From Bacillaceae bacterium (GTDB lineage Bacteria > Bacillota > Bacilli > JACDOE01): a stretch of 64,000 nucleotides of DNA. Under the pieces are notes generated by a model. It saw nothing but the letters and a program-made list of their open reading frames with translations, did no database searches and was not told where the DNA came from. The stretch covers positions 36,400-100,399 of the forward strand of contig JACDOE010000010.1 of NCBI GenBank assembly GCA_017656255.1. The letters are read 5' to 3'. Each line of letters starts with the position of its first letter. Positions within the stretch are counted from its first letter, which is position 1. This document shows, in pieces, positions 1 through 64,000 of this stretch. Made by a program: the position numbers and the translations under genes.

Positions 1-33
1 GCAGGCAGCACCCGCCCACTCCTAGGTGAGACT

Positions 34-441
34 ATGGATAATACGTATTTAAAACAGCAACTGACCCTGGAAGAACTGAGTATTCTGGAATCGGAAATGC
101 TCAAAAAACGGAAAGGGAAAGAAGCGGCATGGGGCCTGTGGGCCGGGTTATCTTTCTTTGGTGCTCATCGGTTTTACACCGAAGATTATAAATACGCATC
201 GGTGATGCTGACTACAACCATCATTCCGATAATCGGACTGATATTAATCTTAATATACGGTTCCGATACGGATTCCACGTGGTTTCTTGTTCGCCTTTTC
301 CTGATTTTCCTCGCCGGTTCAGTGGTCTGGAGCTGGATCGATGCTTTTTTTCTGAACCGGAGACTGGAAACATTAAATAACGAGATCGAGCAGAAGATCT
401 TACAGGATATTATGCAAAAAAGAGAAAGGCATGGAGCTTAA
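34..441 (+). CDS. TM2-domain small membrane protein
   Basis: 135-aa ORF with a GAHRFY motif followed by hydrophobic segments, as in TM2-domain proteins; start not verified. Confidence 0.45.
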   Translation: MDNTYLKQQLTLEELSILESEMLKKRKGKEAAWGLWAGLSFFGAHRFYTEDYKYASVMLTTTIIPIIGLILILIYGSDTDSTWFLVRLFLIFLAGSVVWSWIDAFFLNRRLETLNNEIEQKILQDIMQKRERHGA

Positions 442-497
442 GTGCTTCCACGCCTTTCTTTTTATTATGGCTTTTTCCTGTCGTTCTACCTTCTGTC

Positions 498-537
498 CTG
501 TTACACCCATACCCGCGAGTATGTTTGTAACAGAACC
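498..537. repeat. Intergenic palindromic repeat, copy 1 (TGTTACACCCATAC-N7-GTATGTTTGTAACA)
   Basis: Imperfect inverted repeat between convergent genes; near-identical copies at 26864-26903 and, inverted, 48385-48418. Confidence 0.55.
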
Positions 538-551
538 CTCCCTCTCTTCCT

Positions 552-1757
552 CTACGAAGCCGATATCGCCTTCGGTCGAAACACCTTTTCCCCGACGGCA
601 ACAATTACCTTTTCCGAGAGCGGGAAGGCAAATCCTGCCGGATCCTTCTGAACGGCCGGCACGGTCTTCTGAATGGTATCCTGAGGAACGCCGCGATCGG
701 AAAAATCAGCGGGGAGTCCCACCTCTTGCTGCAAATCCCTAATCCGGTCAATTACTTCGGCCAGGACGGTCTGCGGATGCTTGCCTTCCACTTTTAATCG
801 CAACGCTTCACCGAACTCATGGATTCTTGGCAGGTACAATTCGGGCAGTTCCTCCATCACCACCGGCAACAGAACCGCATTCGCCAGTCCGTGGGGGATC
901 CTGAACATGGCCCCGTAGGCATGGGCAAAATTATGAACCGGAATCGGCCCCAGCGCAAAACTGAATGCCGTAATCCCCATCAGGCTTGCCTGCAACATCT
1001 GCAGCCGGGCCTCAATATTCTCTCCGTTCTCCACGGCCTGAGGTAGATAATGCTCAATCAGTCGAATCGTCTGTAGGGCATACGCATCCGTCAACGCCGT
1101 CGCGCTGGGAGACATCAGCGCTTCCACCGCATGAGTGAGGGCATCAAACCCGGTAAAGGCAGTGATAAAAGGAGGCAGTCCCGCCGTCAATTCCGGATCC
1201 AGGACGGCCATGTCAGCACTGATAAACGGATGAATGATGTTGGTCTTCAGTTTCAACTCCTCATGATAGATCACCGCAATCGGGGATACTTCCGACCCGG
1301 TGCCGGCTGTAGTAGGTACGGCAATATGGGGGATCGGGATAAGATTGGCTTCCGGCCAGGTCAGATTGACCAGCCCACCCTGCAACCCGTCTTTGATATC
1401 GGTCAGCTCTTCATGCAAAGAAAATTTGACACCCTTCACCGTATCCATCACACTTCCGCCGCCGACTGCCAGGAGCCCGTCTCCTTCCACGTCGCGAAAA
1501 TAGTGGACGGCCTCATTAACACACCGACTGGCTGCATCCTGTTCAATATCCAGGAACACGCCTGCCAGTTCTACATCGGCATCCTTGAACTGTTCCACGA
1601 CCTTTTCTACGACGCCAGCCTTCTCCAGGCCCCGGTCACTGAACAAAACCACCCGGCGAGACTGCAATCCTTTAAACAGATCCGGGATCAGTTCCCGACT
1701 GCCGGCACCACTGTGCACCGCGGTCCGCATCATAAATTGGGCATGATTTGAAGTCAT
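552..1757 (-). CDS. Iron-containing (group III) alcohol dehydrogenase family protein
   Basis: 401-aa ORF; GGGS glycine-rich NAD(P) loop and conserved His-rich metal-binding region typical of Fe-ADH. Confidence 0.7.
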   Translation of the reverse strand: MTSNHAQFMMRTAVHSGAGSRELIPDLFKGLQSRRVVLFSDRGLEKAGVVEKVVEQFKDADVELAGVFLDIEQDAASRCVNEAVHYFRDVEGDGLLAVGGGSVMDTVKGVKFSLHEELTDIKDGLQGGLVNLTWPEANLIPIPHIAVPTTAGTGSEVSPIAVIYHEELKLKTNIIHPFISADMAVLDPELTAGLPPFITAFTGFDALTHAVEALMSPSATALTDAYALQTIRLIEHYLPQAVENGENIEARLQMLQASLMGITAFSFALGPIPVHNFAHAYGAMFRIPHGLANAVLLPVVMEELPELYLPRIHEFGEALRLKVEGKHPQTVLAEVIDRIRDLQQEVGLPADFSDRGVPQDTIQKTVPAVQKDPAGFAFPLSEKVIVAVGEKVFRPKAISAS

Positions 1758-1778
1758 GTCGACACCTCCATCAGGATA

Positions 1779-2675
1779 TCAGGCTTGAACACCCAGTTCA
1801 CTTTCACTGGTTTTGTATATCTCAGCCAAACTTTTTCCCCTTGCTTTAGACAGCACTTCCATCCGTGCCTTGATCTGTTTTTGTGAGAATGCCATGGTAT
1901 CTTCCAGTGCCACCCCGAAGTTACTGACCTCTTTGCCACTCAGCCCTTCCTGATTCAGCCGGAAGGAGTATGGAGCGAGCTCTTCCATTTTTTGAACGAC
2001 ACGATCATAGATGTGGGGCTTTTCACTGATCAGGCGCTGTAACAGAAATGTCCCGTATGCGATATGCCGCGATTCATCCCGCTTCAGATACCCGATCCCC
2101 TTCATCAGCCCCGGCATGATACCGGCTTTGTCCAAAGACTCGTAGAATGAAAAATAACCCGTTTCCGCGAGCACCCCTTCGACGAACATGTTATAAACCG
2201 TTGACGCTTCAGCCAGGGCTTCCGGTGATTGATCCGTCACCAGCCGTTCCATCGCTTCCGGGAGAATCTCATAGAAAATCTCTTTGTAGGTATCCGAATG
2301 AAAATGGGACAAATCGTGGTTCGCCCCGAGGGCATTCAGGACCAACCGGAAAAACTCAGTGTGTTTCGCCTCTTCAAAGAGAAACGTGGTCAAAAACATC
2401 TCTTCCTCCAGGCGTCCTTCCTTCGCAATCACCATAATCAGTGGCAGCAAATCCAGGGTCACCGCTTCTTCCCCCGCCTGAAACTGGGAAATGAGCCGCA
2501 GAATATCATGCTGCTGCTCGGATGTGAGGGTCTGCCAGTCATCTACATCTTTTGAGAAATCAATGTCTTTCGGATCCCACACCCCGAATTTTTTGGCTTT
2601 TTGATACAGCCGGAAGGGGAGCGAGTCTTCGTTGATGCCCCGTTCACTGGTGGTGATAATGTGTGTCCTGCCCAT
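1779..2675 (-). CDS. R2-like ligand-binding oxidase (ferritin-like, RNR small-subunit-like)
   Basis: 298-aa ORF with paired E...EExH-type ferritin-like motifs (EEAKH, RDESRH); immediately upstream of and co-oriented with the Fe-ADH gene. Confidence 0.55.
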   Translation of the reverse strand: MGRTHIITTSERGINEDSLPFRLYQKAKKFGVWDPKDIDFSKDVDDWQTLTSEQQHDILRLISQFQAGEEAVTLDLLPLIMVIAKEGRLEEEMFLTTFLFEEAKHTEFFRLVLNALGANHDLSHFHSDTYKEIFYEILPEAMERLVTDQSPEALAEASTVYNMFVEGVLAETGYFSFYESLDKAGIMPGLMKGIGYLKRDESRHIAYGTFLLQRLISEKPHIYDRVVQKMEELAPYSFRLNQEGLSGKEVSNFGVALEDTMAFSQKQIKARMEVLSKARGKSLAEIYKTSESELGVQA

Positions 2676-2820
2676 TACGCTTACCTCCTTTTACTAAATG
2701 GAATGTATGACGCATAAAATAAACATGTATGATATAGTTATAATATTCAGAATTTTATCCACCTTCATTGTATACCGGTTAGACTCAAGAAAACCATTCC
2801 CGAAAAAAGGGGGGTGAAAT

Positions 2821-3498
2821 GTGTCGATGAACACGGATAACATGAGGCCTTACGTTTCTGAAGAACCTCTGGAAAAATTGAAGGAGATGATGCGGACCAG
2901 CCTGGAGCTTTTTCCGTTTCAGAGAGCCTCACTTTTTACATATTCTCCACTGACACAGGAGGCTCAGGGACTATTGGCGGCAACGCCCTGCGGCATTTTC
3001 TCCATGGAACATATCAAAGAAGATGTCCGCTCCATTCCCCTGGTTGAAATGGCGATTAAACAAAAAAAGGCGCAATTCGCCGTTATTTCCAGGTCCACTT
3101 TTCTTTTTCCTGAGAAATATATAGAGGCTTTTTCTCTTTCTTCCCTGCTGGTGGTCCCCCTGTGTGATCAGCATGCCGTGACCGGCTGTGTGCTGGCCGA
3201 TCGTTTTAGTCGGGACCAGGCCATCGATGATGTCCTGATCGGGAAGGTTGAACGGTACTTTAATCATGAGGTAAAAAAGATGATCGGTCGGGAGGAACCG
3301 GTCTGCAAATTGAGCCGGCGGGAGAGGGAAATCCTGTACTGGTTCTCCCGGGGACTGGGGACGAAGGAAGTGGCGGACCGCATCCGGATCAGTGAATATA
3401 CGGTGCGGGATTATACGAAGTCCTGTATGCGAAAACTGGGGGCGAAAAACCGGACGGAAGCGGTGGCGATTGCGCTACGGGAGAGGATGATTGATTAA
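2821..3498 (+). CDS. LuxR/GerE-family transcriptional regulator
   Basis: C-terminal LuxR-type HTH (REREILYW...GLGTKEVADRIRISEYTVRDY); N-terminal sensor domain of unknown type. Confidence 0.7.
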   Translation: MSMNTDNMRPYVSEEPLEKLKEMMRTSLELFPFQRASLFTYSPLTQEAQGLLAATPCGIFSMEHIKEDVRSIPLVEMAIKQKKAQFAVISRSTFLFPEKYIEAFSLSSLLVVPLCDQHAVTGCVLADRFSRDQAIDDVLIGKVERYFNHEVKKMIGREEPVCKLSRREREILYWFSRGLGTKEVADRIRISEYTVRDYTKSCMRKLGAKNRTEAVAIALRERMID

Positions 3499-3535
3499 AT
3501 GAAAAAGAGGACGTATGTCGTCCCCTTCTTTGATG
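3499..3535 (-). terminator. Putative intrinsic terminator downstream of the sigK 3' fragment
   Basis: Minus strand GGGGACGACAUACGUCCUC hairpin followed by a U-run, a few nt after the stop at 3545. Confidence 0.4.
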
Positions 3536-3544
3536 TTTACTCTG

Positions 3545-3920
3545 TTATTTTCGTTCCGGATGTTTGCGGTAAAATTCATGCAGCAGCTTCATCAAGGCCC
3601 TTTTTTCAATCCGGGAGACATAGGAACGTGAAATCCCCAGCTCTCTGGCAATTTCCCGCTGCGTCTTTTCTTCTCCCGATTCAAGCCCGAACCGGCCGAT
3701 GATCACCTCCTTTTCTCTTTTATCCAGCACGTGAATGTTTTTGTAGATCTTGCTTCGTTCGATTTTGAATTCCACTTTGTCGATGACTTCGTTGGCGTCT
3801 GTTCCGAGGATATCCATCAGGCTGATTTCGTTACCTTCTTTGTCGGTGCCGATTGGATCGTGGAGGGAAACGTCTTTGCGGGTTTTTTTGAGGGAGCGCA
3901 GGTGCATGAGGATTTCATTT
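3545..3920 (-). pseudogene. sigK: Orphan sigK 3' fragment (codons ~122-245 plus stop)
   Basis: Nucleotide-identical to 8150-8526 of the intact sigK except one synonymous difference (3551 vs 8156); identity ends abruptly at 3920 where AT-rich DNA begins; lacks the sigK 5' half. Confidence 0.85.
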
Positions 3921-4024
3921 CTAAAGTCAATATTTGAGCTATAAATTTGTTATATGAATGTTTATTCTCTTTCTTTAAAAAAATCTATAATAAAAACTAT
4001 TATAAGTTTCATATACTCACTAAC

Positions 4025-4816
4025 TTATTTCACTGCCTTCCATATTGTCCATCTATCTTTTTCGACTATATTTTTTTCTATATTAATTGACTTATCTATA
4101 TATTTTATTAGTTTATCCAATTCTTTATCATCTATTTCATATAAAATGCTTCTTCCTGTTCTATTCCTTAAATCTTTAAATAATTCCTCTTTCGTTTCAT
4201 GTACCTTTCTTATTTCCCATAACTTAACTTCTATAACATCTCTGAATCCAACATATTTAAGGGATTCAATAACAGTTTGTCCATTATGACGTCGATCAAT
4301 TTCTTTTTCAATTAGTCTGGGGAAAAGTTTAAAAAAATATCCTCTAATATGAGTTTCGTCCCCTTCTAATAAGCAATCTTCAGGGGTACGGTCTTGAACA
4401 ATATAATATCCATCTTTCTTTAATAATCTATATGCTTCTTTGAAACAAGCATATAAGTCATTAATATGATGTATTAATGCTCTTTCAAGTAATAAATCAA
4501 AACAGTCGCTTTCTAAATCAGTATCAAAAGCATTTCCATACTTAAAAGATATGTTTTTATATTCCTTACAGTTTTCTTCAGCTTCTTTAAGTATAGCTTT
4601 TGAAAAATCAACACCAGTAACGGAAGGTACACCCATATCCGAAAGTGCTTTACAATATATTCCACCACCACAACCGACATCTAAAGCTTTAGAAACATTT
4701 TCGATTGGTACAAGTTTTTTAATTGCTTCTATCCATGATTTGTCTGCCTTTCGTGTTGAATAAGTCTTGCTGTTTTTCTTATTATGAAAATCTATACCCA
4801 TGGTAAATCTCCTCAT
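4025..4816 (-). CDS. Class I SAM-dependent methyltransferase
   Basis: VDVGCGGG motif I; start probably at the internal Met (MGIDF...). Confidence 0.65.
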   Translation of the reverse strand: MRRFTMGIDFHNKKNSKTYSTRKADKSWIEAIKKLVPIENVSKALDVGCGGGIYCKALSDMGVPSVTGVDFSKAILKEAEENCKEYKNISFKYGNAFDTDLESDCFDLLLERALIHHINDLYACFKEAYRLLKKDGYYIVQDRTPEDCLLEGDETHIRGYFFKLFPRLIEKEIDRRHNGQTVIESLKYVGFRDVIEVKLWEIRKVHETKEELFKDLRNRTGRSILYEIDDKELDKLIKYIDKSINIEKNIVEKDRWTIWKAVK

Positions 4817-4926
4817 TCTATTGATTAAACTTTTATAGGGTAAATTTATATGAATGTTTATAATTTACCTCTTTAATTTTAAAACATACCACTAATGTTG
4901 CATAAATAGTTACAGAAAATCCAGAT

Positions 4927-5460
4927 TTATATGTTTGCGTGGAAATGGGCTAAAAAGCCAAATGCTAAAGTAAAATGTCCATTTAGAGTTGCAACGATAT
5001 AGATTTTCTTATGGACTACCTCGGATTTCCCATTGAATTTGGCGAACCATTTTTGAAAGGGATTTAATGTTTGTAACCAACGTTTGAAGAAGGGATTGCT
5101 TTGTTCTGTTTCCACGAGTAAACAATTTGTGATTAGGGCGGATTAAAGTCGGTTTTGAACCACCGTTTCCCATTTATACCATAAAAACCCTTTATTCAAA
5201 CATGTTGCTTAAACTATTTGAATAACTTAATTCCCCAACGAAACCAGTAGGTGTTACTAATCTGTTTAGCACTAATATCAAAGCGACTAGTAACGAATAT
5301 CTTTGCCTTGTGAGTCTACCGTTTCCACTAATTGAAATTCATTTTCGGTTCGCTTTACGTAGTTCCGATGACAAAGAGTCTAAGGAAATCGTTTTTATTT
5401 CAGATATAGCAAAGTGCTTGATTGTACAGTTCAACAACGGAATTTTTCTTGAGTCGTGAA
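4927..5460 (-). pseudogene. Possible degraded DDE transposase (IS remnant)
   Basis: Minus-strand frames give stop-interrupted peptides resembling transposase C-termini (ENEFQLVETVDSQGKDIRY, DISAKQISNTYWFRWGIKLFK); family not assigned. Confidence 0.25.
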
Positions 5461-5932
5461 GCAAAAGAAAATCCTTTAATAAGAAAAGCGATCAAAAAAC
5501 GTACATAGATTCTTTTTAGTCAATCAAAATCTCATGTTGCTAAAATTTGTTCACACGTTAAGAGTGATGATGACTTTCTCCGTAGATGGTACCGAAATCG
5601 ATAAATGCCAAACTTAAGTATAGTTTTACCCCTGCTTTTGTTTTTTGCGAAAGGATTCTCACTGGTAGTTTGTTAAATACATGTAGAATAATACTTGAAT
5701 TAATGATTTATAGATCAACTCATTTACCAAATAACTTGTCACATAGCGTTTTCCTTTCCTTTACTTTAGATTTGGATAGGGATCACCTATACTCTCCATT
5801 GTAAAGGATTTATAACACTTGCAGATCGAACATTCATTGTATTTTTAATACTCTGATTTAATTATTACAATACTAATACATAACAATCTGAATTATAAAT
5901 ATTATTCAAAGATTAACTTTGAAAGGTGCGTT

Positions 5933-7144
5933 TTATTTCATATCCAACTTACTGTTATACTTAATCGAGTCGGGAAGTGGAATATGCTCTACCTTAGGAA
6001 GAGATAAAAGACTTAGTAAACATAAACCCATAAATCCCAAGAATACATAGTGCGTATTCATAATCCCAGCCAAATACCCAGAAAGCAAGGCTGAAGAAAT
6101 CTTAGCAAATGATACCACAATTGACCGGAAACTAATCACGCGGCCCATTAACTCTTTAGGAGTGTTAATCTGAACCAGTGTCTGCATAGAAATCACATGA
6201 AATAGAATGAAGAATCCGAACCCGAACAAAGCAAAAACTGTAAACCAAACGTACCCATCAATTCCCATAAATAAGGAAAATACTACTAAACCAACTAAAG
6301 TTACCACACTAACTTTCTCTTTATATTTATATAATGCTTTTTCCACAACAAATCCACCCAATGATCCACCTAGTGTGAATGAAATGGTTATTATAGAAAA
6401 TAAAACGCTGGAACCTTTCATATCTCGTGCAACCATTGGAGCGAGTAGAGTATTTGTCATTTGATACCCTGCACTACTAATAGTAGCGAGGAAAAACAAG
6501 TATAACATTCCTCTTTTTTCATTTACAAACTTCCAACCAACTTTAATACCTTCAATAACGTCCATACTTTTACTTTGAATATTACGTCTATCTATTCGAC
6601 GAAGCAGTATAAAGAAAATTGATGATACCATAAAGGTTAATGCATTGATTGCAAAACAAATTTCTACTGATAAAATAGACATTACGATTCCTGCTATACC
6701 AGTACCAATCAATGCCATGACAAAATTAATTGAAGATGACTTAGAGATAACATAAACCATTTCTTCATCGCTGAATGATTCTCTAATTAACGTTTGAGAA
6801 GATGGCTTAAATACCAGATGACAAACTGCTAAAACAACTTGAAGAAGATAAAACATAACAATTGATATAGTATCTATAAAAATTAACAGAACAACAATAG
6901 ATACAGCTAACCCACGAATTAACTGAACAGCAACTGTTAACACTTTGGAGTCCTGATGGTCTGTAATTATTCCTACCCATGGTGCGAAAAATAAGGGAGG
7001 TAGGTAATTAATGGCGATTAATATTCCAAGGGACAGGGGACTTCCTGTAAGTTTTAAAACCAACCACATCAACGCTACCGATTGGAAACCATCTCCTAAA
7101 TTATTAATTGCTGAACCTAACAAATAAAAGAACTTATTTCGCAT
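5933..7144 (-). CDS. MFS transporter
   Basis: 403-aa ORF, about 12 predicted hydrophobic helices, N-terminal region typical of MFS efflux pumps. Confidence 0.7.
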   Translation of the reverse strand: MRNKFFYLLGSAINNLGDGFQSVALMWLVLKLTGSPLSLGILIAINYLPPLFFAPWVGIITDHQDSKVLTVAVQLIRGLAVSIVVLLIFIDTISIVMFYLLQVVLAVCHLVFKPSSQTLIRESFSDEEMVYVISKSSSINFVMALIGTGIAGIVMSILSVEICFAINALTFMVSSIFFILLRRIDRRNIQSKSMDVIEGIKVGWKFVNEKRGMLYLFFLATISSAGYQMTNTLLAPMVARDMKGSSVLFSIITISFTLGGSLGGFVVEKALYKYKEKVSVVTLVGLVVFSLFMGIDGYVWFTVFALFGFGFFILFHVISMQTLVQINTPKELMGRVISFRSIVVSFAKISSALLSGYLAGIMNTHYVFLGFMGLCLLSLLSLPKVEHIPLPDSIKYNSKLDMK

Positions 7145-7308
7145 AGTTGTGCCCTTCCATTTTTTATTTTAACTGGAAAATCATTTTATTTAGAAACATT
7201 AAATCGAGGAGGAATCGAAAAATAACATTCAAAAACACACTCTCTAAAATATATCCTTAAACTGTTGCTATTCGAATTCCTCCTCTGACATTCATGAAGT
7301 GAAGTGTT

Positions 7309-7989
7309 TTATTGTCTTCGTAATGAAAGGTTAGATAACTTAACGAAGCGTTTATATTTAAGAATAGTATCTAATACATCGCAAAGAATTAACATATTAG
7401 ACTCTTCCCCTGGAAAGTCACCCCAACTATCGTCATCGTTGCGAATGCTCATTAACCATTTGAAACCTTTTTCAATAGTGTTATGCCAAGAATAATCATC
7501 AAGGAGTTCACTCGCTAATATTAATGCTCGAATACTGTCACAAGTGTGGTCAACATTCATGTTATCGTAATGTCCTTCAGGATGTTGAGTCTTAACCAAG
7601 TATTGAACTGCTTTCTTAGAAGCTTTAACACCTTTCTTATCATATCCAAGAGTCTTTTGTAATAAGTGTGCTGTAACACAAACTGGTGTTTCATACTTTT
7701 CTTTATATTCCCATTCACCATCCTTACCCTGTCTTTCTATAATAAACTCCATAGCTTTGTTGTAAGGTTCTTCTACCATGTTTCTAATACGTTGTGGTAT
7801 ATCTGGAAGCATTCTAGCGAACATCAATGTACCGGCGCTTACACTAACAGCATCATAGAGTCCCCACTTATCATCCCACAAAGTCCCATCCTCTTTTTGT
7901 TGAGTGATTAACCAGGATAACCCATTATAAATTGCATTATCAAATCGCTCATTCCTCTGAGACAATGCATTATTAGCACGTAGAAGCAT
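7309..7989 (-). CDS. Prenyltransferase/squalene-cyclase-type (QW-like) repeat protein, possibly a fragment
   Basis: Repeated Q-x2-DG-x-W motifs (QQKEDGTLW, RQGKDGEW, NDDDSWGDFPG); only 226 aa and abutting the sigK repeat junction. Confidence 0.4.
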   Translation of the reverse strand: MLLRANNALSQRNERFDNAIYNGLSWLITQQKEDGTLWDDKWGLYDAVSVSAGTLMFARMLPDIPQRIRNMVEEPYNKAMEFIIERQGKDGEWEYKEKYETPVCVTAHLLQKTLGYDKKGVKASKKAVQYLVKTQHPEGHYDNMNVDHTCDSIRALILASELLDDYSWHNTIEKGFKWLMSIRNDDDSWGDFPGEESNMLILCDVLDTILKYKRFVKLSNLSLRRQ

Positions 7990-8149
7990 TTGTGTAGAAA
8001 ACGCAGTTTTTCTTACATGGCTTTTAATTTCCTTAGTGGTATTTCCCCAGCCACCATCCTCATGTGGGATAGAGCCCCATCTGAATTAACAGGGTCTGGG
8101 GTTTACACAGAAAAATTGACAGACCCTCCCCTTATTTTGACGTGTGCTT

Positions 8150-8887
8150 TTATTTGCGTTCCGGATGTTTGCGGTAAAATTCATGCAGCAGCTTCATCAA
8201 GGCCCTTTTTTCAATCCGGGAGACATAGGAACGTGAAATCCCCAGCTCTCTGGCAATTTCCCGCTGCGTCTTTTCTTCTCCCGATTCAAGCCCGAACCGG
8301 CCGATGATCACCTCCTTTTCTCTTTTATCCAGCACGTGAATGTTTTTGTAGATCTTGCTTCGTTCGATTTTGAATTCCACTTTGTCGATGACTTCGTTGG
8401 CGTCTGTTCCGAGGATATCCATCAGGCTGATTTCGTTACCTTCTTTGTCGGTGCCGATTGGATCGTGGAGGGAAACGTCTTTGCGGGTTTTTTTGAGGGA
8501 GCGCAGGTGCATGAGGATTTCATTTTCAATACATCTTGCTGCGTATGTGGCCAATTTGGTCCCTTTGTTTACCTTGTAACTTTCGATGGCCTTGATCAGC
8601 CCGATGGTGCCGATGGAGATCAAGTCTTCGCTGTCTTCGCCGGTGTTTTCAAATTTCTTGACGATATGCGCCACCAGGCGAAGGTTATGCTCGATCAGCA
8701 TATTCCGTGCCTCAACATCTCCCTGTTCCATCAAGCGTAAGTATTTCTCCTCGTCTTCTTCCGACAGTGGCTGGGGAAAGGCATTGTTCTTGACGTAGGA
8801 GACGAACAGAATCAGTTCTTTGTACAGAAGCGCCAGTAACCCGAGCAGTCCAGACACCCGATCCCACCTCCAGGAATAGTGCTTCAT
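8150..8887 (-). CDS. sigK: RNA polymerase sporulation sigma factor sigma-K (pro-sigma-K), intact
   Basis: 245-aa ORF with pro-sequence and conserved sigma-70 regions 2-4 ([84 protein letters not shown]), closely matching B. subtilis SigK from memory. Confidence 0.9.
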
Positions 8888-9061
8888 TTATGCCTATTCC
8901 CTTCTGGGCTTGTTTGTGTCTGTACTAAAAAAACTGTAATCAGTTTTATTTGCTTTTTTAAATTCTTTAAGTAAGTATCATATAACACCATAACAGACAG
9001 TAAAAGACAAGATCCCGGTTTGAATACCGAGATCATCACAGTAACTTAATACATCTCTAAT

Positions 9062-9562
9062 TTAATTAACCTTCTGATCATAAAACGCAATGGCCTCATC
9101 TATTAATTTTTCAAGATGTGGTTTAAGTTCAATTGCTTTTGATTTAGCTTTGTGTGTGTCATAGCCTAAATCAATTAAAAATGCATATGTACTAACCATT
9201 TCCAAAAACTGAGAACTTTCCTTGACCATAGAATTCAAAAGATCAGTATTAATTTTTAAAGAGTATCCTCCATCAGCTTCTAAAGTTTCTTTAAATGCTT
9301 TCCCCTTCTTAGTAATAGAGTACACATAAGCTTCATCGTTTTTTGATTCAGTTAGAAATCCTTGTTGTACTAAAGTATTTATCTCTTCTTGAAGTTCTGC
9401 AGAATATGGGCCATAAAAGTGGTATTCATACTTAAATGGTAAATCTAATCCGGCTGATTCAAGCAAATGCACCATCTTTTGTACCTTTTTTCGACCGTGT
9501 ACCTTTTTAATTTCATCAAACAGACTCAATAAACTGTAGGCTCCTTCGAACAATTCAATCAC
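9062..9562 (-). CDS. Panacea (DUF4065)-like protein, possible antitoxin-type partner of the HD protein
   Basis: GRKKVQKMVHLL...FYGPYS resembles the Panacea/SocA-like signature; start overlaps the HD gene stop (ATGA). Confidence 0.35.
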   Translation of the reverse strand: MIELFEGAYSLLSLFDEIKKVHGRKKVQKMVHLLESAGLDLPFKYEYHFYGPYSAELQEEINTLVQQGFLTESKNDEAYVYSITKKGKAFKETLEADGGYSLKINTDLLNSMVKESSQFLEMVSTYAFLIDLGYDTHKAKSKAIELKPHLEKLIDEAIAFYDQKVN

Positions 9563-10869
9563 CCTCCAAAAATTTCATTTTTATAATCTTCGGGCATAAA
9601 GTATCTATCTATAGAGATTTTTTTATTTCTAATTCCATTAATTATATCAGAGATCACTGATAATTCTGTACCATTTCCGTTATTATCAAATAAAATTATT
9701 TGCTCTGAAGCTTCACGTTCGCCTTCTTTTTCATCCGTTTTGGGCGTATGAAAAATATAGGGATCTTTGTATGAACTACTTTTAGCTTCGTCCATTAGAA
9801 AGTAGTACTTAATTGGAATGCCTTTTTTGTTTGAATATTCGAATACCTCCTGCCAAAACTCCATAGGACTTTTGTCTGGAATGGAAACTGACTTAAAAAA
9901 CTTTCTTCTTAATAGTCGAGTACAAAGATCGCTCAATATCGAATCTTGGTGTCTACTCCATATCGAAATAAAATACCAAATCGTATTATCTGTTAAATTA
10001 ATATAATTATGTAGTGTTTCTTTAAGGTTGCCTTTTTCTGATAAAATCCGAATCAAATCTTCAGGAAATTCAATCTCCTGTTTTTCTTGAAAAATCTCAT
10101 AAGCTCTATTAAATATTTTATCTACTAGTAGTTCAGCGCTCCGAGTTGTTTTGTGAAAATACACATTCATATACATATAGTACCTTGCCATAACAAAATC
10201 TTCGGCTATACTAATACCTTTTTCAAGATCTAACCCTACCTCAATTTGACCATTATATTCACCGATTCTCAATACATTTATCATCCATTCAAGATCGAAT
10301 GAACCGTAGCCTGCACCAGTCATTTTAGAGTCTCTTAATAAATAATCAATTCTATCTGTATCTAACTGACTTGATAACAATTTCACAAGAGCTTTGGATC
10401 TATGAGTTCGTTGAATAACATCAGCAACTTCATCTGGGTCCACATTGTACTTTTTGAGAACGCTATTGATTTCTGTATCCCCACGTATTATTTCTATTGT
10501 CCACTTTTCATGTCTAACGCCAGTTGTTTTTTCTAAAGCATGGGAAAAAGGGCCATGCCCAATATCATGTAGGAGTGCTGCAGTTAATGCTAACATTCTA
10601 TTATCAGCTAGCTCTTGAGAATATTGTTTGTATTGTTCATCCTTTAAGCTACATATCTTATTAATAAATCTTTTAGTTAAATGTGTCACACCAATAGAAT
10701 GAGCAAACCGAGTATGTTCGGCTCCTGGATATGTAAATGACGATAATCCAAGTTGTTTTATATGGCGTAGTCTTTGAAATTCTTGGGTATCTATTAATTC
10801 CAAAAGCAAAGCATCTGATTCTTTATCAAAATGAATAATATTATGTACGGGATCACGAATAGTTTTCAC
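9559..10869 (-). CDS. HD-domain dNTP triphosphohydrolase-like protein (dGTPase/SAMHD1 family)
   Basis: Motifs RFAHSIGV, LLHDIGHGPFSH, DTDRIDYLLRD characteristic of HD dNTPases; 436 aa. Confidence 0.7.
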   Translation of the reverse strand: MKTIRDPVHNIIHFDKESDALLLELIDTQEFQRLRHIKQLGLSSFTYPGAEHTRFAHSIGVTHLTKRFINKICSLKDEQYKQYSQELADNRMLALTAALLHDIGHGPFSHALEKTTGVRHEKWTIEIIRGDTEINSVLKKYNVDPDEVADVIQRTHRSKALVKLLSSQLDTDRIDYLLRDSKMTGAGYGSFDLEWMINVLRIGEYNGQIEVGLDLEKGISIAEDFVMARYYMYMNVYFHKTTRSAELLVDKIFNRAYEIFQEKQEIEFPEDLIRILSEKGNLKETLHNYINLTDNTIWYFISIWSRHQDSILSDLCTRLLRRKFFKSVSIPDKSPMEFWQEVFEYSNKKGIPIKYYFLMDEAKSSSYKDPYIFHTPKTDEKEGEREASEQIILFDNNGNGTELSVISDIINGIRNKKISIDRYFMPEDYKNEIFGG

Positions 10870-10917
10870 ATTATCACCCCATTATAAAACTCTTTAATTA
10901 TTATCTAACTCGACAAA

Positions 10918-11556
10918 CTAGAATGCATTGTGTTTTCCCATTTGTCTCAGTACTTCTAATCTATCTAAACAACTTGTACATAATAAGCAATGTCGATCCC
11001 CTAAAGCATTACAAGAAAAGGTTTTTTCTATTGGTACTGACATGTTAATTGCCTCATCAATTACAATCTGTCTGTCTAAACCCACAAATGGAGTGATCAA
11101 TTCAAATTCATGAAGTGATTCTGAAAGAGTAGTAGATATGCTCTCTATAAATGACTTACTTGTATCCTTATAAGATCTTGACCCAGTCACACCTATTGCT
11201 ATTTTTCGTATATCGTTTTTATACGCATATGCTCCAGCCAAAGATATTAAAATCATATTTCTGTTCGGAAAAAACTCGGTATTAAACCATTCTTCTGCTG
11301 AATATCCTGATTGAGGACTATCCCCCACAAGTGATCCAGAGCCAAGGTGCTTCATATTAGAAATGTCTAAAAATAAGACTTTATCCGCATACTCATTTCC
11401 TATTATTGATTTAATTGCTCTAATTTCGCCAGACACTGTTACTTGCCCATAGTTAATATGAATAGGGAATATATCGTATTTTCTTTTTCGCAACCAATAA
11501 TAAAGAACAACAGAATCAATGCCCCCTGATAATAATAATACGACTTTTTTTCTCAT
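10918..11556 (-). CDS. QueC-like PP-loop ATPase (7-cyano-7-deazaguanine synthase family)
   Basis: PP-loop SGGIDS near the N-terminus and a C-terminal Cys cluster (C-x8-C-x2-C-x2-C) as in QueC. Confidence 0.75.
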   Translation of the reverse strand: MRKKVVLLLSGGIDSVVLYYWLRKRKYDIFPIHINYGQVTVSGEIRAIKSIIGNEYADKVLFLDISNMKHLGSGSLVGDSPQSGYSAEEWFNTEFFPNRNMILISLAGAYAYKNDIRKIAIGVTGSRSYKDTSKSFIESISTTLSESLHEFELITPFVGLDRQIVIDEAINMSVPIEKTFSCNALGDRHCLLCTSCLDRLEVLRQMGKHNAF

Positions 11557-12818
11557 AATATATACAACTTCTCTATTAATTCTTCAATAGATTCAACTAT
11601 AACATTACAACCATAAACTAGCATATTATTTAATTCAAACTGTGAGGTTTTTAAAGCAATTATAGGGATACCTCTTTCATAAGCAAACCCAACTTCAAAA
11701 CATGTACCCGGATCATTATGATCTAACAATGCTACCACAACATCAGATTGTCTTATCAAGTCAAGATCTTTATCAAAAATATTTTTGCGTTCATCCATTG
11801 GTGTGTCTTTCTTTATAATTCCATTTTCTCGTAGAGGTGATAAAACTTTAAATCCACAATTTTCTATTCTATTCGTTATTAATTTAACCCAATCCTCTTC
11901 CTGTTTACTAAAAAATGGACCTGCCAAGTAAACGCTTTTGTCTGAATTACCAGATACAACAATTTCTCTTCTGTCCATATCTTCTTCTACCGCTACTCTA
12001 TTTATTATATTTTCAATTGTAAAATTCTCAATGAAGTTAGCAGCAACACAACTTGCTAACCTCGTACTATACTCAATATCCCTCGTCCTGAGAAATGTAG
12101 CAGCTAATGCACCACCAAAAACATCACCAGAGCCTAAAGTGCATTTAACATTACTTTTATACGCCGGTATATGTATAGTCTTTCCTTCGTTTACTAGAAT
12201 ACAACCTTTATATCCTCTTTTTACGATTATGTACTTAGGCCCCATATGAATTAACTTTTCAATAGCATTCTCTAAAGTATTTGCTTGAGTTAATAATAAA
12301 ACCTCTTCCTCATTTACTAAAAGTACAGATACATATTCTAAAATTTTTCTAGCATCATGAATTGATTTGCTATTTGGTTTTGGGTCAAGAAAAACAGGAA
12401 TATTTTTTTCACATGCTTGCTTACATAAATCTTCCGGAAGCGAGTGATCCACTGGAAATACTAAGATACCCTCACATTCATCACTTAGCTGTGGATTATA
12501 TTCAATACCGATTTTAACATCTATCAAAGGAGTACTTTTTTTAACTTCATAAGCTTTATAACCTTTTACTAAATATTTTGGCAGACAATAATTTTCCATA
12601 TATTTAGCACTCGAAAAACTTACACCCATTAAGTTCCATATTTTTATACTATATGAATCGATTTCGGGCCCGTATACTGTCATAAACTCAACATTGATGC
12701 CTTGTTTTGCTGCAGATATTGATGCATATAAACCGGCTCCCCCAAATCTATCGATAATCTTTGTATCATAATCTAATAATAAGTCAATACCTATCTCTCC
12801 GTATACAGCAATATTCAT
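11553..12818 (-). CDS. PfkB-family kinase fused to a nucleoside 2-deoxyribosyltransferase-like domain
   Basis: N-terminal ribokinase-like motifs (GGAGLY; TLGSGDVFGGALAA); C-terminal NDT/Rcl-like motifs (VYLAGPFF; DPGTCFEVGFA with putative catalytic Glu). Start set at the internal Met with a GAGGTG RBS; the track ORF runs to 12866. Confidence 0.6.
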   Translation of the reverse strand: MNIAVYGEIGIDLLLDYDTKIIDRFGGAGLYASISAAKQGINVEFMTVYGPEIDSYSIKIWNLMGVSFSSAKYMENYCLPKYLVKGYKAYEVKKSTPLIDVKIGIEYNPQLSDECEGILVFPVDHSLPEDLCKQACEKNIPVFLDPKPNSKSIHDARKILEYVSVLLVNEEEVLLLTQANTLENAIEKLIHMGPKYIIVKRGYKGCILVNEGKTIHIPAYKSNVKCTLGSGDVFGGALAATFLRTRDIEYSTRLASCVAANFIENFTIENIINRVAVEEDMDRREIVVSGNSDKSVYLAGPFFSKQEEDWVKLITNRIENCGFKVLSPLRENGIIKKDTPMDERKNIFDKDLDLIRQSDVVVALLDHNDPGTCFEVGFAYERGIPIIALKTSQFELNNMLVYGCNVIVESIEELIEKLYIL

Positions 12819-12823
12819 CGGTA

Positions 12824-13534
12824 TCACCTCACGAATTGAAAGTATCCGTTTCTCCCTAATATCCATAATAAATAGTCCATCTTACCTAAAGGCACTCCAA
12901 TCTTCAAGCAAATAATTCGTAATGCTTCTTCATATTGTAAGTAAACCTTTTCTGTTATGTTTTTAGGAATATTATATCCTAAGTAACCAAGAAATCTTAG
13001 TATATGGATATCCAGTACTGCACAATCATTATTAAATCCTGTATTCCTTAATAGCCAACTAGCTGATTTCATGCCAATACCTGGACATTCACATAGCCAT
13101 GTTCTAGCATCAAATGAATTAAGTTCATTAAGTTTATCAAATAATCTCCAGTGACAGTTCTCCCAAAGCCAATATCCAGCCTTGGATATAACCTTAGGCT
13201 TCGTTTCCACAAATCTATATTTTCTGAACTGGCCGTTACAAGTAATGGGATAAAACTGCTTTTTTGATAACTCTCTCTTTATTACATTTTCAATTATATA
13301 TAAGTTAGATATAGAGGAATAATATTTTGCTTCGATTAACCCTTTATTCTTTAATACATGTAAACCTGATTTGTTTAACTCATAACTGATTCCAAATCCT
13401 CCAAGAACTACGAAAAAAAATTCATCTATAACTTGTTCATTAGATTTTGAAACAAACGAAAACTCTCTTTCAATTGCAATACCATAAGTTTCCCAAAGTT
13501 CTTTTAACACATTGAATGCTCTAGTATTTTCCAT
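12824..13534 (-). CDS. Ogg-type HhH-GPD DNA glycosylase-like protein
   Basis: Helix-hairpin-helix with Lys (CPGIGMKSASWLL) followed by an Asp motif (VLDIHILR), matching the 8-oxoguanine glycosylase/AP lyase pattern. Confidence 0.6.
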   Translation of the reverse strand: MENTRAFNVLKELWETYGIAIEREFSFVSKSNEQVIDEFFFVVLGGFGISYELNKSGLHVLKNKGLIEAKYYSSISNLYIIENVIKRELSKKQFYPITCNGQFRKYRFVETKPKVISKAGYWLWENCHWRLFDKLNELNSFDARTWLCECPGIGMKSASWLLRNTGFNNDCAVLDIHILRFLGYLGYNIPKNITEKVYLQYEEALRIICLKIGVPLGKMDYLLWILGRNGYFQFVR

Positions 13535-13540
13535 ATCACT

Positions 13541-13891
13541 TTACGCCTCTACCTCTACTGTAACCTTCGGGTCATGTTGATTCCCTTCTTTTTTTATTAC
13601 AACCCCCTTGTATTCCCACCCTTCTTCAATACATTTTAAGAGCCAACTGTATTTTGGAGGAACGACCCCTATACTAAAATTATCTTTTTCTTTTTTTACT
13701 TCCATGACCGGCAATGTATCATCATTTCTTAAGATAATAGACACTTCATCATTCACAGAAACATTTCTCCACACTGCTTTTTGATTCTCATTAACAATTA
13801 ATAAAATTGTAACTTTTTCACCGCATCTATTTACTGTTTTTCCAGTTCCTCCTCCAAAACCACCAAATGATGAAAAGCCACCACTTCCCAT
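13541..13891 (-). CDS. Small protein with glycine-rich N-terminus (unknown function)
   Basis: 116 aa; N-terminal GSGGFSSFGGFGGG; strong RBS (TAAGGAGGA); first or second gene of the block B operon. Confidence 0.4.
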   Translation of the reverse strand: MGSGGFSSFGGFGGGTGKTVNRCGEKVTILLIVNENQKAVWRNVSVNDEVSIILRNDDTLPVMEVKKEKDNFSIGVVPPKYSWLLKCIEEGWEYKGVVIKKEGNQHDPKVTVEVEA

Positions 13892-14024
13892 ATAAATCCT
13901 CCTTACTAGTTATTTTTTTTTTTGCAATCTTTATAATACTCCAAAACTATTTATATTTAAATTAAATGAAATCTCATTTTGATCACTTCTTTTGTAAATT
14001 GTCTAATGTGCTTAGAATATGTTA

Positions 14025-14450
14025 TTATTTCTCTAGACCAAATTCTCTTTTTAATTTATTAAAGTCATATTCTTTTATTTCGATTGGGATACTAAGGTTC
14101 TTAAGTTTTGACATCAAATCGCTTTTATTAACAACAGGTTTGTCCTCGTAAACAATTGCGAATATCAATTTAAAATTATTTATTGAAGCACTGTCTAAAT
14201 TTTTAGCTGTCTGATATAACGATTCAATAACATTACGAGTTAACTTACCTCGTTTATTATATTTTATCTCAAATCCATAAGTTGAATTATCAGTTTTACT
14301 AATACCATCAATTTCAATTAACTTATCAGAAGATTTAAATGCCATGTGTCTCTGAATAGGAATTTTAAATTCTTGTTCAAGTTTCCTAAACACCAAATCT
14401 TCAGCTAAAAAGTATTGCATTTTGGGATCAACAGTCACTTTGGAAGGCAT
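14025..14450 (-). CDS. Hypothetical protein, possible PD-(D/E)xK-like fold
   Basis: 141 aa; spaced D...E-x-K residues (IEIDG, FEIKY); weak RBS; in-frame open sequence upstream without an ATG suggests possible truncation. Confidence 0.3.
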   Translation of the reverse strand: MPSKVTVDPKMQYFLAEDLVFRKLEQEFKIPIQRHMAFKSSDKLIEIDGISKTDNSTYGFEIKYNKRGKLTRNVIESLYQTAKNLDSASINNFKLIFAIVYEDKPVVNKSDLMSKLKNLSIPIEIKEYDFNKLKREFGLEK

Positions 14451-15283
14451 GTCTAACGTACCCGCTTTATCCTCTTCAATATTATTATCACTAGAAGATT
14501 CTTCAAGCTCTGCTTCTGCTTTCTTTCTTTGTGAATCACTAGTTAATTTTAAGAAATTCCCTTCATCCTTAAAATCACTTGGCGCATATAATTTGGTATG
14601 ATAAAAATCACAAGTCTATAAAATGTAAATAAAACAAGTAAAGGGAAAATTACTATGAAACACACAAGGAACCATTTTTGAGAAACATTTAATTCCGAAC
14701 TAAATTGAAGTACTAATGCTGCTATTCCATAAATTAGTGATATAAATAATGCAATGATACCTAAGGGGTTCTTTGTAAAACCTGATGCACTTCTCGTGAA
14801 TTCTATTATTATCGCTCACCTTCCTTGTAAAAATTTTAAAATGATGCCAACGTTACTCATTCTTAATACCAATCCAAATCATATCCGTGGACAAAAATGG
14901 CTGGAAAATATAAAACATGTCTGAGTATCAAAAAATTAATCTTTTAATATAACATTCTTCTCTTTTTTCTCATTAACTCCTCCTAGCTTTTGTGCACACC
15001 AATATATTAAAAAACAATCTTCAAAACTATACTTACTCCTTTTAGATCAAAGATCAAAAAATCCCTAACAAAAAAATTAGTGTTTATTCTCAATTGTATT
15101 TCGGTAAAAAAACAGATAATCCCTTTTAGGACAAATAAAAAATAATTAGTAAGGATATCACTCTATACTATATACTTATCTGAATTAATAGGTTTAATTG
15201 GTTTTATAATTATCTTCTTTTAGCTATTTGAAACCCCCCCTGACCCAGCACCACACCAGCATTCTTCCGACATCGCTTCGTGT

Positions 15284-15561
15284 TCACAACCTCTTGACGA
15301 TATGCGCCACCAGGCGAAGGTTATGTTCGATCAGCATATTTCGCGCCTCAACATCTCCCTGTTCCATCAAGCGTAAGTATTTCTCCTCGTCTTCTTCCGA
15401 CAGTGGCTGGGGAAAGGCATTGTTCTTGACGTAGGAGACGAACAGAATCAGTTCTTTGTACAGAAGCGCCAGTAACCCGAGCAGTCCAGACACCCGATCC
15501 CACCTCCAGGAATAGTGCTTCATTTATGCCTATTCCCTTTTGGGCTTGTTTGTGTCTGTAC
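15284..15561 (-). pseudogene. sigK: Orphan sigK 5' fragment (36-bp leader plus codons 1-77, then VKRL-stop)
   Basis: 15292-15561 matches 8654-8925 of the intact sigK with 4 mismatches, all synonymous or in the leader; homology ends at codon 77/78. Confidence 0.85.
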
Positions 15562-15742
15562 CGGAGATTTGTTTTTGCTCTTTTGTTAAAAACTGTTTAA
15601 GCATTTTTAACACTAGCGTTCTCAAATAAATTTAATGTTTCTGTCCTTCACTTCTTTTTTCTACAAGTAAACAAACATCCCGCAATACCTTAATAGTAAT
15701 GCGGGATATTATGAGAACCTTTTAGACATACCCTTCTTTACC

Positions 15743-18346
15743 TTATAACCTCGGGTCAATTTCTTTCTCTTTACTTACTTCAAATAGCATGTTAGCAACC
15801 ACCTGTTTATATTTATGATCTGACTCATTTATTTTATCTAAATGAAAGGCCAACATCTCTTTCCCAAGTTTGAATTCATTGATAGAGGTTTTTAGTTTCT
15901 TTGAAATATTTTTTTGCTTTAAAAGCTTGGCATATTTGTGTGGAAAGCGATAATCATATCCATAAACAATGGTTAAATAATCTGGATTGCGAACTTTCAT
16001 ATAAGGGGCAGTATCATCTGCCAATTTTTCAGGTTTAATCACGACACCTTCCATTTTTCTTTCTGTTGTCAAAGTCTTAAAAAAGGTTAAAGCTTTTTCA
16101 TAATAATCCTGTTCGTTTAAATCGATCAACATAAATTCATCATCAGATACAAACTTAAAAATTTCCGATGTTGATTCTGCAGGGATGATCTCTTCTCCAT
16201 TTTCCTTGACCATTTTTAAAATATTAAATGGTTTATAGTTAATCTCATCATCCTTTGCATAGAGCTCGATTTGTTCATGATATTTTTGATGGGCTTCCAC
16301 ATGTTTTTCTATTGGTTCATATGACTTTAACATAGTTTGCAACGCCTTATAAGTCTGGTAAGTGGCACCGCCAAACTTTTTAATCAAATCTTTCTTAGAC
16401 ATTGTTTGCTGATCGACTTCATAGTCACTTGATTTATATTGCTCAACAAGTTTTTGAAAGTGGGCATCAAAGCCTTGCTCCTTTAAAAAATCCAACTCTG
16501 TTTGTAAAGCTCTGTCTATAGTCCTAAATTGCTTTTCAATCAATTCCTCTCCCAAAATAGACCAGGGCAGTAATTCACCATCAAACACGATTGTTTTTAT
16601 TTTATTCTCTTTCATGTAATCCGAAAATTTATTTAACAGATTATCATATACCGGAGACAAATCCACTTTCTTAATTTTAAATCCATTTCGACTCACTGCA
16701 TAACATTGATCTAGTTCCCTTGCTAAGTAAATGTTACATCTTGACCCCATGTACTTCGGTTGCAAAACCACTTTATGGACGCCTTTTCTCTTAAAATACA
16801 ACAACCCCTGTTTTAAAGATTCCAATTCATTGCTATCCAAATCTTTGTCAGCCGGCGACATGGTACCAGAAATATAATTAATCTTATTTTTCAAGACATA
16901 ATTAAGGCGCTTTTGGTCCTGTTCATGTAAATCCTCGATGTTAACATGTTTATCTCTTTGTTTAAATAAAGTAGGTAAAGGTTCGTTCCAGTATTTACTA
17001 GTGCTTGTAATTCGCTGCTGTTTAAAAAACGGTCTCCAGGAGTCAATCACAACAGAAGAAAGAACATTTCCATTGGCAGCTCCCGTATCAATGTTAATCT
17101 TATTTTTAATTTGGACTATTTCTTTTACAGCAACATGTCCAAAAATATGATACGGATGATTTCCAACACTCTCTGACTCCAGAAAGTGCAATTGCTCCTC
17201 GTAGGGTTTTTCTCGATCAAGAACAAAGCTTCTTTGCTTTTTCAGAGACGTTTTATCTAACTTCCCTATATATTTGTTTTGACACGGAGCATGTGTCACA
17301 TAAAAGGAAGGCTTTTGTAATCCAATATACCTGTAGAATTCTTTCGAAGATTCAACGAGTCGGAAAAATTTGTGTTTTAAATCCTCATCCTTTTCAAAGA
17401 TTTCTATAGAGTCAAAGTAGTTGTCTAGTAAACTTGAATCTACTGAATTCTTATCAATTTCACCTTTCAAGTATTTGTAAACAAAATTCTCATGATTTCC
17501 TTTTACAAGCACAAAATGATCCATATTTTGTTCAATAAATTCTACCGTCTCTTTGGTAGCATTTCCTTTGTCAATCCAGTCTCCGTTAAGAATAATTTTA
17601 TATTCATCCGTTTTTTCAGTGGATAAAATACGATTATTTTCAATATTAAACCCATAGCTGATAAGCAGCTTTTTTAAATCAGCCACTTTTTCATGAACAT
17701 CTCCAACAATTATATATTTGTGTTCCTGCGGCAAAATATGACTGAGATAATGATCTAAATCCTCTATCATAATTTTATAATTTGCATTCGGTTCATTGGT
17801 ATCAGGGTTATAGAAATCCCGCTCCCTAATTTTGTGTATTCGACGAAATTTTGACTTTGAAATTTGTTTCAGAACCTCTCTTTTGAGACGAGTGACATGA
17901 TTTGAAATTAATCGTCTTGAACCACCTGAAGCATAGAAATCTTCTCTATTTTTAAAATCAAAAAGTATAGCTTCCAGGTTATATTGCTTTTCTTTAGCAA
18001 TTTCCATGATTTGCTCACGGAATTCTTCTGAAAGGCCAATTGTATCAACAATGACGAACTCGGCGTTAATTGGAAATGACGTAACGGCTTTTAGTTTCTC
18101 AAATAAAATATGAAAGGCTTGTTCGCTGCTTTCCATCATAATTCTGTCATGTTTGTCATATTCATGTCCCAAAATATCCTGCCTGATTTCATCAGAGGAA
18201 ATATATTGAACATTGGTTTTAAAGCCCCGATCCTTATCCTGAATAGAAAGTTGAGGCAACAATATTTCTTTAGCAAATGTTGATTTACCGGAATTAGTAG
18301 CACCAATTAACATAAATATGGTATGCATATTTGTTTTTAATTCCAT
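15743..18346 (-). CDS. pnkp: Polynucleotide kinase-phosphatase (Pnkp): kinase, metallophosphatase and ligase-like domains
   Basis: 867 aa; P-loop GATNSGKST; calcineurin-like GDVHEK and GNHE motifs; C-terminal domain with a KYMGSR lysine motif; size and order match bacterial Pnkp. Confidence 0.8.
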   Translation of the reverse strand: MELKTNMHTIFMLIGATNSGKSTFAKEILLPQLSIQDKDRGFKTNVQYISSDEIRQDILGHEYDKHDRIMMESSEQAFHILFEKLKAVTSFPINAEFVIVDTIGLSEEFREQIMEIAKEKQYNLEAILFDFKNREDFYASGGSRRLISNHVTRLKREVLKQISKSKFRRIHKIRERDFYNPDTNEPNANYKIMIEDLDHYLSHILPQEHKYIIVGDVHEKVADLKKLLISYGFNIENNRILSTEKTDEYKIILNGDWIDKGNATKETVEFIEQNMDHFVLVKGNHENFVYKYLKGEIDKNSVDSSLLDNYFDSIEIFEKDEDLKHKFFRLVESSKEFYRYIGLQKPSFYVTHAPCQNKYIGKLDKTSLKKQRSFVLDREKPYEEQLHFLESESVGNHPYHIFGHVAVKEIVQIKNKINIDTGAANGNVLSSVVIDSWRPFFKQQRITSTSKYWNEPLPTLFKQRDKHVNIEDLHEQDQKRLNYVLKNKINYISGTMSPADKDLDSNELESLKQGLLYFKRKGVHKVVLQPKYMGSRCNIYLARELDQCYAVSRNGFKIKKVDLSPVYDNLLNKFSDYMKENKIKTIVFDGELLPWSILGEELIEKQFRTIDRALQTELDFLKEQGFDAHFQKLVEQYKSSDYEVDQQTMSKKDLIKKFGGATYQTYKALQTMLKSYEPIEKHVEAHQKYHEQIELYAKDDEINYKPFNILKMVKENGEEIIPAESTSEIFKFVSDDEFMLIDLNEQDYYEKALTFFKTLTTERKMEGVVIKPEKLADDTAPYMKVRNPDYLTIVYGYDYRFPHKYAKLLKQKNISKKLKTSINEFKLGKEMLAFHLDKINESDHKYKQVVANMLFEVSKEKEIDPRL

Positions 18347-19618
18347 TTACTTTTCACCTCTTGCTTTAACCAAAACTCCCTGAGTGGTATAAACCCCGTC
18401 TACACAATCGCCAATACTTAAATGATGAATCTCAAAATCTCGTTCATCAAAAATCTCACTTATCCATTGTTTAAATTCATTTGTCCCCATTTCCCATTTA
18501 TGATCTTCATGCCGATATTCATCCAGGGAATAATACTTATTAAAATCATGATTTGGAGTCGTTATAATAATGGATTCAAAATGAATGTCATCAAGAATTG
18601 TTAAAATTAGTTTTTTAGCCTCATCCTTCTCCATGTGTTCAATGACTTCTGTAAGGATGACATCAACTAATTCCCCATTGTAATCTTCAATAAAATCCTC
18701 AATGGATCCATAAGTTAATATATTTTCAATACCCCTTTTTTTAATTCTTGCATCCAGCGAACGAATGATATCTTCATCAATGTCAATGGCATAATAGTAT
18801 TTGTCACCTATACTTTCGGAGAAAAGAAAGGCATAATAACCTTCCCCACATCCAACATCAACAATTGGTTTGTTGAAGGGTAATAACTTTTTTATCGCTT
18901 CTCTTCTTTGGTGAGCTGTATGTCCGTAAGAAAAGTTTATGTCATACCTTTGTGTTTCTTCCAGGCTTTCTTTAAATTTTGAAAATAATTTCCTGCTGGT
19001 AAGTATGTTTCGTGCAAACAGATACCTTATAAAAAACGGAGCATCCAGGACTTTAATTTGATTAACATACTTTTCAATCAAACTATCTGTAACATCAAGG
19101 TATTCGTTACCTATTAAAGATAAAAATAAAAACAATAGATTAGCTGTATTCAATAAATCATAAATACTTTTGTTCGTTTTGATTTTAATTGAATAGCTCT
19201 TGTGAGATTGATGAATCATTTCGATAGAGAAATCCTCAAAATGTTTGCTAAAAAAATCTATATATCTTGGTAGTGTGATATGAACCATATTCACAAATAA
19301 TTCATTTTCATATCCTTCAAGATCATTATCATACCGGTTTTTGATTGTGGAATTAAAGAATTCTGTCATTGCGTTTAATGGAAAAAGAGGTGTATTATAT
19401 CTTGAAACATTTAGATATTCAAAGCTTTCTTCTTTATGTTGCTTGTAAGATATCTCGTTGTCAGCGTCCTTAAAATATATATTGTAGGTTTGATCATCAG
19501 AATACCAGCCAAACGCAATTCCCTGTCTGACTGTACGCAACATCATGCCTGAAGCTGGATTTTTGCGTATTAAAAAAGAAAAGTGCGGATTCGTTGATTT
19601 TAACTGAACAATAGCCAT
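18347..19618 (-). CDS. hen1: Hen1-like RNA 3'-terminal ribose 2'-O-methyltransferase
   Basis: 423 aa; C-terminal class I MTase motif (VDVGCGEGYY); stop abuts the pnkp start. Confidence 0.7.
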   Translation of the reverse strand: MAIVQLKSTNPHFSFLIRKNPASGMMLRTVRQGIAFGWYSDDQTYNIYFKDADNEISYKQHKEESFEYLNVSRYNTPLFPLNAMTEFFNSTIKNRYDNDLEGYENELFVNMVHITLPRYIDFFSKHFEDFSIEMIHQSHKSYSIKIKTNKSIYDLLNTANLLFLFLSLIGNEYLDVTDSLIEKYVNQIKVLDAPFFIRYLFARNILTSRKLFSKFKESLEETQRYDINFSYGHTAHQRREAIKKLLPFNKPIVDVGCGEGYYAFLFSESIGDKYYYAIDIDEDIIRSLDARIKKRGIENILTYGSIEDFIEDYNGELVDVILTEVIEHMEKDEAKKLILTILDDIHFESIIITTPNHDFNKYYSLDEYRHEDHKWEMGTNEFKQWISEIFDERDFEIHHLSIGDCVDGVYTTQGVLVKARGEK

Positions 19619-19773
19619 CTACTTTCACTCCTGTTATTTCCCTCAATCATTTTCCAATAAACCAATAAACTTTAATTGCTATACTAACCTGATTCCCAGT
19701 TCAAAAGAATAATCAAATAAAATATGAAAAGAGGAAAAATGTAGTCCCCTTTTCCTAGTGCTTGGTAAAAATA

Positions 19774-21105
19774 TCATGCTTTTGAAGATATACAACACAA
19801 CATAAAGAGACCAATTATGAATCCATATAAGATTAAAATCCAGTAGCATAAACTTAACACATACTTTCTTTTGATTCGTCGTCTCATCTGAATCCAATAT
19901 TCAATTATAGAGGCTTTAAGTAATATTCGGACATAAAAAAATTGATATATCATAACTAGCAATATAATCCCCGCTGTCATTATTGTCGCAAGTAACAACT
20001 TGAACCAAAAAGAAACAGTTTGAATATCAATCATCATAATAAATAGTAATATGCTGCCCCCTGTTCCTAATGCAATCAGTAACAGCATAGATAAAGAAGC
20101 AATAATTCTTTTAGATAGGGAAATATGGTCAATATTTAACGTTTCCTCCAAAACTTCTTTGTTCTCCTCATGATTTTTTAGTTCGTCAAGATTTTCAATA
20201 CCTCTTAAATCAAAAAAGTCTCTAAACTTATCTAAAAACCACTTAGCTATATCATGTGCATCTTTTTCAAGTTCTTCAGAACGAAGAGATAATTGGATAT
20301 ACTTTTCATCTTTATCTGTCGTGTCTTCAATAACACCTTTAACTCCCTCTCCCCTTCTATCAATCTGGATATACATAAGTAATTGATCCTCTTTAATTTG
20401 AAAAATTATCTGAATTTCATCCATCTTATCCCATAGAATTTCCTTTATCGGTTTAAAATCGTATATAAACATAAAAGGTTTCTCATCACTATAGGTATAA
20501 AAAGAGTTGAAATTCATTCTCATATTATCAATAGACACATGGGATTCTGTTTTTAAATTCTTTTTATATCCTTGCCAATTTTTAAACTGATACAAAATGT
20601 AAGATAATGAAAAACCAAGTTCTTTCTGAAGAGCTTCAATTACTTTTTGTACCCATGGATGAGGGAAAACATTAATTTCGTTATATTCCTTCCAATTTGG
20701 CCACTTGTCAAGGGAGCATATCGTGTCAATCGATATATGAAAGAATCCTTTAGAAACCAAATCCTTATCTCCATTTTCTGATTCTTTTACATTGTGAACG
20801 GCAATAGGGGTATCATAGGGAACCTGAAAAGAAAAGGAAAATTCTAATTTTTCACCAATTTCAATTTTACGTTCTTTTGCAATCGTAGTTTTTAACAGTG
20901 GGACACGAGAATATATTAAGTCGTCACGGGTATCCATTTTTGTTGTAATCTGAATGACTAATTCCTTAATTATTCTTTCCTGTATTCCTCCCTGAACTAT
21001 TACTTTGCCCGATACTTGTTCACCGGGGCGGTAATAATTTTTATCCAGAATAGTCTTGATTGCTATATCTCCATGTCTTAGCCTCCAAAGCTTTTTTCTT
21101 AACAT
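19774..21105 (-). CDS. Spo0M-like (arrestin-like) protein fused to a C-terminal multi-pass membrane domain
   Basis: N-terminus DKNYYRPGEQVSGKVIVQGG resembles Spo0M; the C-terminal ~130 aa are strongly hydrophobic. Confidence 0.45.
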   Translation of the reverse strand: MLRKKLWRLRHGDIAIKTILDKNYYRPGEQVSGKVIVQGGIQERIIKELVIQITTKMDTRDDLIYSRVPLLKTTIAKERKIEIGEKLEFSFSFQVPYDTPIAVHNVKESENGDKDLVSKGFFHISIDTICSLDKWPNWKEYNEINVFPHPWVQKVIEALQKELGFSLSYILYQFKNWQGYKKNLKTESHVSIDNMRMNFNSFYTYSDEKPFMFIYDFKPIKEILWDKMDEIQIIFQIKEDQLLMYIQIDRRGEGVKGVIEDTTDKDEKYIQLSLRSEELEKDAHDIAKWFLDKFRDFFDLRGIENLDELKNHEENKEVLEETLNIDHISLSKRIIASLSMLLLIALGTGGSILLFIMMIDIQTVSFWFKLLLATIMTAGIILLVMIYQFFYVRILLKASIIEYWIQMRRRIKRKYVLSLCYWILILYGFIIGLFMLCCISSKA

Positions 21106-21664
21106 ATTTTCACCTACTCCTTAAAAGCCTTTTATCAATTTCATATTCTACAAATTTCAACAATTACCTTTAAGTAGAAAAGGCATAAAGAAAGGAGATA
21201 AATATTGCCGCTAATCCCCATGGCTAAATAATGGGCCAAAAGAGAGTAAGATTGCAGATTGTCCTTATTATTATTTTGATCTGGCCAGTACATATCAGGG
21301 TGCTCTATAAGATATTCCTTTTAATCTTTGTAGTCGAATCTTTTGATACCCCCCATCTGAACTCTCGGAAGTGACAATTTCGATGTTAGCACCTAAATCT
21401 TTTAAACGGTTATATAATTATATCCCTTGATAACATTCTTAGAGCTATTTCAAATGTCCCCGATGTCGTTTATAATATGACTACCTTTTCTTATAAACTT
21501 CTTTTCTTCTGCTTTTTGTAGAATATGTTTTAGGTTAACTTCATAATATAAAAACTTGCCCCCAAACAAATTTTTCTCTAATGGTCTATTCCAGGTAATA
21601 CATAATCTGAAAAAGGCCAACCTTTTGTAGGAAAGCCAAACATATAAATACCCTCCCTAAAAAA

Positions 21665-22810
21665 TCAAAAAGATAAACCTTTAAAACCATGAGAGGTGGA
21701 AATGGCCAGGATTCTGTCAGATTCATCCACCTCATGTTTAAGTTGTGTGATAGCACTCCAGATCGTGGCTGACGACGTTTCCAAATACAATCCATATCTC
21801 CCTAATTCCTGTTGACTTTGCAACGCATTTTGAAGGTTAACGACTTTGACCAGGCCCTTTGTATCAGTAATCGTCTTTTTTAACTGATACGTTACCGTTG
21901 ACCCACTGATAGAAGGAAGGCCATCAGATACACCTGCAAAATGATTTCTGTAATCTTCACCTTTTATGACACGCGTTAATCTGGGAAACGGTTCCACCGC
22001 TACAAATTTTGGGATTTCATTAATCCATCCAAGTTCTCTGGCGTCCCTGAAACCGCGATATATGCCCCAGATTAAATCGCCTCGAGAAGCTGGCGCTACA
22101 ATAATACTCGGCAGCGTCTCTTTCAGTTCTTCCATAATTTCATAGGCAATCGTTTTATATCCTTCAACCCCAAACACATGACTGCCGACGGGTGGGTTAA
22201 TGAAATTTGTTGCAGGATACCACCCTTTGTTTGAAACGGCTTTCTCCATACAGTCCCAGCGACTCAATGAAGTTTGCGTATAAATCATTTTGGCTCCGGT
22301 CATTTTAATCGCTTTAGAGTATGTCTTCTGAATGGCATCCGTAGCGATAATGACACATTTCAGACCAGAAGCAGCACTATAACTGGCTATCGACACGCCG
22401 GCATTGCCTGATGAAGCGGCCACCACTGTCGAATACCCCATGTTCTTCGCTCTTGCCATGATGAGAGGACTCATTCGATCTTTGTGAGAACCGGTCGGAT
22501 TTTGAGCTTCATTTTTGATCCAGACATGGCGAACACCGATTTGTCTGGCTAAATCCCTTAATTCCATGATAGGAGTCGATCCTTCTCCCAATGTAGGAAA
22601 AGAACGATAAGGCAATAAATCGGTGTATCTTTGTAAGCCTCTTTGTGACCGGTCAATATTAACTTTTTGATAATCATACAGAGCAGTCAAACTGGCCGGA
22701 TACCCTTCTTCCAGACAAAGAGGACATCCTTTGAAATAATCTTTGACTTCAAAGATAGAATGACATCGAATGCATTGGAAACCGATCATATTTTTGTTTA
22801 ATTGATACAT
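21665..22810 (-). CDS. PLP-dependent threonine synthase-like enzyme with N-terminal zinc ribbon
   Basis: PLP-lysine motif TGSHKDR, glycine-rich SSGNAG loop, N-terminal CxxC...CxxC; start set at the internal Met with a GGGGA RBS. Confidence 0.55.
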   Translation of the reverse strand: MYQLNKNMIGFQCIRCHSIFEVKDYFKGCPLCLEEGYPASLTALYDYQKVNIDRSQRGLQRYTDLLPYRSFPTLGEGSTPIMELRDLARQIGVRHVWIKNEAQNPTGSHKDRMSPLIMARAKNMGYSTVVAASSGNAGVSIASYSAASGLKCVIIATDAIQKTYSKAIKMTGAKMIYTQTSLSRWDCMEKAVSNKGWYPATNFINPPVGSHVFGVEGYKTIAYEIMEELKETLPSIIVAPASRGDLIWGIYRGFRDARELGWINEIPKFVAVEPFPRLTRVIKGEDYRNHFAGVSDGLPSISGSTVTYQLKKTITDTKGLVKVVNLQNALQSQQELGRYGLYLETSSATIWSAITQLKHEVDESDRILAISTSHGFKGLSF

Positions 22811-23068
22811 GTTTAAAATCCCCTTCATGGAAATATGTTTTGAATCAAAACCCCAACAAAACATATACCGGATAAAGCTAAGCCAGGCCGCCATTCACAT
22901 CCCTGTCAGACCCGGACCTTATTCCATGCCTCCCTGCACTATTTGACAACCACCCAGTAAAATCCTTCCTTATAATGATTAAATCCCCATCAACCTAAAT
23001 ACATCCAAAGACTATACCGAAGTATAATATCTTCCACCGGTGCACCGTGATACATTATTGACAAAGAG

Positions 23069-23440
23069 ATGTTTTCAGGAGAGAAACGGAAACATCAATT
23101 AAAAGGAGAGATCATTTTGCTTGAAGAAAAAGTGGAAACGAAAGACGTTGAGGAAAACAAAGCGATGGGGATACTGGCTTACATTTTGTTTTTCATCCCC
23201 CTGCTTGCTGCCAGAGAATCAAAGTTTGCTATGTACCATGCCAACCAGGGGCTAAACCTGTTCTTAACCAGCGTGATCATAAACGTTGTCGGTACTATCA
23301 TTCCCCTTCTGGGCTGGCTGCTCATCCTGCCGATCGGAAACCTGTTTGTCATCATCCTGGCCGTCATGGGAATTATTCATGCGGCAAAAGGGGAAACCAA
23401 ACCGCTCCCCATTATCGGAAAATACAAACTGCTGAAATAA
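23069..23440 (+). CDS. Small membrane protein (DUF4870-like)
   Basis: Hydrophobic segments and a YHANQG motif; true start probably an internal Met. Confidence 0.4.
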   Translation: MFSGEKRKHQLKGEIILLEEKVETKDVEENKAMGILAYILFFIPLLAARESKFAMYHANQGLNLFLTSVIINVVGTIIPLLGWLLILPIGNLFVIILAVMGIIHAAKGETKPLPIIGKYKLLK

Positions 23441-23513
23441 CCAAACCTGCCATCGAGTATGCAGATATCGAGTTGGCCAGGATATCTGCATCTCATCCCA
23501 TTATCCCGTCATC

Positions 23514-25544
23514 TCACATAAACCGTTTCATCAATTGTAACCGGTTCTTGACCCCGGTCTTTTTAAGAATGCTGCTGACATGCTTTTTCACCGTAATCTC
23601 CGTGACATGCAGCTGTTTCGCTATCTCTTTATTGGAGAGCTCCTGCAGGATCAGTTTGACAATTTCTTTTTCCCGTTCCGTCAATTGAAACTGTTCAGCC
23701 AGCTCATGCAGATTCTGATCCTCAGCAAACAGGTGGGACGTGATCTTCTTAAGATAGTGAGCCAGTTTCGGCCCGCGCAAATCCAGCACATAAGTGGGAG
23801 AGGGCTGATCAGGACCGTAGTCATAGTGAGTGGCACCATCCACCTGTTGATATCCCATTCGTTTGTTAAGTTCCTGATAAAAAGGGATCGGCGTAGATAC
23901 AATAATGCGTCCACCGGTGAGAAGAAGAGGAAAGAGGTTATACAGGAGAAACGAGCGGATATCCGCATTGGTCGGATCAAGAACATCCAGCATCCGGATA
24001 AACCACCCGGCACACCGATCTTCTCGGACCGCATATTCCTTTTCTTCATCCGGGCTTAGACGGCTAAAATACGCTCTCGAGACAGGCTCCGTTTTCAGGT
24101 GAGGCAGAGTGCGTTCATTGATGGGGACAATGATGGACAGACCCAGCGTCTCACCCTGCCTGTTTTTAACCAGTTTTGCCGAATCATACCCCATTTTTTT
24201 CACATAATCGGCACCGATTAATTCCGATTCCTTTTTGTTATGCTGGGCTGTAACATAATAATGATACATTTCATCGGTTTCCCGGTTATAAAAATGGGCA
24301 CTTGTTTCGATCGCCTGTTTTTTTCGCCTGTCAAAGTACTCTTCTATCTCGTGAAAATTGTGGGGCCCTACGTGTTCAATATACTTGTCATCATCCAGCG
24401 CCCCCTGGAAAAAGGTGGATTGAATAACCCTGTCCCCCATATGGTAAAAGAACTGGGCCACATCCCAGTAGGATACAGATTGTTCGTTAATTTTGTTGTA
24501 ATAATAAGTCATGGCTCGCTGGCGCAAAGCCTGGCACCGATCCGGATTTCGCTGTTGCAATTCAACTTTAATGGCATCACCGATCAATTCATGCAACATC
24601 CAGCCACGGCTGTTCTTTTTAATAAAGGAGAGTGAGACGAATGCTTTAAATTGAGAGGCGGAAATTTCCTGCTCCAGCAGAAATGAAAGAGAGGATTGAT
24701 CGAAGTGTCCCATGACGGCCGCCGCTTCCAGCATATCATGCCACTCCGGTTCCGATACTTCTTCCAGCCATTTGTGGGTAAGCTCCGTTAAGATATCTAT
24801 TTTTTCATCTGCTTCCGGGAGAGATGACAGATTTTCCTCCCCGGCCATCACGGCCAGCGACAGCGTGAGCGGGTGTCCCTGGCTGAACAGCCACAGATTA
24901 CGAATCGTCCTGTCTTCTTTAATGTCATAGCGATTTAAATACTGGCGGGTTTGCGAACGGGTAAACTCCTTAATCTCAAGCTTTTGGACCATCCTTCGCC
25001 ACGCCGGCGATTGCGACCAGGTTCCGGACAACGGAAACCGGCCGGCAAGGATGATCTTCACCTGCCCGGGGAGTTGTTCCAGAAAGAACTCTCGAATCCA
25101 GCGATCCATATCACCCATTTTTTCATAGGTGTCAATGGCGATAACCACCCGGTTATCCCGGACCAGCTTTTCCAGCATATTGACCACGTAGGTCAGACTA
25201 CTGGAATGGTTTGAAAGTGGCATGTTCAACTGGCTCTCCAGCGCAGCCAGCAGATTGTGGGCCAGTGTAAATGGTGAGTGCAGAAAGTCCTGGCTGTCCA
25301 GCATCAGGAAAATCACATCTTTTTCACGTTCAGCCACCCTCTGAAAGGCGTGAAGCAGATACGTCTTGCCGGTTCCACCGGTTCCGTACAGATTGAGAAC
25401 ACGTGGGGTTTCTTCACGTTGTTGAAGAAAACGGCGAAATACATCCAATTCTTTTTCCCGTCCGACAAAGAAATGCTCTTCCATCCTGCTTACAGCCGAA
25501 CCCATTTTTCCCACTTGCTTGTTCGGCTCTTTAGAAACTTCCAT
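23514..25544 (-). CDS. ATPase-domain (STAND/MalT-like) LuxR-family transcriptional regulator
   Basis: N-terminal Walker A (GTGGTGKT); C-terminal LuxR HTH (LTEREKEIVKL...NKEIAKQLHVTEITVKKH). Confidence 0.65.
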   Translation of the reverse strand: MEVSKEPNKQVGKMGSAVSRMEEHFFVGREKELDVFRRFLQQREETPRVLNLYGTGGTGKTYLLHAFQRVAEREKDVIFLMLDSQDFLHSPFTLAHNLLAALESQLNMPLSNHSSSLTYVVNMLEKLVRDNRVVIAIDTYEKMGDMDRWIREFFLEQLPGQVKIILAGRFPLSGTWSQSPAWRRMVQKLEIKEFTRSQTRQYLNRYDIKEDRTIRNLWLFSQGHPLTLSLAVMAGEENLSSLPEADEKIDILTELTHKWLEEVSEPEWHDMLEAAAVMGHFDQSSLSFLLEQEISASQFKAFVSLSFIKKNSRGWMLHELIGDAIKVELQQRNPDRCQALRQRAMTYYYNKINEQSVSYWDVAQFFYHMGDRVIQSTFFQGALDDDKYIEHVGPHNFHEIEEYFDRRKKQAIETSAHFYNRETDEMYHYYVTAQHNKKESELIGADYVKKMGYDSAKLVKNRQGETLGLSIIVPINERTLPHLKTEPVSRAYFSRLSPDEEKEYAVREDRCAGWFIRMLDVLDPTNADIRSFLLYNLFPLLLTGGRIIVSTPIPFYQELNKRMGYQQVDGATHYDYGPDQPSPTYVLDLRGPKLAHYLKKITSHLFAEDQNLHELAEQFQLTEREKEIVKLILQELSNKEIAKQLHVTEITVKKHVSSILKKTGVKNRLQLMKRFM

Positions 25545-25659
25545 TTCGCCTCAACTCAGCCCCCTTAACATAATGGTTAAATTAAATTTTACCAGCTATA
25601 CGATAAAAAGAAAGAGAAATATACATAAAATATCATTAAATAGACGGTAATCAGATGAC

Positions 25660-26781
25660 TTAATCGGTTATACGGCTGTGACGTTTTTGAAAATCCACAC
25701 CCGGATAATATACATTTTTAACCAGAAGATTGGGGCCCAGACACTTGACTTCCGGGCAATGACAACTGAGACTCCCTGCTGTTTCAGATGCGACCCATTT
25801 TTGATAGGCCTCATGTAACGTATCCTGTTGAATGTGTCCCAGCGGGGGTTCATCACCGAAGTCCGTCACGATGATCTCACCGGTGAAAATATTGACATTT
25901 AGCCGAGAACGTCCGTCGGGATCATTGCGAACGGTGACGTTTTTTTCCTGGTGGAGTCGTTTTAACAGGTGCAGGTCTTGTTCACGGTCACTGCACGCAA
26001 AAAAGGGCAATGTTCCGAACAGTAGCCAGATGTCCGGGTGACGGTGATCCAGCAGTGTATGGATCGCCTGCCTGATTTCATCGAGAGAAAGAGTGTCCAG
26101 GTTACCGGCAAAATCGCTGGGATACATCGGATGGACCTCATGCCTCCTGCAACCCATTTCGGCGATCTGGTGATGGATCTCTTTTAAATAGGGAACCGTT
26201 CGCTTATTTAACATGGTCTCCGCCGAAATGAACACACCTGCATCCGCCAATACCTTCGCATTCTTGATCATGCGCTCAAAATAGGCGACGCGCTGCTGAT
26301 AGGACGGCTTTCGTTCCATCATGGCGAACCCGAATTCAGCAAACTCTGCTTCGGTTCCCCAGTTGTGTGAAATATGCAGCACATCCAGATACGGGATAAT
26401 CTTCTCGTAACGTTTCAGGTCCAGCGTCAGATTGGAATTGATCTGGGTACGGACACCCCGCTCGCGAGCATATTTTAACAGCGGCACCACGTATTCTTCC
26501 ACGGATTTCATGGATAGCATGGGTTCACCGCCGGTGATGCTTAAAGCCCTTAACTTCGGTACTTCTTCCAGGCGTTGAATCAAGAGATCAAGTGGAAGAG
26601 CCTCCGGATCTCTGCTCTGCAGGGTTTCACCCACGGCGCAGTGCCCGCACCGCATATTGCACAGGGTCGTCGTAGTAAATTCGACATTGGTTAATTGAAG
26701 TTGACCGTATTGTTCGACATCCAGATACGCTTCCCACGGATCAAAAGAAGGGGAAATGTGCTGTTGTTTTATTGTATTCAT
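25660..26781 (-). CDS. Radical SAM domain protein
   Basis: CNMRCGHC (Cx3Cx2C) cluster near the N-terminus and a glycine-rich SAM motif (SITGGEP). Confidence 0.6.
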   Translation of the reverse strand: MNTIKQQHISPSFDPWEAYLDVEQYGQLQLTNVEFTTTTLCNMRCGHCAVGETLQSRDPEALPLDLLIQRLEEVPKLRALSITGGEPMLSMKSVEEYVVPLLKYARERGVRTQINSNLTLDLKRYEKIIPYLDVLHISHNWGTEAEFAEFGFAMMERKPSYQQRVAYFERMIKNAKVLADAGVFISAETMLNKRTVPYLKEIHHQIAEMGCRRHEVHPMYPSDFAGNLDTLSLDEIRQAIHTLLDHRHPDIWLLFGTLPFFACSDREQDLHLLKRLHQEKNVTVRNDPDGRSRLNVNIFTGEIIVTDFGDEPPLGHIQQDTLHEAYQKWVASETAGSLSCHCPEVKCLGPNLLVKNVYYPGVDFQKRHSRITD

Positions 26782-26863
26782 GCGTCATCACCTTTTTTAC
26801 ATGGAAATCAGGGTCAAGTCTATGATAGCGTAAAATCGTATTTTATCAATGAGTGAATTCGCT

Positions 26864-26903
26864 TTGTTACACCCATACTCGCGGGTATGTTTGTAACAGA
26901 ACT
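26864..26903. repeat. Intergenic palindromic repeat, copy 2
   Basis: TTTGTTACACCCATACTCGCGGGTATGTTTGTAACAGAAC between the radical SAM and TetR genes. Confidence 0.55.
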
Positions 26904-26967
26904 TAAGGTAAATGCAATAAAATTCCTCACCTCCATCATTGAGGTGAGGGTATTGGTGAAATCGGAT

Positions 26968-27630
26968 TTATTCCTTTCTCCGTGACAACCCGTGCATCAA
27001 AAACTGAATCGTATGCTCAATCTCCACATCATCATCCCAGTCCCTTTCAGGGAGAACCAGAAACCGGGTAATCAAATAACCGACAATCGTGGTAATCGTC
27101 ATACGTATCACAGTCTCTGGCGGCAGCTCGATGATTTCCCCTTTTTGCTGAAAATGAGAGACAATCTTTCTAAATTTGTCATAGACATGTTCCACAAAGA
27201 TGTGACGATATTGTTCCTTGATTTCAGGGTGAAAAGCCAACTCCTGCAAAAATATCTTGATCATCGGCAGGTGCTTTTTCACAAAATCAAAGCGGTTGCG
27301 AATCAGGGCCCGAATGAAATTCTCATAACTCTGGTAATCATCTTCAAACACTTTCTGGGCAAAATCCCGGGCCAAAAAAGGAGCCACCACCCGGGTCAGC
27401 ACGGGTGTGACAATGGCCATCAACAGATCCTTTTTCGTTTTGTAGTGACGAAAAATGGTTCCTTCCGCCACCCCTGCTTTTCTGGCGATCTCACTGGTGG
27501 ACGTTGCCGCATACCCTTTTTCCGAGAACATCTCGATCGCCGCTTCCAGGATCTTTACTTTTTTTTCACTCATTTTTTCCTGCTCGTCACCGGCCTGCAA
27601 CAGTTCCCGCAGCAGCTCCTGTTCGGTCAT
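26968..27630 (-). CDS. TetR/AcrR-family transcriptional regulator
   Basis: N-terminal TetR HTH (ILEAAIEMFSEKGYAATSTSEIARKAGVAEGTIFRHY). Confidence 0.8.
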   Translation of the reverse strand: MTEQELLRELLQAGDEQEKMSEKKVKILEAAIEMFSEKGYAATSTSEIARKAGVAEGTIFRHYKTKKDLLMAIVTPVLTRVVAPFLARDFAQKVFEDDYQSYENFIRALIRNRFDFVKKHLPMIKIFLQELAFHPEIKEQYRHIFVEHVYDKFRKIVSHFQQKGEIIELPPETVIRMTITTIVGYLITRFLVLPERDWDDDVEIEHTIQFLMHGLSRRKE

Positions 27631-27650
27631 GATCCATCATCCTCTAACAT

Positions 27651-28676
27651 TTATAATCGACGGTGTTTTTTAAGAGCATAGACATTTAATATCATAAAAA
27701 ACAGAGAGAAGGCAAGCAAGATGTAGATATCGTGATCAATGAACGACCAGCCTTTTCCTCGAATCATCACTTCCCGCAGGGCATCTGCGCCATAAGTAAG
27801 CGGCATGATCACGCTTATAGACCTTAACCATTCCGCCATCGTGTCCAGATTGAACAATCCGGAAAAGAAAATCTGCGGAATCACCACCAGTGGAATAAAC
27901 TGCATCATCTGCAGTTCGTTATTGGCGAAGGCAGACAAAAGCGTCCCCAGCGTCAGCGCGGTCATCGCCAGCAAAAACGTGATTAACAGGACATATCCAA
28001 AAGAACCTGCCATCATGATGCCGAGTACCTTAATCGCAAACCAGGAAATAATACTGGCTTGAAACGTGGTGAATATACCAAACCCGAGTACGTATCCGGT
28101 GACAATCTCCCATCTTCTCAAAGGTGTGGCCAGCAGCCGTTCCAGTGTTCCGCCGGTCCGTTCACGCAGGAAAGAAACCCCGGAAATGATGAAAACAAAG
28201 AAAAAGATGAAAAAACCGATAAGCACCGGACCAAAATTGTCGAACAGGGACAAATCTTCCGCACCATACAGATACGTGACATCAGGACGAACACTTCGTT
28301 CCGATGGTTTCATGTTCTCAAACGCCTGCTGGAGAGCCTGCATCACTGCCCGATTGGCGGTCGGATCACTCCCTTCCAGTATAACAGAAGGTGTCATACC
28401 GTTCATCGTAATGAACGCATCGATTTCCTGATGGTCCATCGCCGTGTAAGCTTCCGGTTCCGTCATCCGATCCGTTTTTGCCCCTGTATCCGCCAGTTGG
28501 TCTTCAATCTGCTCCGGTACGTCCCCCACACCGATTACCGGGATATAATCCTCCCCGTTGAAGACCAGGTGCAGAAGCAAGAGAATAAACATCGGAGCTA
28601 CGATCATCAGAGCCAGTGTTCTTTTGTCCCGGAAAAACTGGCGGATAATACGGATCACAATCGCTCTCACTCTCAT
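27651..28676 (-). CDS. ABC-2 family transporter permease
   Basis: Multi-pass membrane protein directly downstream of and overlapping the ABC ATPase stop (ATGA); start set at the coupled ATG. Confidence 0.7.
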   Translation of the reverse strand: MRVRAIVIRIIRQFFRDKRTLALMIVAPMFILLLLHLVFNGEDYIPVIGVGDVPEQIEDQLADTGAKTDRMTEPEAYTAMDHQEIDAFITMNGMTPSVILEGSDPTANRAVMQALQQAFENMKPSERSVRPDVTYLYGAEDLSLFDNFGPVLIGFFIFFFVFIISGVSFLRERTGGTLERLLATPLRRWEIVTGYVLGFGIFTTFQASIISWFAIKVLGIMMAGSFGYVLLITFLLAMTALTLGTLLSAFANNELQMMQFIPLVVIPQIFFSGLFNLDTMAEWLRSISVIMPLTYGADALREVMIRGKGWSFIDHDIYILLAFSLFFMILNVYALKKHRRL

Positions 28677-29395
28677 TGTCTTGCACCCCCGTAATACAGA
28701 AACGCTTCTTCGAGCGTGGCGGAAGAAGAGGCTTCCTTCAGTTGATCCGGTGCTCCCATAGCAATCAGCCGTCCATCCCTTAACATACCGAGGGAATCGC
28801 ATTTTTCGGCTTCATCCATCACATGCGTGGTGACGACGATGGTGGTCCCTCTCTGACTCCACTGGTGAAGTTCTTCCCACACGGCCTGACGAAGGACGGG
28901 ATCGATTCCCACTGTCGGTTCGTCGAGAATCAGGATATCCGGTTCGTGGAGCAGGACGGCTGCCAGGGAAAGCCGTCGTTTCATACCGCCGGAAAACTGG
29001 TTGACGATTTTCTTCCGGTCCTCCGTCAAATTGACCAGTTCCAGCACTTTTTCGATCCGTTCTTGACGCTTTTTTTTGGGAAGGCCATAGACCGATGCAA
29101 AAAAGTCCAGATTCTCATAGGCGCTTAACTCGCCGTACAGGGCATCAGATTGCGCCATGAAGCCGATCCTGCCCATGGTGTTCAGATCAGGCATCACCGT
29201 ACCCAGAACGGTAATCCTTCCGGTTGAGGGCGATTCGATGCCGGCCATCATCTTGACCAGTGTTGTCTTGCCGGCACCGGAAGGGCCCAGCAGGCCGAAA
29301 ATTTCAGATCCCTTGACTGTTAGAGAGACGTCTTTTAAAACTTCTTTTTTTCCAAAGGACTTACTCACGTGATCGACCTTTATGTGAGGTTGCAA
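28673..29395 (-). CDS. ABC transporter ATP-binding protein
   Basis: Walker A GPSGAGKTT, signature LSGGMKRR, Walker B ILILDEP; start set at a TTG with a GGGAGAGGAG RBS because the longer track ORF would overlap the operator palindrome. Confidence 0.8.
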   Translation of the reverse strand: MQPHIKVDHVSKSFGKKEVLKDVSLTVKGSEIFGLLGPSGAGKTTLVKMMAGIESPSTGRITVLGTVMPDLNTMGRIGFMAQSDALYGELSAYENLDFFASVYGLPKKKRQERIEKVLELVNLTEDRKKIVNQFSGGMKRRLSLAAVLLHEPDILILDEPTVGIDPVLRQAVWEELHQWSQRGTTIVVTTHVMDEAEKCDSLGMLRDGRLIAMGAPDQLKEASSSATLEEAFLYYGGARQ

Positions 29396-29428
29396 GTGTA
29401 TCCGACTCCTCTCCCTGATTAAAATAGT

Positions 29429-29492
29429 GTGAGTAATCACTCATTTTTATTTTAAGGGGTAAAAGATTGTTTGTAAAGTGAGTAATCACTCG
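29429..29492. promoter_or_regulatory. Two copies of a palindromic operator-like 14-mer (GTGAGTAATCACTC) upstream of the ABC operon
   Basis: Copies at 29429-29442 and 29479-29492; each an imperfect palindrome GAGT-N4-ACTC; candidate binding sites for the TetR regulator at the operon end. Confidence 0.4.
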
Positions 29493-29531
29493 CTTTTTTC
29501 AAAAAATGGGAGCTTTCCGATCTCCGGCAAA

Positions 29532-30065
29532 CTAATTTTCCAACAACTCAACCAGCGAAAACGATTGTTCAATTTTTTCCCCGTTTTCAACCCAGCTTAC
29601 ATCAATGTATTCATCTTTAAAAATATGTTTTAAATCCGCCACATCAAGCCCCTGATAGTCAAAAACCAGATCCCGACTCGCAACCAGATTTGTCCCTTCG
29701 CTGCCGATATCTCTGGAATAGGAGGATATAGACCGCATCCGGTCATAACCGTCGATGCTCGGTACCAGTTCCGGAATTAAAACCTCAACATCCCGAACAT
29801 CACCGGGATGTTCGATCGTGACCGTCACCCTTAACAGTCTGACATCTTCACGTTGCAAATCATCTCTCGGTCGAAACGCATTGTTAATTGCATTAAATTC
29901 CGCTTTCGTTACGGTGGTTAATTGAACGTCCGGAACCACACTGAATCCGGAATGGCAGGATGTGAGACTCAGCAATAGCATGAGCATGATCAATCCGGTG
30001 ACCCATGTATCAACCCATTTACTAAACCACTTCATCGTATTCTTTCCCTCCCGAAAATGACTCAC
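29532..30065 (-). CDS. Putative lipoprotein
   Basis: Signal peptide ending in lipobox-like LTSC; start probably the internal Met (MKWFSKW). Confidence 0.4.
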   Translation of the reverse strand: MSHFREGKNTMKWFSKWVDTWVTGLIMLMLLLSLTSCHSGFSVVPDVQLTTVTKAEFNAINNAFRPRDDLQREDVRLLRVTVTIEHPGDVRDVEVLIPELVPSIDGYDRMRSISSYSRDIGSEGTNLVASRDLVFDYQGLDVADLKHIFKDEYIDVSWVENGEKIEQSFSLVELLEN

Positions 30066-30276
30066 TTACCAAAATCACGAAACCCTTCCCGTCCATTTTG
30101 TCAAACCATTACCGTTCAATTATTTCCCTGTATTTTTCATTATATATTCAGATTTACTCAATAGCCATAAAAAGTGAAAACACGGCTGTTATAAAAACTT
30201 AAAACCTGCCAATCAATCTGATTGCGATTAAGAGGATTTTGCGACAAAAAATAGAAAGTAGTAAAAAAGAACGATT

Positions 30277-32463
30277 TTGGTCGAAAGGATTGGAACAATG
30301 TCGGAAAACACGAACGAAGCTATCTTTTCTCTCGATATCGGAACCAGAAGTGTTGTCGGATTGATTCTGGAACCGGAGGACAACGGAAAAATGAAAGTGG
30401 CCGGATGTGAAGTGGTCGAACATGAGGACCGCTCCATGCTGGATGGACAGATTCACGACGTCGTCGCCGTATCTAAAGTCATTCGGCAGGTCAAGGAAAA
30501 ACTGGAGAAAAACCACGGCCCTCTTCACAAAGTAGCGGTGGCGGCAGCCGGGCGCTCCCTGAAAACCATCCGGGCCTCGGTGGAAAAAGAAATTAACGGC
30601 ATGCCGATACTAACCCGGGATGACATCCTTGCCCTGGAACTATCGGCGGTCCAGGATGCTCAGAAACAGCTGGCTGCAGAACAGGATACCCACGACCAGC
30701 ACGAATACTACTGCGTCGGCTACAGTGTGGTTCATTACTATCTGGATCATGAGGTTATCGGGAACTTAATCGATCAACGCGGCGAAACGGCAAGCGTCGA
30801 AGTCATCGCTACCTTTTTGCCCCGGGTGGTGGTCGATTCTTTGCTCGCTGCCCTGAAACGGGCCGATCTGGAAATGAACGCTCTGACTCTGGAACCGATC
30901 GCGGCCATCAATGTCCTCATCCCCTCCACCATGCGTAAATTAAATATTGCGCTGGTGGACATCGGGGCCGGCACCTCCGACATTGCCATCGCGGAACACG
31001 GCACGATTACCGCCTATGGCATGGTTCCCAGTGCCGGCGATGAAATTACAGAGGCACTCAGTGAAGCGCTGCTGCTCGACTTCACGATGGCGGAACAGCT
31101 GAAGCGGAACCTGAATGATCCGAAGCAGGAAGAATATAAAGTCACCGACATCCTCGGCTTCGAACAAACGATGAGCAAGACGGACATTCTGGATCAAATC
31201 GACGAACCGATCGACCGTCTGGCCCAATTAATCAGTGATAAAATCCTGGAATTGAACGGCAGGGCGCCCCAGGCCGTCATGTTGATCGGAGGCGGAAGCC
31301 AGATTCCCCGGCTGACAGATAAAATCGCGAAAAAAACGGGACTCTCACCGAACCGGGTGGCGGTGCGCGGTGCCGATGCCCTGCAGAATACCATTCACAA
31401 ACACCGGAAAATCAAAGGGCCTGAATTTGTCACACCGGTTGGTATCGCCGTGGCAGCGACGCTTCATCCGGTCAAATATTTGACAGTCACGGTCAATGAC
31501 AATATTCTGCGTATTTTTGACCTGAAAGAACTGACCATCGGCGATGCCCTGCTGCATGAAGGCATTGATATCAAAAAACTGCACGGACGTCCGGGATTGG
31601 CTGTAACAATCCAGGTCAACGGCAAACTTAAATTTATTCCCGGCGGGCACGGTACGCCCCCGTCCATTCTTTTGAACGGTGAACCTGCCCATCTGGATAC
31701 GCCCATTTCCGAAGGGGACAGTATCACGGTCATCAAGGGCGAAGATGGTGCGGACGCCAGCGCCAGCGTCAAGGATGTGATCGATGAATTGACGACACTC
31801 GATATCACCATCGACGGCCGTCCCTATTCCCTGGCACCTCTCATTCGGGTCAACGGGGAACCGGCCACACTGGAAACTTCACTGACAGACCGGGACGAAC
31901 TGGATATCCACCTCCCTTCCACGCTGGAAGAAGTAGTGGATGAATCGGAGCTTCTGAGCTGGGATGATATTATTGCCAGCTACACGTACCGTTTAAACGG
32001 ATCAGAAAAACAGTTGAAATGGCAAAAGGCCACGATCTATGTGAACGGAAGAAAAGCCGGACGCAAAACACCGGTCAAAACCGGTGACCGGATTACGATT
32101 GAACCGCAACCATCTGGTCAGCCGTTATTGAAAGATGTGATCCCGGCGGACCAACTTTCCGGGATGATGACACCGGTCACTTTTAACGGTGAAAAGGTGA
32201 ACATCCACGACCTGCAGTACAGCATCATCATGAACGGTGAGAAGGTCTCTCCTGATGAGCCGCTGGTTGACGGGGCGACGATCCGGATTGAACGTCATGA
32301 AGACCAGGGGCTCATTTTCAGCGATGTTTTCCGTTACGTTGAAGTGGATACCGGGCAACCGCCCGGCAAAAAAAAGCTGGTGATTCTCGTCAACGGGGAA
32401 CCCGCTGATTTAAACACCCCGATCAAGGCCGGCGATCATCTGGAAATGAGATGGGAAGCCTGA
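30277..32463 (+). CDS. Actin-like ATPase domain protein (FtsA/PilM/EutJ-like) with C-terminal ThiS/MoaD-like repeats
   Basis: N-terminal SLDIGTRSVVGLI and VAVAAAGRSLKT phosphate-loop-like motifs; at least five C-terminal repeats of VNGE-x(n)-GD-x-I type. Confidence 0.45.
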   Translation: MVERIGTMSENTNEAIFSLDIGTRSVVGLILEPEDNGKMKVAGCEVVEHEDRSMLDGQIHDVVAVSKVIRQVKEKLEKNHGPLHKVAVAAAGRSLKTIRASVEKEINGMPILTRDDILALELSAVQDAQKQLAAEQDTHDQHEYYCVGYSVVHYYLDHEVIGNLIDQRGETASVEVIATFLPRVVVDSLLAALKRADLEMNALTLEPIAAINVLIPSTMRKLNIALVDIGAGTSDIAIAEHGTITAYGMVPSAGDEITEALSEALLLDFTMAEQLKRNLNDPKQEEYKVTDILGFEQTMSKTDILDQIDEPIDRLAQLISDKILELNGRAPQAVMLIGGGSQIPRLTDKIAKKTGLSPNRVAVRGADALQNTIHKHRKIKGPEFVTPVGIAVAATLHPVKYLTVTVNDNILRIFDLKELTIGDALLHEGIDIKKLHGRPGLAVTIQVNGKLKFIPGGHGTPPSILLNGEPAHLDTPISEGDSITVIKGEDGADASASVKDVIDELTTLDITIDGRPYSLAPLIRVNGEPATLETSLTDRDELDIHLPSTLEEVVDESELLSWDDIIASYTYRLNGSEKQLKWQKATIYVNGRKAGRKTPVKTGDRITIEPQPSGQPLLKDVIPADQLSGMMTPVTFNGEKVNIHDLQYSIIMNGEKVSPDEPLVDGATIRIERHEDQGLIFSDVFRYVEVDTGQPPGKKKLVILVNGEPADLNTPIKAGDHLEMRWEA

Positions 32464-32556
32464 ACCGGATAATATGATGACCCCAAATCGCATACAAATG
32501 AAAAAACATCCCGATCCACCTGTATGGAACGGGGTGTTTTGTTTGTCGGCTACTAT

Positions 32557-32748
32557 TTAATAACACTCAGGATAATAACGGTACAACCACCCAAGTCCCA
32601 AAAACAAGATCGAGACGACACCCAGCGTCAACATACGTTCTGATAGTGAACCGTCAGCCATCAGAACCGGCCCCAGCCCGAAGAAGGCAACCAGTAACAG
32701 GCAAAATATAAAAATGAGGTGTACGAATAACCTTTTCACTTGTATCAC
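32557..32748 (-). CDS. Small hydrophobic protein (hypothetical)
   Basis: 63-aa ORF with two hydrophobic stretches; no other support. Confidence 0.25.
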   Translation of the reverse strand: MIQVKRLFVHLIFIFCLLLVAFFGLGPVLMADGSLSERMLTLGVVSILFLGLGWLYRYYPECY

Positions 32749-32813
32749 GCTCCTGTTCTCTCATTTTATCGCAGATACAGAAGAACAGGTACAGGAAACA
32801 GATGGACCGTATG

Positions 32814-33242
32814 TCAGATTTCGATATCTTCCGGTGGCCGGTCAGACAGATACAACAAATGGCTTACACACCGGCAATCTGAAGAGCCAAATCCCCTTGC
32901 CGGCATACTCGCCCTATTTTCGTTCTTCACATGTTCACACAGGCTGCATTCTGTCCACACGTCTCCGGAAAACGTCTCCACCCGGACAATGTCCGCATGC
33001 GGTCGCAGATAATCCATGTGCCATCGCTTCTTTTTCTCTCTCTTTAGATGGCGTTCAATTCTCGCTTTAATATGCTTACGGGCACTTCCGATATAAGCAT
33101 AGAATCCGGGCGGAAAATGAAAGCTTCCCAGTTTGCCGATTTGTAGCGTTTGATCCTGTGCCACATAAAGATGCAGGACATACAACTGATGTTCCGTGTT
33201 AATATCCATTCCAGAACGTACTCCTTTATACCTTCCGTTCAT
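32814..33242 (-). CDS. GIY-YIG domain protein (DUF123-like)
   Basis: GFYAYIGSA matches the GIY-YIG core; size typical of stand-alone GIY-YIG proteins. Confidence 0.5.
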   Translation of the reverse strand: MNGRYKGVRSGMDINTEHQLYVLHLYVAQDQTLQIGKLGSFHFPPGFYAYIGSARKHIKARIERHLKREKKKRWHMDYLRPHADIVRVETFSGDVWTECSLCEHVKNENRASMPARGFGSSDCRCVSHLLYLSDRPPEDIEI

Positions 33243-33504
33243 ATTATATTAACATTGAGATCTTGAGTTGAACACCATCGCTATTATGGCATCCTTTTAA
33301 TAGGTATGAATCAAAATAAAAAAATCGTATTAAAAGACAATGTTTCAGGTGTCATCCTTTTTTTATTATAAAGAAGTTTCCCTGGTTGCGACCTGATCAT
33401 CCATATTAAAATGAACCCGAGCGAAAACAAAAAAAGACCCTGTTATTTTCCGGGAAATAATAAGGGTCTTCGATTCAATCTCGCCGTAACTTCAACGTAT
33501 GTAC

Positions 33505-34425
33505 TTATCCTCTCGGCCCCGCCTGTTCTTCCCTGTTTTTCACCATGTTCATCCAGCGGTTATTGACACATTTTTTCTTGAATAGATTCCATTTATGGCG
33601 AATTTGATATCGCTGATTGATGCGTGTTGCAACACCCTGTTCCGGAAGTGGATACGGATCTTCAATCCCGGTCACAAATAGACTCACTTTAAAGCGTTGG
33701 CCGGGTTCATCCATCGAATAGGTGCCCATCTTCAGAATGTCCGCTTTGTGAAACAGGTCATTAAGACGGAGCGTCATGTGGCGAAAGGTATTCATGTCCA
33801 CCTCACGCGCATACCCGATATTGACGATCATATTGCGCCCTTCCGCATAATCCGGGGCCAGGTAAGGTGCCGATATGGCATACTTTAAAGGTTCATTGAA
33901 AGAGTCGCCTTCGATCGTCCGGATAAAAACCGGACCGTCATCTCCTTTCAACAGCGTTTTGATATCATGGACATCGATATTGATTTCACCGGATAAACGA
34001 ACCATCTCCTCTACAATTCGCACCGGGGCTTCTTCAAGGGATTCAATGGTCTCCTGGGCCTGCTTGTACGGCACCTCCGGGTCCATCAATTCCATCATCC
34101 CGTCACTGTCAAAATAAGTGACCGCGTCGCAGATTCCCTTCATCTGGTGGTACTGCATCACAGCCGTTTCAAGTCGCTTTTTTCCTTCAAACTTGAACGG
34201 AAACCGAAAGATGCCGATCAAAAAACCCTGCGTCTCTTTCAAACGGTACAAACTTTCCACCATCTCCTCCGTTTCACCCGGATTGCCGCCACGAAACCGG
34301 AAAAAACAGATGTCATCCGGTTCTATCTGAGAGACCTGCGACATATCCTTGTTACCCACAGACTGTTTAAAAATAAAGATGCTGACCTCTTGACCCATAG
34401 CCTGTCCCCCTTGCTTTTTATTCAT
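33505..34425 (-). CDS. Divergent FtsZ/tubulin-like protein with degenerate GTP-binding loop
   Basis: FPFKFEGKKR aligns with FtsZ RPFTFEGRKR; NIDVHDIKT matches the T7 loop NxDFxDxxT; the position of the GGGTGTG loop is GGNPGETE. Confidence 0.45.
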   Translation of the reverse strand: MNKKQGGQAMGQEVSIFIFKQSVGNKDMSQVSQIEPDDICFFRFRGGNPGETEEMVESLYRLKETQGFLIGIFRFPFKFEGKKRLETAVMQYHQMKGICDAVTYFDSDGMMELMDPEVPYKQAQETIESLEEAPVRIVEEMVRLSGEINIDVHDIKTLLKGDDGPVFIRTIEGDSFNEPLKYAISAPYLAPDYAEGRNMIVNIGYAREVDMNTFRHMTLRLNDLFHKADILKMGTYSMDEPGQRFKVSLFVTGIEDPYPLPEQGVATRINQRYQIRHKWNLFKKKCVNNRWMNMVKNREEQAGPRG

Positions 34426-34565
34426 TATATACGGAACAGGACGTAAAGAATGTCATCCCGGGTCGATGGCGGGGTTCTAGTTTTGCAGAATTTTGATGAA
34501 ACTGATTGTAATTCCTGATATACTCTAGTAACGAATAGATAATGACATAAATTGGAGGCATTGAC

Positions 34566-35798
34566 ATGGATCAATTTGCTGAAAAACTTGAAAAATACGC
34601 TGAACTGGCTGTCAAAAAAGGGGTAAACATCCAGAAGGATCAAACCCTGGTGATCCACGCCCCGATTACAGCCGCCGATTTTGTGCGAAGAACCGCCAGA
34701 ATTGCCTATCAAAGCGGAGCACGGCATGTTCATGTCGACTGGCAGGATGAACAATTGTCACTCACCCGCTTTATGTATGCTCCGGACGAATCATTTGATG
34801 AATATCCGATGTGGAAAGCCAGAGGTCTGGAAGAAATGGCGGAAAACGGCGCCGCTTTCCTGGCAATTTATGCGCCAAATCCCGATCTGTTGAAAGATGC
34901 AGATCCGGATCGCGTGGCCCGCGCCAATCGCGCCAGTGCGCAGGCCCTTGAAAAATATGCCGACTACCGGAAAAAAGATGAGGTGAGTTGGTCGATTATT
35001 TCAGTTCCCACGCCGGAATGGGCCACCCGGGTTTTCCCCGATGCCACGGAGGAAGAAGCGATGAATCGGTTGTGGGAGCGCATTTTTAAAGCGACCCGCA
35101 TCGAGGAGGCGGATCCGGTGCAGGCGTGGGATGAACACAGCCGCACGCTGCATGAAAAAGTGAATTATCTCAACCAGAAAAAATATAAAAAGCTTCACTA
35201 CCGGGCACCCGGCACTGACCTGACTGTGGAACTTCCGGATGGGCACATCTGGGTAGGCGGCGGCTCGACCAATAAAAACGGCGTTCCCTTTATCGCCAAC
35301 ATTCCGACAGAAGAAGTGTTCACCCTTCCCAAAAAGGACGGGGTAAACGGAACCGTATCCAGCACCAAACCGCTCAACTACAGCGGAAACCTCATCGACA
35401 ACTTCACCCTGACGTTTAAAGACGGAAAAATTGTTGATTTTAAGGCTGAAAAAGGGGAAGAAACGCTGAAACGCCTGATTGAGACGGACGAAGGATCTCA
35501 TTACCTTGGAGAACTGGCGCTTGTTCCGGATGACTCACCCATATCCAACCAGAACACCATTTTCTACAACACCCTGTTCGATGAGAACGCTTCCTGCCAT
35601 CTGGCAATCGGCGCGGCCTATCCCCTGTGTCTGGAGGGAGGCACCAAAATGAACAAAGAAGAGCTTGAAAAGAACGGAGCCAATACCAGCCTGACTCACG
35701 TCGATTTTATGATCGGTTCCAGCAAGCTGGACATCGACGGCATAACCGAAGACGGAAAAACAGAACCGGTGTTTCGCGGAGGTAACTGGGCATTTTAA
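34566..35798 (+). CDS. M29-family aminopeptidase (AmpS-like)
   Basis: 410 aa; N-terminal region and overall length match thermophilic aminopeptidase AmpS/PepS family. Confidence 0.75.
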   Translation: MDQFAEKLEKYAELAVKKGVNIQKDQTLVIHAPITAADFVRRTARIAYQSGARHVHVDWQDEQLSLTRFMYAPDESFDEYPMWKARGLEEMAENGAAFLAIYAPNPDLLKDADPDRVARANRASAQALEKYADYRKKDEVSWSIISVPTPEWATRVFPDATEEEAMNRLWERIFKATRIEEADPVQAWDEHSRTLHEKVNYLNQKKYKKLHYRAPGTDLTVELPDGHIWVGGGSTNKNGVPFIANIPTEEVFTLPKKDGVNGTVSSTKPLNYSGNLIDNFTLTFKDGKIVDFKAEKGEETLKRLIETDEGSHYLGELALVPDDSPISNQNTIFYNTLFDENASCHLAIGAAYPLCLEGGTKMNKEELEKNGANTSLTHVDFMIGSSKLDIDGITEDGKTEPVFRGGNWAF

Positions 35799-35924
35799 AC
35801 TCTCTTTACGGTCCTCCCTGTCAATAAGCCGCCTTGATCAGGCGGCTTTTTCTATCAGAGCGAATCTTACATTAAAATACCCGGCATCACTGAAACGTGC
35901 CGGGTATGTATCGATTCCACATGA

Positions 35925-36815
35925 TCAGCTGACCGCATCGGTAATCATCTTGTGGTGAAACACCTGCTTCAATGCCGCCATCTCTTCGTCCGTCAGAGGG
36001 ACCAGGGGCAGACGAACCGATCCAACCTGAACCCCTGTCAACTCCAGCGCCGCCTTGACCGGAGTCGGACTCGGCGCGGCAAACAGAGCTTTCATCATGG
36101 GGAGCAGTTCCCGATGCAGACGGGCTGCCTCCTGTACCTCACCGTTAAAATAGGCTGATACCATTTGTTTCATTTCGTTACCAATCACGTGAGACGCCAC
36201 GGATACCACACCCCGACCCCCGATGGACAGGACGGGAAGTGTCATGGAATCGTCTCCGCTGTACAGGCTGAAATCAGCATCGGTTTGTTGAATGATCTCT
36301 GCCATCGCGTCCAAATTGCCACTCGCTTCTTTAACCGCAACGATATTTTCAATCCGGGACAGCCGCACGATGGTCTCGACAGAGATGTTGACGACACTTC
36401 TGCCCGGGATATTGTAGAGCATCACCGGAAGTGTTGTTGATTCTGCAATCGCCTTGAAGTGCTGATACAACCCTTCCTGTGACGGTTTGTTGTAATAGGG
36501 AGCCACCAGCATAATCCCATCAACGCCGCAACGCTCCGCTTCTCTTGTCAATGCAATCGATTCCGCCGTATTGTAAGAACCGGTTCCGGCAATAACCGGG
36601 ACCCGTCCGTCAACAACTTCCACCACATGCCTGAATAACTGGATTTTCTCATCCTTCGAGAGTGTCGGAGATTCCCCCGTTGTACCGGCTACGACAAGTC
36701 CGTCGGACCCATTGCTGATCAAATGGCGGATCAGCTTACTGGTTGCCTCGAAATCCACTTCATTGTTCTGATCAAACGGTGTTACCATTGCCGTCAATAC
36801 CTGACCAAAGTTCAT
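35925..36815 (-). CDS. dapA: 4-hydroxy-tetrahydrodipicolinate synthase
   Basis: 296 aa; TPF, GTTGE and catalytic-Lys region (AVKEASG) conserved. Confidence 0.9.
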   Translation of the reverse strand: MNFGQVLTAMVTPFDQNNEVDFEATSKLIRHLISNGSDGLVVAGTTGESPTLSKDEKIQLFRHVVEVVDGRVPVIAGTGSYNTAESIALTREAERCGVDGIMLVAPYYNKPSQEGLYQHFKAIAESTTLPVMLYNIPGRSVVNISVETIVRLSRIENIVAVKEASGNLDAMAEIIQQTDADFSLYSGDDSMTLPVLSIGGRGVVSVASHVIGNEMKQMVSAYFNGEVQEAARLHRELLPMMKALFAAPSPTPVKAALELTGVQVGSVRLPLVPLTDEEMAALKQVFHHKMITDAVS

Positions 36816-36894
36816 GCATTTTCACCCTCTACTTAGAATTTTAGATTGCCGGGTATCTCCGCCTGACCTGAGACGTTCACACCAAACGCCCTTT

Positions 36895-37140
36895 AAACGC
36901 AAAAAAGCAACAGCGGAGGGTTTCCGTTGTTGCTTTAGAAACAATACCGGATCGTTTCCTTAGCGTGAGATAGCCCTCCATATAGCAACAAGACTATATG
37001 ACAGTTCTGCACTTATTCAGTGCAAAACCAGCTGCAGGAATCATGAGCTTCCCGAAGCTTCGGCAAATCCCCCTTTCCACAACCTTCACCGGAGCTCATT
37101 CTCCTCTGATTGTGTACTGATGGTCTTTGCGCCTCTATCC
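36895..37140 (-). ncRNA. Lysine riboswitch (L-box) with terminator, in the dapA leader
   Basis: Minus strand contains AGAGGCGC, UGCACUGAAUAAGUGCAG and AUGGAGGGCUAUCUC, matching conserved L-box segments of the B. subtilis lysC leader from memory, followed by a hairpin plus U-run (36899-36936). Confidence 0.65.
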
Positions 37141-37237
37141 TCACTCCATATATATTACTGAAGCAGGAAATATTGAATTTTCCTGTACTATATCAAATAA
37201 ATTTTTTTCTTGCAAGGTGTTTGTCACATTTTTTTGT

Positions 37238-37281
37238 ATTTTTATAAAATCAGGCCGTTACTCCGCAAGGAGTAACAGCCT
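37238..37281 (-). terminator. Intrinsic terminator after MCP gene 1
   Basis: Hairpin GGCUGUUACUCC-UUGC-GGAGUAACGGCC followed by a U-rich tract. Confidence 0.6.
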
Positions 37282-37296
37282 TAAATGTAAGATCTG

Positions 37297-39033
37297 TTAC
37301 ATTTTGAATCGGGACAGGGACTGATTCAATTCTTCCGCCATCTGGGCCAGGTTCTCGGCCATGCTGTTGATCTCCTGCATGGACGCGTTCTGCTGTTCCA
37401 TCGAGGCAGACAGTTCTTCCGTTCCCGCGGATGATTCTTCCGTCACGGCAGCGATGTCTTCCACCGCTTTCACACCCTGTTCCACTCTTCCCGTAATCTG
37501 TTCCGTTGCCATCGACACCTGCTGGATCTTGCCGCCCATCTCCTGGATGATTGCCGCAATCTCTTCGAAGGTCTTGCCGTTGGTTTCGATTACTTCCGAA
37601 CCTTCTTTGACCTGATCCACCGCTTCCTGCATCACCGTACCGGCTTCTTCTGCTTCCTTCAGCACCGAATGAACGATATCGGCGATCTCATTGGTAGATT
37701 TACCCGCCTGTTCTGCCAGTTTCCGTACTTCATCAGCCACCACGGCAAACCCTCTTCCCTGTTCACCGGCACGGGCTGCTTCAATCGCTGCATTCAGTGC
37801 CAGCAGGTTGGTCTGCTCGGCTATTTCATTGATCACTTTCAAGATTTCACTGATCTCTTTCGACTTTTCACTCAGCGTAAACACCACATTGGCCGATTGT
37901 GACACTTTCTGTTCGATGATTTGCATCTGTTCGATGGACTGATGGGCACTTTCCGCTCCCTGCCTGGATGCTTCATCTCCCCGGCGGGAACTTTCTTCCA
38001 TCTCCGTGGCACTGGCATTAATCTGTTTGATCTCTTCGTCGATCTGCTGCATGATCTCCAGCGCACTGCCTGCCTGCTCCGCCTGTGTGGTAGCACCTGC
38101 CGCCAGTTCTTCGGTGGTGGCAGATACCTGTTCGATTCCCTGGGTGATCTGGTTGGACGAAGCCGTCAGTTCCTCACTGGAGCCCGTCACCTTCTCAGAA
38201 ATGGTGCTGGCATCCTTGATCAGGGATCTCAGGTTATCCACCATGGCGTTCATGGCCTCGGACAGCTGACCGATCTCATCTTTCGAACGCACTTTCATCT
38301 GCGAAATCGCCAGGTTACCGTCCGCCAGCTGTTTCATTTTCTCCGTAATCTGTACGATCGGCGTACCCATGCGTCCGGCAAACATATAAATCACCACGAT
38401 ACCCACCACCAGTGCAATACCGAGGGTCAGCATCAACACCTGCAGAATACGGGTCGCTCCGCTGTTATAGTCCTCCATGTAAGAACCGGCACTGATCACC
38501 CATCCCCAGTGAGGGTCCAGTTCGCTGTAAGAAATTTTCGGCGCCAGTTTATCGGGGTTATCGGGAAGCGGCCACTCGTAATAGGTGAAACCTCCGCCTT
38601 CCTGAGCCTTTTTAATAAAATCACGAATAAAATAAAAACCGTTTTGTGTCTGGAAATCCCACATGTTTTTCCCTTCTACTGCGGGATGAGCCAGGGTATT
38701 CCCTTTTTGATCCACAACGGTAAAGTACCCGCGGGCCCCCAGATCGATCGTCTTATCGACCGGGCGCTTGCCCTCACTGTTTTTTTCACCGAGAATCTGT
38801 ACTTTGACCCGCTCCTGAGCTTCTTCGAGGGTCAGGGTTCCTTTCTGTACTTCCTCATCCAGCGTGGCAATCATTTTTTTAACCATCCGTACATTATTCT
38901 GGAGTCCCGTCGCTCCGGCATCATTCAGCTCATTCTCGGCGATCTGATAGGCTATCACGCCGATGATGAGACCGGGTATCACCAGTAAAGCAAGGCTGAT
39001 CAAAATAAGTTTCGCTTTAATGTTAAGTTTCAT
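37297..39033 (-). CDS. Methyl-accepting chemotaxis protein 1
   Basis: 578 aa; periplasmic sensor domain, two TM segments, HAMP and conserved MCP signalling domain ([34 protein letters not shown]). Confidence 0.85.
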
Positions 39034-39074
39034 TGTCCTACTCCCATCCTTTTAATCTGTCTTTGTATATGAAT

Positions 39075-39235
39075 ATAAAAAGACTATTTCAACCATATGA
39101 AATAGCCTCCGTTACCTGTAGATGCACGTTCCCTGAAGCTGGTTCTCTCTTCGGTAACCCGGCATCTGTTCGATCTGATTTCAGACACCTGGGCTTTGCG
39201 CCCCCATCTCTCAATGAGTTTGCCGTTTCGGAGTT
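39075..39235 (-). ncRNA. c-di-GMP-I (GEMM) riboswitch with terminator-like expression platform, leader of MCP gene 1
   Basis: Minus strand ACGGCAAACUCAUUGAGAGAUGGGGGCGCAAAGCC...GCCGGGUUACCGAAG matches the Vc2 c-di-GMP-I aptamer core from memory; followed by hairpin CUAUUUCA-N6-UGAAAUAG plus U-run. Confidence 0.75.
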
Positions 39236-39479
39236 CATTATGTATTTGTGACAAAAACATGAAAGTTTTTCCTGTAAAACAATTAATAATATACGACAAT
39301 TTTTTATATTTTTCAACATCTGCAGTGTAAAATTGCAGTTAAAAAGTACTATTTCCTTTGTACCAGTAGGTGATCAGGGAATTCGCAAAAAATTATTTTG
39401 CACGTCGTTAAATAGTCTGTCTGAAACAAAATAAAAATGCCGCCACTCCCGAAGGAGTAACGGCATGATCTGACCGCTG

Positions 39480-41219
39480 TTACATTTTGAATCGGGACAG
39501 GGATTGATTCAATTCTTCCGCCATCTGGGCCAGGTTCTCGGCCATGCTGTTGATCTCCTGCATGGACGCGTTCTGCTGTTCCATCGAGGCAGACAGTTCT
39601 TCCGTTCCCGCGGATGATTCTTCCGTCACGGCAGCGATGTCTTCCACCGCTTTCACACCCTGTTCCACTCTTCCCGTAATCTGTTCCGTTGCCATCGACA
39701 CCTGCTGGATCTTGCCGCCCATCTCCTGGATGATTGCCGCAATCTCTTCGAAGGTCTTGCCGTTGGTTTCGATTACTTCCGAACCTTCTTTGACCTGATC
39801 CACCGCTTCCTGCATCACCGTACCGGCTTCTTCTGCTTCCTTCAGCACCGAATGAACGATATCGGCGATCTCATTGGTAGATTTACCCGCCTGTTCTGCC
39901 AGTTTCCGTACTTCATCAGCCACCACGGCAAACCCTCTTCCCTGTTCACCGGCACGGGCTGCTTCAATCGCTGCATTCAGTGCCAGCAGGTTGGTCTGCT
40001 CGGCTATTTCATTGATCACTTTCAAGATTTCACTGATCTCTTTCGACTTTTCACTCAGCGTAAACACCACATTGGCCGATTGTGACACTTTCTGTTCGAT
40101 GATTTGCATCTGTTCGATGGACTGATGGGCACTTTCCGCTCCCTGCCTGGATGCTTCATCTCCCCGGCGGGAACTTTCTTCCATCTCCGTGGCACTGGCA
40201 TTAATCTGTTTGATCTCTTCGTCGATCTGCTGCATGATCTCCAGCGCACTGCCTGCCTGCTCCGCCTGTGTGGTAGCACCTGCCGCCAGTTCTTCGGTGG
40301 TGGCAGATACCTGTTCGATTCCCTGGGTGATCTGGTTGGACGAAGCCGTCAGTTCCTCACTGGAGCCCGTCACCTTCTCAGAAATGGTGCTGGCATCCTT
40401 GATCAGGGATCTCAGGTTATCCACCATGGCGTTCATGGCCTCGGACAGCTGACCGATCTCATCTTTCGAACGCACCTTCATCTGCGAAATCGCCAGGTTA
40501 CCGTCCGCCAGCTGTTTCATTCTCTCCGTAATCTGTACGATCGGCGTACCCATGCGTCCGGCAAACAGGTAAATGGCCACGATACCTACCACCAGCGCAA
40601 TGCCGAGGGTCAGCATCAATACCTGCAGAATACGGGTTGCTCCGCTGTTATAATCTTTCATATAGGAACCGGCAGCCACTATCCAACCCCAGTGGGGATC
40701 CAGTTCCGTGTATGCAATCTTGGGCGCAAGAGAGTCCGGGTCATCCGGAAGCGGCCAGTCATAATAAGTGAATCCTCCGCCCTCCTCCGCCTTCTTTACC
40801 ATATCACGGGCAAAGTAGTATCCGTCTTCTGTTTTTGTATCCCACAAACTCTCTCCCTCAAGCAGTGGATGTGCAATAAGGACTGCTTTTCGCGACATAA
40901 CAAAATAGTAACCGTTTTCACCAATGTCAATCGTTTTATCGATCGGGCGCTTGCCCTCACTGTTCATTTCTCCCAGAATCTGTACCTTCACCCGCTCCTG
41001 GGCTTCTTCGAGGGTCAGGGTTCCTTTCTGTACTTCCTCATCCAGGGCGGCAATCATCTTTTTTACCAGGCGGACATCATTTTTCAATCCCGTAGCCCCG
41101 GCGTTGTTCAATTCGTCCTTGGCAATCTGAAAGGCCGTCATCCCGATGATCAGGCCGGGGACCGCCAGCAAAGCAAGGCTGATTAAGATAAGCTTGGCTT
41201 TAATGTTGATGAGTTTCAT
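39480..41219 (-). CDS. Methyl-accepting chemotaxis protein 2 (tandem paralog)
   Basis: 579 aa; divergent sensor domain; 3' ~1 kb nearly identical to MCP gene 1. Confidence 0.85.
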
Positions 41220-41254
41220 ATGTAGCTTCCCATCCTTCTTTTCTTTTTGATGAT

Positions 41255-41410
41255 TATAAAAAGGCTATTTCAACCCGTTGAAATAGCCTTCGTTACCTGC
41301 TGTTGATGACTCTTGATGAGGATTTCTCACGGTAACCCGGCATCTTTCATCTACTTCACAGACACCAGGGCTTTGCGCCCCCATCTTTCGATGAGTTTGC
41401 CTTTTCTAAA
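41255..41410 (-). ncRNA. c-di-GMP-I (GEMM) riboswitch with terminator-like expression platform, leader of MCP gene 2
   Basis: Minus strand AAGGCAAACUCAUCGAAAGAUGGGGGCGCAAAGCC...GCCGGGUUACCGUGAG; followed by perfect hairpin GGCUAUUUCAAC-CG-GUUGAAAUAGCC plus U-run. Confidence 0.75.
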
Positions 41411-41577
41411 TCCTGTTGAAACGACATATCGTAAGATATTCCCGATTCATTTATACTAAAATATACGACAATTTTTGTTATTTTTCAACAATTATTGTGT
41501 CGAGTGGGATAATAAAGGTTTATATCCTATGATAAATTATTATAGCCCCGATCACCACGGTTGGGCCGGCCGGGACT

Positions 41578-42075
41578 TTAATTTTTTACCTCATAGAAAC
41601 GATGCTCAAATGTCAGCTTGTCCCCAACAGTCAAGACACCATATGAATAGCGGGGTTGTCTGCGTTTATCCGTTGGAGAGCCCGGATTAAACAAAATGAT
41701 TCCGTCACGTTCTTCAAGCAGCGGAATATGCGAATGACCGAAAATAATGGCATCCACCTGTTCCCCCTTAAAGGCATCCACCGCCCGCTGTAAGGTAGTC
41801 TTCCCCCGACCGTCCCCGTGAACGAGACCGACTCTGAACCCTTCCAGAGAGAGAATCTTCTTTTTGCCAAACCGCCGGATGATCTCTTCGCCGTCTACAT
41901 TACCTGCTACCCCTTCAACCGGGGCGTAGGTTCTAAGTAACTCATAGATCTCCATGGTCTGCCAGTCTCCGGCATGGATGATGAGATCCGCCTGTTCCAG
42001 CTCCTCCACCAGTTGATGGGGGAATTCCTTAGCGCGACGCGGCATATGGGTATCGGAAACAACACAGACTCTCAT
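41578..42075 (-). CDS. Metallophosphoesterase (YfcE/MJ0936-like phosphodiesterase)
   Basis: 165 aa; DTH, GD and GHSH metallophosphatase motifs. Confidence 0.7.
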   Translation of the reverse strand: MRVCVVSDTHMPRRAKEFPHQLVEELEQADLIIHAGDWQTMEIYELLRTYAPVEGVAGNVDGEEIIRRFGKKKILSLEGFRVGLVHGDGRGKTTLQRAVDAFKGEQVDAIIFGHSHIPLLEERDGIILFNPGSPTDKRRQPRYSYGVLTVGDKLTFEHRFYEVKN

Positions 42076-42704
42076 GCCTGACGACCTCCTGAAGGTAACA
42101 TTTTTAAATAGGTCAACACCTGATCGGGATGATCAATCAGGTTCCATCCCCTGGCCTGCAATTGTTCTTGATGGACACGATTAAATGACTCCGCCTCTTC
42201 GATAATACTTCTTTGCCACGTTTTCAATTGCTGCCGGGTTTCTTCCGCAGCCTGATCTTCAATGGTATGACAGACAAACGAGCGGCAGATACTGGTCTTG
42301 TAACGGGGTGGCAGGCCGCACCCCTTTCCTGAAACAAAAAAAGAACAGATCGAATATGTCATCTTGAAATCCACCGCGCGATAACGGGTGGAAGCATTGG
42401 CCAGCCATTTCCTGTATTTCTCCTGTTCCTCTGAACGGTAAAACCGGTCATCCACCTGTGCTTCAACCAGGATCTCGTAAGGGAAGATACGTCGTTTCGG
42501 ATGATGATAGATATGATTCATAAAAAAATCGTCATCTCCATCCCGCACCATTTTATAGATTTCAAACAGAGTAAACACCGGCTCATACCGGCAGCACCCC
42601 ACATTTTCCATATCGTCAAAAACAGGCGTGAAATCCGGATCACCGCAGTGCATACACAGCGAGGAAAGGATCTGTTTGTTGTCACCGTCCCAGCGGCAGG
42701 ACAT
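42072..42704 (-). CDS. Cysteine-rich hypothetical protein
   Basis: 210-aa ORF, several Cys pairs, stop overlaps the start of the downstream phosphoesterase gene; no recognised family. Confidence 0.35.
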   Translation of the reverse strand: MSCRWDGDNKQILSSLCMHCGDPDFTPVFDDMENVGCCRYEPVFTLFEIYKMVRDGDDDFFMNHIYHHPKRRIFPYEILVEAQVDDRFYRSEEQEKYRKWLANASTRYRAVDFKMTYSICSFFVSGKGCGLPPRYKTSICRSFVCHTIEDQAAEETRQQLKTWQRSIIEEAESFNRVHQEQLQARGWNLIDHPDQVLTYLKMLPSGGRQA

Positions 42705-42896
42705 ACCACATTCTCCTTTGTTTCTGAGCTAATATTATGTTCATTATCTTAACACATCCCCCGGTATCACGGGAAACGAAATACTTTCCCCCGGCAGATC
42801 ACCCCTGTTGACGCAAGGATAAAATATTTGAAAATTCGTGAAATAACATCTACAATGAAAGAAGTTAGGAAAAGTCAGTGTTCAGGAGGAAAATCA

Positions 42897-44843
42897 ATGA
42901 CATGTAATCATCTGTTTCAACCGATTCAAATTGGGGGAACAACTCTGCCCAACCGGGTGATGATGGGTTCGATGCATGTTGGACTTGAAGGTATTGATGA
43001 AGACGGTGAAGCCCTGATCGCATTTTACAGGGAAAGAGCTGGCACGGACGGCCCGTCCCTGATCGTCACCGGGGGTATCGCCGTGTCTCCGGAGGGCGAA
43101 GGAGGCGGCCATTTTCATGGATTTTACCGGGAAAAAGACTGCCGATTTATGCAGCGGATGAACGATGAAATCCACAGGGCCGGCGGACGCATGGCCGCTC
43201 AATTGTTTCATGCCGGCCGCTATGCCCATGCTTTTGCAGGAAAAGGGACCGTTGCCCCGTCAGCCATCCAGTCACCGATTACCCGCTTTCCACCCCGTGC
43301 CCTTACGTCCGGAGAAATTGAAGCCCTGATCGAAAAATACGCCGCCAGTGCAGCAAAAGCAAAGGAAGTCGGATTTGATGCGATTGAAATTATGGGCTCA
43401 GAAGGATATCTGATCAATCAATTTCTGTCTCCGGTCACCAACCAGCGGGACGATGAATGGGGCGGCGATTTTGAGCGAAGAACCCGCTTTCCCCTGGCGA
43501 TCATCAAAGCGATCCGCCGCGAGGTGGGCAAAGATTGTCCCGTCATTTTCAGGCTTTCCGGTGCTGATCTGGTCCCGGACAGCACGACGGAAGACGAAAC
43601 GCTCCGGTTTGCCCGAATGGTACAGGAAGCCGGTGTGGACCTGATCAATGTCGGCATCGGCTGGCATGAGTCCCGGGTTCCGACCATTTCCATGATGGTG
43701 CCCCGTGCCGGATTTGCTCCTATCGCCCGGAAAATCAAAGAAGCCGTTGAGATTCCAGTGGTGGGCAGCAATCGTATCAACGACCCGCTGCTGGCAGACA
43801 GACTGATTGAACAGGGTGATTGTGACATGGTTTCCATGGCCCGCCCCTTCCTGGCTGATCCAGATCTACTGCGGAAGGCACGCAGGGAGGAATATGACCG
43901 AATCAACACCTGCATCGCCTGTAACCAGGCTTGTCTCGATCATATCTTCGAAGGAAAACCGGCTTCATGCCTGGTCAATCCGCGGGCGGGACGGGAGTGG
44001 AAGTGGCCTCTATCTGCAACGGATAACCGGAAGACTGTCGTGGTGATCGGCGGAGGCGCCGCCGGTATGGAAGCCGCTCGTTCCCAGGCCGAAATCGGCA
44101 ACCGGGTGATCCTTTATGAAAAAAGTGACCGGCTCGGTGGACAGCTCAATCTGGCCACCCGAATTCCAGGGAAAGAAGAATTTAACGAAACACTCCGTTT
44201 CTACAGGCATGAGCTGGATCGATTAGAGGTGGACATCCGGTTCAACCACACCCCTTCCGCTGCAGAAATTATGGAAGACAAACCGGATCTGGTGGTCATC
44301 TCGACCGGTGTCCGTCCCCGCGTTCCATCTATTCCGGGTGTTGATCTTCCTCATGTGATGTCGTATCCCGAAGCTCTTCGGGAGCCTGAGCGGATCGGCA
44401 AACAGGTAGCGATTATCGGAGCCGGCGGCATCGGATGTGATCTCGCTCATTTTTTGACGGAACAGGGAGATCATCAGGTGGTGCTGATGAGAAGGAAAGG
44501 AAAAATGGGTGAAAATCTGGGGAAAACAACCCGCTGGGCGTTAATATCCCACCTGTATCAGCAGGGAGTTCGTTTTTTAAATAACCTGCGGTATGAAAAG
44601 ATTGAAAAAGACGGCGTTCTCATTACCCTTTTTGGAGAAGAAGGTGCCGAACAGAAAAAGATCCCGGCCGATACCGTCATTCTGGCGGCCGGACAGGAAT
44701 CAGTTCTATTCGATCAAGAACGTCTGAAACAGGCAGGGATCCCTGTCGTCACGGTGGGTGGTGCCCGGGAAGCGGGCGAACTGGATGCCAAACGGGCCAT
44801 TTATGACGGCGCCCGACTTGCCTATTCCACGACGACCGTTTAA
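42897..44843 (+). CDS. NADH:flavin oxidoreductase / 2,4-dienoyl-CoA reductase-like (OYE TIM barrel plus FAD/NAD(P)-binding domain)
   Basis: N-terminal old-yellow-enzyme-like region and C-terminal GGGAAG dinucleotide-binding motif; start set at the ATG behind an AGGAGG RBS (track ORF starts at 42828). Confidence 0.7.
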   Translation: MTCNHLFQPIQIGGTTLPNRVMMGSMHVGLEGIDEDGEALIAFYRERAGTDGPSLIVTGGIAVSPEGEGGGHFHGFYREKDCRFMQRMNDEIHRAGGRMAAQLFHAGRYAHAFAGKGTVAPSAIQSPITRFPPRALTSGEIEALIEKYAASAAKAKEVGFDAIEIMGSEGYLINQFLSPVTNQRDDEWGGDFERRTRFPLAIIKAIRREVGKDCPVIFRLSGADLVPDSTTEDETLRFARMVQEAGVDLINVGIGWHESRVPTISMMVPRAGFAPIARKIKEAVEIPVVGSNRINDPLLADRLIEQGDCDMVSMARPFLADPDLLRKARREEYDRINTCIACNQACLDHIFEGKPASCLVNPRAGREWKWPLSATDNRKTVVVIGGGAAGMEAARSQAEIGNRVILYEKSDRLGGQLNLATRIPGKEEFNETLRFYRHELDRLEVDIRFNHTPSAAEIMEDKPDLVVISTGVRPRVPSIPGVDLPHVMSYPEALREPERIGKQVAIIGAGGIGCDLAHFLTEQGDHQVVLMRRKGKMGENLGKTTRWALISHLYQQGVRFLNNLRYEKIEKDGVLITLFGEEGAEQKKIPADTVILAAGQESVLFDQERLKQAGIPVVTVGGAREAGELDAKRAIYDGARLAYSTTTV

Positions 44844-44910
44844 CGAATCTTTCATAATATCGATTCAAAAGAAATGATCCCGTCCGGAAATGGGGACGGG
44901 ATCATTTTTA

Positions 44911-45699
44911 CTATTTCTGAAGGGGGCGCAGGACCGGTTGTTCCTTATCGGCATTACTCACAAATTTGTAGATTGAGATTTCAACACGGCGATTCAGCGC
45001 TCTTCCCTCTTTCGTTTCATTGGTTGCAATCGGACGGAATTCCCCGTAGCCTTCTGCATGAAACCGGCCGGGATTTAACTGATCATTTTGCAACAGGATT
45101 TTCATAAAATTGAGTGCCCGTTCGGTGCTGAGATCCCAGTTGGATTCAAACTGAGCAGTACGAATGGGACGATTGTCCGTATGACCGGCCACCACCACTT
45201 CATAGCCCGGATATTCAACCAGCATTTCCGAAAGGGCGACGCCGAGTTGTCTGGCTCCGGGATTGACCTCGGCACTTCCCGAGTCAAACAGGGCATGGTC
45301 GCGAATGGTGATCATCAGCAGGTTTTTGTTCAGGCTCGTTTCAATTTCCGATTCCAGATGATTCTCTTGAATGTAGCGATCAACCCTTTTTTTCAATTCT
45401 TCCAGATTTTTTAATTCCGCCCCGATGTTTTTATCCGTATCGGAACCCCGGTGTTCCGTCGACTCCGTCGGTTGATCCACTTCAAGCGGAAAGGCACTGG
45501 TATACTCCAAAATGCCTGAACCACTATGGAAGGCAGAATTCATGGCCAGTATCAACCGGTCATATTTCTTCTGATCAATGTTACTGACAGCAAAGAGAAC
45601 AATGAACAGAGCCAGCAGCAGGGTCAGCAGATCGGCATATGGAATAAGCCAGGTTTCATCAATATGCTCTTCCTCATGCTGTTTGCGCTTCTTCGGCAT
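44911..45699 (-). CDS. motB: Flagellar motor stator protein MotB (OmpA-like C-terminus)
   Basis: N-terminal TM with WLIPYADLLTLLLALF and C-terminal OmpA-like peptidoglycan-binding domain; overlaps the motA stop. Confidence 0.8.
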   Translation of the reverse strand: MPKKRKQHEEEHIDETWLIPYADLLTLLLALFIVLFAVSNIDQKKYDRLILAMNSAFHSGSGILEYTSAFPLEVDQPTESTEHRGSDTDKNIGAELKNLEELKKRVDRYIQENHLESEIETSLNKNLLMITIRDHALFDSGSAEVNPGARQLGVALSEMLVEYPGYEVVVAGHTDNRPIRTAQFESNWDLSTERALNFMKILLQNDQLNPGRFHAEGYGEFRPIATNETKEGRALNRRVEISIYKFVSNADKEQPVLRPLQK

Positions 45700-46498
45700 T
45701 TGCCGGATCCTCCTGTTGAGTGCCTGTATCCTCCTGCACCTGTTTCAATTCGGAGCTAGAAACAAATACAGACAATTTTTGTTCAATATTCGTTGGCGAC
45801 ATCCCCAGTTGGATGGACAACAATCCTTCCACCATCAACAGTTTGGTTTCAACTTCCTGTCTGGACAAACGTTTAAGTTTGTTGGCAATGGGATGCCACA
45901 GGACATATCCGGTAAAAATACCGAGGAGCGTTGCGACAAACGCGGCAGCAATCGAATGCCCGAGGACTTCAATGTCATCCAGATTTCCCAGGGCAGCAAT
46001 CAGGCCGACAACAGCCCCAAGTACCCCCAGTGTCGGTGCATATGTACCAGCCTGTGTAAAAATCAGGGCTCCAGCTTTATGTCTCTCTTCGATGGCTTCG
46101 ATCTTTTCCAGCAACACATCGCGGACAAAGTCGTTTTCACTTCCGTCAATAATCATCATCAGCCCGTCTTTTAAAAAGGGATCGTCCAGATCTTCCACTT
46201 TGTTTTCCAGGGATAAAAGGCCTTCGCGTCTGGCATGTCCGGCCAGGTCGACAAATAATTTGATCAATTCCGGTTTGGAGGGAATATCCGGTTTCTTAAA
46301 CACAATTTTGATCAATTTGGGGAATTTTTTTAATTCTTCCAGCGGAAAACCGATAAACAGAGAAGCAGCTGTTCCGACGATAATAATTAAAAATGCAGCC
46401 GGGTTAATCAGTGCGGCGAGGGAGGCGCCTTTTAACACCATTCCCAGTCCCACTGCAATAAGTCCCAGTGTAATCCCGATCCATGTTGATCTTTCCAT
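45674..46498 (-). CDS. motA: Flagellar motor stator protein MotA
   Basis: Close match to B. subtilis MotA across the length (from memory), e.g. IFTQAGTYAPTLGVLGAV and AAAFVATLLGIFTGYVLWHP; start set at MERSTWIG. Confidence 0.85.
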   Translation of the reverse strand: MERSTWIGITLGLIAVGLGMVLKGASLAALINPAAFLIIIVGTAASLFIGFPLEELKKFPKLIKIVFKKPDIPSKPELIKLFVDLAGHARREGLLSLENKVEDLDDPFLKDGLMMIIDGSENDFVRDVLLEKIEAIEERHKAGALIFTQAGTYAPTLGVLGAVVGLIAALGNLDDIEVLGHSIAAAFVATLLGIFTGYVLWHPIANKLKRLSRQEVETKLLMVEGLLSIQLGMSPTNIEQKLSVFVSSSELKQVQEDTGTQQEDPANAEEAQTA

Positions 46499-46877
46499 GA
46501 TTGCCACTCCCTTTCGGTCCATGGTCCTTGTTGCGTTCTACATGTTTCGATTTATTTTTTAAGATTATATCATTAATTGGTCAAAACTACCAAGTTTTTT
46601 TACATATCATGACACTGCATTTAATTTTATGTAATAAATTGTCGTATAGATAAATGTTATCCATTTATAGAAAAAGGTCACCGGGGTTCAATGGTTGTCG
46701 TGGAAGGCAGAGTTCGACCGAAGGAGTGTCTCCGAATTAAAAGGGGGACCCGTCCTGGAGAATTTCTCTGTTATACGCCGATTTAGACTCGAATATGAGG
46801 CGACGGGTTGAGAGCTGATCTTCCGTTTTCCGGAACACCTGACGACTGTTTCTGTCACATCTTCACCCATCCCCTGT

Positions 46878-46919
46878 AAAAAAAAGCTGTTTCACACAGG
46901 AATGTGAAACAGCTTTTCA
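46878..46919. terminator. Bidirectional intrinsic terminator
   Basis: Perfect hairpin AGCUGUUUCACA-N6-UGUGAAACAGCU flanked by an A-run and a U-run. Confidence 0.6.
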
Positions 46920-46984
46920 CATGGATTCGACAGGGTCTATCTTACGGGGTTTCGGACCACTCATCAGACAGGAACGGCCGCCAT

Positions 46985-47116
46985 TTACTCCTGATGTGTA
47001 TTCATACACCGGCAGCATTCATACATCACACCATCACGCTGATCCAACAGTTCGACTCCGCACTCGACACAGGTTCCTTTCGTCCTCCGGTTCTGCTCAC
47101 GATTGTTTTTCATCAT
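46985..47116 (-). CDS. Small cysteine-rich protein (43 aa) not in the ORF track
   Basis: Translates to MMKNNREQNRRTKGTCVECGVELLDQRDGVMYECCRCMNTHQE with a GGAGG RBS upstream; four Cys arranged like a small zinc ribbon. Confidence 0.35.
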   Translation of the reverse strand: MMKNNREQNRRTKGTCVECGVELLDQRDGVMYECCRCMNTHQE

Positions 47117-47312
47117 GTTTTTCCTCCTTAATCGTTTTTTAATCCGTTTATCTTTGTTAATGGTATTGTACTATAACAGTTTTTATAAGTCAACAACTGT
47201 TTTAAAACAATTCACCCATTTTATGATTACCACTATTTGGTTGATGAATCGAGGCCCTATCAATTTTAAAATGGAATCGGTAGGATATGAATAAATACTG
47301 GGAGGGAAACAA

Positions 47313-48353
47313 ATGCGCGTCTGGCATAAAATCAAATGGAAAAAATGGATGTTGACCGGTTTCACCGCCACGATGATAGCAGGAACGGGGCTTCTAACCG
47401 GTGAGGCCAGTGTCCATGCAGCAGCCGACACCGCCATACACACGGTACAACCGGGAGACAGCCTGTATAAAATTGCACAGAAGTACAACATTACCGTTGA
47501 ACAAATCATGACATGGAATCAATTGCAAACTACCTGGATCTATCCTCAGGATCAACTAATTGTATCACCTGTTCGTACATATCAGGTCAAAGCGGGAGAT
47601 TTCCTCTGGAAAATCGCTAAGGAACAGGGAACAACGGTAGAAACCATTCAAAACCTCAATCATTTGACCTCCAGTTTGATCTATCCGGGGCAAACGCTTC
47701 GTATCCCGGAATCATCAGCAAAATCCAGTGTCTCCGATTCCCCGCAACCGGAACAATCACGGGTCGAATACAAAACCCATACCGTCCAACAGGGGGAAAC
47801 CGGCTGGACCATTGCACTGAAATACGGAATCCCGTTCCAGGAATTTCTCGACCTGAACAATCTGAAGGAATCTTCCATTTTGATGCCGGGAGATCAGGTA
47901 ACGGTCGCCATCCATCACATTGCCGTCAAACCGACACTGGGCCCCCGTTTCGGAGAATATCTGGACTGGTGGAGTGAAGCTCAGTATGTATGGCCGATCG
48001 GAACTGTGGCAAAGGTGACAGATTTTGAGACAGGAGCAAGCTGGAAAATGAAACGAACCATCGGCGCTTTTCATGCGGATGTTGAGCCGCTTACAGCACA
48101 GGATACAGCGACCATGAAGAAAGTGTGGGGGGGAACATGGAGTTGGGAGAGACGCCCTGTACTGGTAGAAGTAAACGGACACCGCATTGCGGCGTCAGCC
48201 AGTGCCATGCCGCACAGCGTCCAGTACATTCAGGATAACCAGTTCCCGGGGCATACGGATATTCATTTTGCCGGAAGCCGGCGTCATAAAGATAACCGGA
48301 TCGACCCCGAACATCAGAAAAATGTGCGGATTGCCGCCGGTCAGGATCAATAA
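47313..48353 (+). CDS. LysM-domain cell-wall-binding protein
   Basis: Signal peptide followed by three LysM repeats (e.g. HTVQPGDSLYKIAQKYNITVEQI); C-terminal domain unassigned. Confidence 0.7.
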   Translation: MRVWHKIKWKKWMLTGFTATMIAGTGLLTGEASVHAAADTAIHTVQPGDSLYKIAQKYNITVEQIMTWNQLQTTWIYPQDQLIVSPVRTYQVKAGDFLWKIAKEQGTTVETIQNLNHLTSSLIYPGQTLRIPESSAKSSVSDSPQPEQSRVEYKTHTVQQGETGWTIALKYGIPFQEFLDLNNLKESSILMPGDQVTVAIHHIAVKPTLGPRFGEYLDWWSEAQYVWPIGTVAKVTDFETGASWKMKRTIGAFHADVEPLTAQDTATMKKVWGGTWSWERRPVLVEVNGHRIAASASAMPHSVQYIQDNQFPGHTDIHFAGSRRHKDNRIDPEHQKNVRIAAGQDQ

Positions 48354-48384
48354 TTGAATGTTTAATGGTTCATAATACAAAAAA

Positions 48385-48418
48385 TGTTACAAACATACCG
48401 ACGGGTATGGGTGTAACA
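48385..48418. repeat. Intergenic palindromic repeat, copy 3 (inverted orientation)
   Basis: TGTTACAAACATACCGACGGGTATGGGTGTAACA between the convergent LysM and GGDEF genes. Confidence 0.55.
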
Positions 48419-48423
48419 TTTTT

Positions 48424-49563
48424 TTATAGATTTACTGTTTTGGCATCGCTGTAAATGATTCGGTTGCGACCGGCCTTTTTGGCTGCATACATGGCCTGGT
48501 CCGTCCGGTTGATCATTTGATCCGCACTTTCAGCAGTTCCGGGTACCACCGTGGTAACGCCGATACTGACGGTCACCCGTGAAGACGTATCTGAATGCGG
48601 GTGTTTAATGTCCAGAGACTCAATGTCACGACGGATATTTTCCGCTATGTGGAGCGCATTGTCCTTGTCTGTATCAGGGAGGATCATCATAAATTCTTCT
48701 CCACCGTAGCGCGCCGCCAGGTCTCCCGGTCGCGTCGCCGCATCAACCAGTACCCGTGCCACCTCTTTCAAACAGGCATCCCCGGCCTGGTGACCGTAAA
48801 CATCATTGTAGTTCTTAAACCGATCGATATCGAGCATCAGTAAAGAGAGTGGATTTTTCTCACGAATCGCCCTGTTCCATTGCTTTCTCAGGGTCTTTTC
48901 AAACTGTCTCCGGTTTGGGATACCGGTGAGGCCGTCCACCATGGAAAGACGCCGCAGCGAATCTTCTCTTTTTTTACTCTCTGTGATATCGCGGGACACT
49001 CCCAAAAGGTGCGTACAGTTCCCTGTTTCATCAAGCATGGGAATCAGGGATGTTTCTACAATCAGCGTTCCCACCGGAAGCTGAACGTCCTCTTCATATT
49101 TTAAGGTATCCCGTTGTTGAACCGCTTCTTTATATTTACCGATGACAAAATCGGCTTCACGTGGTGGAAGGATGTGTTCAATACGATTTCCCACGACGTC
49201 CTCCCTTTTCATTCCCGTTGCCTGCAGATAAGCGTCGTTCACCTCGACACATCGAAAGACTTGTCCCGGTTCCACCCTCATTAAAAACATCAAATCGGAT
49301 ACCCCGTTAAAAATGAGGGAAAGCCTTCTTTTTTCATGCATTTCCCGGGCAAGAAAACGAACACCAAACAGATAGACAAAAGGTAAGCTGATCAGTGATA
49401 AAAGCACAGCATCAACCAAGTGCTCCCAGCGATTCGGAAGGGTTAGCCTTTCCAGAAATATCATGATGAAATATTCAATGATTCCGATGATGACCAGATT
49501 CAGCAGAAACAGATAAACCAGGGTTCCGGTCTTTTTATTAGGCAACATCCTCACGCCTTTCAC
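48424..49563 (-). CDS. Membrane-anchored PAS-GGDEF diguanylate cyclase
   Basis: Active-site-type RYGGEEF motif and upstream DxLTG-like region; N-terminal TM segments. Confidence 0.8.
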   Translation of the reverse strand: MKGVRMLPNKKTGTLVYLFLLNLVIIGIIEYFIMIFLERLTLPNRWEHLVDAVLLSLISLPFVYLFGVRFLAREMHEKRRLSLIFNGVSDLMFLMRVEPGQVFRCVEVNDAYLQATGMKREDVVGNRIEHILPPREADFVIGKYKEAVQQRDTLKYEEDVQLPVGTLIVETSLIPMLDETGNCTHLLGVSRDITESKKREDSLRRLSMVDGLTGIPNRRQFEKTLRKQWNRAIREKNPLSLLMLDIDRFKNYNDVYGHQAGDACLKEVARVLVDAATRPGDLAARYGGEEFMMILPDTDKDNALHIAENIRRDIESLDIKHPHSDTSSRVTVSIGVTTVVPGTAESADQMINRTDQAMYAAKKAGRNRIIYSDAKTVNL

Positions 49564-49690
49564 TGTAAACGATAGCTTATCTTAAGTATACACGGGTTCA
49601 GACTGGAAAGAAATATAAAAATGGCAAGTTTCGACTTTTTTCTTGAAACTGTTTCCAGCTTAACAGAGGTCGGAGGTTAGAGGCCGGAAG

Positions 49691-50428
49691 TCAGATTATG
49701 GGGGCATTCAGCAGGATTTTACTGAACAAATCCATTTTGTTCCCTTTTATTCCGAAGGGATACCCATTTCCATCCTCTCTTTCATGGTGTTGAAGGGCAA
49801 CCAGCGCCAGGCGGCGTGAAGCACCTACCGTATTTTGAATTAATTCATAGCCGTAAATGGTATGTTTTTGTATAATTTCATACTCTTGATCTGTGAGTTT
49901 ACCCGGTTTGTTCAGAATCTCGACAGGGATTCTGGTTTTGCCGATATCGTGGAGTGTAGCAGCGAGGGATAGAAGTGAAAGCTGAGAAGATTCAAGGTTC
50001 ATCCAGTTACCGATCATTGTCGCGATGATTCCCACTCCGATATTATGCCGGAATGTATAATCATCTTTGGACTGCAGTTCAGCAAACAATTGAAAAATGT
50101 CCGGATCTTCCGTGGCCTGATGAATGGCAGGAATGATTTTTTCTCTGATTTCAAAAAGAGGGATTTTTTTGCTGAACCTGACCGATTCGAATATGTGCGT
50201 GATCTCCTCAGTCGCCTGTTCGATCAGCACCTGACTTGCCTTTTTCTCCGGTGATTCCTCCGTCAACACAACATCGTCTTCCGTCAACCGAACGTTGTTT
50301 TCTACCATAATCATCCGGAGATAATGTTCATTGAGAACCGTGTCTTTTGGTAACAACAGAATTCCGGAAGCGTTAAAGATATCTCGCCTCAACCGTAAAC
50401 CGATCCATTTTTTAAAAGATGATGCCAT
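49691..50428 (-). CDS. HD-GYP domain c-di-GMP phosphodiesterase-like protein
   Basis: HDIGK and HHEREDGNGYP motifs; start set at the Met behind a GGAAGGGGA RBS. Confidence 0.7.
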   Translation of the reverse strand: MASSFKKWIGLRLRRDIFNASGILLLPKDTVLNEHYLRMIMVENNVRLTEDDVVLTEESPEKKASQVLIEQATEEITHIFESVRFSKKIPLFEIREKIIPAIHQATEDPDIFQLFAELQSKDDYTFRHNIGVGIIATMIGNWMNLESSQLSLLSLAATLHDIGKTRIPVEILNKPGKLTDQEYEIIQKHTIYGYELIQNTVGASRRLALVALQHHEREDGNGYPFGIKGNKMDLFSKILLNAPII

Positions 50429-50570
50429 GCATTCCCCTTCCTTTGACAAATGGATTCATTTTTTGAATGCGCCGTATACCAGATGATGCTAGTTAATGTT
50501 AGATTATGTATGATATTCTTCATAAAAGTAAAATCTCCTTTTTTACAAATGGTTTATTTCTTCCTAAAGC

Positions 50571-50601
50571 CATAAAAAAAAGGCGGAATAAACGCCGCCT
50601 T
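50571..50601 (-). terminator. Intrinsic terminator after the KamA-family gene
   Basis: Hairpin GGCGG-N8-CCGCC followed by a U-run on the minus strand. Confidence 0.55.
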
Positions 50602-50624
50602 TCATGTTATCCATTAAGTTATAC

Positions 50625-51797
50625 TCAGGATTTAACCGTTTTTTTCTGCGGGGTATCCGGTAATTCATCCACGGACACCACTTGATCGGTTTTCTTCTTC
50701 GGTTTATTCCAGTACTTTTCGTTTCCGGGCAGATCATCAAACCAGGCCGCATCTTTCGGGCAATCCAGTACCATGAACTTGCCGTAATGGCCATCGCGGG
50801 ACTGGTGATACTTGAGGTAGGCCTTTCCGTTTTCGATAGCCAGAATTTCGATCTTACCAGACGTATGACTCATGGACAGGCGTACCCGCTTACCAAGACC
50901 GGATGTTTTCGCTTTCGCCTGTTCCACAATGTTGTACACTTCTTCAAGAGTCAACACGAAGTCGCGGTTTCCGGCCACCGGACGGTTGACGAAGAAGTAA
51001 TACGGGGTGACGCCGGCCCAGGACAGTTTATCCAGCAGTTCACCCAGAACTTCCGGGTCATCATTAATCCCTTTGAGAACCGGTGTCTGGTTGACGACAA
51101 TTGCACCGGCATCATGCAGGGCGTCGATTGCTTTCTTGGCCTGTTCCGTAATTTCACGCGGATGGTTGATGTGAGCCATGACGTAAATCCGTTTGTCCGG
51201 GGAGGAATGCTCACGGATCAATTCAAGCAACTCCTGGTCTTCATAAATACGCATCGGATTAAAGACCGGCAGTTTGGATCCGAAACGGATAATCTTCACG
51301 TGATCGATGGCACGCAATCTTTCCACGATCATCCGCAGTTTCTTCGTAGCCAGAATAAGTGAATCTCCACCAGTCAGGAGAACGTTGTTAATCTCGGGAT
51401 GTTCACTGATATATTTCAAACCGGGTTCAACGTCGGACATCGCTTCTTTAACGTCATTTCTGAACAAACGCTTGCGGAAACAATAACGGCAGTAAGCACC
51501 GCATACTTCTGAAACGATTAATAGAGCCGTGGTTTCATATTTGTGCTGGCAGCCCGGCACCACATAATTGGTGGCTTCATCGGAAGCATCCCAGCGTCCG
51601 TATTCCATTAACTCTCCTTCATTGGGGATGACCAGCTTTCGAATCGGGTCATTGGGGTCATTCCAGTCAATCAGGCTGAGATAATAGTCATTTACGCGAA
51701 ACACATATTTTTCAGTGATTTGCTTCAGCTTCTTCCGCTCTTCCTCCGGAATCTGCTCAATCTTGTCAATGTCCGTAATATACTTCGGCATTGCCAT
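50625..51797 (-). CDS. KamA-family radical SAM protein (lysine 2,3-aminomutase-like)
   Basis: CGAYCRYCFR radical SAM cluster in a KamA-type context; 390 aa. Confidence 0.75.
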   Translation of the reverse strand: MAMPKYITDIDKIEQIPEEERKKLKQITEKYVFRVNDYYLSLIDWNDPNDPIRKLVIPNEGELMEYGRWDASDEATNYVVPGCQHKYETTALLIVSEVCGAYCRYCFRKRLFRNDVKEAMSDVEPGLKYISEHPEINNVLLTGGDSLILATKKLRMIVERLRAIDHVKIIRFGSKLPVFNPMRIYEDQELLELIREHSSPDKRIYVMAHINHPREITEQAKKAIDALHDAGAIVVNQTPVLKGINDDPEVLGELLDKLSWAGVTPYYFFVNRPVAGNRDFVLTLEEVYNIVEQAKAKTSGLGKRVRLSMSHTSGKIEILAIENGKAYLKYHQSRDGHYGKFMVLDCPKDAAWFDDLPGNEKYWNKPKKKTDQVVSVDELPDTPQKKTVKS

Positions 51798-52003
51798 CGC
51801 GTATCACCCTCCCATTAAGATTATTGAAAACACGCCTGAAAAAACTTGTCTTATAACAAGCAAGCCTCCGGCGCATTTGTACGGCTCAGCTGCCTCTTAA
51901 GCTTAACAGGATTAAAGAATTCATTCCTGTCCGCCAAAAAAAAGAGAGCAACTATATTATAACAGGAGGGGTGTCAAACGGTCAAAAATGAAATAAAATT
52001 TCA

Positions 52004-52032
52004 ATTATAATTCTATTGACGAAAAAAATCAA
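52004..52032 (-). promoter_or_regulatory. Candidate sigma-A-type promoter (TTGATT-N17-TATAAT) ahead of the KamA-family gene
   Basis: Hexamers read on the minus strand with a 17-nt spacer; leaves a ~200-nt leader containing a hairpin plus U-run at 51838-51862. Confidence 0.3.
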
Positions 52033-52126
52033 TCATTTTTGAAGGAAAAGATTCATTTTTTAAGAATGAAAGAATTCTTTTATCATTTTGTCCCAATATG
52101 ACAGGCCTGTTTCATGGGAGACCCAC

Positions 52127-52267
52127 TCAGGTTGATGGACGATTGGGACCATCCAGTTTTTTATTGCCGTAACCCGGTGCTTTTTCCTTCGTCACTTCCG
52201 GTTGTTCCGTATGTTCTTCCACTCTTTTCTCGACATTGCTGCTCGTCCGCTTCGGGTCCTGTTTCAT
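52127..52267 (-). CDS. Small hydrophilic protein (46 aa)
   Basis: Internal Met of the track ORF has an AGGAGG RBS 8 nt upstream; product MKQDPKRTSSNVEKRVEEHTEQPEVTKEKAPGYGNKKLDGPNRPST. Confidence 0.3.
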   Translation of the reverse strand: MKQDPKRTSSNVEKRVEEHTEQPEVTKEKAPGYGNKKLDGPNRPST

Positions 52268-52337
52268 TTTGACAGAAACCTCCTTTCCGTTGTAGTATGT
52301 GCAAAAATAACGAAAATCAGAAGGACGTTTTGAGAGG

Positions 52338-52988
52338 GTGATCATGATTAAAGGAATTCTGTTCGACCTGGACAACACACTGCTTCAATCCCGGATTGAT
52401 TTTTTCGCCATGAAAAAAGAGCTTTATGAAAAGCTCCTTGACAAAAGTATATTTGAGCCCTTTGACTGGAAACACAACACCCCGTCCCAGATCATTGAGC
52501 TGGCCCGGAACAAGGGGATTGACCCCGAAACAGAGGCGATGATCTGGGAAACGGTGACCCGATTTGAAGAAGAAGGGATGCGCGATGCCGCTCTGTCACC
52601 AGGCGTTCCGGAAATGCTGCAGTTCCTTTCACAGCAGGGGATCGTCCTGACCGTTGTCACCAATAATGCTCATTCCGCCGCCGTGAAAGCCCTGAAGGAA
52701 ACCGGTATCGTGTCCTTTTTCGACCGGATTGCCGGCCGGGAGCAGATGAAGGCGCTCAAACCTTCCCCTTCCGGCATTGAATACATACTGGCCGGGTATC
52801 CGGACATCCGGCGCAGCGAATGGCTGTATGTGGGAGATTCATGGATCGATGGCCGTGCCTCAGAGCTGGCAGGGATTTCATTCGTTGCCTTCTGCGCCTG
52901 TGAAAAAACACTGAAGCAAAAAGGGGTTGAGCCGGTGGCCCGGATCACTCAATTCTCCGATCTGCCGGATATCCTTGCGGCTCTTTGA
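52338..52988 (+). CDS. HAD-family hydrolase
   Basis: N-terminal FDLDNTL motif I and downstream HAD motifs. Confidence 0.7.
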   Translation: MIMIKGILFDLDNTLLQSRIDFFAMKKELYEKLLDKSIFEPFDWKHNTPSQIIELARNKGIDPETEAMIWETVTRFEEEGMRDAALSPGVPEMLQFLSQQGIVLTVVTNNAHSAAVKALKETGIVSFFDRIAGREQMKALKPSPSGIEYILAGYPDIRRSEWLYVGDSWIDGRASELAGISFVAFCACEKTLKQKGVEPVARITQFSDLPDILAAL

Positions 52989-53692
52989 CCTTTCTTCCTG
53001 CGGCACGCCTCGATGAACGCCTGAAACAGGCGGTGTGCCAGGGCATCGGTGGCAGTCATGTTTTCCGGATGCCACTGTACCCCCAGCACAAACGGGTGGC
53101 TTCGGCTTTCAATCGCTTCAATTACCCCGTCTGCCGTCCTTGCCGAAACCACAAAACCGGGGGCGGGTTCTTTCACCGCCTGGTGATGAAAACTGTTCAC
53201 CTTAAAACTTTCTTCCCCTGTGATTTGATACAGTAGAGACGGTTTCACGACCCGGATTTTGTGGGAAGCATGATACCTCGGAGCCTGCTGGGTGTGCTGT
53301 AACAGGCCGTCGAGCTGACTGTCCAGATCCTGGTACATGTCTCCTCCGGCAGCGACATTGAGAATCTGGCATCCCCGGCATATCGCGAAAATCGGGCTGC
53401 CGCGATTCAGCATGAGCCGAATCATCCTGATTTCCAAGTGGTCCCTTTCCGGTGTAATGGGCCCCAGCCCCGGCAATGGATCTTCACCAAACAGGGACGG
53501 ATCGATATCGCCTCCCCCGGTGAGAAGCAGTCCGTCCACCTGATCCGCCATCTGATTGAAATCCTCGTCATCCGTGGAATAGGGCAAAATGAACGGGAGT
53601 CCTCCCGCCCTTCGGACACTGTCCGTATAATCACGATGAACCCTCACCGACTCATTTTCCAGAGATGGGATGATGCCGATAATCGGTTTCAT
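52949..53692 (-). CDS. Class I glutamine amidotransferase-like peptidase C26 (gamma-glutamyl-GABA hydrolase family)
   Basis: Catalytic Cys context (AICRGCQ) and H-x-E-type C-terminal region (SFHHQAV). Confidence 0.65.
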   Translation of the reverse strand: MKPIIGIIPSLENESVRVHRDYTDSVRRAGGLPFILPYSTDDEDFNQMADQVDGLLLTGGGDIDPSLFGEDPLPGLGPITPERDHLEIRMIRLMLNRGSPIFAICRGCQILNVAAGGDMYQDLDSQLDGLLQHTQQAPRYHASHKIRVVKPSLLYQITGEESFKVNSFHHQAVKEPAPGFVVSARTADGVIEAIESRSHPFVLGVQWHPENMTATDALAHRLFQAFIEACRRKKGQRAARISGRSEN

Positions 53693-53783
53693 GGCCGGCT
53701 CCTTTCAGGGGCTGACAGATTTGTGCGTATGACGCTACATTAATTATAAAATGCAACGGGATGCCATGAGGTTCGCCCGAATC

Positions 53784-55607
53784 CTAGACAACAGTCCTGC
53801 CGGAATCGGCTGAAAACCTCCCGTCATGGATTAAGGTTTCCACCGGAATGTGGCCATACTCCATTAATTTTTCAAAATAGTCCAGTTCCACCGGACGTGC
53901 GTCTTTTAAACCCCTGTCCTGGAAACACTCAAAATGTTTCTTTTTGTAAAGGCGTGCCACCACAAATTTACGTGCGTTCCCGTCACGGGTGACCTGATCC
54001 TCCGCTTCTTTTAAAATCTGAATCAGTTGGAATACGTCGATCATGTAATCGGCAAAACGCTTCATGTGCCAGGTGATCACGTCTTCTTTTTGCTGAAACA
54101 GGAATTGGATTGTTTCCCTGATCTCCGCCACGGCATTGTTTAGCACCGGTATGAAGGCCTGAGAAAGCGGATGGTTCAGTTCATTTATCTCCTGTTCCAT
54201 GACACGAATAAAGACATCATGCCCCTTTTCCTTACGAAATACCCTAATCACATCAAGGGCCAGGATGTTGGACGTTCCCTCCCAGACAGTCAGCACCTGG
54301 GCGTCCCGCAAAAGGCGGGGCGTGACATATTCCTCGATATATCCGTTGCCGCCGTGGGTTTCAATCGATTTGTGCGCGGCGGCTACCGCCTCTTCCCCGG
54401 TCCGGTATTTCAGCAATGGAACCAACAGCCGGGCCATCACCTTTTCATCCCGGGTGGCATCGCCGGTGGTTACCACACGGTCAAAATAGCGAATCATCTC
54501 AAAACAGGCGCCTGTGTTGACCTCCAGTTCCATCAGCATATCCAAAAGCGTTTCACGTACCATGGGATAACGGCTGATCGCCTGGCCGAAGGCCTTTCGC
54601 TGCGACGCATAGTGCCAGGCCTCATAAAAAGCCCGCCGCATAATCCCTACTGAAGCTATTGCGTTACAGATCCGCGAGATATTGAGGGCATCCGCCATAT
54701 ACTTGAATCCTTTATCCGGATCTCCGATCAGATAACCTTCCGCCTCCTCCAGGATCACTTCAGCCGATGGGACGGCATTGACACCCAGCTTATCCTTCAG
54801 GCGGCGGACATAAACGGTATTACGGGTCCCATCCGGTTTCACCCACGGGACCAGAAACAGGCCAAGCCCTTTTGTCCCCGGCTTATCCGGGTTGACCCGA
54901 GCCAGAACAGTAGCGACCATCGCCCCGGCATTGCTGGCGAAAAACTTTTCACCGGTCAGGCGATACACACCCCGTCGCTTTGGATCCGGTTCCGCCACCG
55001 TCAGATTCGCTCCCACATCAGACCCTCCCTGCCGCTCCGTCAGCCACGTGGCACCTTCGTAGAGGGTCTTATAGTCAAGGGAAGCCAGGCCTTTCAGGTA
55101 GGTTTCTTTTTGTTCTTCCGAACCGTAACGGTCAATCAGGTAAGCCGCCGACATGGTGAGGGTCACCGGGCAGTAGAATCCGGGTTCACTCTGGCTGAGC
55201 AAGTAGCCCTGCAGATAGGAATAGGCATAGGGTGCCTTATGTTTCAATTCGGGAATCTCGTGGTACAGATACCCGACGATGCCGGATTCATAAACGTCTT
55301 TCACCGTCTGTTTATAGCCGTCATTGGTGATAATCTCCGAAATCTCTTCTCCGCGTCGGTTGTATCGCTTTAATCGGGGACGCCCTTCGTCATCGGTGTA
55401 AGATGCCCGCTCATCCACCGGACCGGCCACCAGTTCCCCGAATCGAGACAGTTCACGGTCCGCCCATTCCTGCATGGATGCCGGCAGATAACGCATCATC
55501 AGATAGCGGATGTTGGGATCATCCTCATAGAAATTGGAGTTTTCGGCGGGGCGCGGAATATTGTTCGAATAGGCGCCGCTGTCAATTTCCCGCTGGATGT
55601 GCCTCAT
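53784..55607 (-). CDS. Acyl-CoA dehydrogenase family protein (long form)
   Basis: ACAD middle and C-terminal domains; start set at the Met behind a GGAGAGGA RBS. Confidence 0.75.
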   Translation of the reverse strand: MRHIQREIDSGAYSNNIPRPAENSNFYEDDPNIRYLMMRYLPASMQEWADRELSRFGELVAGPVDERASYTDDEGRPRLKRYNRRGEEISEIITNDGYKQTVKDVYESGIVGYLYHEIPELKHKAPYAYSYLQGYLLSQSEPGFYCPVTLTMSAAYLIDRYGSEEQKETYLKGLASLDYKTLYEGATWLTERQGGSDVGANLTVAEPDPKRRGVYRLTGEKFFASNAGAMVATVLARVNPDKPGTKGLGLFLVPWVKPDGTRNTVYVRRLKDKLGVNAVPSAEVILEEAEGYLIGDPDKGFKYMADALNISRICNAIASVGIMRRAFYEAWHYASQRKAFGQAISRYPMVRETLLDMLMELEVNTGACFEMIRYFDRVVTTGDATRDEKVMARLLVPLLKYRTGEEAVAAAHKSIETHGGNGYIEEYVTPRLLRDAQVLTVWEGTSNILALDVIRVFRKEKGHDVFIRVMEQEINELNHPLSQAFIPVLNNAVAEIRETIQFLFQQKEDVITWHMKRFADYMIDVFQLIQILKEAEDQVTRDGNARKFVVARLYKKKHFECFQDRGLKDARPVELDYFEKLMEYGHIPVETLIHDGRFSADSGRTVV

Positions 55608-55647
55608 AATATATCCTCTCCTCTGGTTCGGGCAACGCCCGTGACTT

Positions 55648-56010
55648 TTATTCTTGCAACGCGGCCAGTTTCGCTTCAAACTTCTTCTTGTATGCCATCA
55701 TCTCGTCCCGCAGCCGGGTCAACTCGTCAATCTGCTCATTGATTTCCGTGATTTTCCGTTCACCGTATTCAATCGTTTTCTCCAGTTGTTTTTTTCCGCT
55801 GCGGTCCTCATCAAACAGCGTAATCAGTTCCTTGATTTCCCTCAGGGAAAACCCGAATCGTTTCCCGCGCAAAATCAGTTTCAATCTAGCCCGGTCCTTT
55901 CGGGTATAATACCGGGTACCCCGCCCGCTTCGCGCCGGTTGCAACAGATCCAGTTCTTCATAATACCGAATCGTCCGTGTACTGATGTCAAGTTCCCGGG
56001 CCAGTTCGGA
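55648..56010 (-). CDS. MerR-family transcriptional regulator (start uncertain)
   Basis: N-terminal HTH (ISELARELDISTRTIRYYE) continues in frame upstream of the track ORF without a canonical start codon; an AGGAGG lies 9 nt before an in-frame ATC. Confidence 0.55.
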   Translation of the reverse strand, partial: SELARELDISTRTIRYYEELDLLQPARSGRGTRYYTRKDRARLKLILRGKRFGFSLREIKELITLFDEDRSGKKQLEKTIEYGERKITEINEQIDELTRLRDEMMAYKKKFEAKLAALQE

Positions 56011-56224
56011 AATTGTAAAATAGGTTTCTGACGGATTGAGTGGGATGGCCGTTCACCTCCTGTACGCTGCCATGTTACCTGGTTTCATCATAATGGCTGG
56101 ATCTCATTAACGTCAACGTTAATTTAGTTAATTGATAAAATTATCAGATTATTATGCACGCCTGTTATTCATGTTATCCGGCCATCCGGTAATCCTATAA
56201 CTATCACATCATGCAGCAGGAGGA

Positions 56225-56692
56225 ATGAATTTGTACAAAATGCTGACAGCAATCACGTTGTGCCTGGTTGTGTTGACGTTTCTGTTTCCTGCGCAGGCGG
56301 AACCTGCAAAACCGCCTCCGGAATCAACGGAGGAACTTTATCACGATCTGTTCATCACCCTGCTTCATCCACATATCAAGCAGGCGGTAGCCGCTTATTA
56401 TACAAAGGCCGGAAAAAGGGTCCCCATGGTCTATCCATACATGGTCGAGCTCATCGAGGCCGAACGGATTCTCGGCTATCGCTCCTTTTTATTCAGAGTC
56501 ACGCTTGACGTCACATCCGTTGTAGGGCCGCACCACCCTGTGGGCCGGGACCGGTTAACCTTTAAAATCGGAACGGGACGCATACAACTGGAACAGTTTA
56601 AACACCTTGAGAGTTATGATCCTCCACCACGGGGACCGGCTGAACCCATCATTTCCATCCGTCAGGAACCATACGTATTCCGTAAAATCTGA
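56225..56692 (+). CDS. Secreted hypothetical protein
   Basis: N-terminal signal peptide (LVVLTFLFPAQA); no recognised family. Confidence 0.4.
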   Translation: MNLYKMLTAITLCLVVLTFLFPAQAEPAKPPPESTEELYHDLFITLLHPHIKQAVAAYYTKAGKRVPMVYPYMVELIEAERILGYRSFLFRVTLDVTSVVGPHHPVGRDRLTFKIGTGRIQLEQFKHLESYDPPPRGPAEPIISIRQEPYVFRKI

Positions 56693-58458
56693 ATCACCTG
56701 CCGGAACATCTCGACTGCCTGATTGTTCCCATAAGACGGCTGATTTTCAGCCACAACCGCAATCGCATAACGGGGACGATCAGCGGGAGCATAACCGACA
56801 AACCACTGGTTGACCCTGCTGGTCGGTGAATCCGTGACTTCCGCCGTCCCACTTTTGCCCGCCACCTGCCACCCGGCATCCTGCAGGTCGGAACCGGTAC
56901 CTTCGGTTACGACCATCCGCATCATCCGCTGCAGTTGATAGGCGGTGTAACGTTCAATCGAATCAGTTGAGAGGCTGCGGCTTTCAAAGGTGTAAAAAGG
57001 AACGCCGGTTTTATACCGGATTTCGTTGACAATCCGCACCTGTTCACTCCTCCCCTCTTCGGCGATGGTTGCCGCCATGTTCGCCGCCTGAAGGGGTGTC
57101 ATGCGGACGTCCCGCTGGCCGATGGCCGTCTGGATCAGAACCCCCTCATCATCGGACGGGGTGGAAGGGGCAAATACCTGCCCGACATCTTCGGCATCAA
57201 ACTGGGCAAACGCCTCCATCTTAAAAAAGGGGGCTTTTTGCCAGCCATTGGGGAGCGTGACCCCTATTTTTCCAGCATATTCCCTGATTTTTTCATCCCC
57301 CAGTTCCAGGGCAACCCGGGCAAAGGTAATGTTACAGGATTGGGCATACGCTTCGGCAAAGGTCAGTTCACCGTGACCCCCTTTTTTCCAGCAGGAGAAC
57401 CCGTATTTTCCCCATTCCCCGTCGCAATAAAAACGATCCAGGGGCTTCGCTACGCCTTCTTCAAGGGCCGCTGCGGCAATCACGGTTTTGAATACAGAAC
57501 CCGGCGCAATCTGTTCCAGGGCACGATTTCGCCAGCCGCCCTGCTCCAGGTCCACCTGATTGGGATCAAACCCGGGCCGGCTGACCATCGCCAGCACCTC
57601 CCGGCTTTCCACATCCAGCACCACAACCGACCCTTTATGAAGGCCCTGCCGGTCCGCAAGCTGCTCCAGTTCCCGCTGCAACTCCAGATCGAGGGTGGTG
57701 ACCAGTGAGAGGGGATAAAACTGATTTTCAGGCTGATACAAACGAACATCCAGCCCCTTTAATGGATTGCCGTAGGCATCGACAAAATAGGAAACGGTCG
57801 TCGGCCCCACTCCATGCAAAAAAGATTGGAAACTGCGCTCCAGGCCGGATCCGCCGATCAGGCTGTCCAGATGAAGAATCCCGTCTTCCCATTCTTCCCG
57901 GTAACGGGTTCTGATGGCCTCCGGGTTCTGGCTGATGTAGCCGATCACCTGTGCCGCCATCATATCCGAAGGGTAACGTTCTTTGACGGGAAACGTAAGG
58001 ATACCGGGTATGTTCATTTCCTGAACCGCTTCAGCCTCCATCGGGGTTAAACGCACGATTTCACCACGTCGATTCCGATACACCGCCGGCTGTTTCAAAT
58101 GCTTGACAAACCGGATCAGTTCATCGACGGGGATCTGCAATTGACGGGCTACTTTTTGCAATTCATCCGTCCGGTCTTCATGCCGGACCACGGGAAAAAT
58201 GATCAGGGCCTGTGTCTTTTTACCGGTGAGGGGACGGCCTTCCCGATCCAGGATATCTCCCCGTCCGGTGTCCAGCACTAGACTCTGCTGACGCTGCTTG
58301 ACGGCCTGGCGGACCAGATCAATCCCCTGATCGGAAAAGTGGCGGGTATCGACCAGTTGAATCCAGGCCAGTCGCGACCACAGGAGAGCGATCATGAAGC
58401 TGATCACCAGAAGTGTCGCAAACATGCGACGTTTGGTGGACTTCGGAGCGGTTTCCAC
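56662..58458 (-). CDS. Class B penicillin-binding protein (transpeptidase)
   Basis: N-terminal membrane anchor, dimerisation domain and transpeptidase SxxK motif (GSVFKTV) with SxN and KTG(T) regions. Confidence 0.8.
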   Translation of the reverse strand: METAPKSTKRRMFATLLVISFMIALLWSRLAWIQLVDTRHFSDQGIDLVRQAVKQRQQSLVLDTGRGDILDREGRPLTGKKTQALIIFPVVRHEDRTDELQKVARQLQIPVDELIRFVKHLKQPAVYRNRRGEIVRLTPMEAEAVQEMNIPGILTFPVKERYPSDMMAAQVIGYISQNPEAIRTRYREEWEDGILHLDSLIGGSGLERSFQSFLHGVGPTTVSYFVDAYGNPLKGLDVRLYQPENQFYPLSLVTTLDLELQRELEQLADRQGLHKGSVVVLDVESREVLAMVSRPGFDPNQVDLEQGGWRNRALEQIAPGSVFKTVIAAAALEEGVAKPLDRFYCDGEWGKYGFSCWKKGGHGELTFAEAYAQSCNITFARVALELGDEKIREYAGKIGVTLPNGWQKAPFFKMEAFAQFDAEDVGQVFAPSTPSDDEGVLIQTAIGQRDVRMTPLQAANMAATIAEEGRSEQVRIVNEIRYKTGVPFYTFESRSLSTDSIERYTAYQLQRMMRMVVTEGTGSDLQDAGWQVAGKSGTAEVTDSPTSRVNQWFVGYAPADRPRYAIAVVAENQPSYGNNQAVEMFRQVIQILRNTYGS

Positions 58459-58536
58459 AATAAAAATCCCCTTTCACACCGATTTACTTCCATTTTTGCC
58501 GGTGTAAAAGAGGATTTATACCTTCTTAATGGCAGA

Positions 58537-59853
58537 TTAGACACTCTCTTTTCGCATCATATCCCGCGGCCGAACGGGCCGGTCTACTTTCATCCGGACC
58601 AGTTGCAGCGGATGGCGGGCGGCATCCAGTTCGTTCCCGTCCTCATCCCAGATGGTATCGATGGTCTGGACGAAGGTATAGTCGGGTCCGAAAAATTCCA
58701 CTTCCTGTCCCGGTTTGAAGTGATTGCGCTGCTGAACCGTGGCGATACCCGTCTGCTCGTCATAATCGACAACCAGGCCGGCAAATTCATACTGCGCATG
58801 TTCTTCCGCTTCATGGAACAGCTGATCTTCATGTCCCGGTTTTCCATAAAAGAACCCGCTGGTCGCCGAACGATGTCCCGATTTTTTCAATTCTTCGATC
58901 CATTCGGGTTTCAGTTCATAGTTGTCGGGATCTTCACAATAGGCGTCGATCGCCTGACGATAGACTTTGACGACGGTAGCCACGTAGTGAATACTCTTCA
59001 TCCGCCCTTCAATCTTGAAGCTTTCCACGCCAAGATCGACGATGTCCGGAATGTGGCGGATCATCGATAAATCCTTGGAGCTCATCGTGAACGGATCATC
59101 CTGTTCGTTAAACAGCGGAATTTCCCGTTTACCCACGTTTGCCTGAAGGGCATCCTCATCCGGTCCTTCTTCGAATAGATCATATTTCCAGCGACAGGAC
59201 TGGCAACAACCGCCCCGATTGGAATCCCGCGCCGTAAAATGGTTGGAGAGGACGCAGCGTCCCGAGTAGGAAATGCACATGGCACCATGAATAAAGACTT
59301 CCAGCTCCACGTCCACATGTTCCTTGATCTGGCGAATCTCCTCCAGGGAAACTTCCCGGGCCAGCACGATCCGGGAGACCCCTTCCTCTTTCCAGAACTT
59401 GACCGCCTGCCAGTTGGCCGTCGAAGTCTGGGTACTGAGATGAACTTCCAGATCGGGAGCAGCCTCCCTGCAGGCCTGGATCAGGGCCGGGTCGGCCACG
59501 ATGACGGCGTCAATGCCGATATCCTGTAGCGTTCGGTAATAATCATGCACGCCGGGTAAATCTTCATTATGGGCGATAATATTGGTGGCGACAAATACTT
59601 TGGCGCCCCGTTCATGGGCAAAACGGACGCCTTCTTCCATCTCTTCAAAGGAAAAGTTGTCAGCGTTGGCACGGAGCCCGTACTGCTGTCCGCCGATATA
59701 GACAGCATCCGCTCCGTAATGAACGGCACACTTCAATTTTTCCAGATTGCCGGCCGGCGCCAGCAATTCCGGCTTCTCGAGTCTGGGCCGGACGATTTTT
59801 TTATCTGGTACCGTAATGGTTGACGACATGTGAGTTCCCCCCTTTTTACACAC
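58537..59853 (-). CDS. U32-family peptidase (YrrO/TrhP2-like)
   Basis: U32 N-terminal region (ELLAPAGNLEKLK...AVYIGG) and size; adjacent to a second U32 gene and an O-methyltransferase as in the B. subtilis yrrMNO cluster. Confidence 0.75.
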   Translation of the reverse strand: MCKKGGTHMSSTITVPDKKIVRPRLEKPELLAPAGNLEKLKCAVHYGADAVYIGGQQYGLRANADNFSFEEMEEGVRFAHERGAKVFVATNIIAHNEDLPGVHDYYRTLQDIGIDAVIVADPALIQACREAAPDLEVHLSTQTSTANWQAVKFWKEEGVSRIVLAREVSLEEIRQIKEHVDVELEVFIHGAMCISYSGRCVLSNHFTARDSNRGGCCQSCRWKYDLFEEGPDEDALQANVGKREIPLFNEQDDPFTMSSKDLSMIRHIPDIVDLGVESFKIEGRMKSIHYVATVVKVYRQAIDAYCEDPDNYELKPEWIEELKKSGHRSATSGFFYGKPGHEDQLFHEAEEHAQYEFAGLVVDYDEQTGIATVQQRNHFKPGQEVEFFGPDYTFVQTIDTIWDEDGNELDAARHPLQLVRMKVDRPVRPRDMMRKESV

Positions 59854-59864
59854 TTTTATCCTAA

Positions 59865-60803
59865 CTAAAAGATCTGTTCCTTGAAAAAGAATCCGGTGGT
59901 CAGCGGACGTCCGTCAGGTTGCATCGCTTCTAACTGTTGTCTCAGTTCAGACGCCTGTTGCTCATAGTCAACAGGGTTCTCCAGATACAGATCGATAGCT
60001 TCCCGGTACGCTTTCACCACGTTAATCTGGTAATCCGCCGATTTCATCAACCCATCCACTTTCAGGCTGTCGATGCCGGCGTCAAGGAGTTCCGACAGGT
60101 GGTCAATCATGCAGACATCCTCGGCACTCATGATATGGGTACCGTGATCATCTTCGTAAATGGGGTATTTATAATCTTCCCTTTTTTCTTCCCTGATAAA
60201 TAAACGGCGCTCAAGTGACGTATCCCGGTCCCGGTCTTCTCCGCGATGGGTCAGGTAGTTGGTAACCAGATCCCGCTTCGAGTGAAACATACACATTATG
60301 CCGTGCACCTGAACCTGGATCTCCAGATTGGCCTGCTCCTTGGTTTCAATAATCTCTTCCATATTCAGCTCCCGGGCGAGATCGGCACGACTTGCTCCCC
60401 GGGATGCCCAGTAATTGATGGTCGCCACATTGGTGGTCGTGATTTCCGTACTGAAATGAAGCGGTATCTCGGGAATCTCCGCCCGCGCCGTCATCAAGAC
60501 TGCCGGATCGCTGAATACAATCGCATCCACACCGGCTTCTCCCAGTTCAGACAGATAGGCGGGCAGGCCGTCCAGGTCTTCATTATGCATCAGACTGTTG
60601 ACGGCAACATAGAGCTTCGCTCCTTTTTCCCGGGTGTATGCGGCGGCCGTGCGGATCTCTTCCATGCTAAACCTGCCGGGGGTGCGCAGGGCGTACTTTT
60701 CGCCTCCTATATGAACAGCATCGGCACCCGCTTCGATGACGCCTTTCAGTTCATCAAAATCAGCTGCCGTTGCCAGCAGTTCCGGTTTCTTCATCGGTTT
60801 CAC
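59865..60803 (-). CDS. U32-family peptidase (YrrN/TrhP1-like)
   Basis: U32 N-terminal region (ELLATAADFDELK...AVHIGG). Confidence 0.75.
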   Translation of the reverse strand: MKPMKKPELLATAADFDELKGVIEAGADAVHIGGEKYALRTPGRFSMEEIRTAAAYTREKGAKLYVAVNSLMHNEDLDGLPAYLSELGEAGVDAIVFSDPAVLMTARAEIPEIPLHFSTEITTTNVATINYWASRGASRADLARELNMEEIIETKEQANLEIQVQVHGIMCMFHSKRDLVTNYLTHRGEDRDRDTSLERRLFIREEKREDYKYPIYEDDHGTHIMSAEDVCMIDHLSELLDAGIDSLKVDGLMKSADYQINVVKAYREAIDLYLENPVDYEQQASELRQQLEAMQPDGRPLTTGFFFKEQIF

Positions 60804-61440
60804 CTCTTTTTACGCCAACCGCCAGTCCGTCCCCGACCGGAATAAAAGACACGTCCAGTTGCGGATGGCGGCTCAAATACGCATTAAATGCCTTCAGTTT
60901 CTCAACAAGCTGTCTGTAACGGCCGGAGGGGGGCTCATCTTCCGCCACCATGCCGCGAAACAGCACGTTGTCACAGACGAGAATCCCCTGTTCTTTTAAC
61001 CGGGGAAAATATAAGTCAAAATAAGTGCGATATTGCCCCTTGGCCGCATCCAGAAAAATAAGATCAAAGGTATAGTGATCAGGCAAACCATCCCGGGCAT
61101 CTCCTTCGATCACTTCCACCCGGTCCCGTACTCCGGCCTGTTCCAGGTTGTTCAGGGCGCGCGTGACCCGGTCCGGATCCAGTTCCATGGTGGTTATCCG
61201 GGCGCGGGGAGCGGCCAGGGCCAGCCAGATGGTGGAGTATCCGATGGCTGTTCCTACTTCCAAAATCCGGGTCGGCTGCCGGGCGGCAACCAGGGTGGCG
61301 AGAAACTGTATCGCCGGCAGCTGCATAACCGGAATATTTTCTTGCGCGGCCTCCCGTTCCAGCCGTTCAAGCAGCGGCGTTCTGGGGGGAACGAGTTGCT
61401 GGAGATAGGCCTCTGTTTTCGGGTCCGTGATCGTCATCAA
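60760..61440 (-). CDS. SAM-dependent O-methyltransferase (YrrM/TrmR-like)
   Basis: Class I MTase motif (ILEVGTAIGYS) in an O-methyltransferase family 3 context. Confidence 0.7.
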   Translation of the reverse strand: MMTITDPKTEAYLQQLVPPRTPLLERLEREAAQENIPVMQLPAIQFLATLVAARQPTRILEVGTAIGYSTIWLALAAPRARITTMELDPDRVTRALNNLEQAGVRDRVEVIEGDARDGLPDHYTFDLIFLDAAKGQYRTYFDLYFPRLKEQGILVCDNVLFRGMVAEDEPPSGRYRQLVEKLKAFNAYLSRHPQLDVSFIPVGDGLAVGVKRGETDEETGTAGNGS

Positions 61441-61443
61441 TGG

Positions 61444-62568
61444 TCACTCCGTTCCCAGCTCGCGCTGGTTCTGTTTGCTTTTGGCGATGTTTCGCTGATG
61501 CTCGGGAAATGTCTCGGCAAAATAATGCTCGCCGGATCCGTCTTTTTTGGTCACGTAATAGAAATACGGGTGTTCTTCAGGATAAACCACCGCTTCCAGG
61601 GATTTGCGTCCCGGGCTTCCGATCGGTCCGGGAGGAAGTCCTTTTTGAATGTAGGTATTGTAAGGATCTTTGATCTCCAGATCCTCATAGGTCACGATTT
61701 CCTTCTGTTCTCCCAGAATGTACTGAATGGTGGCATCCGCCTGAAGCAGCATATCGATGGCCATTCGATTGTAGTAAACGCCTGCCACTTTGGCCCGTTC
61801 TTTATCGGAGCGGACTTCCCGTTCCACGATGGAAGCGAGGGTGACAGCGTCATGTATCGTCAGCCTTTTCTGTTCCATGACCTGTTGCCATTCTGCTTTA
61901 AATTCGGTGTCAAATTGTTTTAGCATGCGGTTGATAATATCATGCTCAGTGGCCCCGACTTCCATTTCATAGGTCTCGGGAAACAGGTAGCCTTCCAGGC
62001 GGTATTTGATGTCTGGATTGTCCGGAATCTGTTTGACAAAGTCGTAATCAAACTGACCCTCATTAACCTCTTTTAAAAAAGTTTCCCGGTCCACCAGTTC
62101 CTGTGCAGCCAGCCGGTCCGCAATCTGCTCGACGGTGAACCCTTCCGGAATGGTAAAGGTGAAGGTTTCCATATAGGTATCGCCTTTGACCAGTTTTTCC
62201 AGAATCTCTTCCTTGGATACGCCGGGTGTGAATTGATAGTCCCCGGCCTTTAACTGGCTCCCTTTTTCCGTGTATTTAATATAGTAATTAAAGATAGTAG
62301 CATTTTTAATCAGTCCGTTATCCTCCAGAATCTGAGCAATCTTCAAGCTGGTCGCTCCGGACGGAATAGTGACGATAACCGGTTCCACATCCCCGGACGC
62401 TTCGACTGGCTCAAGATTACTGAAAATGTAGGCAGCCAAGCCTCCCAGACCGGCAATTCCCAGGATAACGACTGTCATGACTGAAATGATGAGTATTTTC
62501 CAGATATTCGTGCCAGATTGATTTTCTTTGAATCCCACGAGGATTCCCCTCCTCTCACCAGATTCCAT
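61444..62568 (-). CDS. mltG: Endolytic murein transglycosylase MltG (YceG-like)
   Basis: N-terminal TM and YceG-like domain; conserved position in the yrr cluster. Confidence 0.8.
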   Translation of the reverse strand: MESGERRGILVGFKENQSGTNIWKILIISVMTVVILGIAGLGGLAAYIFSNLEPVEASGDVEPVIVTIPSGATSLKIAQILEDNGLIKNATIFNYYIKYTEKGSQLKAGDYQFTPGVSKEEILEKLVKGDTYMETFTFTIPEGFTVEQIADRLAAQELVDRETFLKEVNEGQFDYDFVKQIPDNPDIKYRLEGYLFPETYEMEVGATEHDIINRMLKQFDTEFKAEWQQVMEQKRLTIHDAVTLASIVEREVRSDKERAKVAGVYYNRMAIDMLLQADATIQYILGEQKEIVTYEDLEIKDPYNTYIQKGLPPGPIGSPGRKSLEAVVYPEEHPYFYYVTKKDGSGEHYFAETFPEHQRNIAKSKQNQRELGTE

Positions 62569-62616
62569 TATACAATAACGGGGAAAATAAAAAAAACGGC
62601 TGAACCTGCTTGAAGA

Positions 62617-62931
62617 TCAGCCGTTCTCCTTATGTTTGAAATACAACCATTCATCATAGGCGTCTGCTACCTGTTCCCATTCCTGGTCATCCTCAATCGG
62701 TTCCACCCGGTGATGATCGCCATCCAGCTGATACCGGTAGATATAGAGATCATCCCGTCTGGCGTCCTGCGGAAGCAGACAGGCATAAAATTCTCCGCTG
62801 ATTTCCAGTTCCGCAACGATGTGGCAGGGAACTTCCTGTGCATCTTCCTGCAGTGACAGCCGGGATCCGATTTTCTCACGCAACAGTTGTATTTCTCTGG
62901 CCAGCGGCCGGTTCGAGGACAAGGTCATCAC
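62617..62931 (-). CDS. DUF1292-family protein (tandem copy 2)
   Basis: Paralogous to the upstream DUF1292 gene (shared YxCLxPxE...EPIEDDQEWE pattern). Confidence 0.5.
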   Translation of the reverse strand: MMTLSSNRPLAREIQLLREKIGSRLSLQEDAQEVPCHIVAELEISGEFYACLLPQDARRDDLYIYRYQLDGDHHRVEPIEDDQEWEQVADAYDEWLYFKHKENG

Positions 62932-63272
62932 CCTTGCTGGTCATCAGTTTCTGCTTCATGAACCAGTGTTTCAAAAGTCTGCTGGACATTTTCCCATTCC
63001 TGTTCATCTTCAATGGGTTCCAGTGTATCCGTTCCGTTGTAGCGCAGGAAATAGACATCATATTCTTCCTCGGTCTGCTGTTCGACCGGAACCAGGCACA
63101 GATAGGTCTGGTCCTCAATATCGAATGCATACATAATGGTAAAGTCTTTTTCAAACTCCTCATTGCCTTCTTCGGTCAGGGTGATTGTTTCACCGACTTC
63201 AATCCCATCCAACATAGGAAAATTATCATCCCTTCTTTCAAAATTTACAGGCCGGTGGATGACCTGTTTCAC
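62928..63272 (-). CDS. DUF1292-family protein (YrzB-like)
   Basis: Acidic ~110-aa protein with the [10 protein letters not shown] motif; directly downstream of ruvX. Confidence 0.55.
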
Positions 63273-63694
63273 TCCTTCAACTGGTTTCCCCTGTAATCCA
63301 GATAACTCTGAAGGATCATCACCGCAGCCATCTTGTCGATGACGCGTTTGCGTTTCTTACGGCTGACATCGGCTGAGAGAAGGGCACGTTCAGCGGCCAT
63401 GGTGGTCAGTCGCTCATCCCACATGGTAACGGGGAGGTCCAGCGACGCTTCCAGCTGTCCGGCAAAACGCTGACATTCCTCCCCTCTGAAACCGATGGAT
63501 CCATTCATATTTTTGGGAAGACCTACGACGATGTGACGGACCTGATATTCATTGACAAGTTCCTGTAAACGTCTGATGTCCGTTTGAAGATCACGGCGAC
63601 GGATCGTTTCGATGCCCTGGGCAGTCCAGCCCATTTCATCACTGACCGCAACACCGATTGTCTTCTCCCCGACATCAAGTGCCATGATTCTCAT
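63269..63694 (-). CDS. ruvX: Holliday junction resolvase-like RuvX (YqgF)
   Basis: N-terminal [16 protein letters not shown] and conserved GLPKNMNGS region. Confidence 0.85.
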
Positions 63695-63752
63695 TGTTTA
63701 CTGACTCCTGTTTTTTAGTGTGGCAACGGAAAGCGGCAAATATTCATCGCTT

Positions 63753-63995
63753 TTACCTGCTGTGCTGGTTCAGATAAGATCTGACCAGTTCTTCGATGAG
63801 TTCGTCTCTTTCCAGTTTGCGAATAATGGTGCGGGCATTGTTGTGCCTCGGGATATAAGCCGGGTCTCCGGACAGAAGGTAGCCGACGATCTGGTTGATG
63901 GGATTGTATCCTTTCTCCTCCAGAGCCTGATAGACTGTGAGAAGTGCTTCCTGGGCACTGATCTCCACTTCTTCCGTCTTCATATTGAATTTCAT
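63753..63995 (-). CDS. IreB-family protein (UPF0297, YrzL-like); N-terminus may lie beyond the window
   Basis: [21 protein letters not shown] core typical of YrzL/IreB; the reading frame is open to the window edge. Confidence 0.7.
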
Positions 63996-64000
63996 AGTCC

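Follow-up and report, generated by a model that had tools for sequence, protein, structure and literature searches.

FtsZl1 and FtsZl2 are two families of divergent FtsZ-tubulin superfamily members. FtsZl1 retains loops T1-T4, is devoid of T6-H7 and of the C-terminal domain, contains a coiled coil and is encoded in vWA operons, and FtsZl2 retains T1, T4, T6 and T7, carries approximately 300 additional C-terminal amino acids and is proteobacterial (Makarova and Koonin 2010). For canonical FtsZ, the C-terminal (T7) interface constitutes the plus end of the filament and is targeted by MciZ, MinC and MipZ (PMC9897490); in the sporulation septum the number of FtsAZ filaments is about halved, a feature that SpoIIE controls (PMC8192124). 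The protein described here resembles FtsZl1 and FtsZl2 in being a divergent superfamily member that coexists with canonical FtsZ. It belongs to a previously undescribed FtsZ-derived family and probably serves to modulate the division ring during development.

The gene is located on the minus strand of a 64,000-nucleotide stretch of DNA (the window, to which all coordinates refer). The ORF at 33505..34425 listed in the initial annotation exists and comprises 306 aa, but its start codon is not the real one. We assigned the start to the second ATG (34398, M10 of the 306-aa ORF), because a ribosome-binding site precedes it and because nearly all relatives have an ATG at the same position, 31 codons ahead of the FFRFxGGN motif; the first ATG (34425) falls within the -10 hexamer of the promoter. 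The revised product is 100% identical to an NCBI protein (P0001) of 297 aa.

33505..34398, minus strand: truncated FtsZ paralog, CDS of 297 codons and a stop, read from the conserved ATG
34405..34412, minus strand: AAGGGGGA, ribosome-binding site, with 6 nt between it and the ATG at 34398

We then evaluated the resemblance to FtsZ, which had been claimed by eye, and found it borne out by profile, sequence and structure searches. The product matched TIGR00065 (ftsZ, NCBIfam) with E=1.8e-14 (residues 63-266 to profile positions 128-336), and phmmer against FtsZ chains of the PDB gave E=1.8e-15 (residues 34-257 to FtsZ 99-324), the closest sequences being Staphylococcus and Bacillus FtsZ. Curated cut-offs were missed for TIGR00065 (53.9 vs 295.2 bits), PF00091 (18.1 vs 33) and PF12327 (14.9 vs 27), and identity to the FtsZ of Salirhabdus euzebyi, a relative that also bears the paralog, was 27% over 172 aa. 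The AlphaFold2 model (pLDDT 82.4, pTM 0.79) retrieved exclusively FtsZ among its best 50 matches in a Foldseek search of the PDB (E-values to 1e-17), with a TM score of 0.64 across 235 columns. The model has the two-domain tubulin/FtsZ fold, though with an incomplete N-terminal domain; S4 to S10 of canonical FtsZ are kept, including the whole C-terminal subdomain. Structure prediction, which the initial annotation had proposed as a check, thus returned an FtsZ fold, so the outcome it had named as contrary, the lack of any tubulin/FtsZ fold, did not arise. These results show that the ORF encodes a true FtsZ homologue whose resemblance is far above chance.

The elements that define the nucleotide pocket and its surroundings are given below (the three strings quoted in the initial annotation were located at the amino acid positions indicated).

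34312..34398, minus strand: short N-terminal segment, one strand and one helix, approximately 29 aa (AlphaFold2 strand 16-20, helix 25-32)
34267..34290 (aa 46-53), minus strand: T4 remnant GGNPGETE, in place of GGGTGTGA
34174..34209 (aa 73-84), minus strand: T5 region FRFPFKFEGKKR, common with FtsZ, PFxFEGxxR
34099..34113, minus strand: T6 position, FDSDG against (V/I)IPND in FtsZ, without the Asn that contacts guanine
33955..33993 (aa 145-157), minus strand: T7 loop and start of H8, SGEINIDVHDIKT, with a complete GxxNxDxxD catalytic motif
33508..33654, minus strand: C-terminal tail after GIEDP, basic, aromatic and predicted helical (AlphaFold2 helix 265-301)

Approximately 70 N-terminal residues of FtsZ are gone, comprising S1-T1-H1-S2-T2-H2 and the T3 loop, and alignment with canonical FtsZ indicated that the short N-terminal segment replaces about 95 FtsZ residues (S1-T1-H1-S2-T2-H2-S3-T3-H3). 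Positions 15-17 of the family profile correspond to FtsZ residues 83-89, leaving only about 14 residues ahead of the position that matches FtsZ residue ~83. The phosphate-binding loops T1 (GGGGxN), T2 and T3 (GAGxxP) have no counterpart in these alignments, and a T1-like loop has reappeared in none of the family members. Conservation was counted over 47 family members. T4 has the family form GGNxSET, in which just the two leading glycines of the tubulin signature GGGTG(S/T)G survive (G46 and G47, 47/47; N48, 46/47; E51 and T52, 44/47). At T6, PND has become SDG, and the guanine contacts of H7 are substituted in the alignment. The T7 synergy loop NxDxxD, which in FtsZ sets off GTP hydrolysis in the adjacent subunit, is by comparison with these losses intact, as in canonical FtsZ (N149, I150, D151 and D154, all 47/47), and eight residues of the T5 region are likewise invariant in all 47 (F73, R74, P76, F77, E80, G81, K82 and R84), among about 40 invariant columns in the family alignment. 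The degenerate T4 loop noticed at the outset was therefore correctly read but understated the loss, since S1-T1-H1-S2-T2-H2 and T3 are absent as well; the accompanying suggestion of a non-canonical or non-GTPase protein gains support from the absence of T1-T3, the reduction of T4 to GG, SDG at T6 and the replaced H7 contacts.

From these substitutions we infer that the paralog lost its own GTP-binding pocket. With the first half of the nucleotide-binding domain gone, it should neither bind nor hydrolyze GTP and should present no normal "top" (nucleotide) polymerization face, and GTP-dependent polymerization is predicted to be lost. The key asymmetry would thus be a preserved T7 catalytic loop on a protein with no nucleotide pocket. 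T4 (GGN) and T5 (PFxFEGKxR) match T7 in invariance, which may reflect not fold maintenance alone but a leftover ligand site or a working top face.

The C-terminal tail stands in place of the FtsZ linker. Family tails measure 27-71 aa (median 36 aa) with a median net charge of +6 and the motif KYKxLFRKWQ. The DIPxFLR peptide, which binds FtsA, SepF and EzrA, is absent from the paralog and occurs only in the canonical FtsZ rows of the alignment.

The family is small and isolated: 53 loci were found among 185,579 species genomes, all in spore-forming Bacilli, and 32 clusters among 5.8e9 proteins. Only two full-length 50% representatives were present among 1.84e9, followed by a gap from E 1e-126 to 1e-30. 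Beyond this gap we found a tandem double FtsZ (P0068) and canonical FtsZ fragments rather than intermediates between the family and FtsZ, and a phage origin was rejected, as matches to phage FtsZ and tubulins were only weak. Carrier lineages include Bacillaceae, Alicyclobacillaceae and Paenibacillaceae, whereas B. subtilis has no copy of the gene. The assemblies of Salirhabdus euzebyi, Salinibacillus kushneri and Tenuibacillus multivorans that carry the gene also contain canonical ftsZ, which supports the status of paralog proposed initially. A literature search for a truncated FtsZ paralog in Bacillales found no description, and public records label the family proteins "cell division protein FtsZ", although they presumably cannot be the division GTPase.

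We observed strong purifying selection on the paralog, including the "bottom" face with its NxDxxD T7 loop; dN/dS was 0.04-0.09 in each pair having finite dS, and length and start codon were constant across four families of Bacilli. The gene stands alone outside the dcw cluster, with a promoter unlike that of canonical ftsZ; it is always monocistronic, with a spacer of 140-400 bp ahead of it. Comparison of five relatives in other genomes revealed no conserved operon or neighbors. A 728-aa FtsA-like/ThiS-repeat gene lies nearby in the window (30277-32463), and partnership with it was rejected, since these five relatives have other neighbors and no actin-like gene.

We characterized the promoter region across 49 family loci; the elements in the window are as follows.

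34424..34429, minus strand: -10 hexamer TATAAT, which holds the first ATG of the 306-aa ORF
34445..34456, minus strand: -35-like ATGACA with ttCTTT behind it, separated from the downstream -10 by exactly 21 bp and overlapping 0A-like box 3
34461..34467, minus strand: 0A-like box 2, ATCGACC (5/7 positions as in TTCGACA), located 10 bp ahead of box 3
34476..34490, minus strand: upstream element TTCTGCAAAACTAGA, consisting of 0A-like box 1 (TTCTGCA) and an AAACTAG extension, 22 bp upstream of box 2

The arrangement xTGACA-21 bp-TATAAT was present in all 49 promoters; the 21-bp spacer was recovered blindly in 42 loci and is compatible with all of them. We found no sigma-70 promoter with a 16-18 bp spacer upstream of the gene and, by a simple scan, no intrinsic terminator. 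Promoters of the sigma-E, sigma-K, sigma-F/G, sigma-B and MerR types were rejected by eye, as their spacing and conserved bases disagree. The upstream element has the family consensus ttCAACAAAACTAGT, and its exact 11-mer ACAAAACTAGT occurred 24 times in 658 kb, each time at a paralog promoter. Co-oriented 0A-like heptamers (TTCGACA orientation) with at least 5/7 matches were found at -33 in 27/49, at -11 in 19/49 and at -1 in 37/49 loci against a background of 1.5%, a 25- to 50-fold enrichment in which the counts are not independent because the loci are related. The boxes themselves are weak, mostly 5/7 in the family and 4-5 of 7 in the window. A 0A box does not account for the strongly conserved AAACTAGT extension, to which a different regulator may bind.

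The 0A box reads TGTCGAA, and Spo0A binds pairs of TGTtGAA 3 bp apart (PMC2731898). The spoIIG and spoIIE promoters are sigma-A promoters that Spo0A~P activates via weak 0A boxes. Direct inspection of six spoIIGA control promoters revealed xTGACA-21/22-TATACT in each. The paralog promoter has this spoIIG-type architecture: in both, a -35-like element lies 21-22 bp rather than 17 bp from the -10, and the core TGACAnnCTTT is common to the two. Satola, Baldus, York and colleagues are said to have found the 21/22-bp spacing diagnostic of Spo0A activation. In the B. subtilis group, spoIIG has two weak 0A boxes 10 bp apart over the -35 (CTCAACAttaATTGACAgaCTTT, arranged CTCAACA-N3-ATTGACA), a layout repeated in the paralog, and both promoters possess a further box upstream. 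The paralog differs in its -10 (TATAAT vs TATACT) and in its upstream box, which is approximately one helical turn closer and bears the conserved extension.

A matrix built solely from paralog promoters, on which the family scores 20.8-33 bits, ranked the spoIIGA promoter as top match in 5/6 control loci. Four of these promoters scored 24.2, 25.1, 25.5 and 28.8 bits, whereas the best non-family match among 1.31 M background positions reached 18.1 bits; the B. cereus spoIIGA promoter, at 11.1 bits, fell below that maximum, and that of Tenuibacillus was missed despite carrying TTGACA-21-TATACT. Within 1.3 Mb, the matrix gave one further site that is plausible, at window position 22943; the remaining scattered matches were unconvincing. 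The spoIIG-type architecture, with TGACA-21 and phased weak 0A-like boxes, points to expression at the onset of sporulation that would depend on sigma-A and Spo0A~P.

We consider it unlikely that the promoter instead answers to another stress without Spo0A, through an OmpR/PhoB-type regulator at the phased xxACA repeats or another factor at ACAAAACTAGT. The repeats are indeed 10-11 bp apart, as in the OmpR family, whose OmpR/PhoB-type sites are PhoP-like TT(A/T/C)ACA or WalR-like repeats; TTAACA or TCAACA occurs in many loci, and the ACTAGT extension lacks an explanation. However, a matrix derived from the paralog promoters alone singles out spoIIGA against 1.3 M background positions, also within genomes that carry the paralog, and the 21-22 bp spacing and TGACAnnCTTT core are common with spoIIG. 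This alternative is compatible with the protein part of the explanation that follows.

Our preferred reading, to which we assign a probability of roughly 0.5, is that the paralog is a Spo0A-induced pseudo-GTPase FtsZ that docks via T7 on FtsZ and reshapes the Z ring when the cell divides asymmetrically. Both its binding to FtsZ and the way in which it would alter the Z ring are inferred. Since T7 is invariant and under purifying selection, the most economical mechanism would be that the T7 face of the paralog docks on the GTP-bearing face of canonical FtsZ, a surface left open on free monomers and at the minus ends of filaments. The crippled top face of the docked paralog would then admit no further subunit, so that the protein would modulate FtsZ by binding filament ends, sequestering FtsZ and activating its GTPase, and Spo0A~P would switch the gene on as the Z ring is remodeled for thin, asymmetric septation. 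Top-face-defective FtsZ mutants were reportedly weaker inhibitors than bottom-face mutants (Du et al., in 2018), so a pure capping role might need high expression.

A more specific form of docking, which we regard as doubtful, is a natural developmental minus-end factor on the GTP face of the first FtsZ subunit, by analogy with gamma-tubulin at microtubule minus ends. Such a factor could either seed polar Z rings, or cap and tune treadmilling to give a thin asymmetric septum, with the basic tail as anchor and Spo0A~P as switch.

The retained C-terminal subdomain and T7 region also bear on an unlikely alternative to docking, namely that the paralog mimics the FtsZ core and titrates binders of the H10/T7 region (MinC, MciZ-like), so that polar Z rings would locally be freed from inhibition as sporulation starts. 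The kept surfaces are those bound by MinC, MciZ and MipZ (PMC9897490), and predicted expression coincides with the need of polar division to escape Min control; the invariant catalytic Asn and Asp of T7, however, are better explained by nucleotide contact than by inhibitor binding, and no partner gene is conserved nearby. The same T7 motif weighs against an autonomous, nucleotide-independent scaffold that self-assembles, or binds membrane via the tail, and serves spore morphogenesis with no FtsZ contact: its invariance would be pointless without a nucleotide-bearing partner, and a T1-like loop was regained in no family member. Invariant T4/T5 remnants that could mean a new top face, the conserved basic helical tail (median net charge +6) and the loss of the FtsA/SepF-binding peptide agree with such a scaffold, which we nevertheless judge improbable. 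A decaying, functionless ftsZ duplicate or mis-annotation is highly implausible, as a product that is shorter than FtsZ and below Pfam and NCBIfam cut-offs nonetheless shows dN/dS of 0.04-0.09, keeps its length and start codon in four families of Bacilli, has about 40 invariant columns and a conserved promoter and RBS, and yields a confident AlphaFold2 fold.

The characterized protein inhibitors of FtsZ in the literature surveyed (MciZ, MinC and MipZ) all act on the C-terminal/T7 face, as does SulA (PDB entry 1ofu). A selected protein that keeps only its T7 face should address the opposite, nucleotide-bearing face of FtsZ, and could provide a natural probe for filament polarity, minus-end dynamics and GTPase activation in trans. 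The divisome switch from a medial thick septum to a polar thin septum is partly understood, with more FtsZ and SpoIIE as known factors; a Spo0A-timed FtsZ derivative, if real, would be a new testable player in Bacillaceae, Alicyclobacillaceae and Paenibacillaceae lineages. If the minus-end factor held true, it would be the first known regulator of the FtsZ nucleotide (minus-end) face and the first FtsZ-derived pseudo-GTPase in bacteria.

We compared the paralog with the known systems, among them FtsZl1 and FtsZl2 as the initial annotation, unsure of the family, had suggested; for these two, motif pattern and context both gave a negative answer. FtsZl1 shows the opposite pattern of loss, as the paralog lacks T1-T3, has T7 and the C-terminal domain, and is in no conserved operon; FtsZl2 disagrees in that the paralog has no T1, a degenerate T4 and T6, a tail of only 27-71 aa and a distribution confined to Bacilli. 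With canonical FtsZ the paralog has in common the S4-S10 fold, T5 (PFxFEGxxR), T7 (GxxNxDxxD) and the C-terminal subdomain.

The nearest functional precedent, as an analogy of function only, would be ARC3 of plant chloroplasts, an FtsZ-derived protein that forms no ring itself and acts directly on FtsZ assembly as an inhibitor. The two are of independent origin. ARC3 is eukaryotic, combines an FtsZ-like region with middle and MORN domains and is regulated via MORN, PARC6 and ARC6, whereas a domain search of the paralog found no MORN or other extra domain. Among FtsZ regulators such as MinC and MipZ, the paralog may also be likened to MciZ of B. subtilis, a sporulation inhibitor of FtsZ that caps a polymerization interface: both would act on the ends of FtsZ filaments in spore formers, with developmental timing. 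MciZ, however, is a 40-aa peptide with no sequence relation to the paralog, and the mother cell makes it at a later time. Its target is the C-terminal (plus-end) interface of FtsZ, while the paralog is predicted to be made earlier and to act on the opposite nucleotide face, at the minus end or on the monomer. Engineered FtsZ interface mutants and separated domains have reportedly been studied by Redick (2005), Osawa and Erickson (2005) and Du et al. (2018). The paralog appears to be a natural counterpart of the "top-face-dead, bottom-face-intact" class with which filament polarity was defined; members of that class were made in the laboratory by point mutation and retain GTP binding, whereas the paralog carries an evolved, selected deletion of half the nucleotide-binding domain.

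The truncated FtsZ-like gene (the paralog) lies on the minus strand, and its start was corrected as follows:
33505..34425, minus strand: mechanical ORF call, 306 codons
33505..34398, minus strand: paralog gene, corrected

The mechanical ORF is overlong by nine codons. A ribosome-binding site (AAGGGGGA) stands 6 nt before the second ATG (34398), an ATG is found exactly 31 codons ahead of the [FY][FY]RFxGGN motif in nearly all of ~50 relatives, the identical NCBI protein has 297 aa, and the first ATG (34425) falls inside the promoter -10 hexamer; the gene therefore spans the shorter interval. The three strings quoted in the initial annotation are present in the ORF (GGNPGETE, aa 46-53; FRFPFKFEGKKR, 73-84; SGEINIDVHDIKT, 145-157; residues counted from the first ATG).

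The paralog matched the NCBIfam ftsZ model (E=1.8e-14) at 53.9 bits, far under the curated cutoff of 295.2, with sub-threshold matches to Pfam Tubulin and FtsZ_C; phmmer against the PDB recovered Staphylococcus FtsZ (E=1.8e-15), aligning paralog residues 34-257 with FtsZ 99-324. An AlphaFold2 model from 24 family members was confident (pLDDT 82.4, pTM 0.79), and the top 50 Foldseek matches in the PDB were all FtsZ (E down to 1e-17, TM 0.64 over 235 columns). The tubulin/FtsZ fold proposed by the initial annotation is thus predicted, and the paralog is a real FtsZ homologue.

To map its losses, we aligned it with the canonical FtsZ proteins of Salirhabdus and B. cereus. Just ~14 residues precede the helix H3 equivalent by alignment and profile coordinates, profile positions 15-17 falling on FtsZ residues 83-89 (profile-match coordinates); S1, S2, H1, H2 and loops T1 (GGGGxN), T2 and T3 (GAGANP) are absent. 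The glycine-rich T4 loop is replaced, as first suggested by eye, the family having GGNxSET where FtsZ reads GGGTGTG; T6 carries SDG where FtsZ has PND, guanine-contacting H7 residues are substituted, and in place of the missing DIPxFLR C-terminal peptide there is a basic tail of 27-71 residues (median net charge +6, motif KYKxLFRKWQ, predicted helical). T5 residues F73, R74, P76, F77, E80, G81, K82 and R84 and the T7 motif N149, I150, D151 and D154 are invariant in 47 family sequences and common to canonical FtsZ, bearing out the resemblance reported for these two regions. In FtsZ, T7 residues trigger hydrolysis of the GTP held by the next subunit. Missing T1-T3 and degenerate T4, T6 and H7, together with intact T5 and T7, point to loss of the nucleotide pocket and normal top face and retention of the bottom face with its T7 activating residues. 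We regard the paralog as a pseudo-GTPase with an FtsZ fold (probability about 0.9).

In a set of 5.8 billion clustered proteins the family accounts for 32 clusters (44-60% identity), with lengths of 242-319 aa, mostly 270-320 aa; the database names them 'cell division protein FtsZ'. When 1.84 billion 50% representatives were searched exhaustively with a profile, 2 full-length representatives and 2 fragments were returned. Past the family, profile E falls from 1e-126 to 1e-30, followed by ordinary FtsZ. The 1e-30 match, the best outside the family, is a tandem double FtsZ (P0068, 840 aa) in which a proline-rich linker connects two complete canonical units; it is a tandem fusion of natural origin or else an artefact of assembly. 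Across 185,579 species (one genome each) we found 53 paralog loci, all in spore-forming Bacilli (Ornithinibacillus, Salinibacillus, Salirhabdus, Evansella, Virgibacillus, Alkalibacillus, Piscibacillus, Alicyclobacillus, Brevibacillus migulae and others); carriers in the clustered-protein search include Effusibacillus and Ferviditalea. One member, in a 'Candidatus Bathyarchaeia archaeon' MAG (DASQNU010000253.1), shares 95% protein identity with the Brevibacillus migulae member and has the same paralog promoter; this contig is almost certainly mis-binned Brevibacillus-like sequence, not archaeal.

Nei-Gojobori dN/dS was 0.04-0.09 for all pairs with unsaturated dS. Canonical full-length ftsZ coexists with the paralog in Salirhabdus euzebyi (GCA_902809875.1) and in the Salinibacillus kushneri (GCA_900111405.1) and Tenuibacillus multivorans (GCA_900103915.1) assemblies, and ftsZ is named in many further carrier species. 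Selection, conservation and the coexisting canonical gene therefore indicate a maintained, functional paralog of a rare, isolated family, which is not the division GTPase; a pseudogene is ruled out by the first two.

The paralog is flanked in the window by a divergent M29 aminopeptidase gene and a DUF123/GIY-YIG-like gene. Features of its surroundings and of the rest of the window are:
30277-32463, plus strand: FtsA/PilM-type actin-like ATPase with several ThiS/MoaD-like beta-grasp repeats, 728 aa (TIGR01174 E=1.5e-27, below cutoff; PF02597 E=2.4e-13)
32557-32748, minus strand: DUF6954 membrane protein, 63 aa, between the FtsA-like gene and the paralog
32814-33242, minus strand: DUF123 protein with weak GIY-YIG similarity, 142 aa, also between these two
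37297-39033 and 39480-41219, minus strand: two adjacent ORFs, 578/579 aa, N-termini near-identical (MKL(I)...)
~4000-22000, minus strand: low-GC island, GC 0.31-0.35 vs 0.45-0.53 elsewhere
15743-18346, minus strand: Pnkp, RNA-repair pair member, in the island
18347-19618, minus strand: Hen1, RNA-repair pair member, in the island

The FtsA-like/ThiS-repeat protein, 1 kb from the paralog, has an unusual architecture; it was rejected as a conserved neighbour, since no actin-like gene was found near the paralog in five other genomes. All neighbours differ in those five. The paralog is a stand-alone unit, and any clue to its role must therefore come from its own control region. Elsewhere in the window, the 578/579-aa pair is a tandem duplication, and the island, which also carries Spo0M-like, HD-domain, QueC-like and Ogg-HhH glycosylase genes and a PfkB kinase fused to nucleoside 2-deoxyribosyltransferase, is probably a modification, repair or defence island acting on nucleic acids and acquired horizontally.

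Upstream regions of 49 loci aligned without gaps (consensus ttCAACAAAAcTAGT-N7-ttct-caACA-N5-TGACAa-n-cTTT...TATAAT-ggtgAAAA). When spacers from 15 to 24 were scanned blindly for the best-matching TTGACA/TATAAT pair, exactly 21 bp was selected in 42 of the 49, and 21 bp fits all 49; no 16-18-bp-spaced promoter was found upstream of the window's paralog. Heptamers similar to the 0A box (TGTCGAA; PMC2731898) in reverse complement occur in a single orientation at -1, -11 and -33 from the -35-like hexamer, spaced 10 and 22 bp, with at least 5/7 matches in 37, 19 and 27 of the 49 loci, respectively (background positions, 1.5%). Upstream, the form seen most often is TTCAACA, which complements TGTtGAA, a variant footprinted by Spo0A in phage Nf (PMC2731898). 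The 11-mer ACAAAACTAGT (window 34476-34486) has 24 exact copies in the 658 kb examined, every one at a paralog promoter (e.g. position 4922 of L020, a relative's locus); the 0A box does not account for its ACTAGT half, where another regulator may bind.

In the Spo0A~P-activated sigma-A promoters spoIIG and spoIIE, spacers of 22 and 21 bp separate the -35-like and -10 elements, and weak 0A boxes cover the -35 region. Published work places both under sigma-A, with Spo0A~P activating them through weak 0A boxes. We used spoIIGA promoters at six loci, reached via SigE and FtsZ look-ups, as positive controls. That of the B. subtilis group reads CTCGACA...CTCAACAttaATTGACAgaCTTTc, 22 bp, TATACT, and those of Salirhabdus salicampi, S. 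euzebyi, Salinibacillus kushneri, Tenuibacillus multivorans and the B. cereus group have (A/T)TGACA-21/22-TATACT with GACAAAA upstream. A two-block weight matrix built from paralog promoters alone ranked the spoIIGA promoter top of its locus in 5 of 6 (24.2, 25.1, 25.5 and 28.8 bits; B. cereus 11.1), second-best scores being -3.3 to 5.0 in the three 7-kb loci that scored at least 24 bits; the Tenuibacillus promoter was missed despite having the architecture. The family's own promoters scored 20.8-33, and the best non-family score among 1.31 million background positions was 18.1. From the 21-bp architecture and this cross-recognition, we conclude that the paralog promoter is, as judged from sequence, of the spoIIG type, and that the gene is most probably switched on by Spo0A~P at sporulation onset. 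Spo0A-type regulation is likely, although another response regulator, or a factor recognising the unexplained AAACTAGT extension, could control the gene instead. The window holds a possible further Spo0A-type promoter of spoIIG-like layout (22943-22976, plus strand: TTGACA, 22 bp, TATAAT; 14.9 bits with the same matrix), upstream of a small DUF4870 membrane protein gene (23069-23440).

The growth end of the FtsZ filament exposes the C-terminal (T7) interface, to which the inhibitors MciZ, MinC and MipZ bind (PMC9897490). Because its T7 face is intact and its nucleotide face is gone, the paralog could dock only on an exposed FtsZ nucleotide face, that of a free FtsZ-GTP monomer or of the minus-end subunit. 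Docking might sequester the monomer face needed for plus-end addition, cap or stabilise minus ends or seed filaments growing away from the cap, or, through N149/D151/D154, stimulate the bound subunit to hydrolyse its GTP. Membrane or partner attachment may be supplied by the basic aromatic tail, replacing the lost FtsA/SepF-binding peptide. Sporulation septa contain about half the FtsAZ filaments, controlled by the Spo0A-dependent FtsZ-binding SpoIIE (PMC8192124), and the predicted timing of the paralog fits the relocation and thinning of the division machinery in B. subtilis. That the paralog acts directly on FtsZ by way of its T7 face, with an effect of either sign, is a tentative proposal to which we give slightly less than even odds. 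The paralog could instead be an autonomous scaffold with a new top face, which would agree with the equal invariance of its T4/T5 remnants, or a decoy for MinC and other proteins that bind the C-terminal subdomain of FtsZ.

Searches of the available literature returned no description of this family, which we assign to the FtsZ superfamily as a member combining a developmental promoter with a selected loss of half the GTPase domain. It belongs to neither FtsZl1 nor FtsZl2, the divergent families suggested at the outset for comparison, both of which keep T1-T4. Functionally, the closest precedent is ARC3 of plants, which contains an FtsZ-like domain and inhibits Z-ring assembly directly but is multi-domain and of independent origin; the closest in spore formers is MciZ, an unrelated peptide that acts on the opposite face of FtsZ.

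Follow-up and report, generated by a model that had tools for sequence, protein, structure and literature searches.

Tandem chemoreceptor cassettes with a gene-conversion mosaic and putative c-di-GMP-I riboswitch leaders

Two adjacent chemoreceptor (MCP) genes in a 64,000-nt stretch of DNA, referred to here as the window, are best explained by an old duplication of a whole cassette, repeated gene conversion between the two copies and a leader riboswitch through which c-di-GMP would turn each gene off. We put the probability of this combined reading at about 65%. The pair bears on how gene conversion keeps chemoreceptor signalling modules uniform while their sensors diverge. It is also a compact natural pair for studying how a c-di-GMP-I aptamer communicates with a non-overlapping terminator, a point left unresolved in work on the Bc1 riboswitch; the two diverged copies, together with two cross-genus homologues, mark the nucleotides under selection.

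Two complete cassettes in tandem

As the original prediction held, two MCP genes lie in tandem: they are adjacent minus-strand reading frames, both encoding sCache_2, HAMP and MCPsignal domains (Pfam; 4.9e-44, 4e-14 and 1.9e-44, respectively). Gene A (37297-39033; 578 aa; NCBI MBO8173001.1) has the same architecture as gene B (39480-41219; 579 aa; NCBI MBO8173002.1), namely TM1, sCache_2, TM2, HAMP and MCPsignal, with a periplasmic sensor between two transmembrane segments that were read from hydrophobic stretches in the translations. The solved sensors nearest to these sCache_2 domains are 2qhk, 4exo, 4k08, 3ub6 and 5g4y, and solved relatives of this kind of sensor bind small carboxylates or urea. 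Long antisense reading frames (37921-38988 and 40104-41186, plus strand) were set aside as mechanical products, as were two frames in leader A (39089-39319 and 39084-39299, minus strand) that have no counterpart in leader B.

The repeat unit (37244-39318 versus 39431-41490) is a full cassette comprising promoter, aptamer, terminator hairpin, ribosome-binding site (RBS), MCP gene and gene-end terminator, with every element on the minus strand. The promoters, at 39288-39316 in cassette A and 41460-41488 in cassette B (10/12 matches), both have the form TTGAAA-17-TATATT, with a conserved TTGTCG immediately before the -10 element. The -35 to -10 stretch is 93% identical between the cassettes (promoter flanks 40%-46%), and the motif TTGTCGTAWAWT occurs twice in the window versus 0.04 occurrences expected. 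Both read as sigma-A-type promoters. The conserved TTGTCGTATAT was also considered as a sigma-D/sigma-28 element and rejected, as the CCGATAT core of that consensus is unmatched. The same RBS, AAGGATGGGA, precedes the ATG in each cassette (39042-39051 in A and 41228-41237 in B), in surroundings that are only 47% identical. A terminator after gene B (39437-39466; a 13-bp stem with seven GC pairs, then TTTTTATTTTG) would split A and B into two transcription units; its homolog after gene A (37252-37281) is diverged (61% identity).

The host is uncultured and carries the NCBI label 'MAG: Bacillaceae bacterium'; this label and a GC content of ~49% place it outside the Bacillus cereus group. The locus is represented by one contig of this metagenome-assembled genome (MAG) alone, and neither MCP protein occurs elsewhere among 15e9 sequences. 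In their N-terminal part, A and B share 79% amino acid identity, compared with 56%-62% to the other relatives compared. The search for closer relatives gave at best 62% amino acid identity among GTDB species genomes and 68% in a protein database, and there was no third protein with the A/B C-terminal module among the matches in a database of 5.8e9 proteins. At the level of sequence, the two cassettes are demonstrably each other's closest relatives and stem from a tandem duplication that is old and lineage-specific.

A related MAG has a syntenic locus (L018), with a lysine riboswitch-DHDPS unit, an M29 peptidase, MotAB and a single cassette of c-di-GMP-I aptamer and MCP gene. Two further MCP genes of a related MAG (L005 and L006) are 91% identical over 905 nt of their 3′ half and have unalignable sensors, and read as a second case of 3′-half homogenisation. 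We considered L005 as another tandem riboswitch-MCP pair and ruled this out, the gene after its second aptamer being HD-GYP-like.

Divergence along the gene pair

A near-identical stretch of ~988 bp (37297-38284 and 39480-40467) had been predicted, correctly, if slightly short at both ends. Between 37294-38292 (copy A) and 39477-40475 (copy B), 998 of 999 positions match. On the minus strand the tract begins at codon ~249 and ends 3 nt beyond the stop codon; in the protein it takes in the second half of HAMP and the signalling domain. Identity is exact over 971 nt (37322-38292, with a constant 2183-nt offset between the copies), and the single mismatch in the tract, at 37321, is a synonymous CAG/CAA difference in codon 572.

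Synonymous divergence (dS) between A and B is 0.004 over codons 249-579 and 1.42 in the sensor, a difference of >300-fold within one gene pair and in keeping with the predicted divergence of the sensor domains. Intermediate values are found over codons 56-92 (0.30) and 198-248 (0.21), other segments range over 1.4-2.6, and dN/dS is ~0.12. The 5′ boundary of the tract is graded, with dS rising from 0.004 through 0.05, 0.15-0.29 and 0.5 to >1.5. Substitutions have saturated the part of the sensor that holds the ligand pocket (codons ~93-197), where purifying selection persists. Identity between A and B is 74% in the sensor, 47%-49% in the leader spacers and the filler around the RBS, and 61% in the flanks.

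The pair thus displays the mosaic of synonymous divergence, with abrupt low-dS tracts, by which gene conversion is recognised. Judged from these values, conversion between A and B has demonstrably recurred since the duplication: the latest tract is the essentially identical 999 nt, which starts in mid-HAMP and ends 3 nt beyond the stop codon, and codons 56-92 and 198-248, with their intermediate dS, are two older patches. Of the two origins first proposed for the tract, recent duplication or ongoing gene conversion, conversion stands and recent duplication falls; only conversion fits, because a sensor dS of 1.4 accompanies a tract dS of 0.004 and saturation has been reached in the neutral leader spacers. 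The mosaic, which itself speaks against recent duplication, further indicates that conversion has spared the ligand-pocket part of the sCache_2 sensor. Conversion may in this way keep one signalling module fitted to the same CheA/CheW array, with two sensor specificities retained.

MCP signalling domains are highly conserved, and one could suppose that strong purifying selection on this domain, or a recent duplication of the whole gene, had produced the tract with no conversion at all. Selection at the protein level leaves synonymous differences in place, however, and cannot be reconciled with the >300-fold contrast in dS, while a recent duplication would have kept sensor, spacers and flanks identical, where we observe 74%, 49% and 61%. 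By this comparison either process on its own is refuted, and we regard the probability of this explanation as close to negligible. An assembly artefact, in which true differences were collapsed in a short-read graph that was then traversed twice, or in which the copy number is wrong, is very unlikely, although the misassembly caveat raised at the outset stands. The source is a MAG, and one contig; the sole mismatch lies 27 nt from the tract end, presumably within typical k-mer reach of unique sequence, and a mismatch near the edge is the pattern one would expect with unphased interior variants. On the other hand, both copies have intact reading frames and distinct sensors, leaders, promoters and terminators, and a chimeric join would give neither the graded 5′ boundary nor the older patch at codons 56-92. 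In another MAG, two MCP genes located on separate contigs share a comparable 91% identical 3′ half, and even collapsed copies must be very alike for a graph to merge them. Assembly may account for part of the perfect identity within the tract. In any case, 999 nt of identical sequence are a real hazard for assembly and read mapping, and they can merge both genes in protein clustering at 90% identity, where MCP A and MCP B already fall into one cluster.

Aptamers, leader terminators and the direction of switching

The c-di-GMP-I aptamer predicted ahead of each MCP gene was recovered in both leaders as a full-length match to Rfam RF01051 (GEMM-I; model positions 1-87), above the gathering score of 35 bits: 46.7 bits (E 5.4e-6) for aptamer A (39150-39234, minus strand) and 53.3 bits (E 1.4e-7) for aptamer B (41328-41411, minus strand). 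RF01051 is the best match within clan CL00126 for both. Each first hairpin carries a GNRA tetraloop (GAGA in A, GAAA in B), and a pair in its stem that is C-G in B is U-G in A, with pairing kept. In the Rfam alignment, read by eye, the G before GCAAAC, GCAAAGCC and GGGUUACCG align to the consensus in both aptamers, as do the ligand-contact positions (the G before GCAAA, CAAAG and UUACC), which correspond to Vc2 G20, A47 and C92; a G and not an A at position 20 distinguishes c-di-GMP from cGAMP sensors. The tetraloop receptor CUAAG...UAUG of the second hairpin is absent from both window aptamers, as judged from deletions and low posterior probability in the Rfam alignment, and its site is occupied by GGUGUCU.../...AGAUGCC. 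Receptor-less forms have been treated as a subtype (PMC11218506), so this absence is compatible with membership. By eye, the second hairpin of L018 resembles those of the window aptamers, and two other leaders, L021 and L005b, have CUAAG...UAUG. We also noted by eye a possible likeness between the RBS and the 3′ strand of the first hairpin.

Each window leader has one terminator-like hairpin, GC-containing and followed by a U-run, between the aptamer and the RBS and just ahead of the latter, as predicted. Terminator A (39110-39072, minus strand) is GGAGGCUAUUUCA-UAUGGU-UGAAAUAGUCUUU followed by UUAUAUU, with 13 pairs and pair probabilities of 0.56-1.0; terminator B (41290-41253, minus strand) is AAGGCUAUUUCAA-CGGG-UUGAAAUAGCCUU followed by UUUUUAUAAU, with pair probabilities of 0.94-1.0. 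A terminator scan of the 5-kb region gave five sites versus 5.4 in shuffles, so the evidence for the leader hairpins is their conservation and the existence of homologous hairpins. They are 85% identical between A and B (flanking spacers 47%-49%), and homologous hairpins are found at two loci of another genome (L018 and L021). Compensating changes are seen among the leaders: a G-U pair of leader A is matched by G-C in leader B, and the AUUUC/GAAAU of the other leaders is shortened to AUUC/GAAU in L021, one nucleotide having been lost from each arm. An additional weak hairpin with a U-run in the L018 spacer was seen by eye and was missed by the terminator scan.

A GGUAAC motif directly abuts the terminator in leader A (39111-39116, minus strand) and lies 1 nt before it in leader B (41292-41297, minus strand), complementing a GUUACC in the aptamer 3′ tail (39153-39158 and 41331-41336, respectively). 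The resulting GUUACC/GGUAAC helix, which we call helix H, is part of the minimum free energy (MFE) structure of leader B, with a pair probability of 0.52. GGTAAC adjoining the terminator is invariant in four of four homologous leaders (the two window leaders, L018 and L021). As a background, metagenome contigs were scanned with the aptamer pattern GCGCAAAGCC-N20-45-GGTTACCG; GGTAAC lay downstream in only 5 of 120 unrelated aptamers ending in GGTTACCG, never adjoining a terminator, and none of these 120 pattern-matched loci had an MCP neighbour. The identity of promoters (93%), aptamers (76%) and terminators (85%), versus 47%-49% for the spacers, is best read as selection on the RNA elements. 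Conservation of aptamer, GGUAAC and terminator between paralogues with saturated spacers, and across genera, argues that their linkage is functional.

We modelled ON and OFF switching with full and truncated transcripts, using MFE, ensemble and constrained folding, which did not separate the two in the window leaders. We lean, at slightly better than even odds, toward c-di-GMP as an OFF signal. In the absence of ligand, the aptamer 3′ strand GCCGGGUUACC would pair with GGUAAC and with GGC at the base of the terminator 5′ arm, hindering closure of the terminator base and permitting read-through. Bound ligand would lock the 3′ strand in the aptamer, the terminator would close and transcription would stop; high c-di-GMP would lower the supply of both receptors. 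Pairing of the aptamer tail with GGUAAC and the bound aptamer are mutually exclusive. L021 and L005b are the only leaders with clear OFF behaviour: when the aptamer is blocked, the probability of terminator pairing climbs from 0.54 to 0.90 in L021 and from 0.62 to 0.98 in L005b. Helix H reaches into the terminator base in two related leaders, giving OFF logic, and in L021 11 contiguous pairs (GCCUGGUUACC/GGUAACCGGGC) overlap that base; the overlap of helix H with the terminator in A and B is 3 bp only, across an internal loop. The mean terminator pair probability in the window leaders is 0.88-0.96 at equilibrium, aptamer free or blocked, falling from 0.94 to 0.88 on blocking in leader A and staying at 0.96 in leader B. 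Any switch of this kind would have to be kinetic, since at equilibrium the terminator is formed in either state. The original claim that both receptors are c-di-GMP-gated at termination was not borne out by equilibrium folding (terminator probability ~0.9-1.0 in either state), and Bc1, the sole analogue studied, gave no c-di-GMP response in its native context (PMC11218506); c-di-GMP gating of both genes is plausible at most.

A clear local P1 helix is lacking in leader A. By eye, alternative pairings were noted between AGCUUC and GAGGCU in the spacer of leader A, and between the aptamer 5′ junction GAAAAGGC and the terminator 5′ arm in leader B; putative P1 and spacer sequences differ between the cassettes.

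Folding results also lend something to an ON switch, in which the terminator would stop transcription without ligand and c-di-GMP would prevent closure of its base, raising receptor synthesis; we think this unlikely. In both leaders, the complete terminator is present in the ligand-free MFE structure and in the ensemble. With the aptamer enforced in leader A, CUCCG on its 5′ side pairs over a long range with CGGAG at the terminator base, taking the bottom pairs and leaving a hairpin of 9 bp, which would give ON logic; the terminator probability falls from 0.94 to 0.88. Bc1 ahead of mcpE has also been reported to activate a B. subtilis reporter, and c-di-GMP unfolds the T1 of Bc1 (PMC11218506). 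Yet leader B has no pairing of the CUCCG/CGGAG type, and the opposite, OFF-type behaviour is found in L021, a homologous leader, and in the related L005b. Chemoreceptor induction at high c-di-GMP would moreover contradict the repression that c-di-GMP usually exerts on motility. Quite unlikely, in our judgement, is a reading in which the aptamers bind c-di-GMP with no change in output by themselves, the terminator being a constitutive attenuator like T2 of Bc1 or needing an extra factor. The high terminator probability in both modelled states of both leaders would fit, and Bc1 is unresponsive in vitro and in vivo, with T2 always formed (PMC11218506). Against this stands the conservation of aptamer, GGUAAC and terminator across saturated paralogues and genera. 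Equilibrium folding is, in addition, a poor predictor for kinetically controlled riboswitches.

A doubtful extension of the OFF reading is that the invariant placement of GGUAAC next to the terminator, common to several MCP leaders from two genera, is the working part of a kinetic switch and that the cassettes differ in c-di-GMP threshold or direction, c-di-GMP re-weighting the sensors. If true, this would account for Bc1-type leaders seeming 'always terminated' at equilibrium, and c-di-GMP would shift the weight between two sensors that feed an otherwise identical, conversion-maintained signalling module.

Comparison with known systems

The locus illustrates two known phenomena cleanly and is not a new kind of system. 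In Clostridioides difficile, motility genes are preceded by c-di-GMP-I OFF riboswitches of the Cd1 type, and the logic proposed here is the same, with ligand favouring an intrinsic terminator before a motility or chemotaxis gene. The window differs in its expression platform and in its unit, a single gene versus a flagellar operon, and its direction is only proposed.

The precedent named at the outset, riboswitch-controlled MCPs in the B. cereus group, proved real: the c-di-GMP-I riboswitch Bc1 sits upstream of mcpE (PMC11218506; PMC4933901). Bc1 reportedly turned on a reporter in B. subtilis and gave no c-di-GMP response in its native host (PMC11218506). The window leaders resemble Bc1 in their long expression platform and in a terminator predicted to form whatever the state of the aptamer. 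They differ in having one terminator each, versus a T1/T2 pair 28 bp apart in Bc1, and in a host that is uncultured, has ~49% GC and carries two tandem cassettes. The window leaders also have a conserved GGUAAC/GUUACC helix abutting the terminator; the main text of the Bc1 paper contains no GGUAAC/GGUUACC sequence (PMC11218506).

For the proteins, the closest parallel we compared is Campylobacter jejuni, where Tlp2, Tlp3 and Tlp4 combine identical signalling domains with divergent periplasmic Cache sensors in one genome (PMC9769880). As in A and B, paralogous MCPs share a signalling domain and differ in their sensors. The Tlp sensors are of the dCache_1 type and ~30% identical, whereas those of A and B are sCache_2 and ~79% identical over the N-terminal part, and PMC9769880 describes no tandem cassette or riboswitch leader. 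Compared with the Tlp proteins, the A/B pair has its mosaic of ages resolved at the nucleotide level.

Two riboswitch-MCP cassettes in tandem

The two MCP genes, A (37297-39033; 578 aa) and B (39480-41219; 579 aa), are both on the minus strand, arranged head to tail, and share the domain order sCache_2, HAMP, MCPsignal. The repeat extends beyond the genes, with 37244-39318 aligning to 39431-41490 at 87.7% identity (Blastn). On the minus strand, each cassette has, in order, a promoter (TTGAAA-17-TATATT; A 39316-39288, B 41488-41460), a c-di-GMP-I aptamer (A 39234-39150, B 41411-41328), a spacer of ~40 nt, a GGUAAC hexamer (A 39116-39111, B 41297-41292), a leader terminator made of a 13-bp hairpin and a U-run (A 39110-39072, B 41290-41253), AAGGATGGGA followed by ATG, the MCP gene and a gene-end terminator (37281-37252 after A, 39466-39437 after B). 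Given a promoter, leader and gene-end terminator per cassette, each MCP gene is its own transcription unit. We rejected as mechanical products the long antisense ORFs inside the MCP genes (37921-38988 (+) and 40104-41186 (+)), which were duplicated along with the repeat, and an ORF over leader A (39089-39319 (-)), which has no counterpart in leader B.

The original prediction had placed a c-di-GMP-I riboswitch ahead of each MCP gene and a hairpin with a U-run before each RBS, and both elements were recovered. An Rfam scan of the whole 64-kb window at the gathering threshold returned three matches: a lysine riboswitch (37145-36963; 130.9 bits) and two full-length c-di-GMP-I aptamers on the gene strand (A, 46.7 bits; B, 53.3 bits; cut-off 35 bits). 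Both aptamers have a GNRA loop (GAGA in A, GAAA in B) and, in the Rfam alignment, keep the consensus G before GCAAAC, CAAAG and UUACC, positions that we take to be the ligand contacts in the Vc2 structure. The G at the first contact points to c-di-GMP rather than cGAMP as the likely ligand. The canonical CUAAG/UAUG tetraloop receptor is absent from the second hairpin of both aptamers; in its place is a GGUGUCU/AGAUGCC helix with tandem G-U pairs (39170-39200, 41350-41375). By eye, the leader of the syntenic locus L018 (7835-7865) likewise lacks the receptor, which is present in the related leaders L021 and L005b.

Aptamers of this class also precede MCP genes at L018 (49.8 bits), L021 (56.8 bits), L005 (50.1 bits) and the Sporanaerobium locus L007 (59.9 bits), so the riboswitch-MCP association is conserved; six other MCP loci had no aptamer, even at E 0.1. 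An extra aptamer at L005 (8154-8240) lies ahead of an HD-GYP-like gene (8315-9313), with an expression platform resembling that of the neighbouring MCP leader, and would constitute riboswitch feedback on c-di-GMP turnover.

The motif TTGA[A/T]A-N11-TTGTCGTA[T/A]A[A/T]T occurs in the window only at the two MCP promoters (39288-39299 (-), 41460-41471 (-); 0.04 expected). Elsewhere it was found before riboswitch-MCP cassettes and before a 7TMR-DISM GGDEF gene in another genome (sites at L005 4944-4955, L021 7671-7682 and L018 4740-4751 (-)). The conserved TTGTCG before the -10 could be the mark of a shared regulator or sigma specificity.

Relatives and neighbourhood

No relative above 68% identity was found for the uncultured window lineage. 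In their N-terminal parts A and B share 79% amino acid identity, versus 56%-62% between either and the other relatives compared, and each is the nearest relative of the other. The nearest genome, the MAG 'Bacilli bacterium 15dZY3.bin.90', shares this neighbourhood with the window (lysine riboswitch-DHDPS, M29 peptidase, MotA/MotB and an FtsA/ThiS-like gene), with a single riboswitch-MCP cassette whose slot differs slightly; the tandem duplication is therefore lineage-specific.

Directly downstream of A, the lysine riboswitch precedes a DHDPS (dapA-like) gene (35925-36815 (-)), a pair also present at L018. MotB/MotA genes and an FtsA/ThiS/TGS-like gene flank the locus as they do L018, and a STAND-like AAA_16 + LuxR regulator lies further upstream (jointly 44911-46522 (-), 30277-32463 (+) and 23514-25544 (-)). 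The cassette slot relative to dapA and M29 differs between the window and L018, indicating local rearrangement. A low-GC island (~4000-22000; 31%-35% vs. ~49% GC), probably horizontally acquired, carries a Pnkp/Hen1 RNA-repair pair (15743-18346, 18347-19618), QueC, an HD/dGTPase-like protein, a PfkB and nucleoside 2-deoxyribosyltransferase fusion, an Ogg-like glycosylase, a sigma-70 factor and a Spo0M-like protein; its PADLOC matches were weak only.

Age of the duplication and exchange between the copies

The near-identical 3' half was described correctly, coordinates included, in the original prediction: with the copies a constant 2183 nt apart, 998 of 999 positions match between 37294-38292 and 39477-40475, with exact identity over 37322-38292 (971 nt). 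At the one position that differs, codon 572 reads CAG in one copy and CAA in the other, a synonymous change. Identity varies widely along the cassette: promoter 93%, aptamer 76%, spacer 49%, leader terminator 85%, RBS region 47%, sensor 74%, TM2 to the start of HAMP 94%, the 999-nt tract 99.9% and the 3' flank 61%. With filler segments near random identity, the duplication is old, and the RNA elements that are still similar are held by selection.

Synonymous divergence (Nei-Gojobori dS) was 0.78 in TM1, 1.42 in the sensor (codons 32-197; 2.6 in codons 93-197), 0.30 in codons 56-92, 0.21 in codons 198-248 and 0.004 in codons 249-579. This >300-fold range rules out both protein-level selection and recent whole-gene duplication as the cause of the identical half, and requires sequence exchange between A and B. 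Of the two origins first proposed, recent duplication or ongoing gene conversion, only conversion is thus compatible with the synonymous sites, and the patches of intermediate dS indicate more than one exchange event. Divergence peaks at codons 91-135 (dN 0.46-0.49), within a Cache fold that aligns to the solved sCache_2 sensors 2qhk, 4exo, 4k08, TlpB 3ub6 and PscD 5g4y; the sensor-wide dN/dS of ~0.12 shows that both copies are maintained. Conversion may be tolerated, or even favoured, in the module that has to fit one CheA/CheW array; in the ligand pocket, divergence or selection would block it.

Other loci, too, have MCP genes with homogenised 3' halves. On different contigs of 15dZY3.bin.90, two MCP genes (L005 6430-7347, L006 6388-7304) are ~91% identical in nucleotide sequence across 905 nt of this half, and their sensors cannot be aligned. 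In Peribacillus loiseleuriae, two loci ~1.2 Mb apart (L008, L009) are 93.6% identical over 2.4 kb.

The proteins (MBO8173001.1 and MBO8173002.1, 'MAG: Bacillaceae bacterium') come from one 103,489-nt contig, and neither was found elsewhere among ~15 billion sequences. A false duplication created by assembly is argued against by the graded 5' boundary of the tract with its older patches, and by two complete, distinct leaders and flanks. Since short reads cannot phase differences deep in a 1-kb repeat, the 'perfect' identity of the tract may be slightly overstated; the one mismatch still present is 27 nt away from the tract end, consistent with this concern.

Expression platform, switching logic and known systems

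The 3' tail of the aptamer, GUUACC, includes the junction C along with the final pairs of the second hairpin, and is complementary to the GGUAAC that adjoins the terminator on its 5' side. Neither GGTAAC nor the terminator core varies among the two window leaders, L018 and L021, although their spacers do so in sequence and length. Among 120 unrelated environmental aptamers ending in GGTTACCG, only five had GGTAAC within the next 150 nt, none beside a terminator. The GUUACC/GGUAAC helix, which cannot form together with the ligand-bound fold, has thus been selected in this lineage of leaders.

In L021 the helix comprises 11 contiguous pairs (GCCUGGUUACC/GGUAACCGGGC), taking the bottom four nucleotides of the terminator 5' arm, and the terminator is truncated in the MFE structure. 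With the aptamer blocked, the predicted pair probability of the terminator rises in L021 (from 0.54 to 0.90) and in L005b (from 0.62 to 0.98), the classical pattern of an OFF switch. The helix of the window leaders is extended only by GGC/GCC across a small internal loop, and predicted terminator probability is 0.88-0.96 with the aptamer free or blocked. With the aptamer enforced in leader A, a predicted long-range CUCCG/CGGAG pairing removes weak bottom pairs of the terminator. By eye, the L018 spacer (7870-7905) contains a weak extra hairpin (GAAACAC...GUGUUUC, then UUUUU) that the terminator scan did not report; its 5' arm resembles the P1 3' strand, reminiscent of terminator T1 of Bc1, the riboswitch upstream of mcpE in the B. 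cereus group.

From the homologous leaders, and because c-di-GMP usually acts against motility, we favour OFF logic, in which high c-di-GMP would mean less receptor, at a probability of roughly 55%. The opposite sign, with c-di-GMP raising receptor expression, we consider unlikely; a heterologous reporter suggested such ON behaviour for Bc1, which gave no response in its native host and whose downstream terminator T2 forms at any c-di-GMP level (PMC11218506). The window leaders mirror this puzzle, with a terminator predicted in either state; that they have no autonomous response to c-di-GMP we hold slightly less probable still. OFF or ON, any switch in the two window leaders would, on these folding predictions, have to be kinetic.

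Nothing at the locus is outside known categories. It is of value as a flagged assembly hazard and because it offers a well-resolved natural pair in which to study expression-platform logic and gene conversion limited to one domain. For the RNA part the closest known system is Bc1-mcpE, which has the same classes of aptamer and gene and likewise a long platform; the window differs in host, in its single rather than dual terminator and in its tandem arrangement. For the protein part it is Tlp2/3/4 of C. jejuni, whose signalling domains are identical and whose sensors are ~30% identical (PMC9769880).
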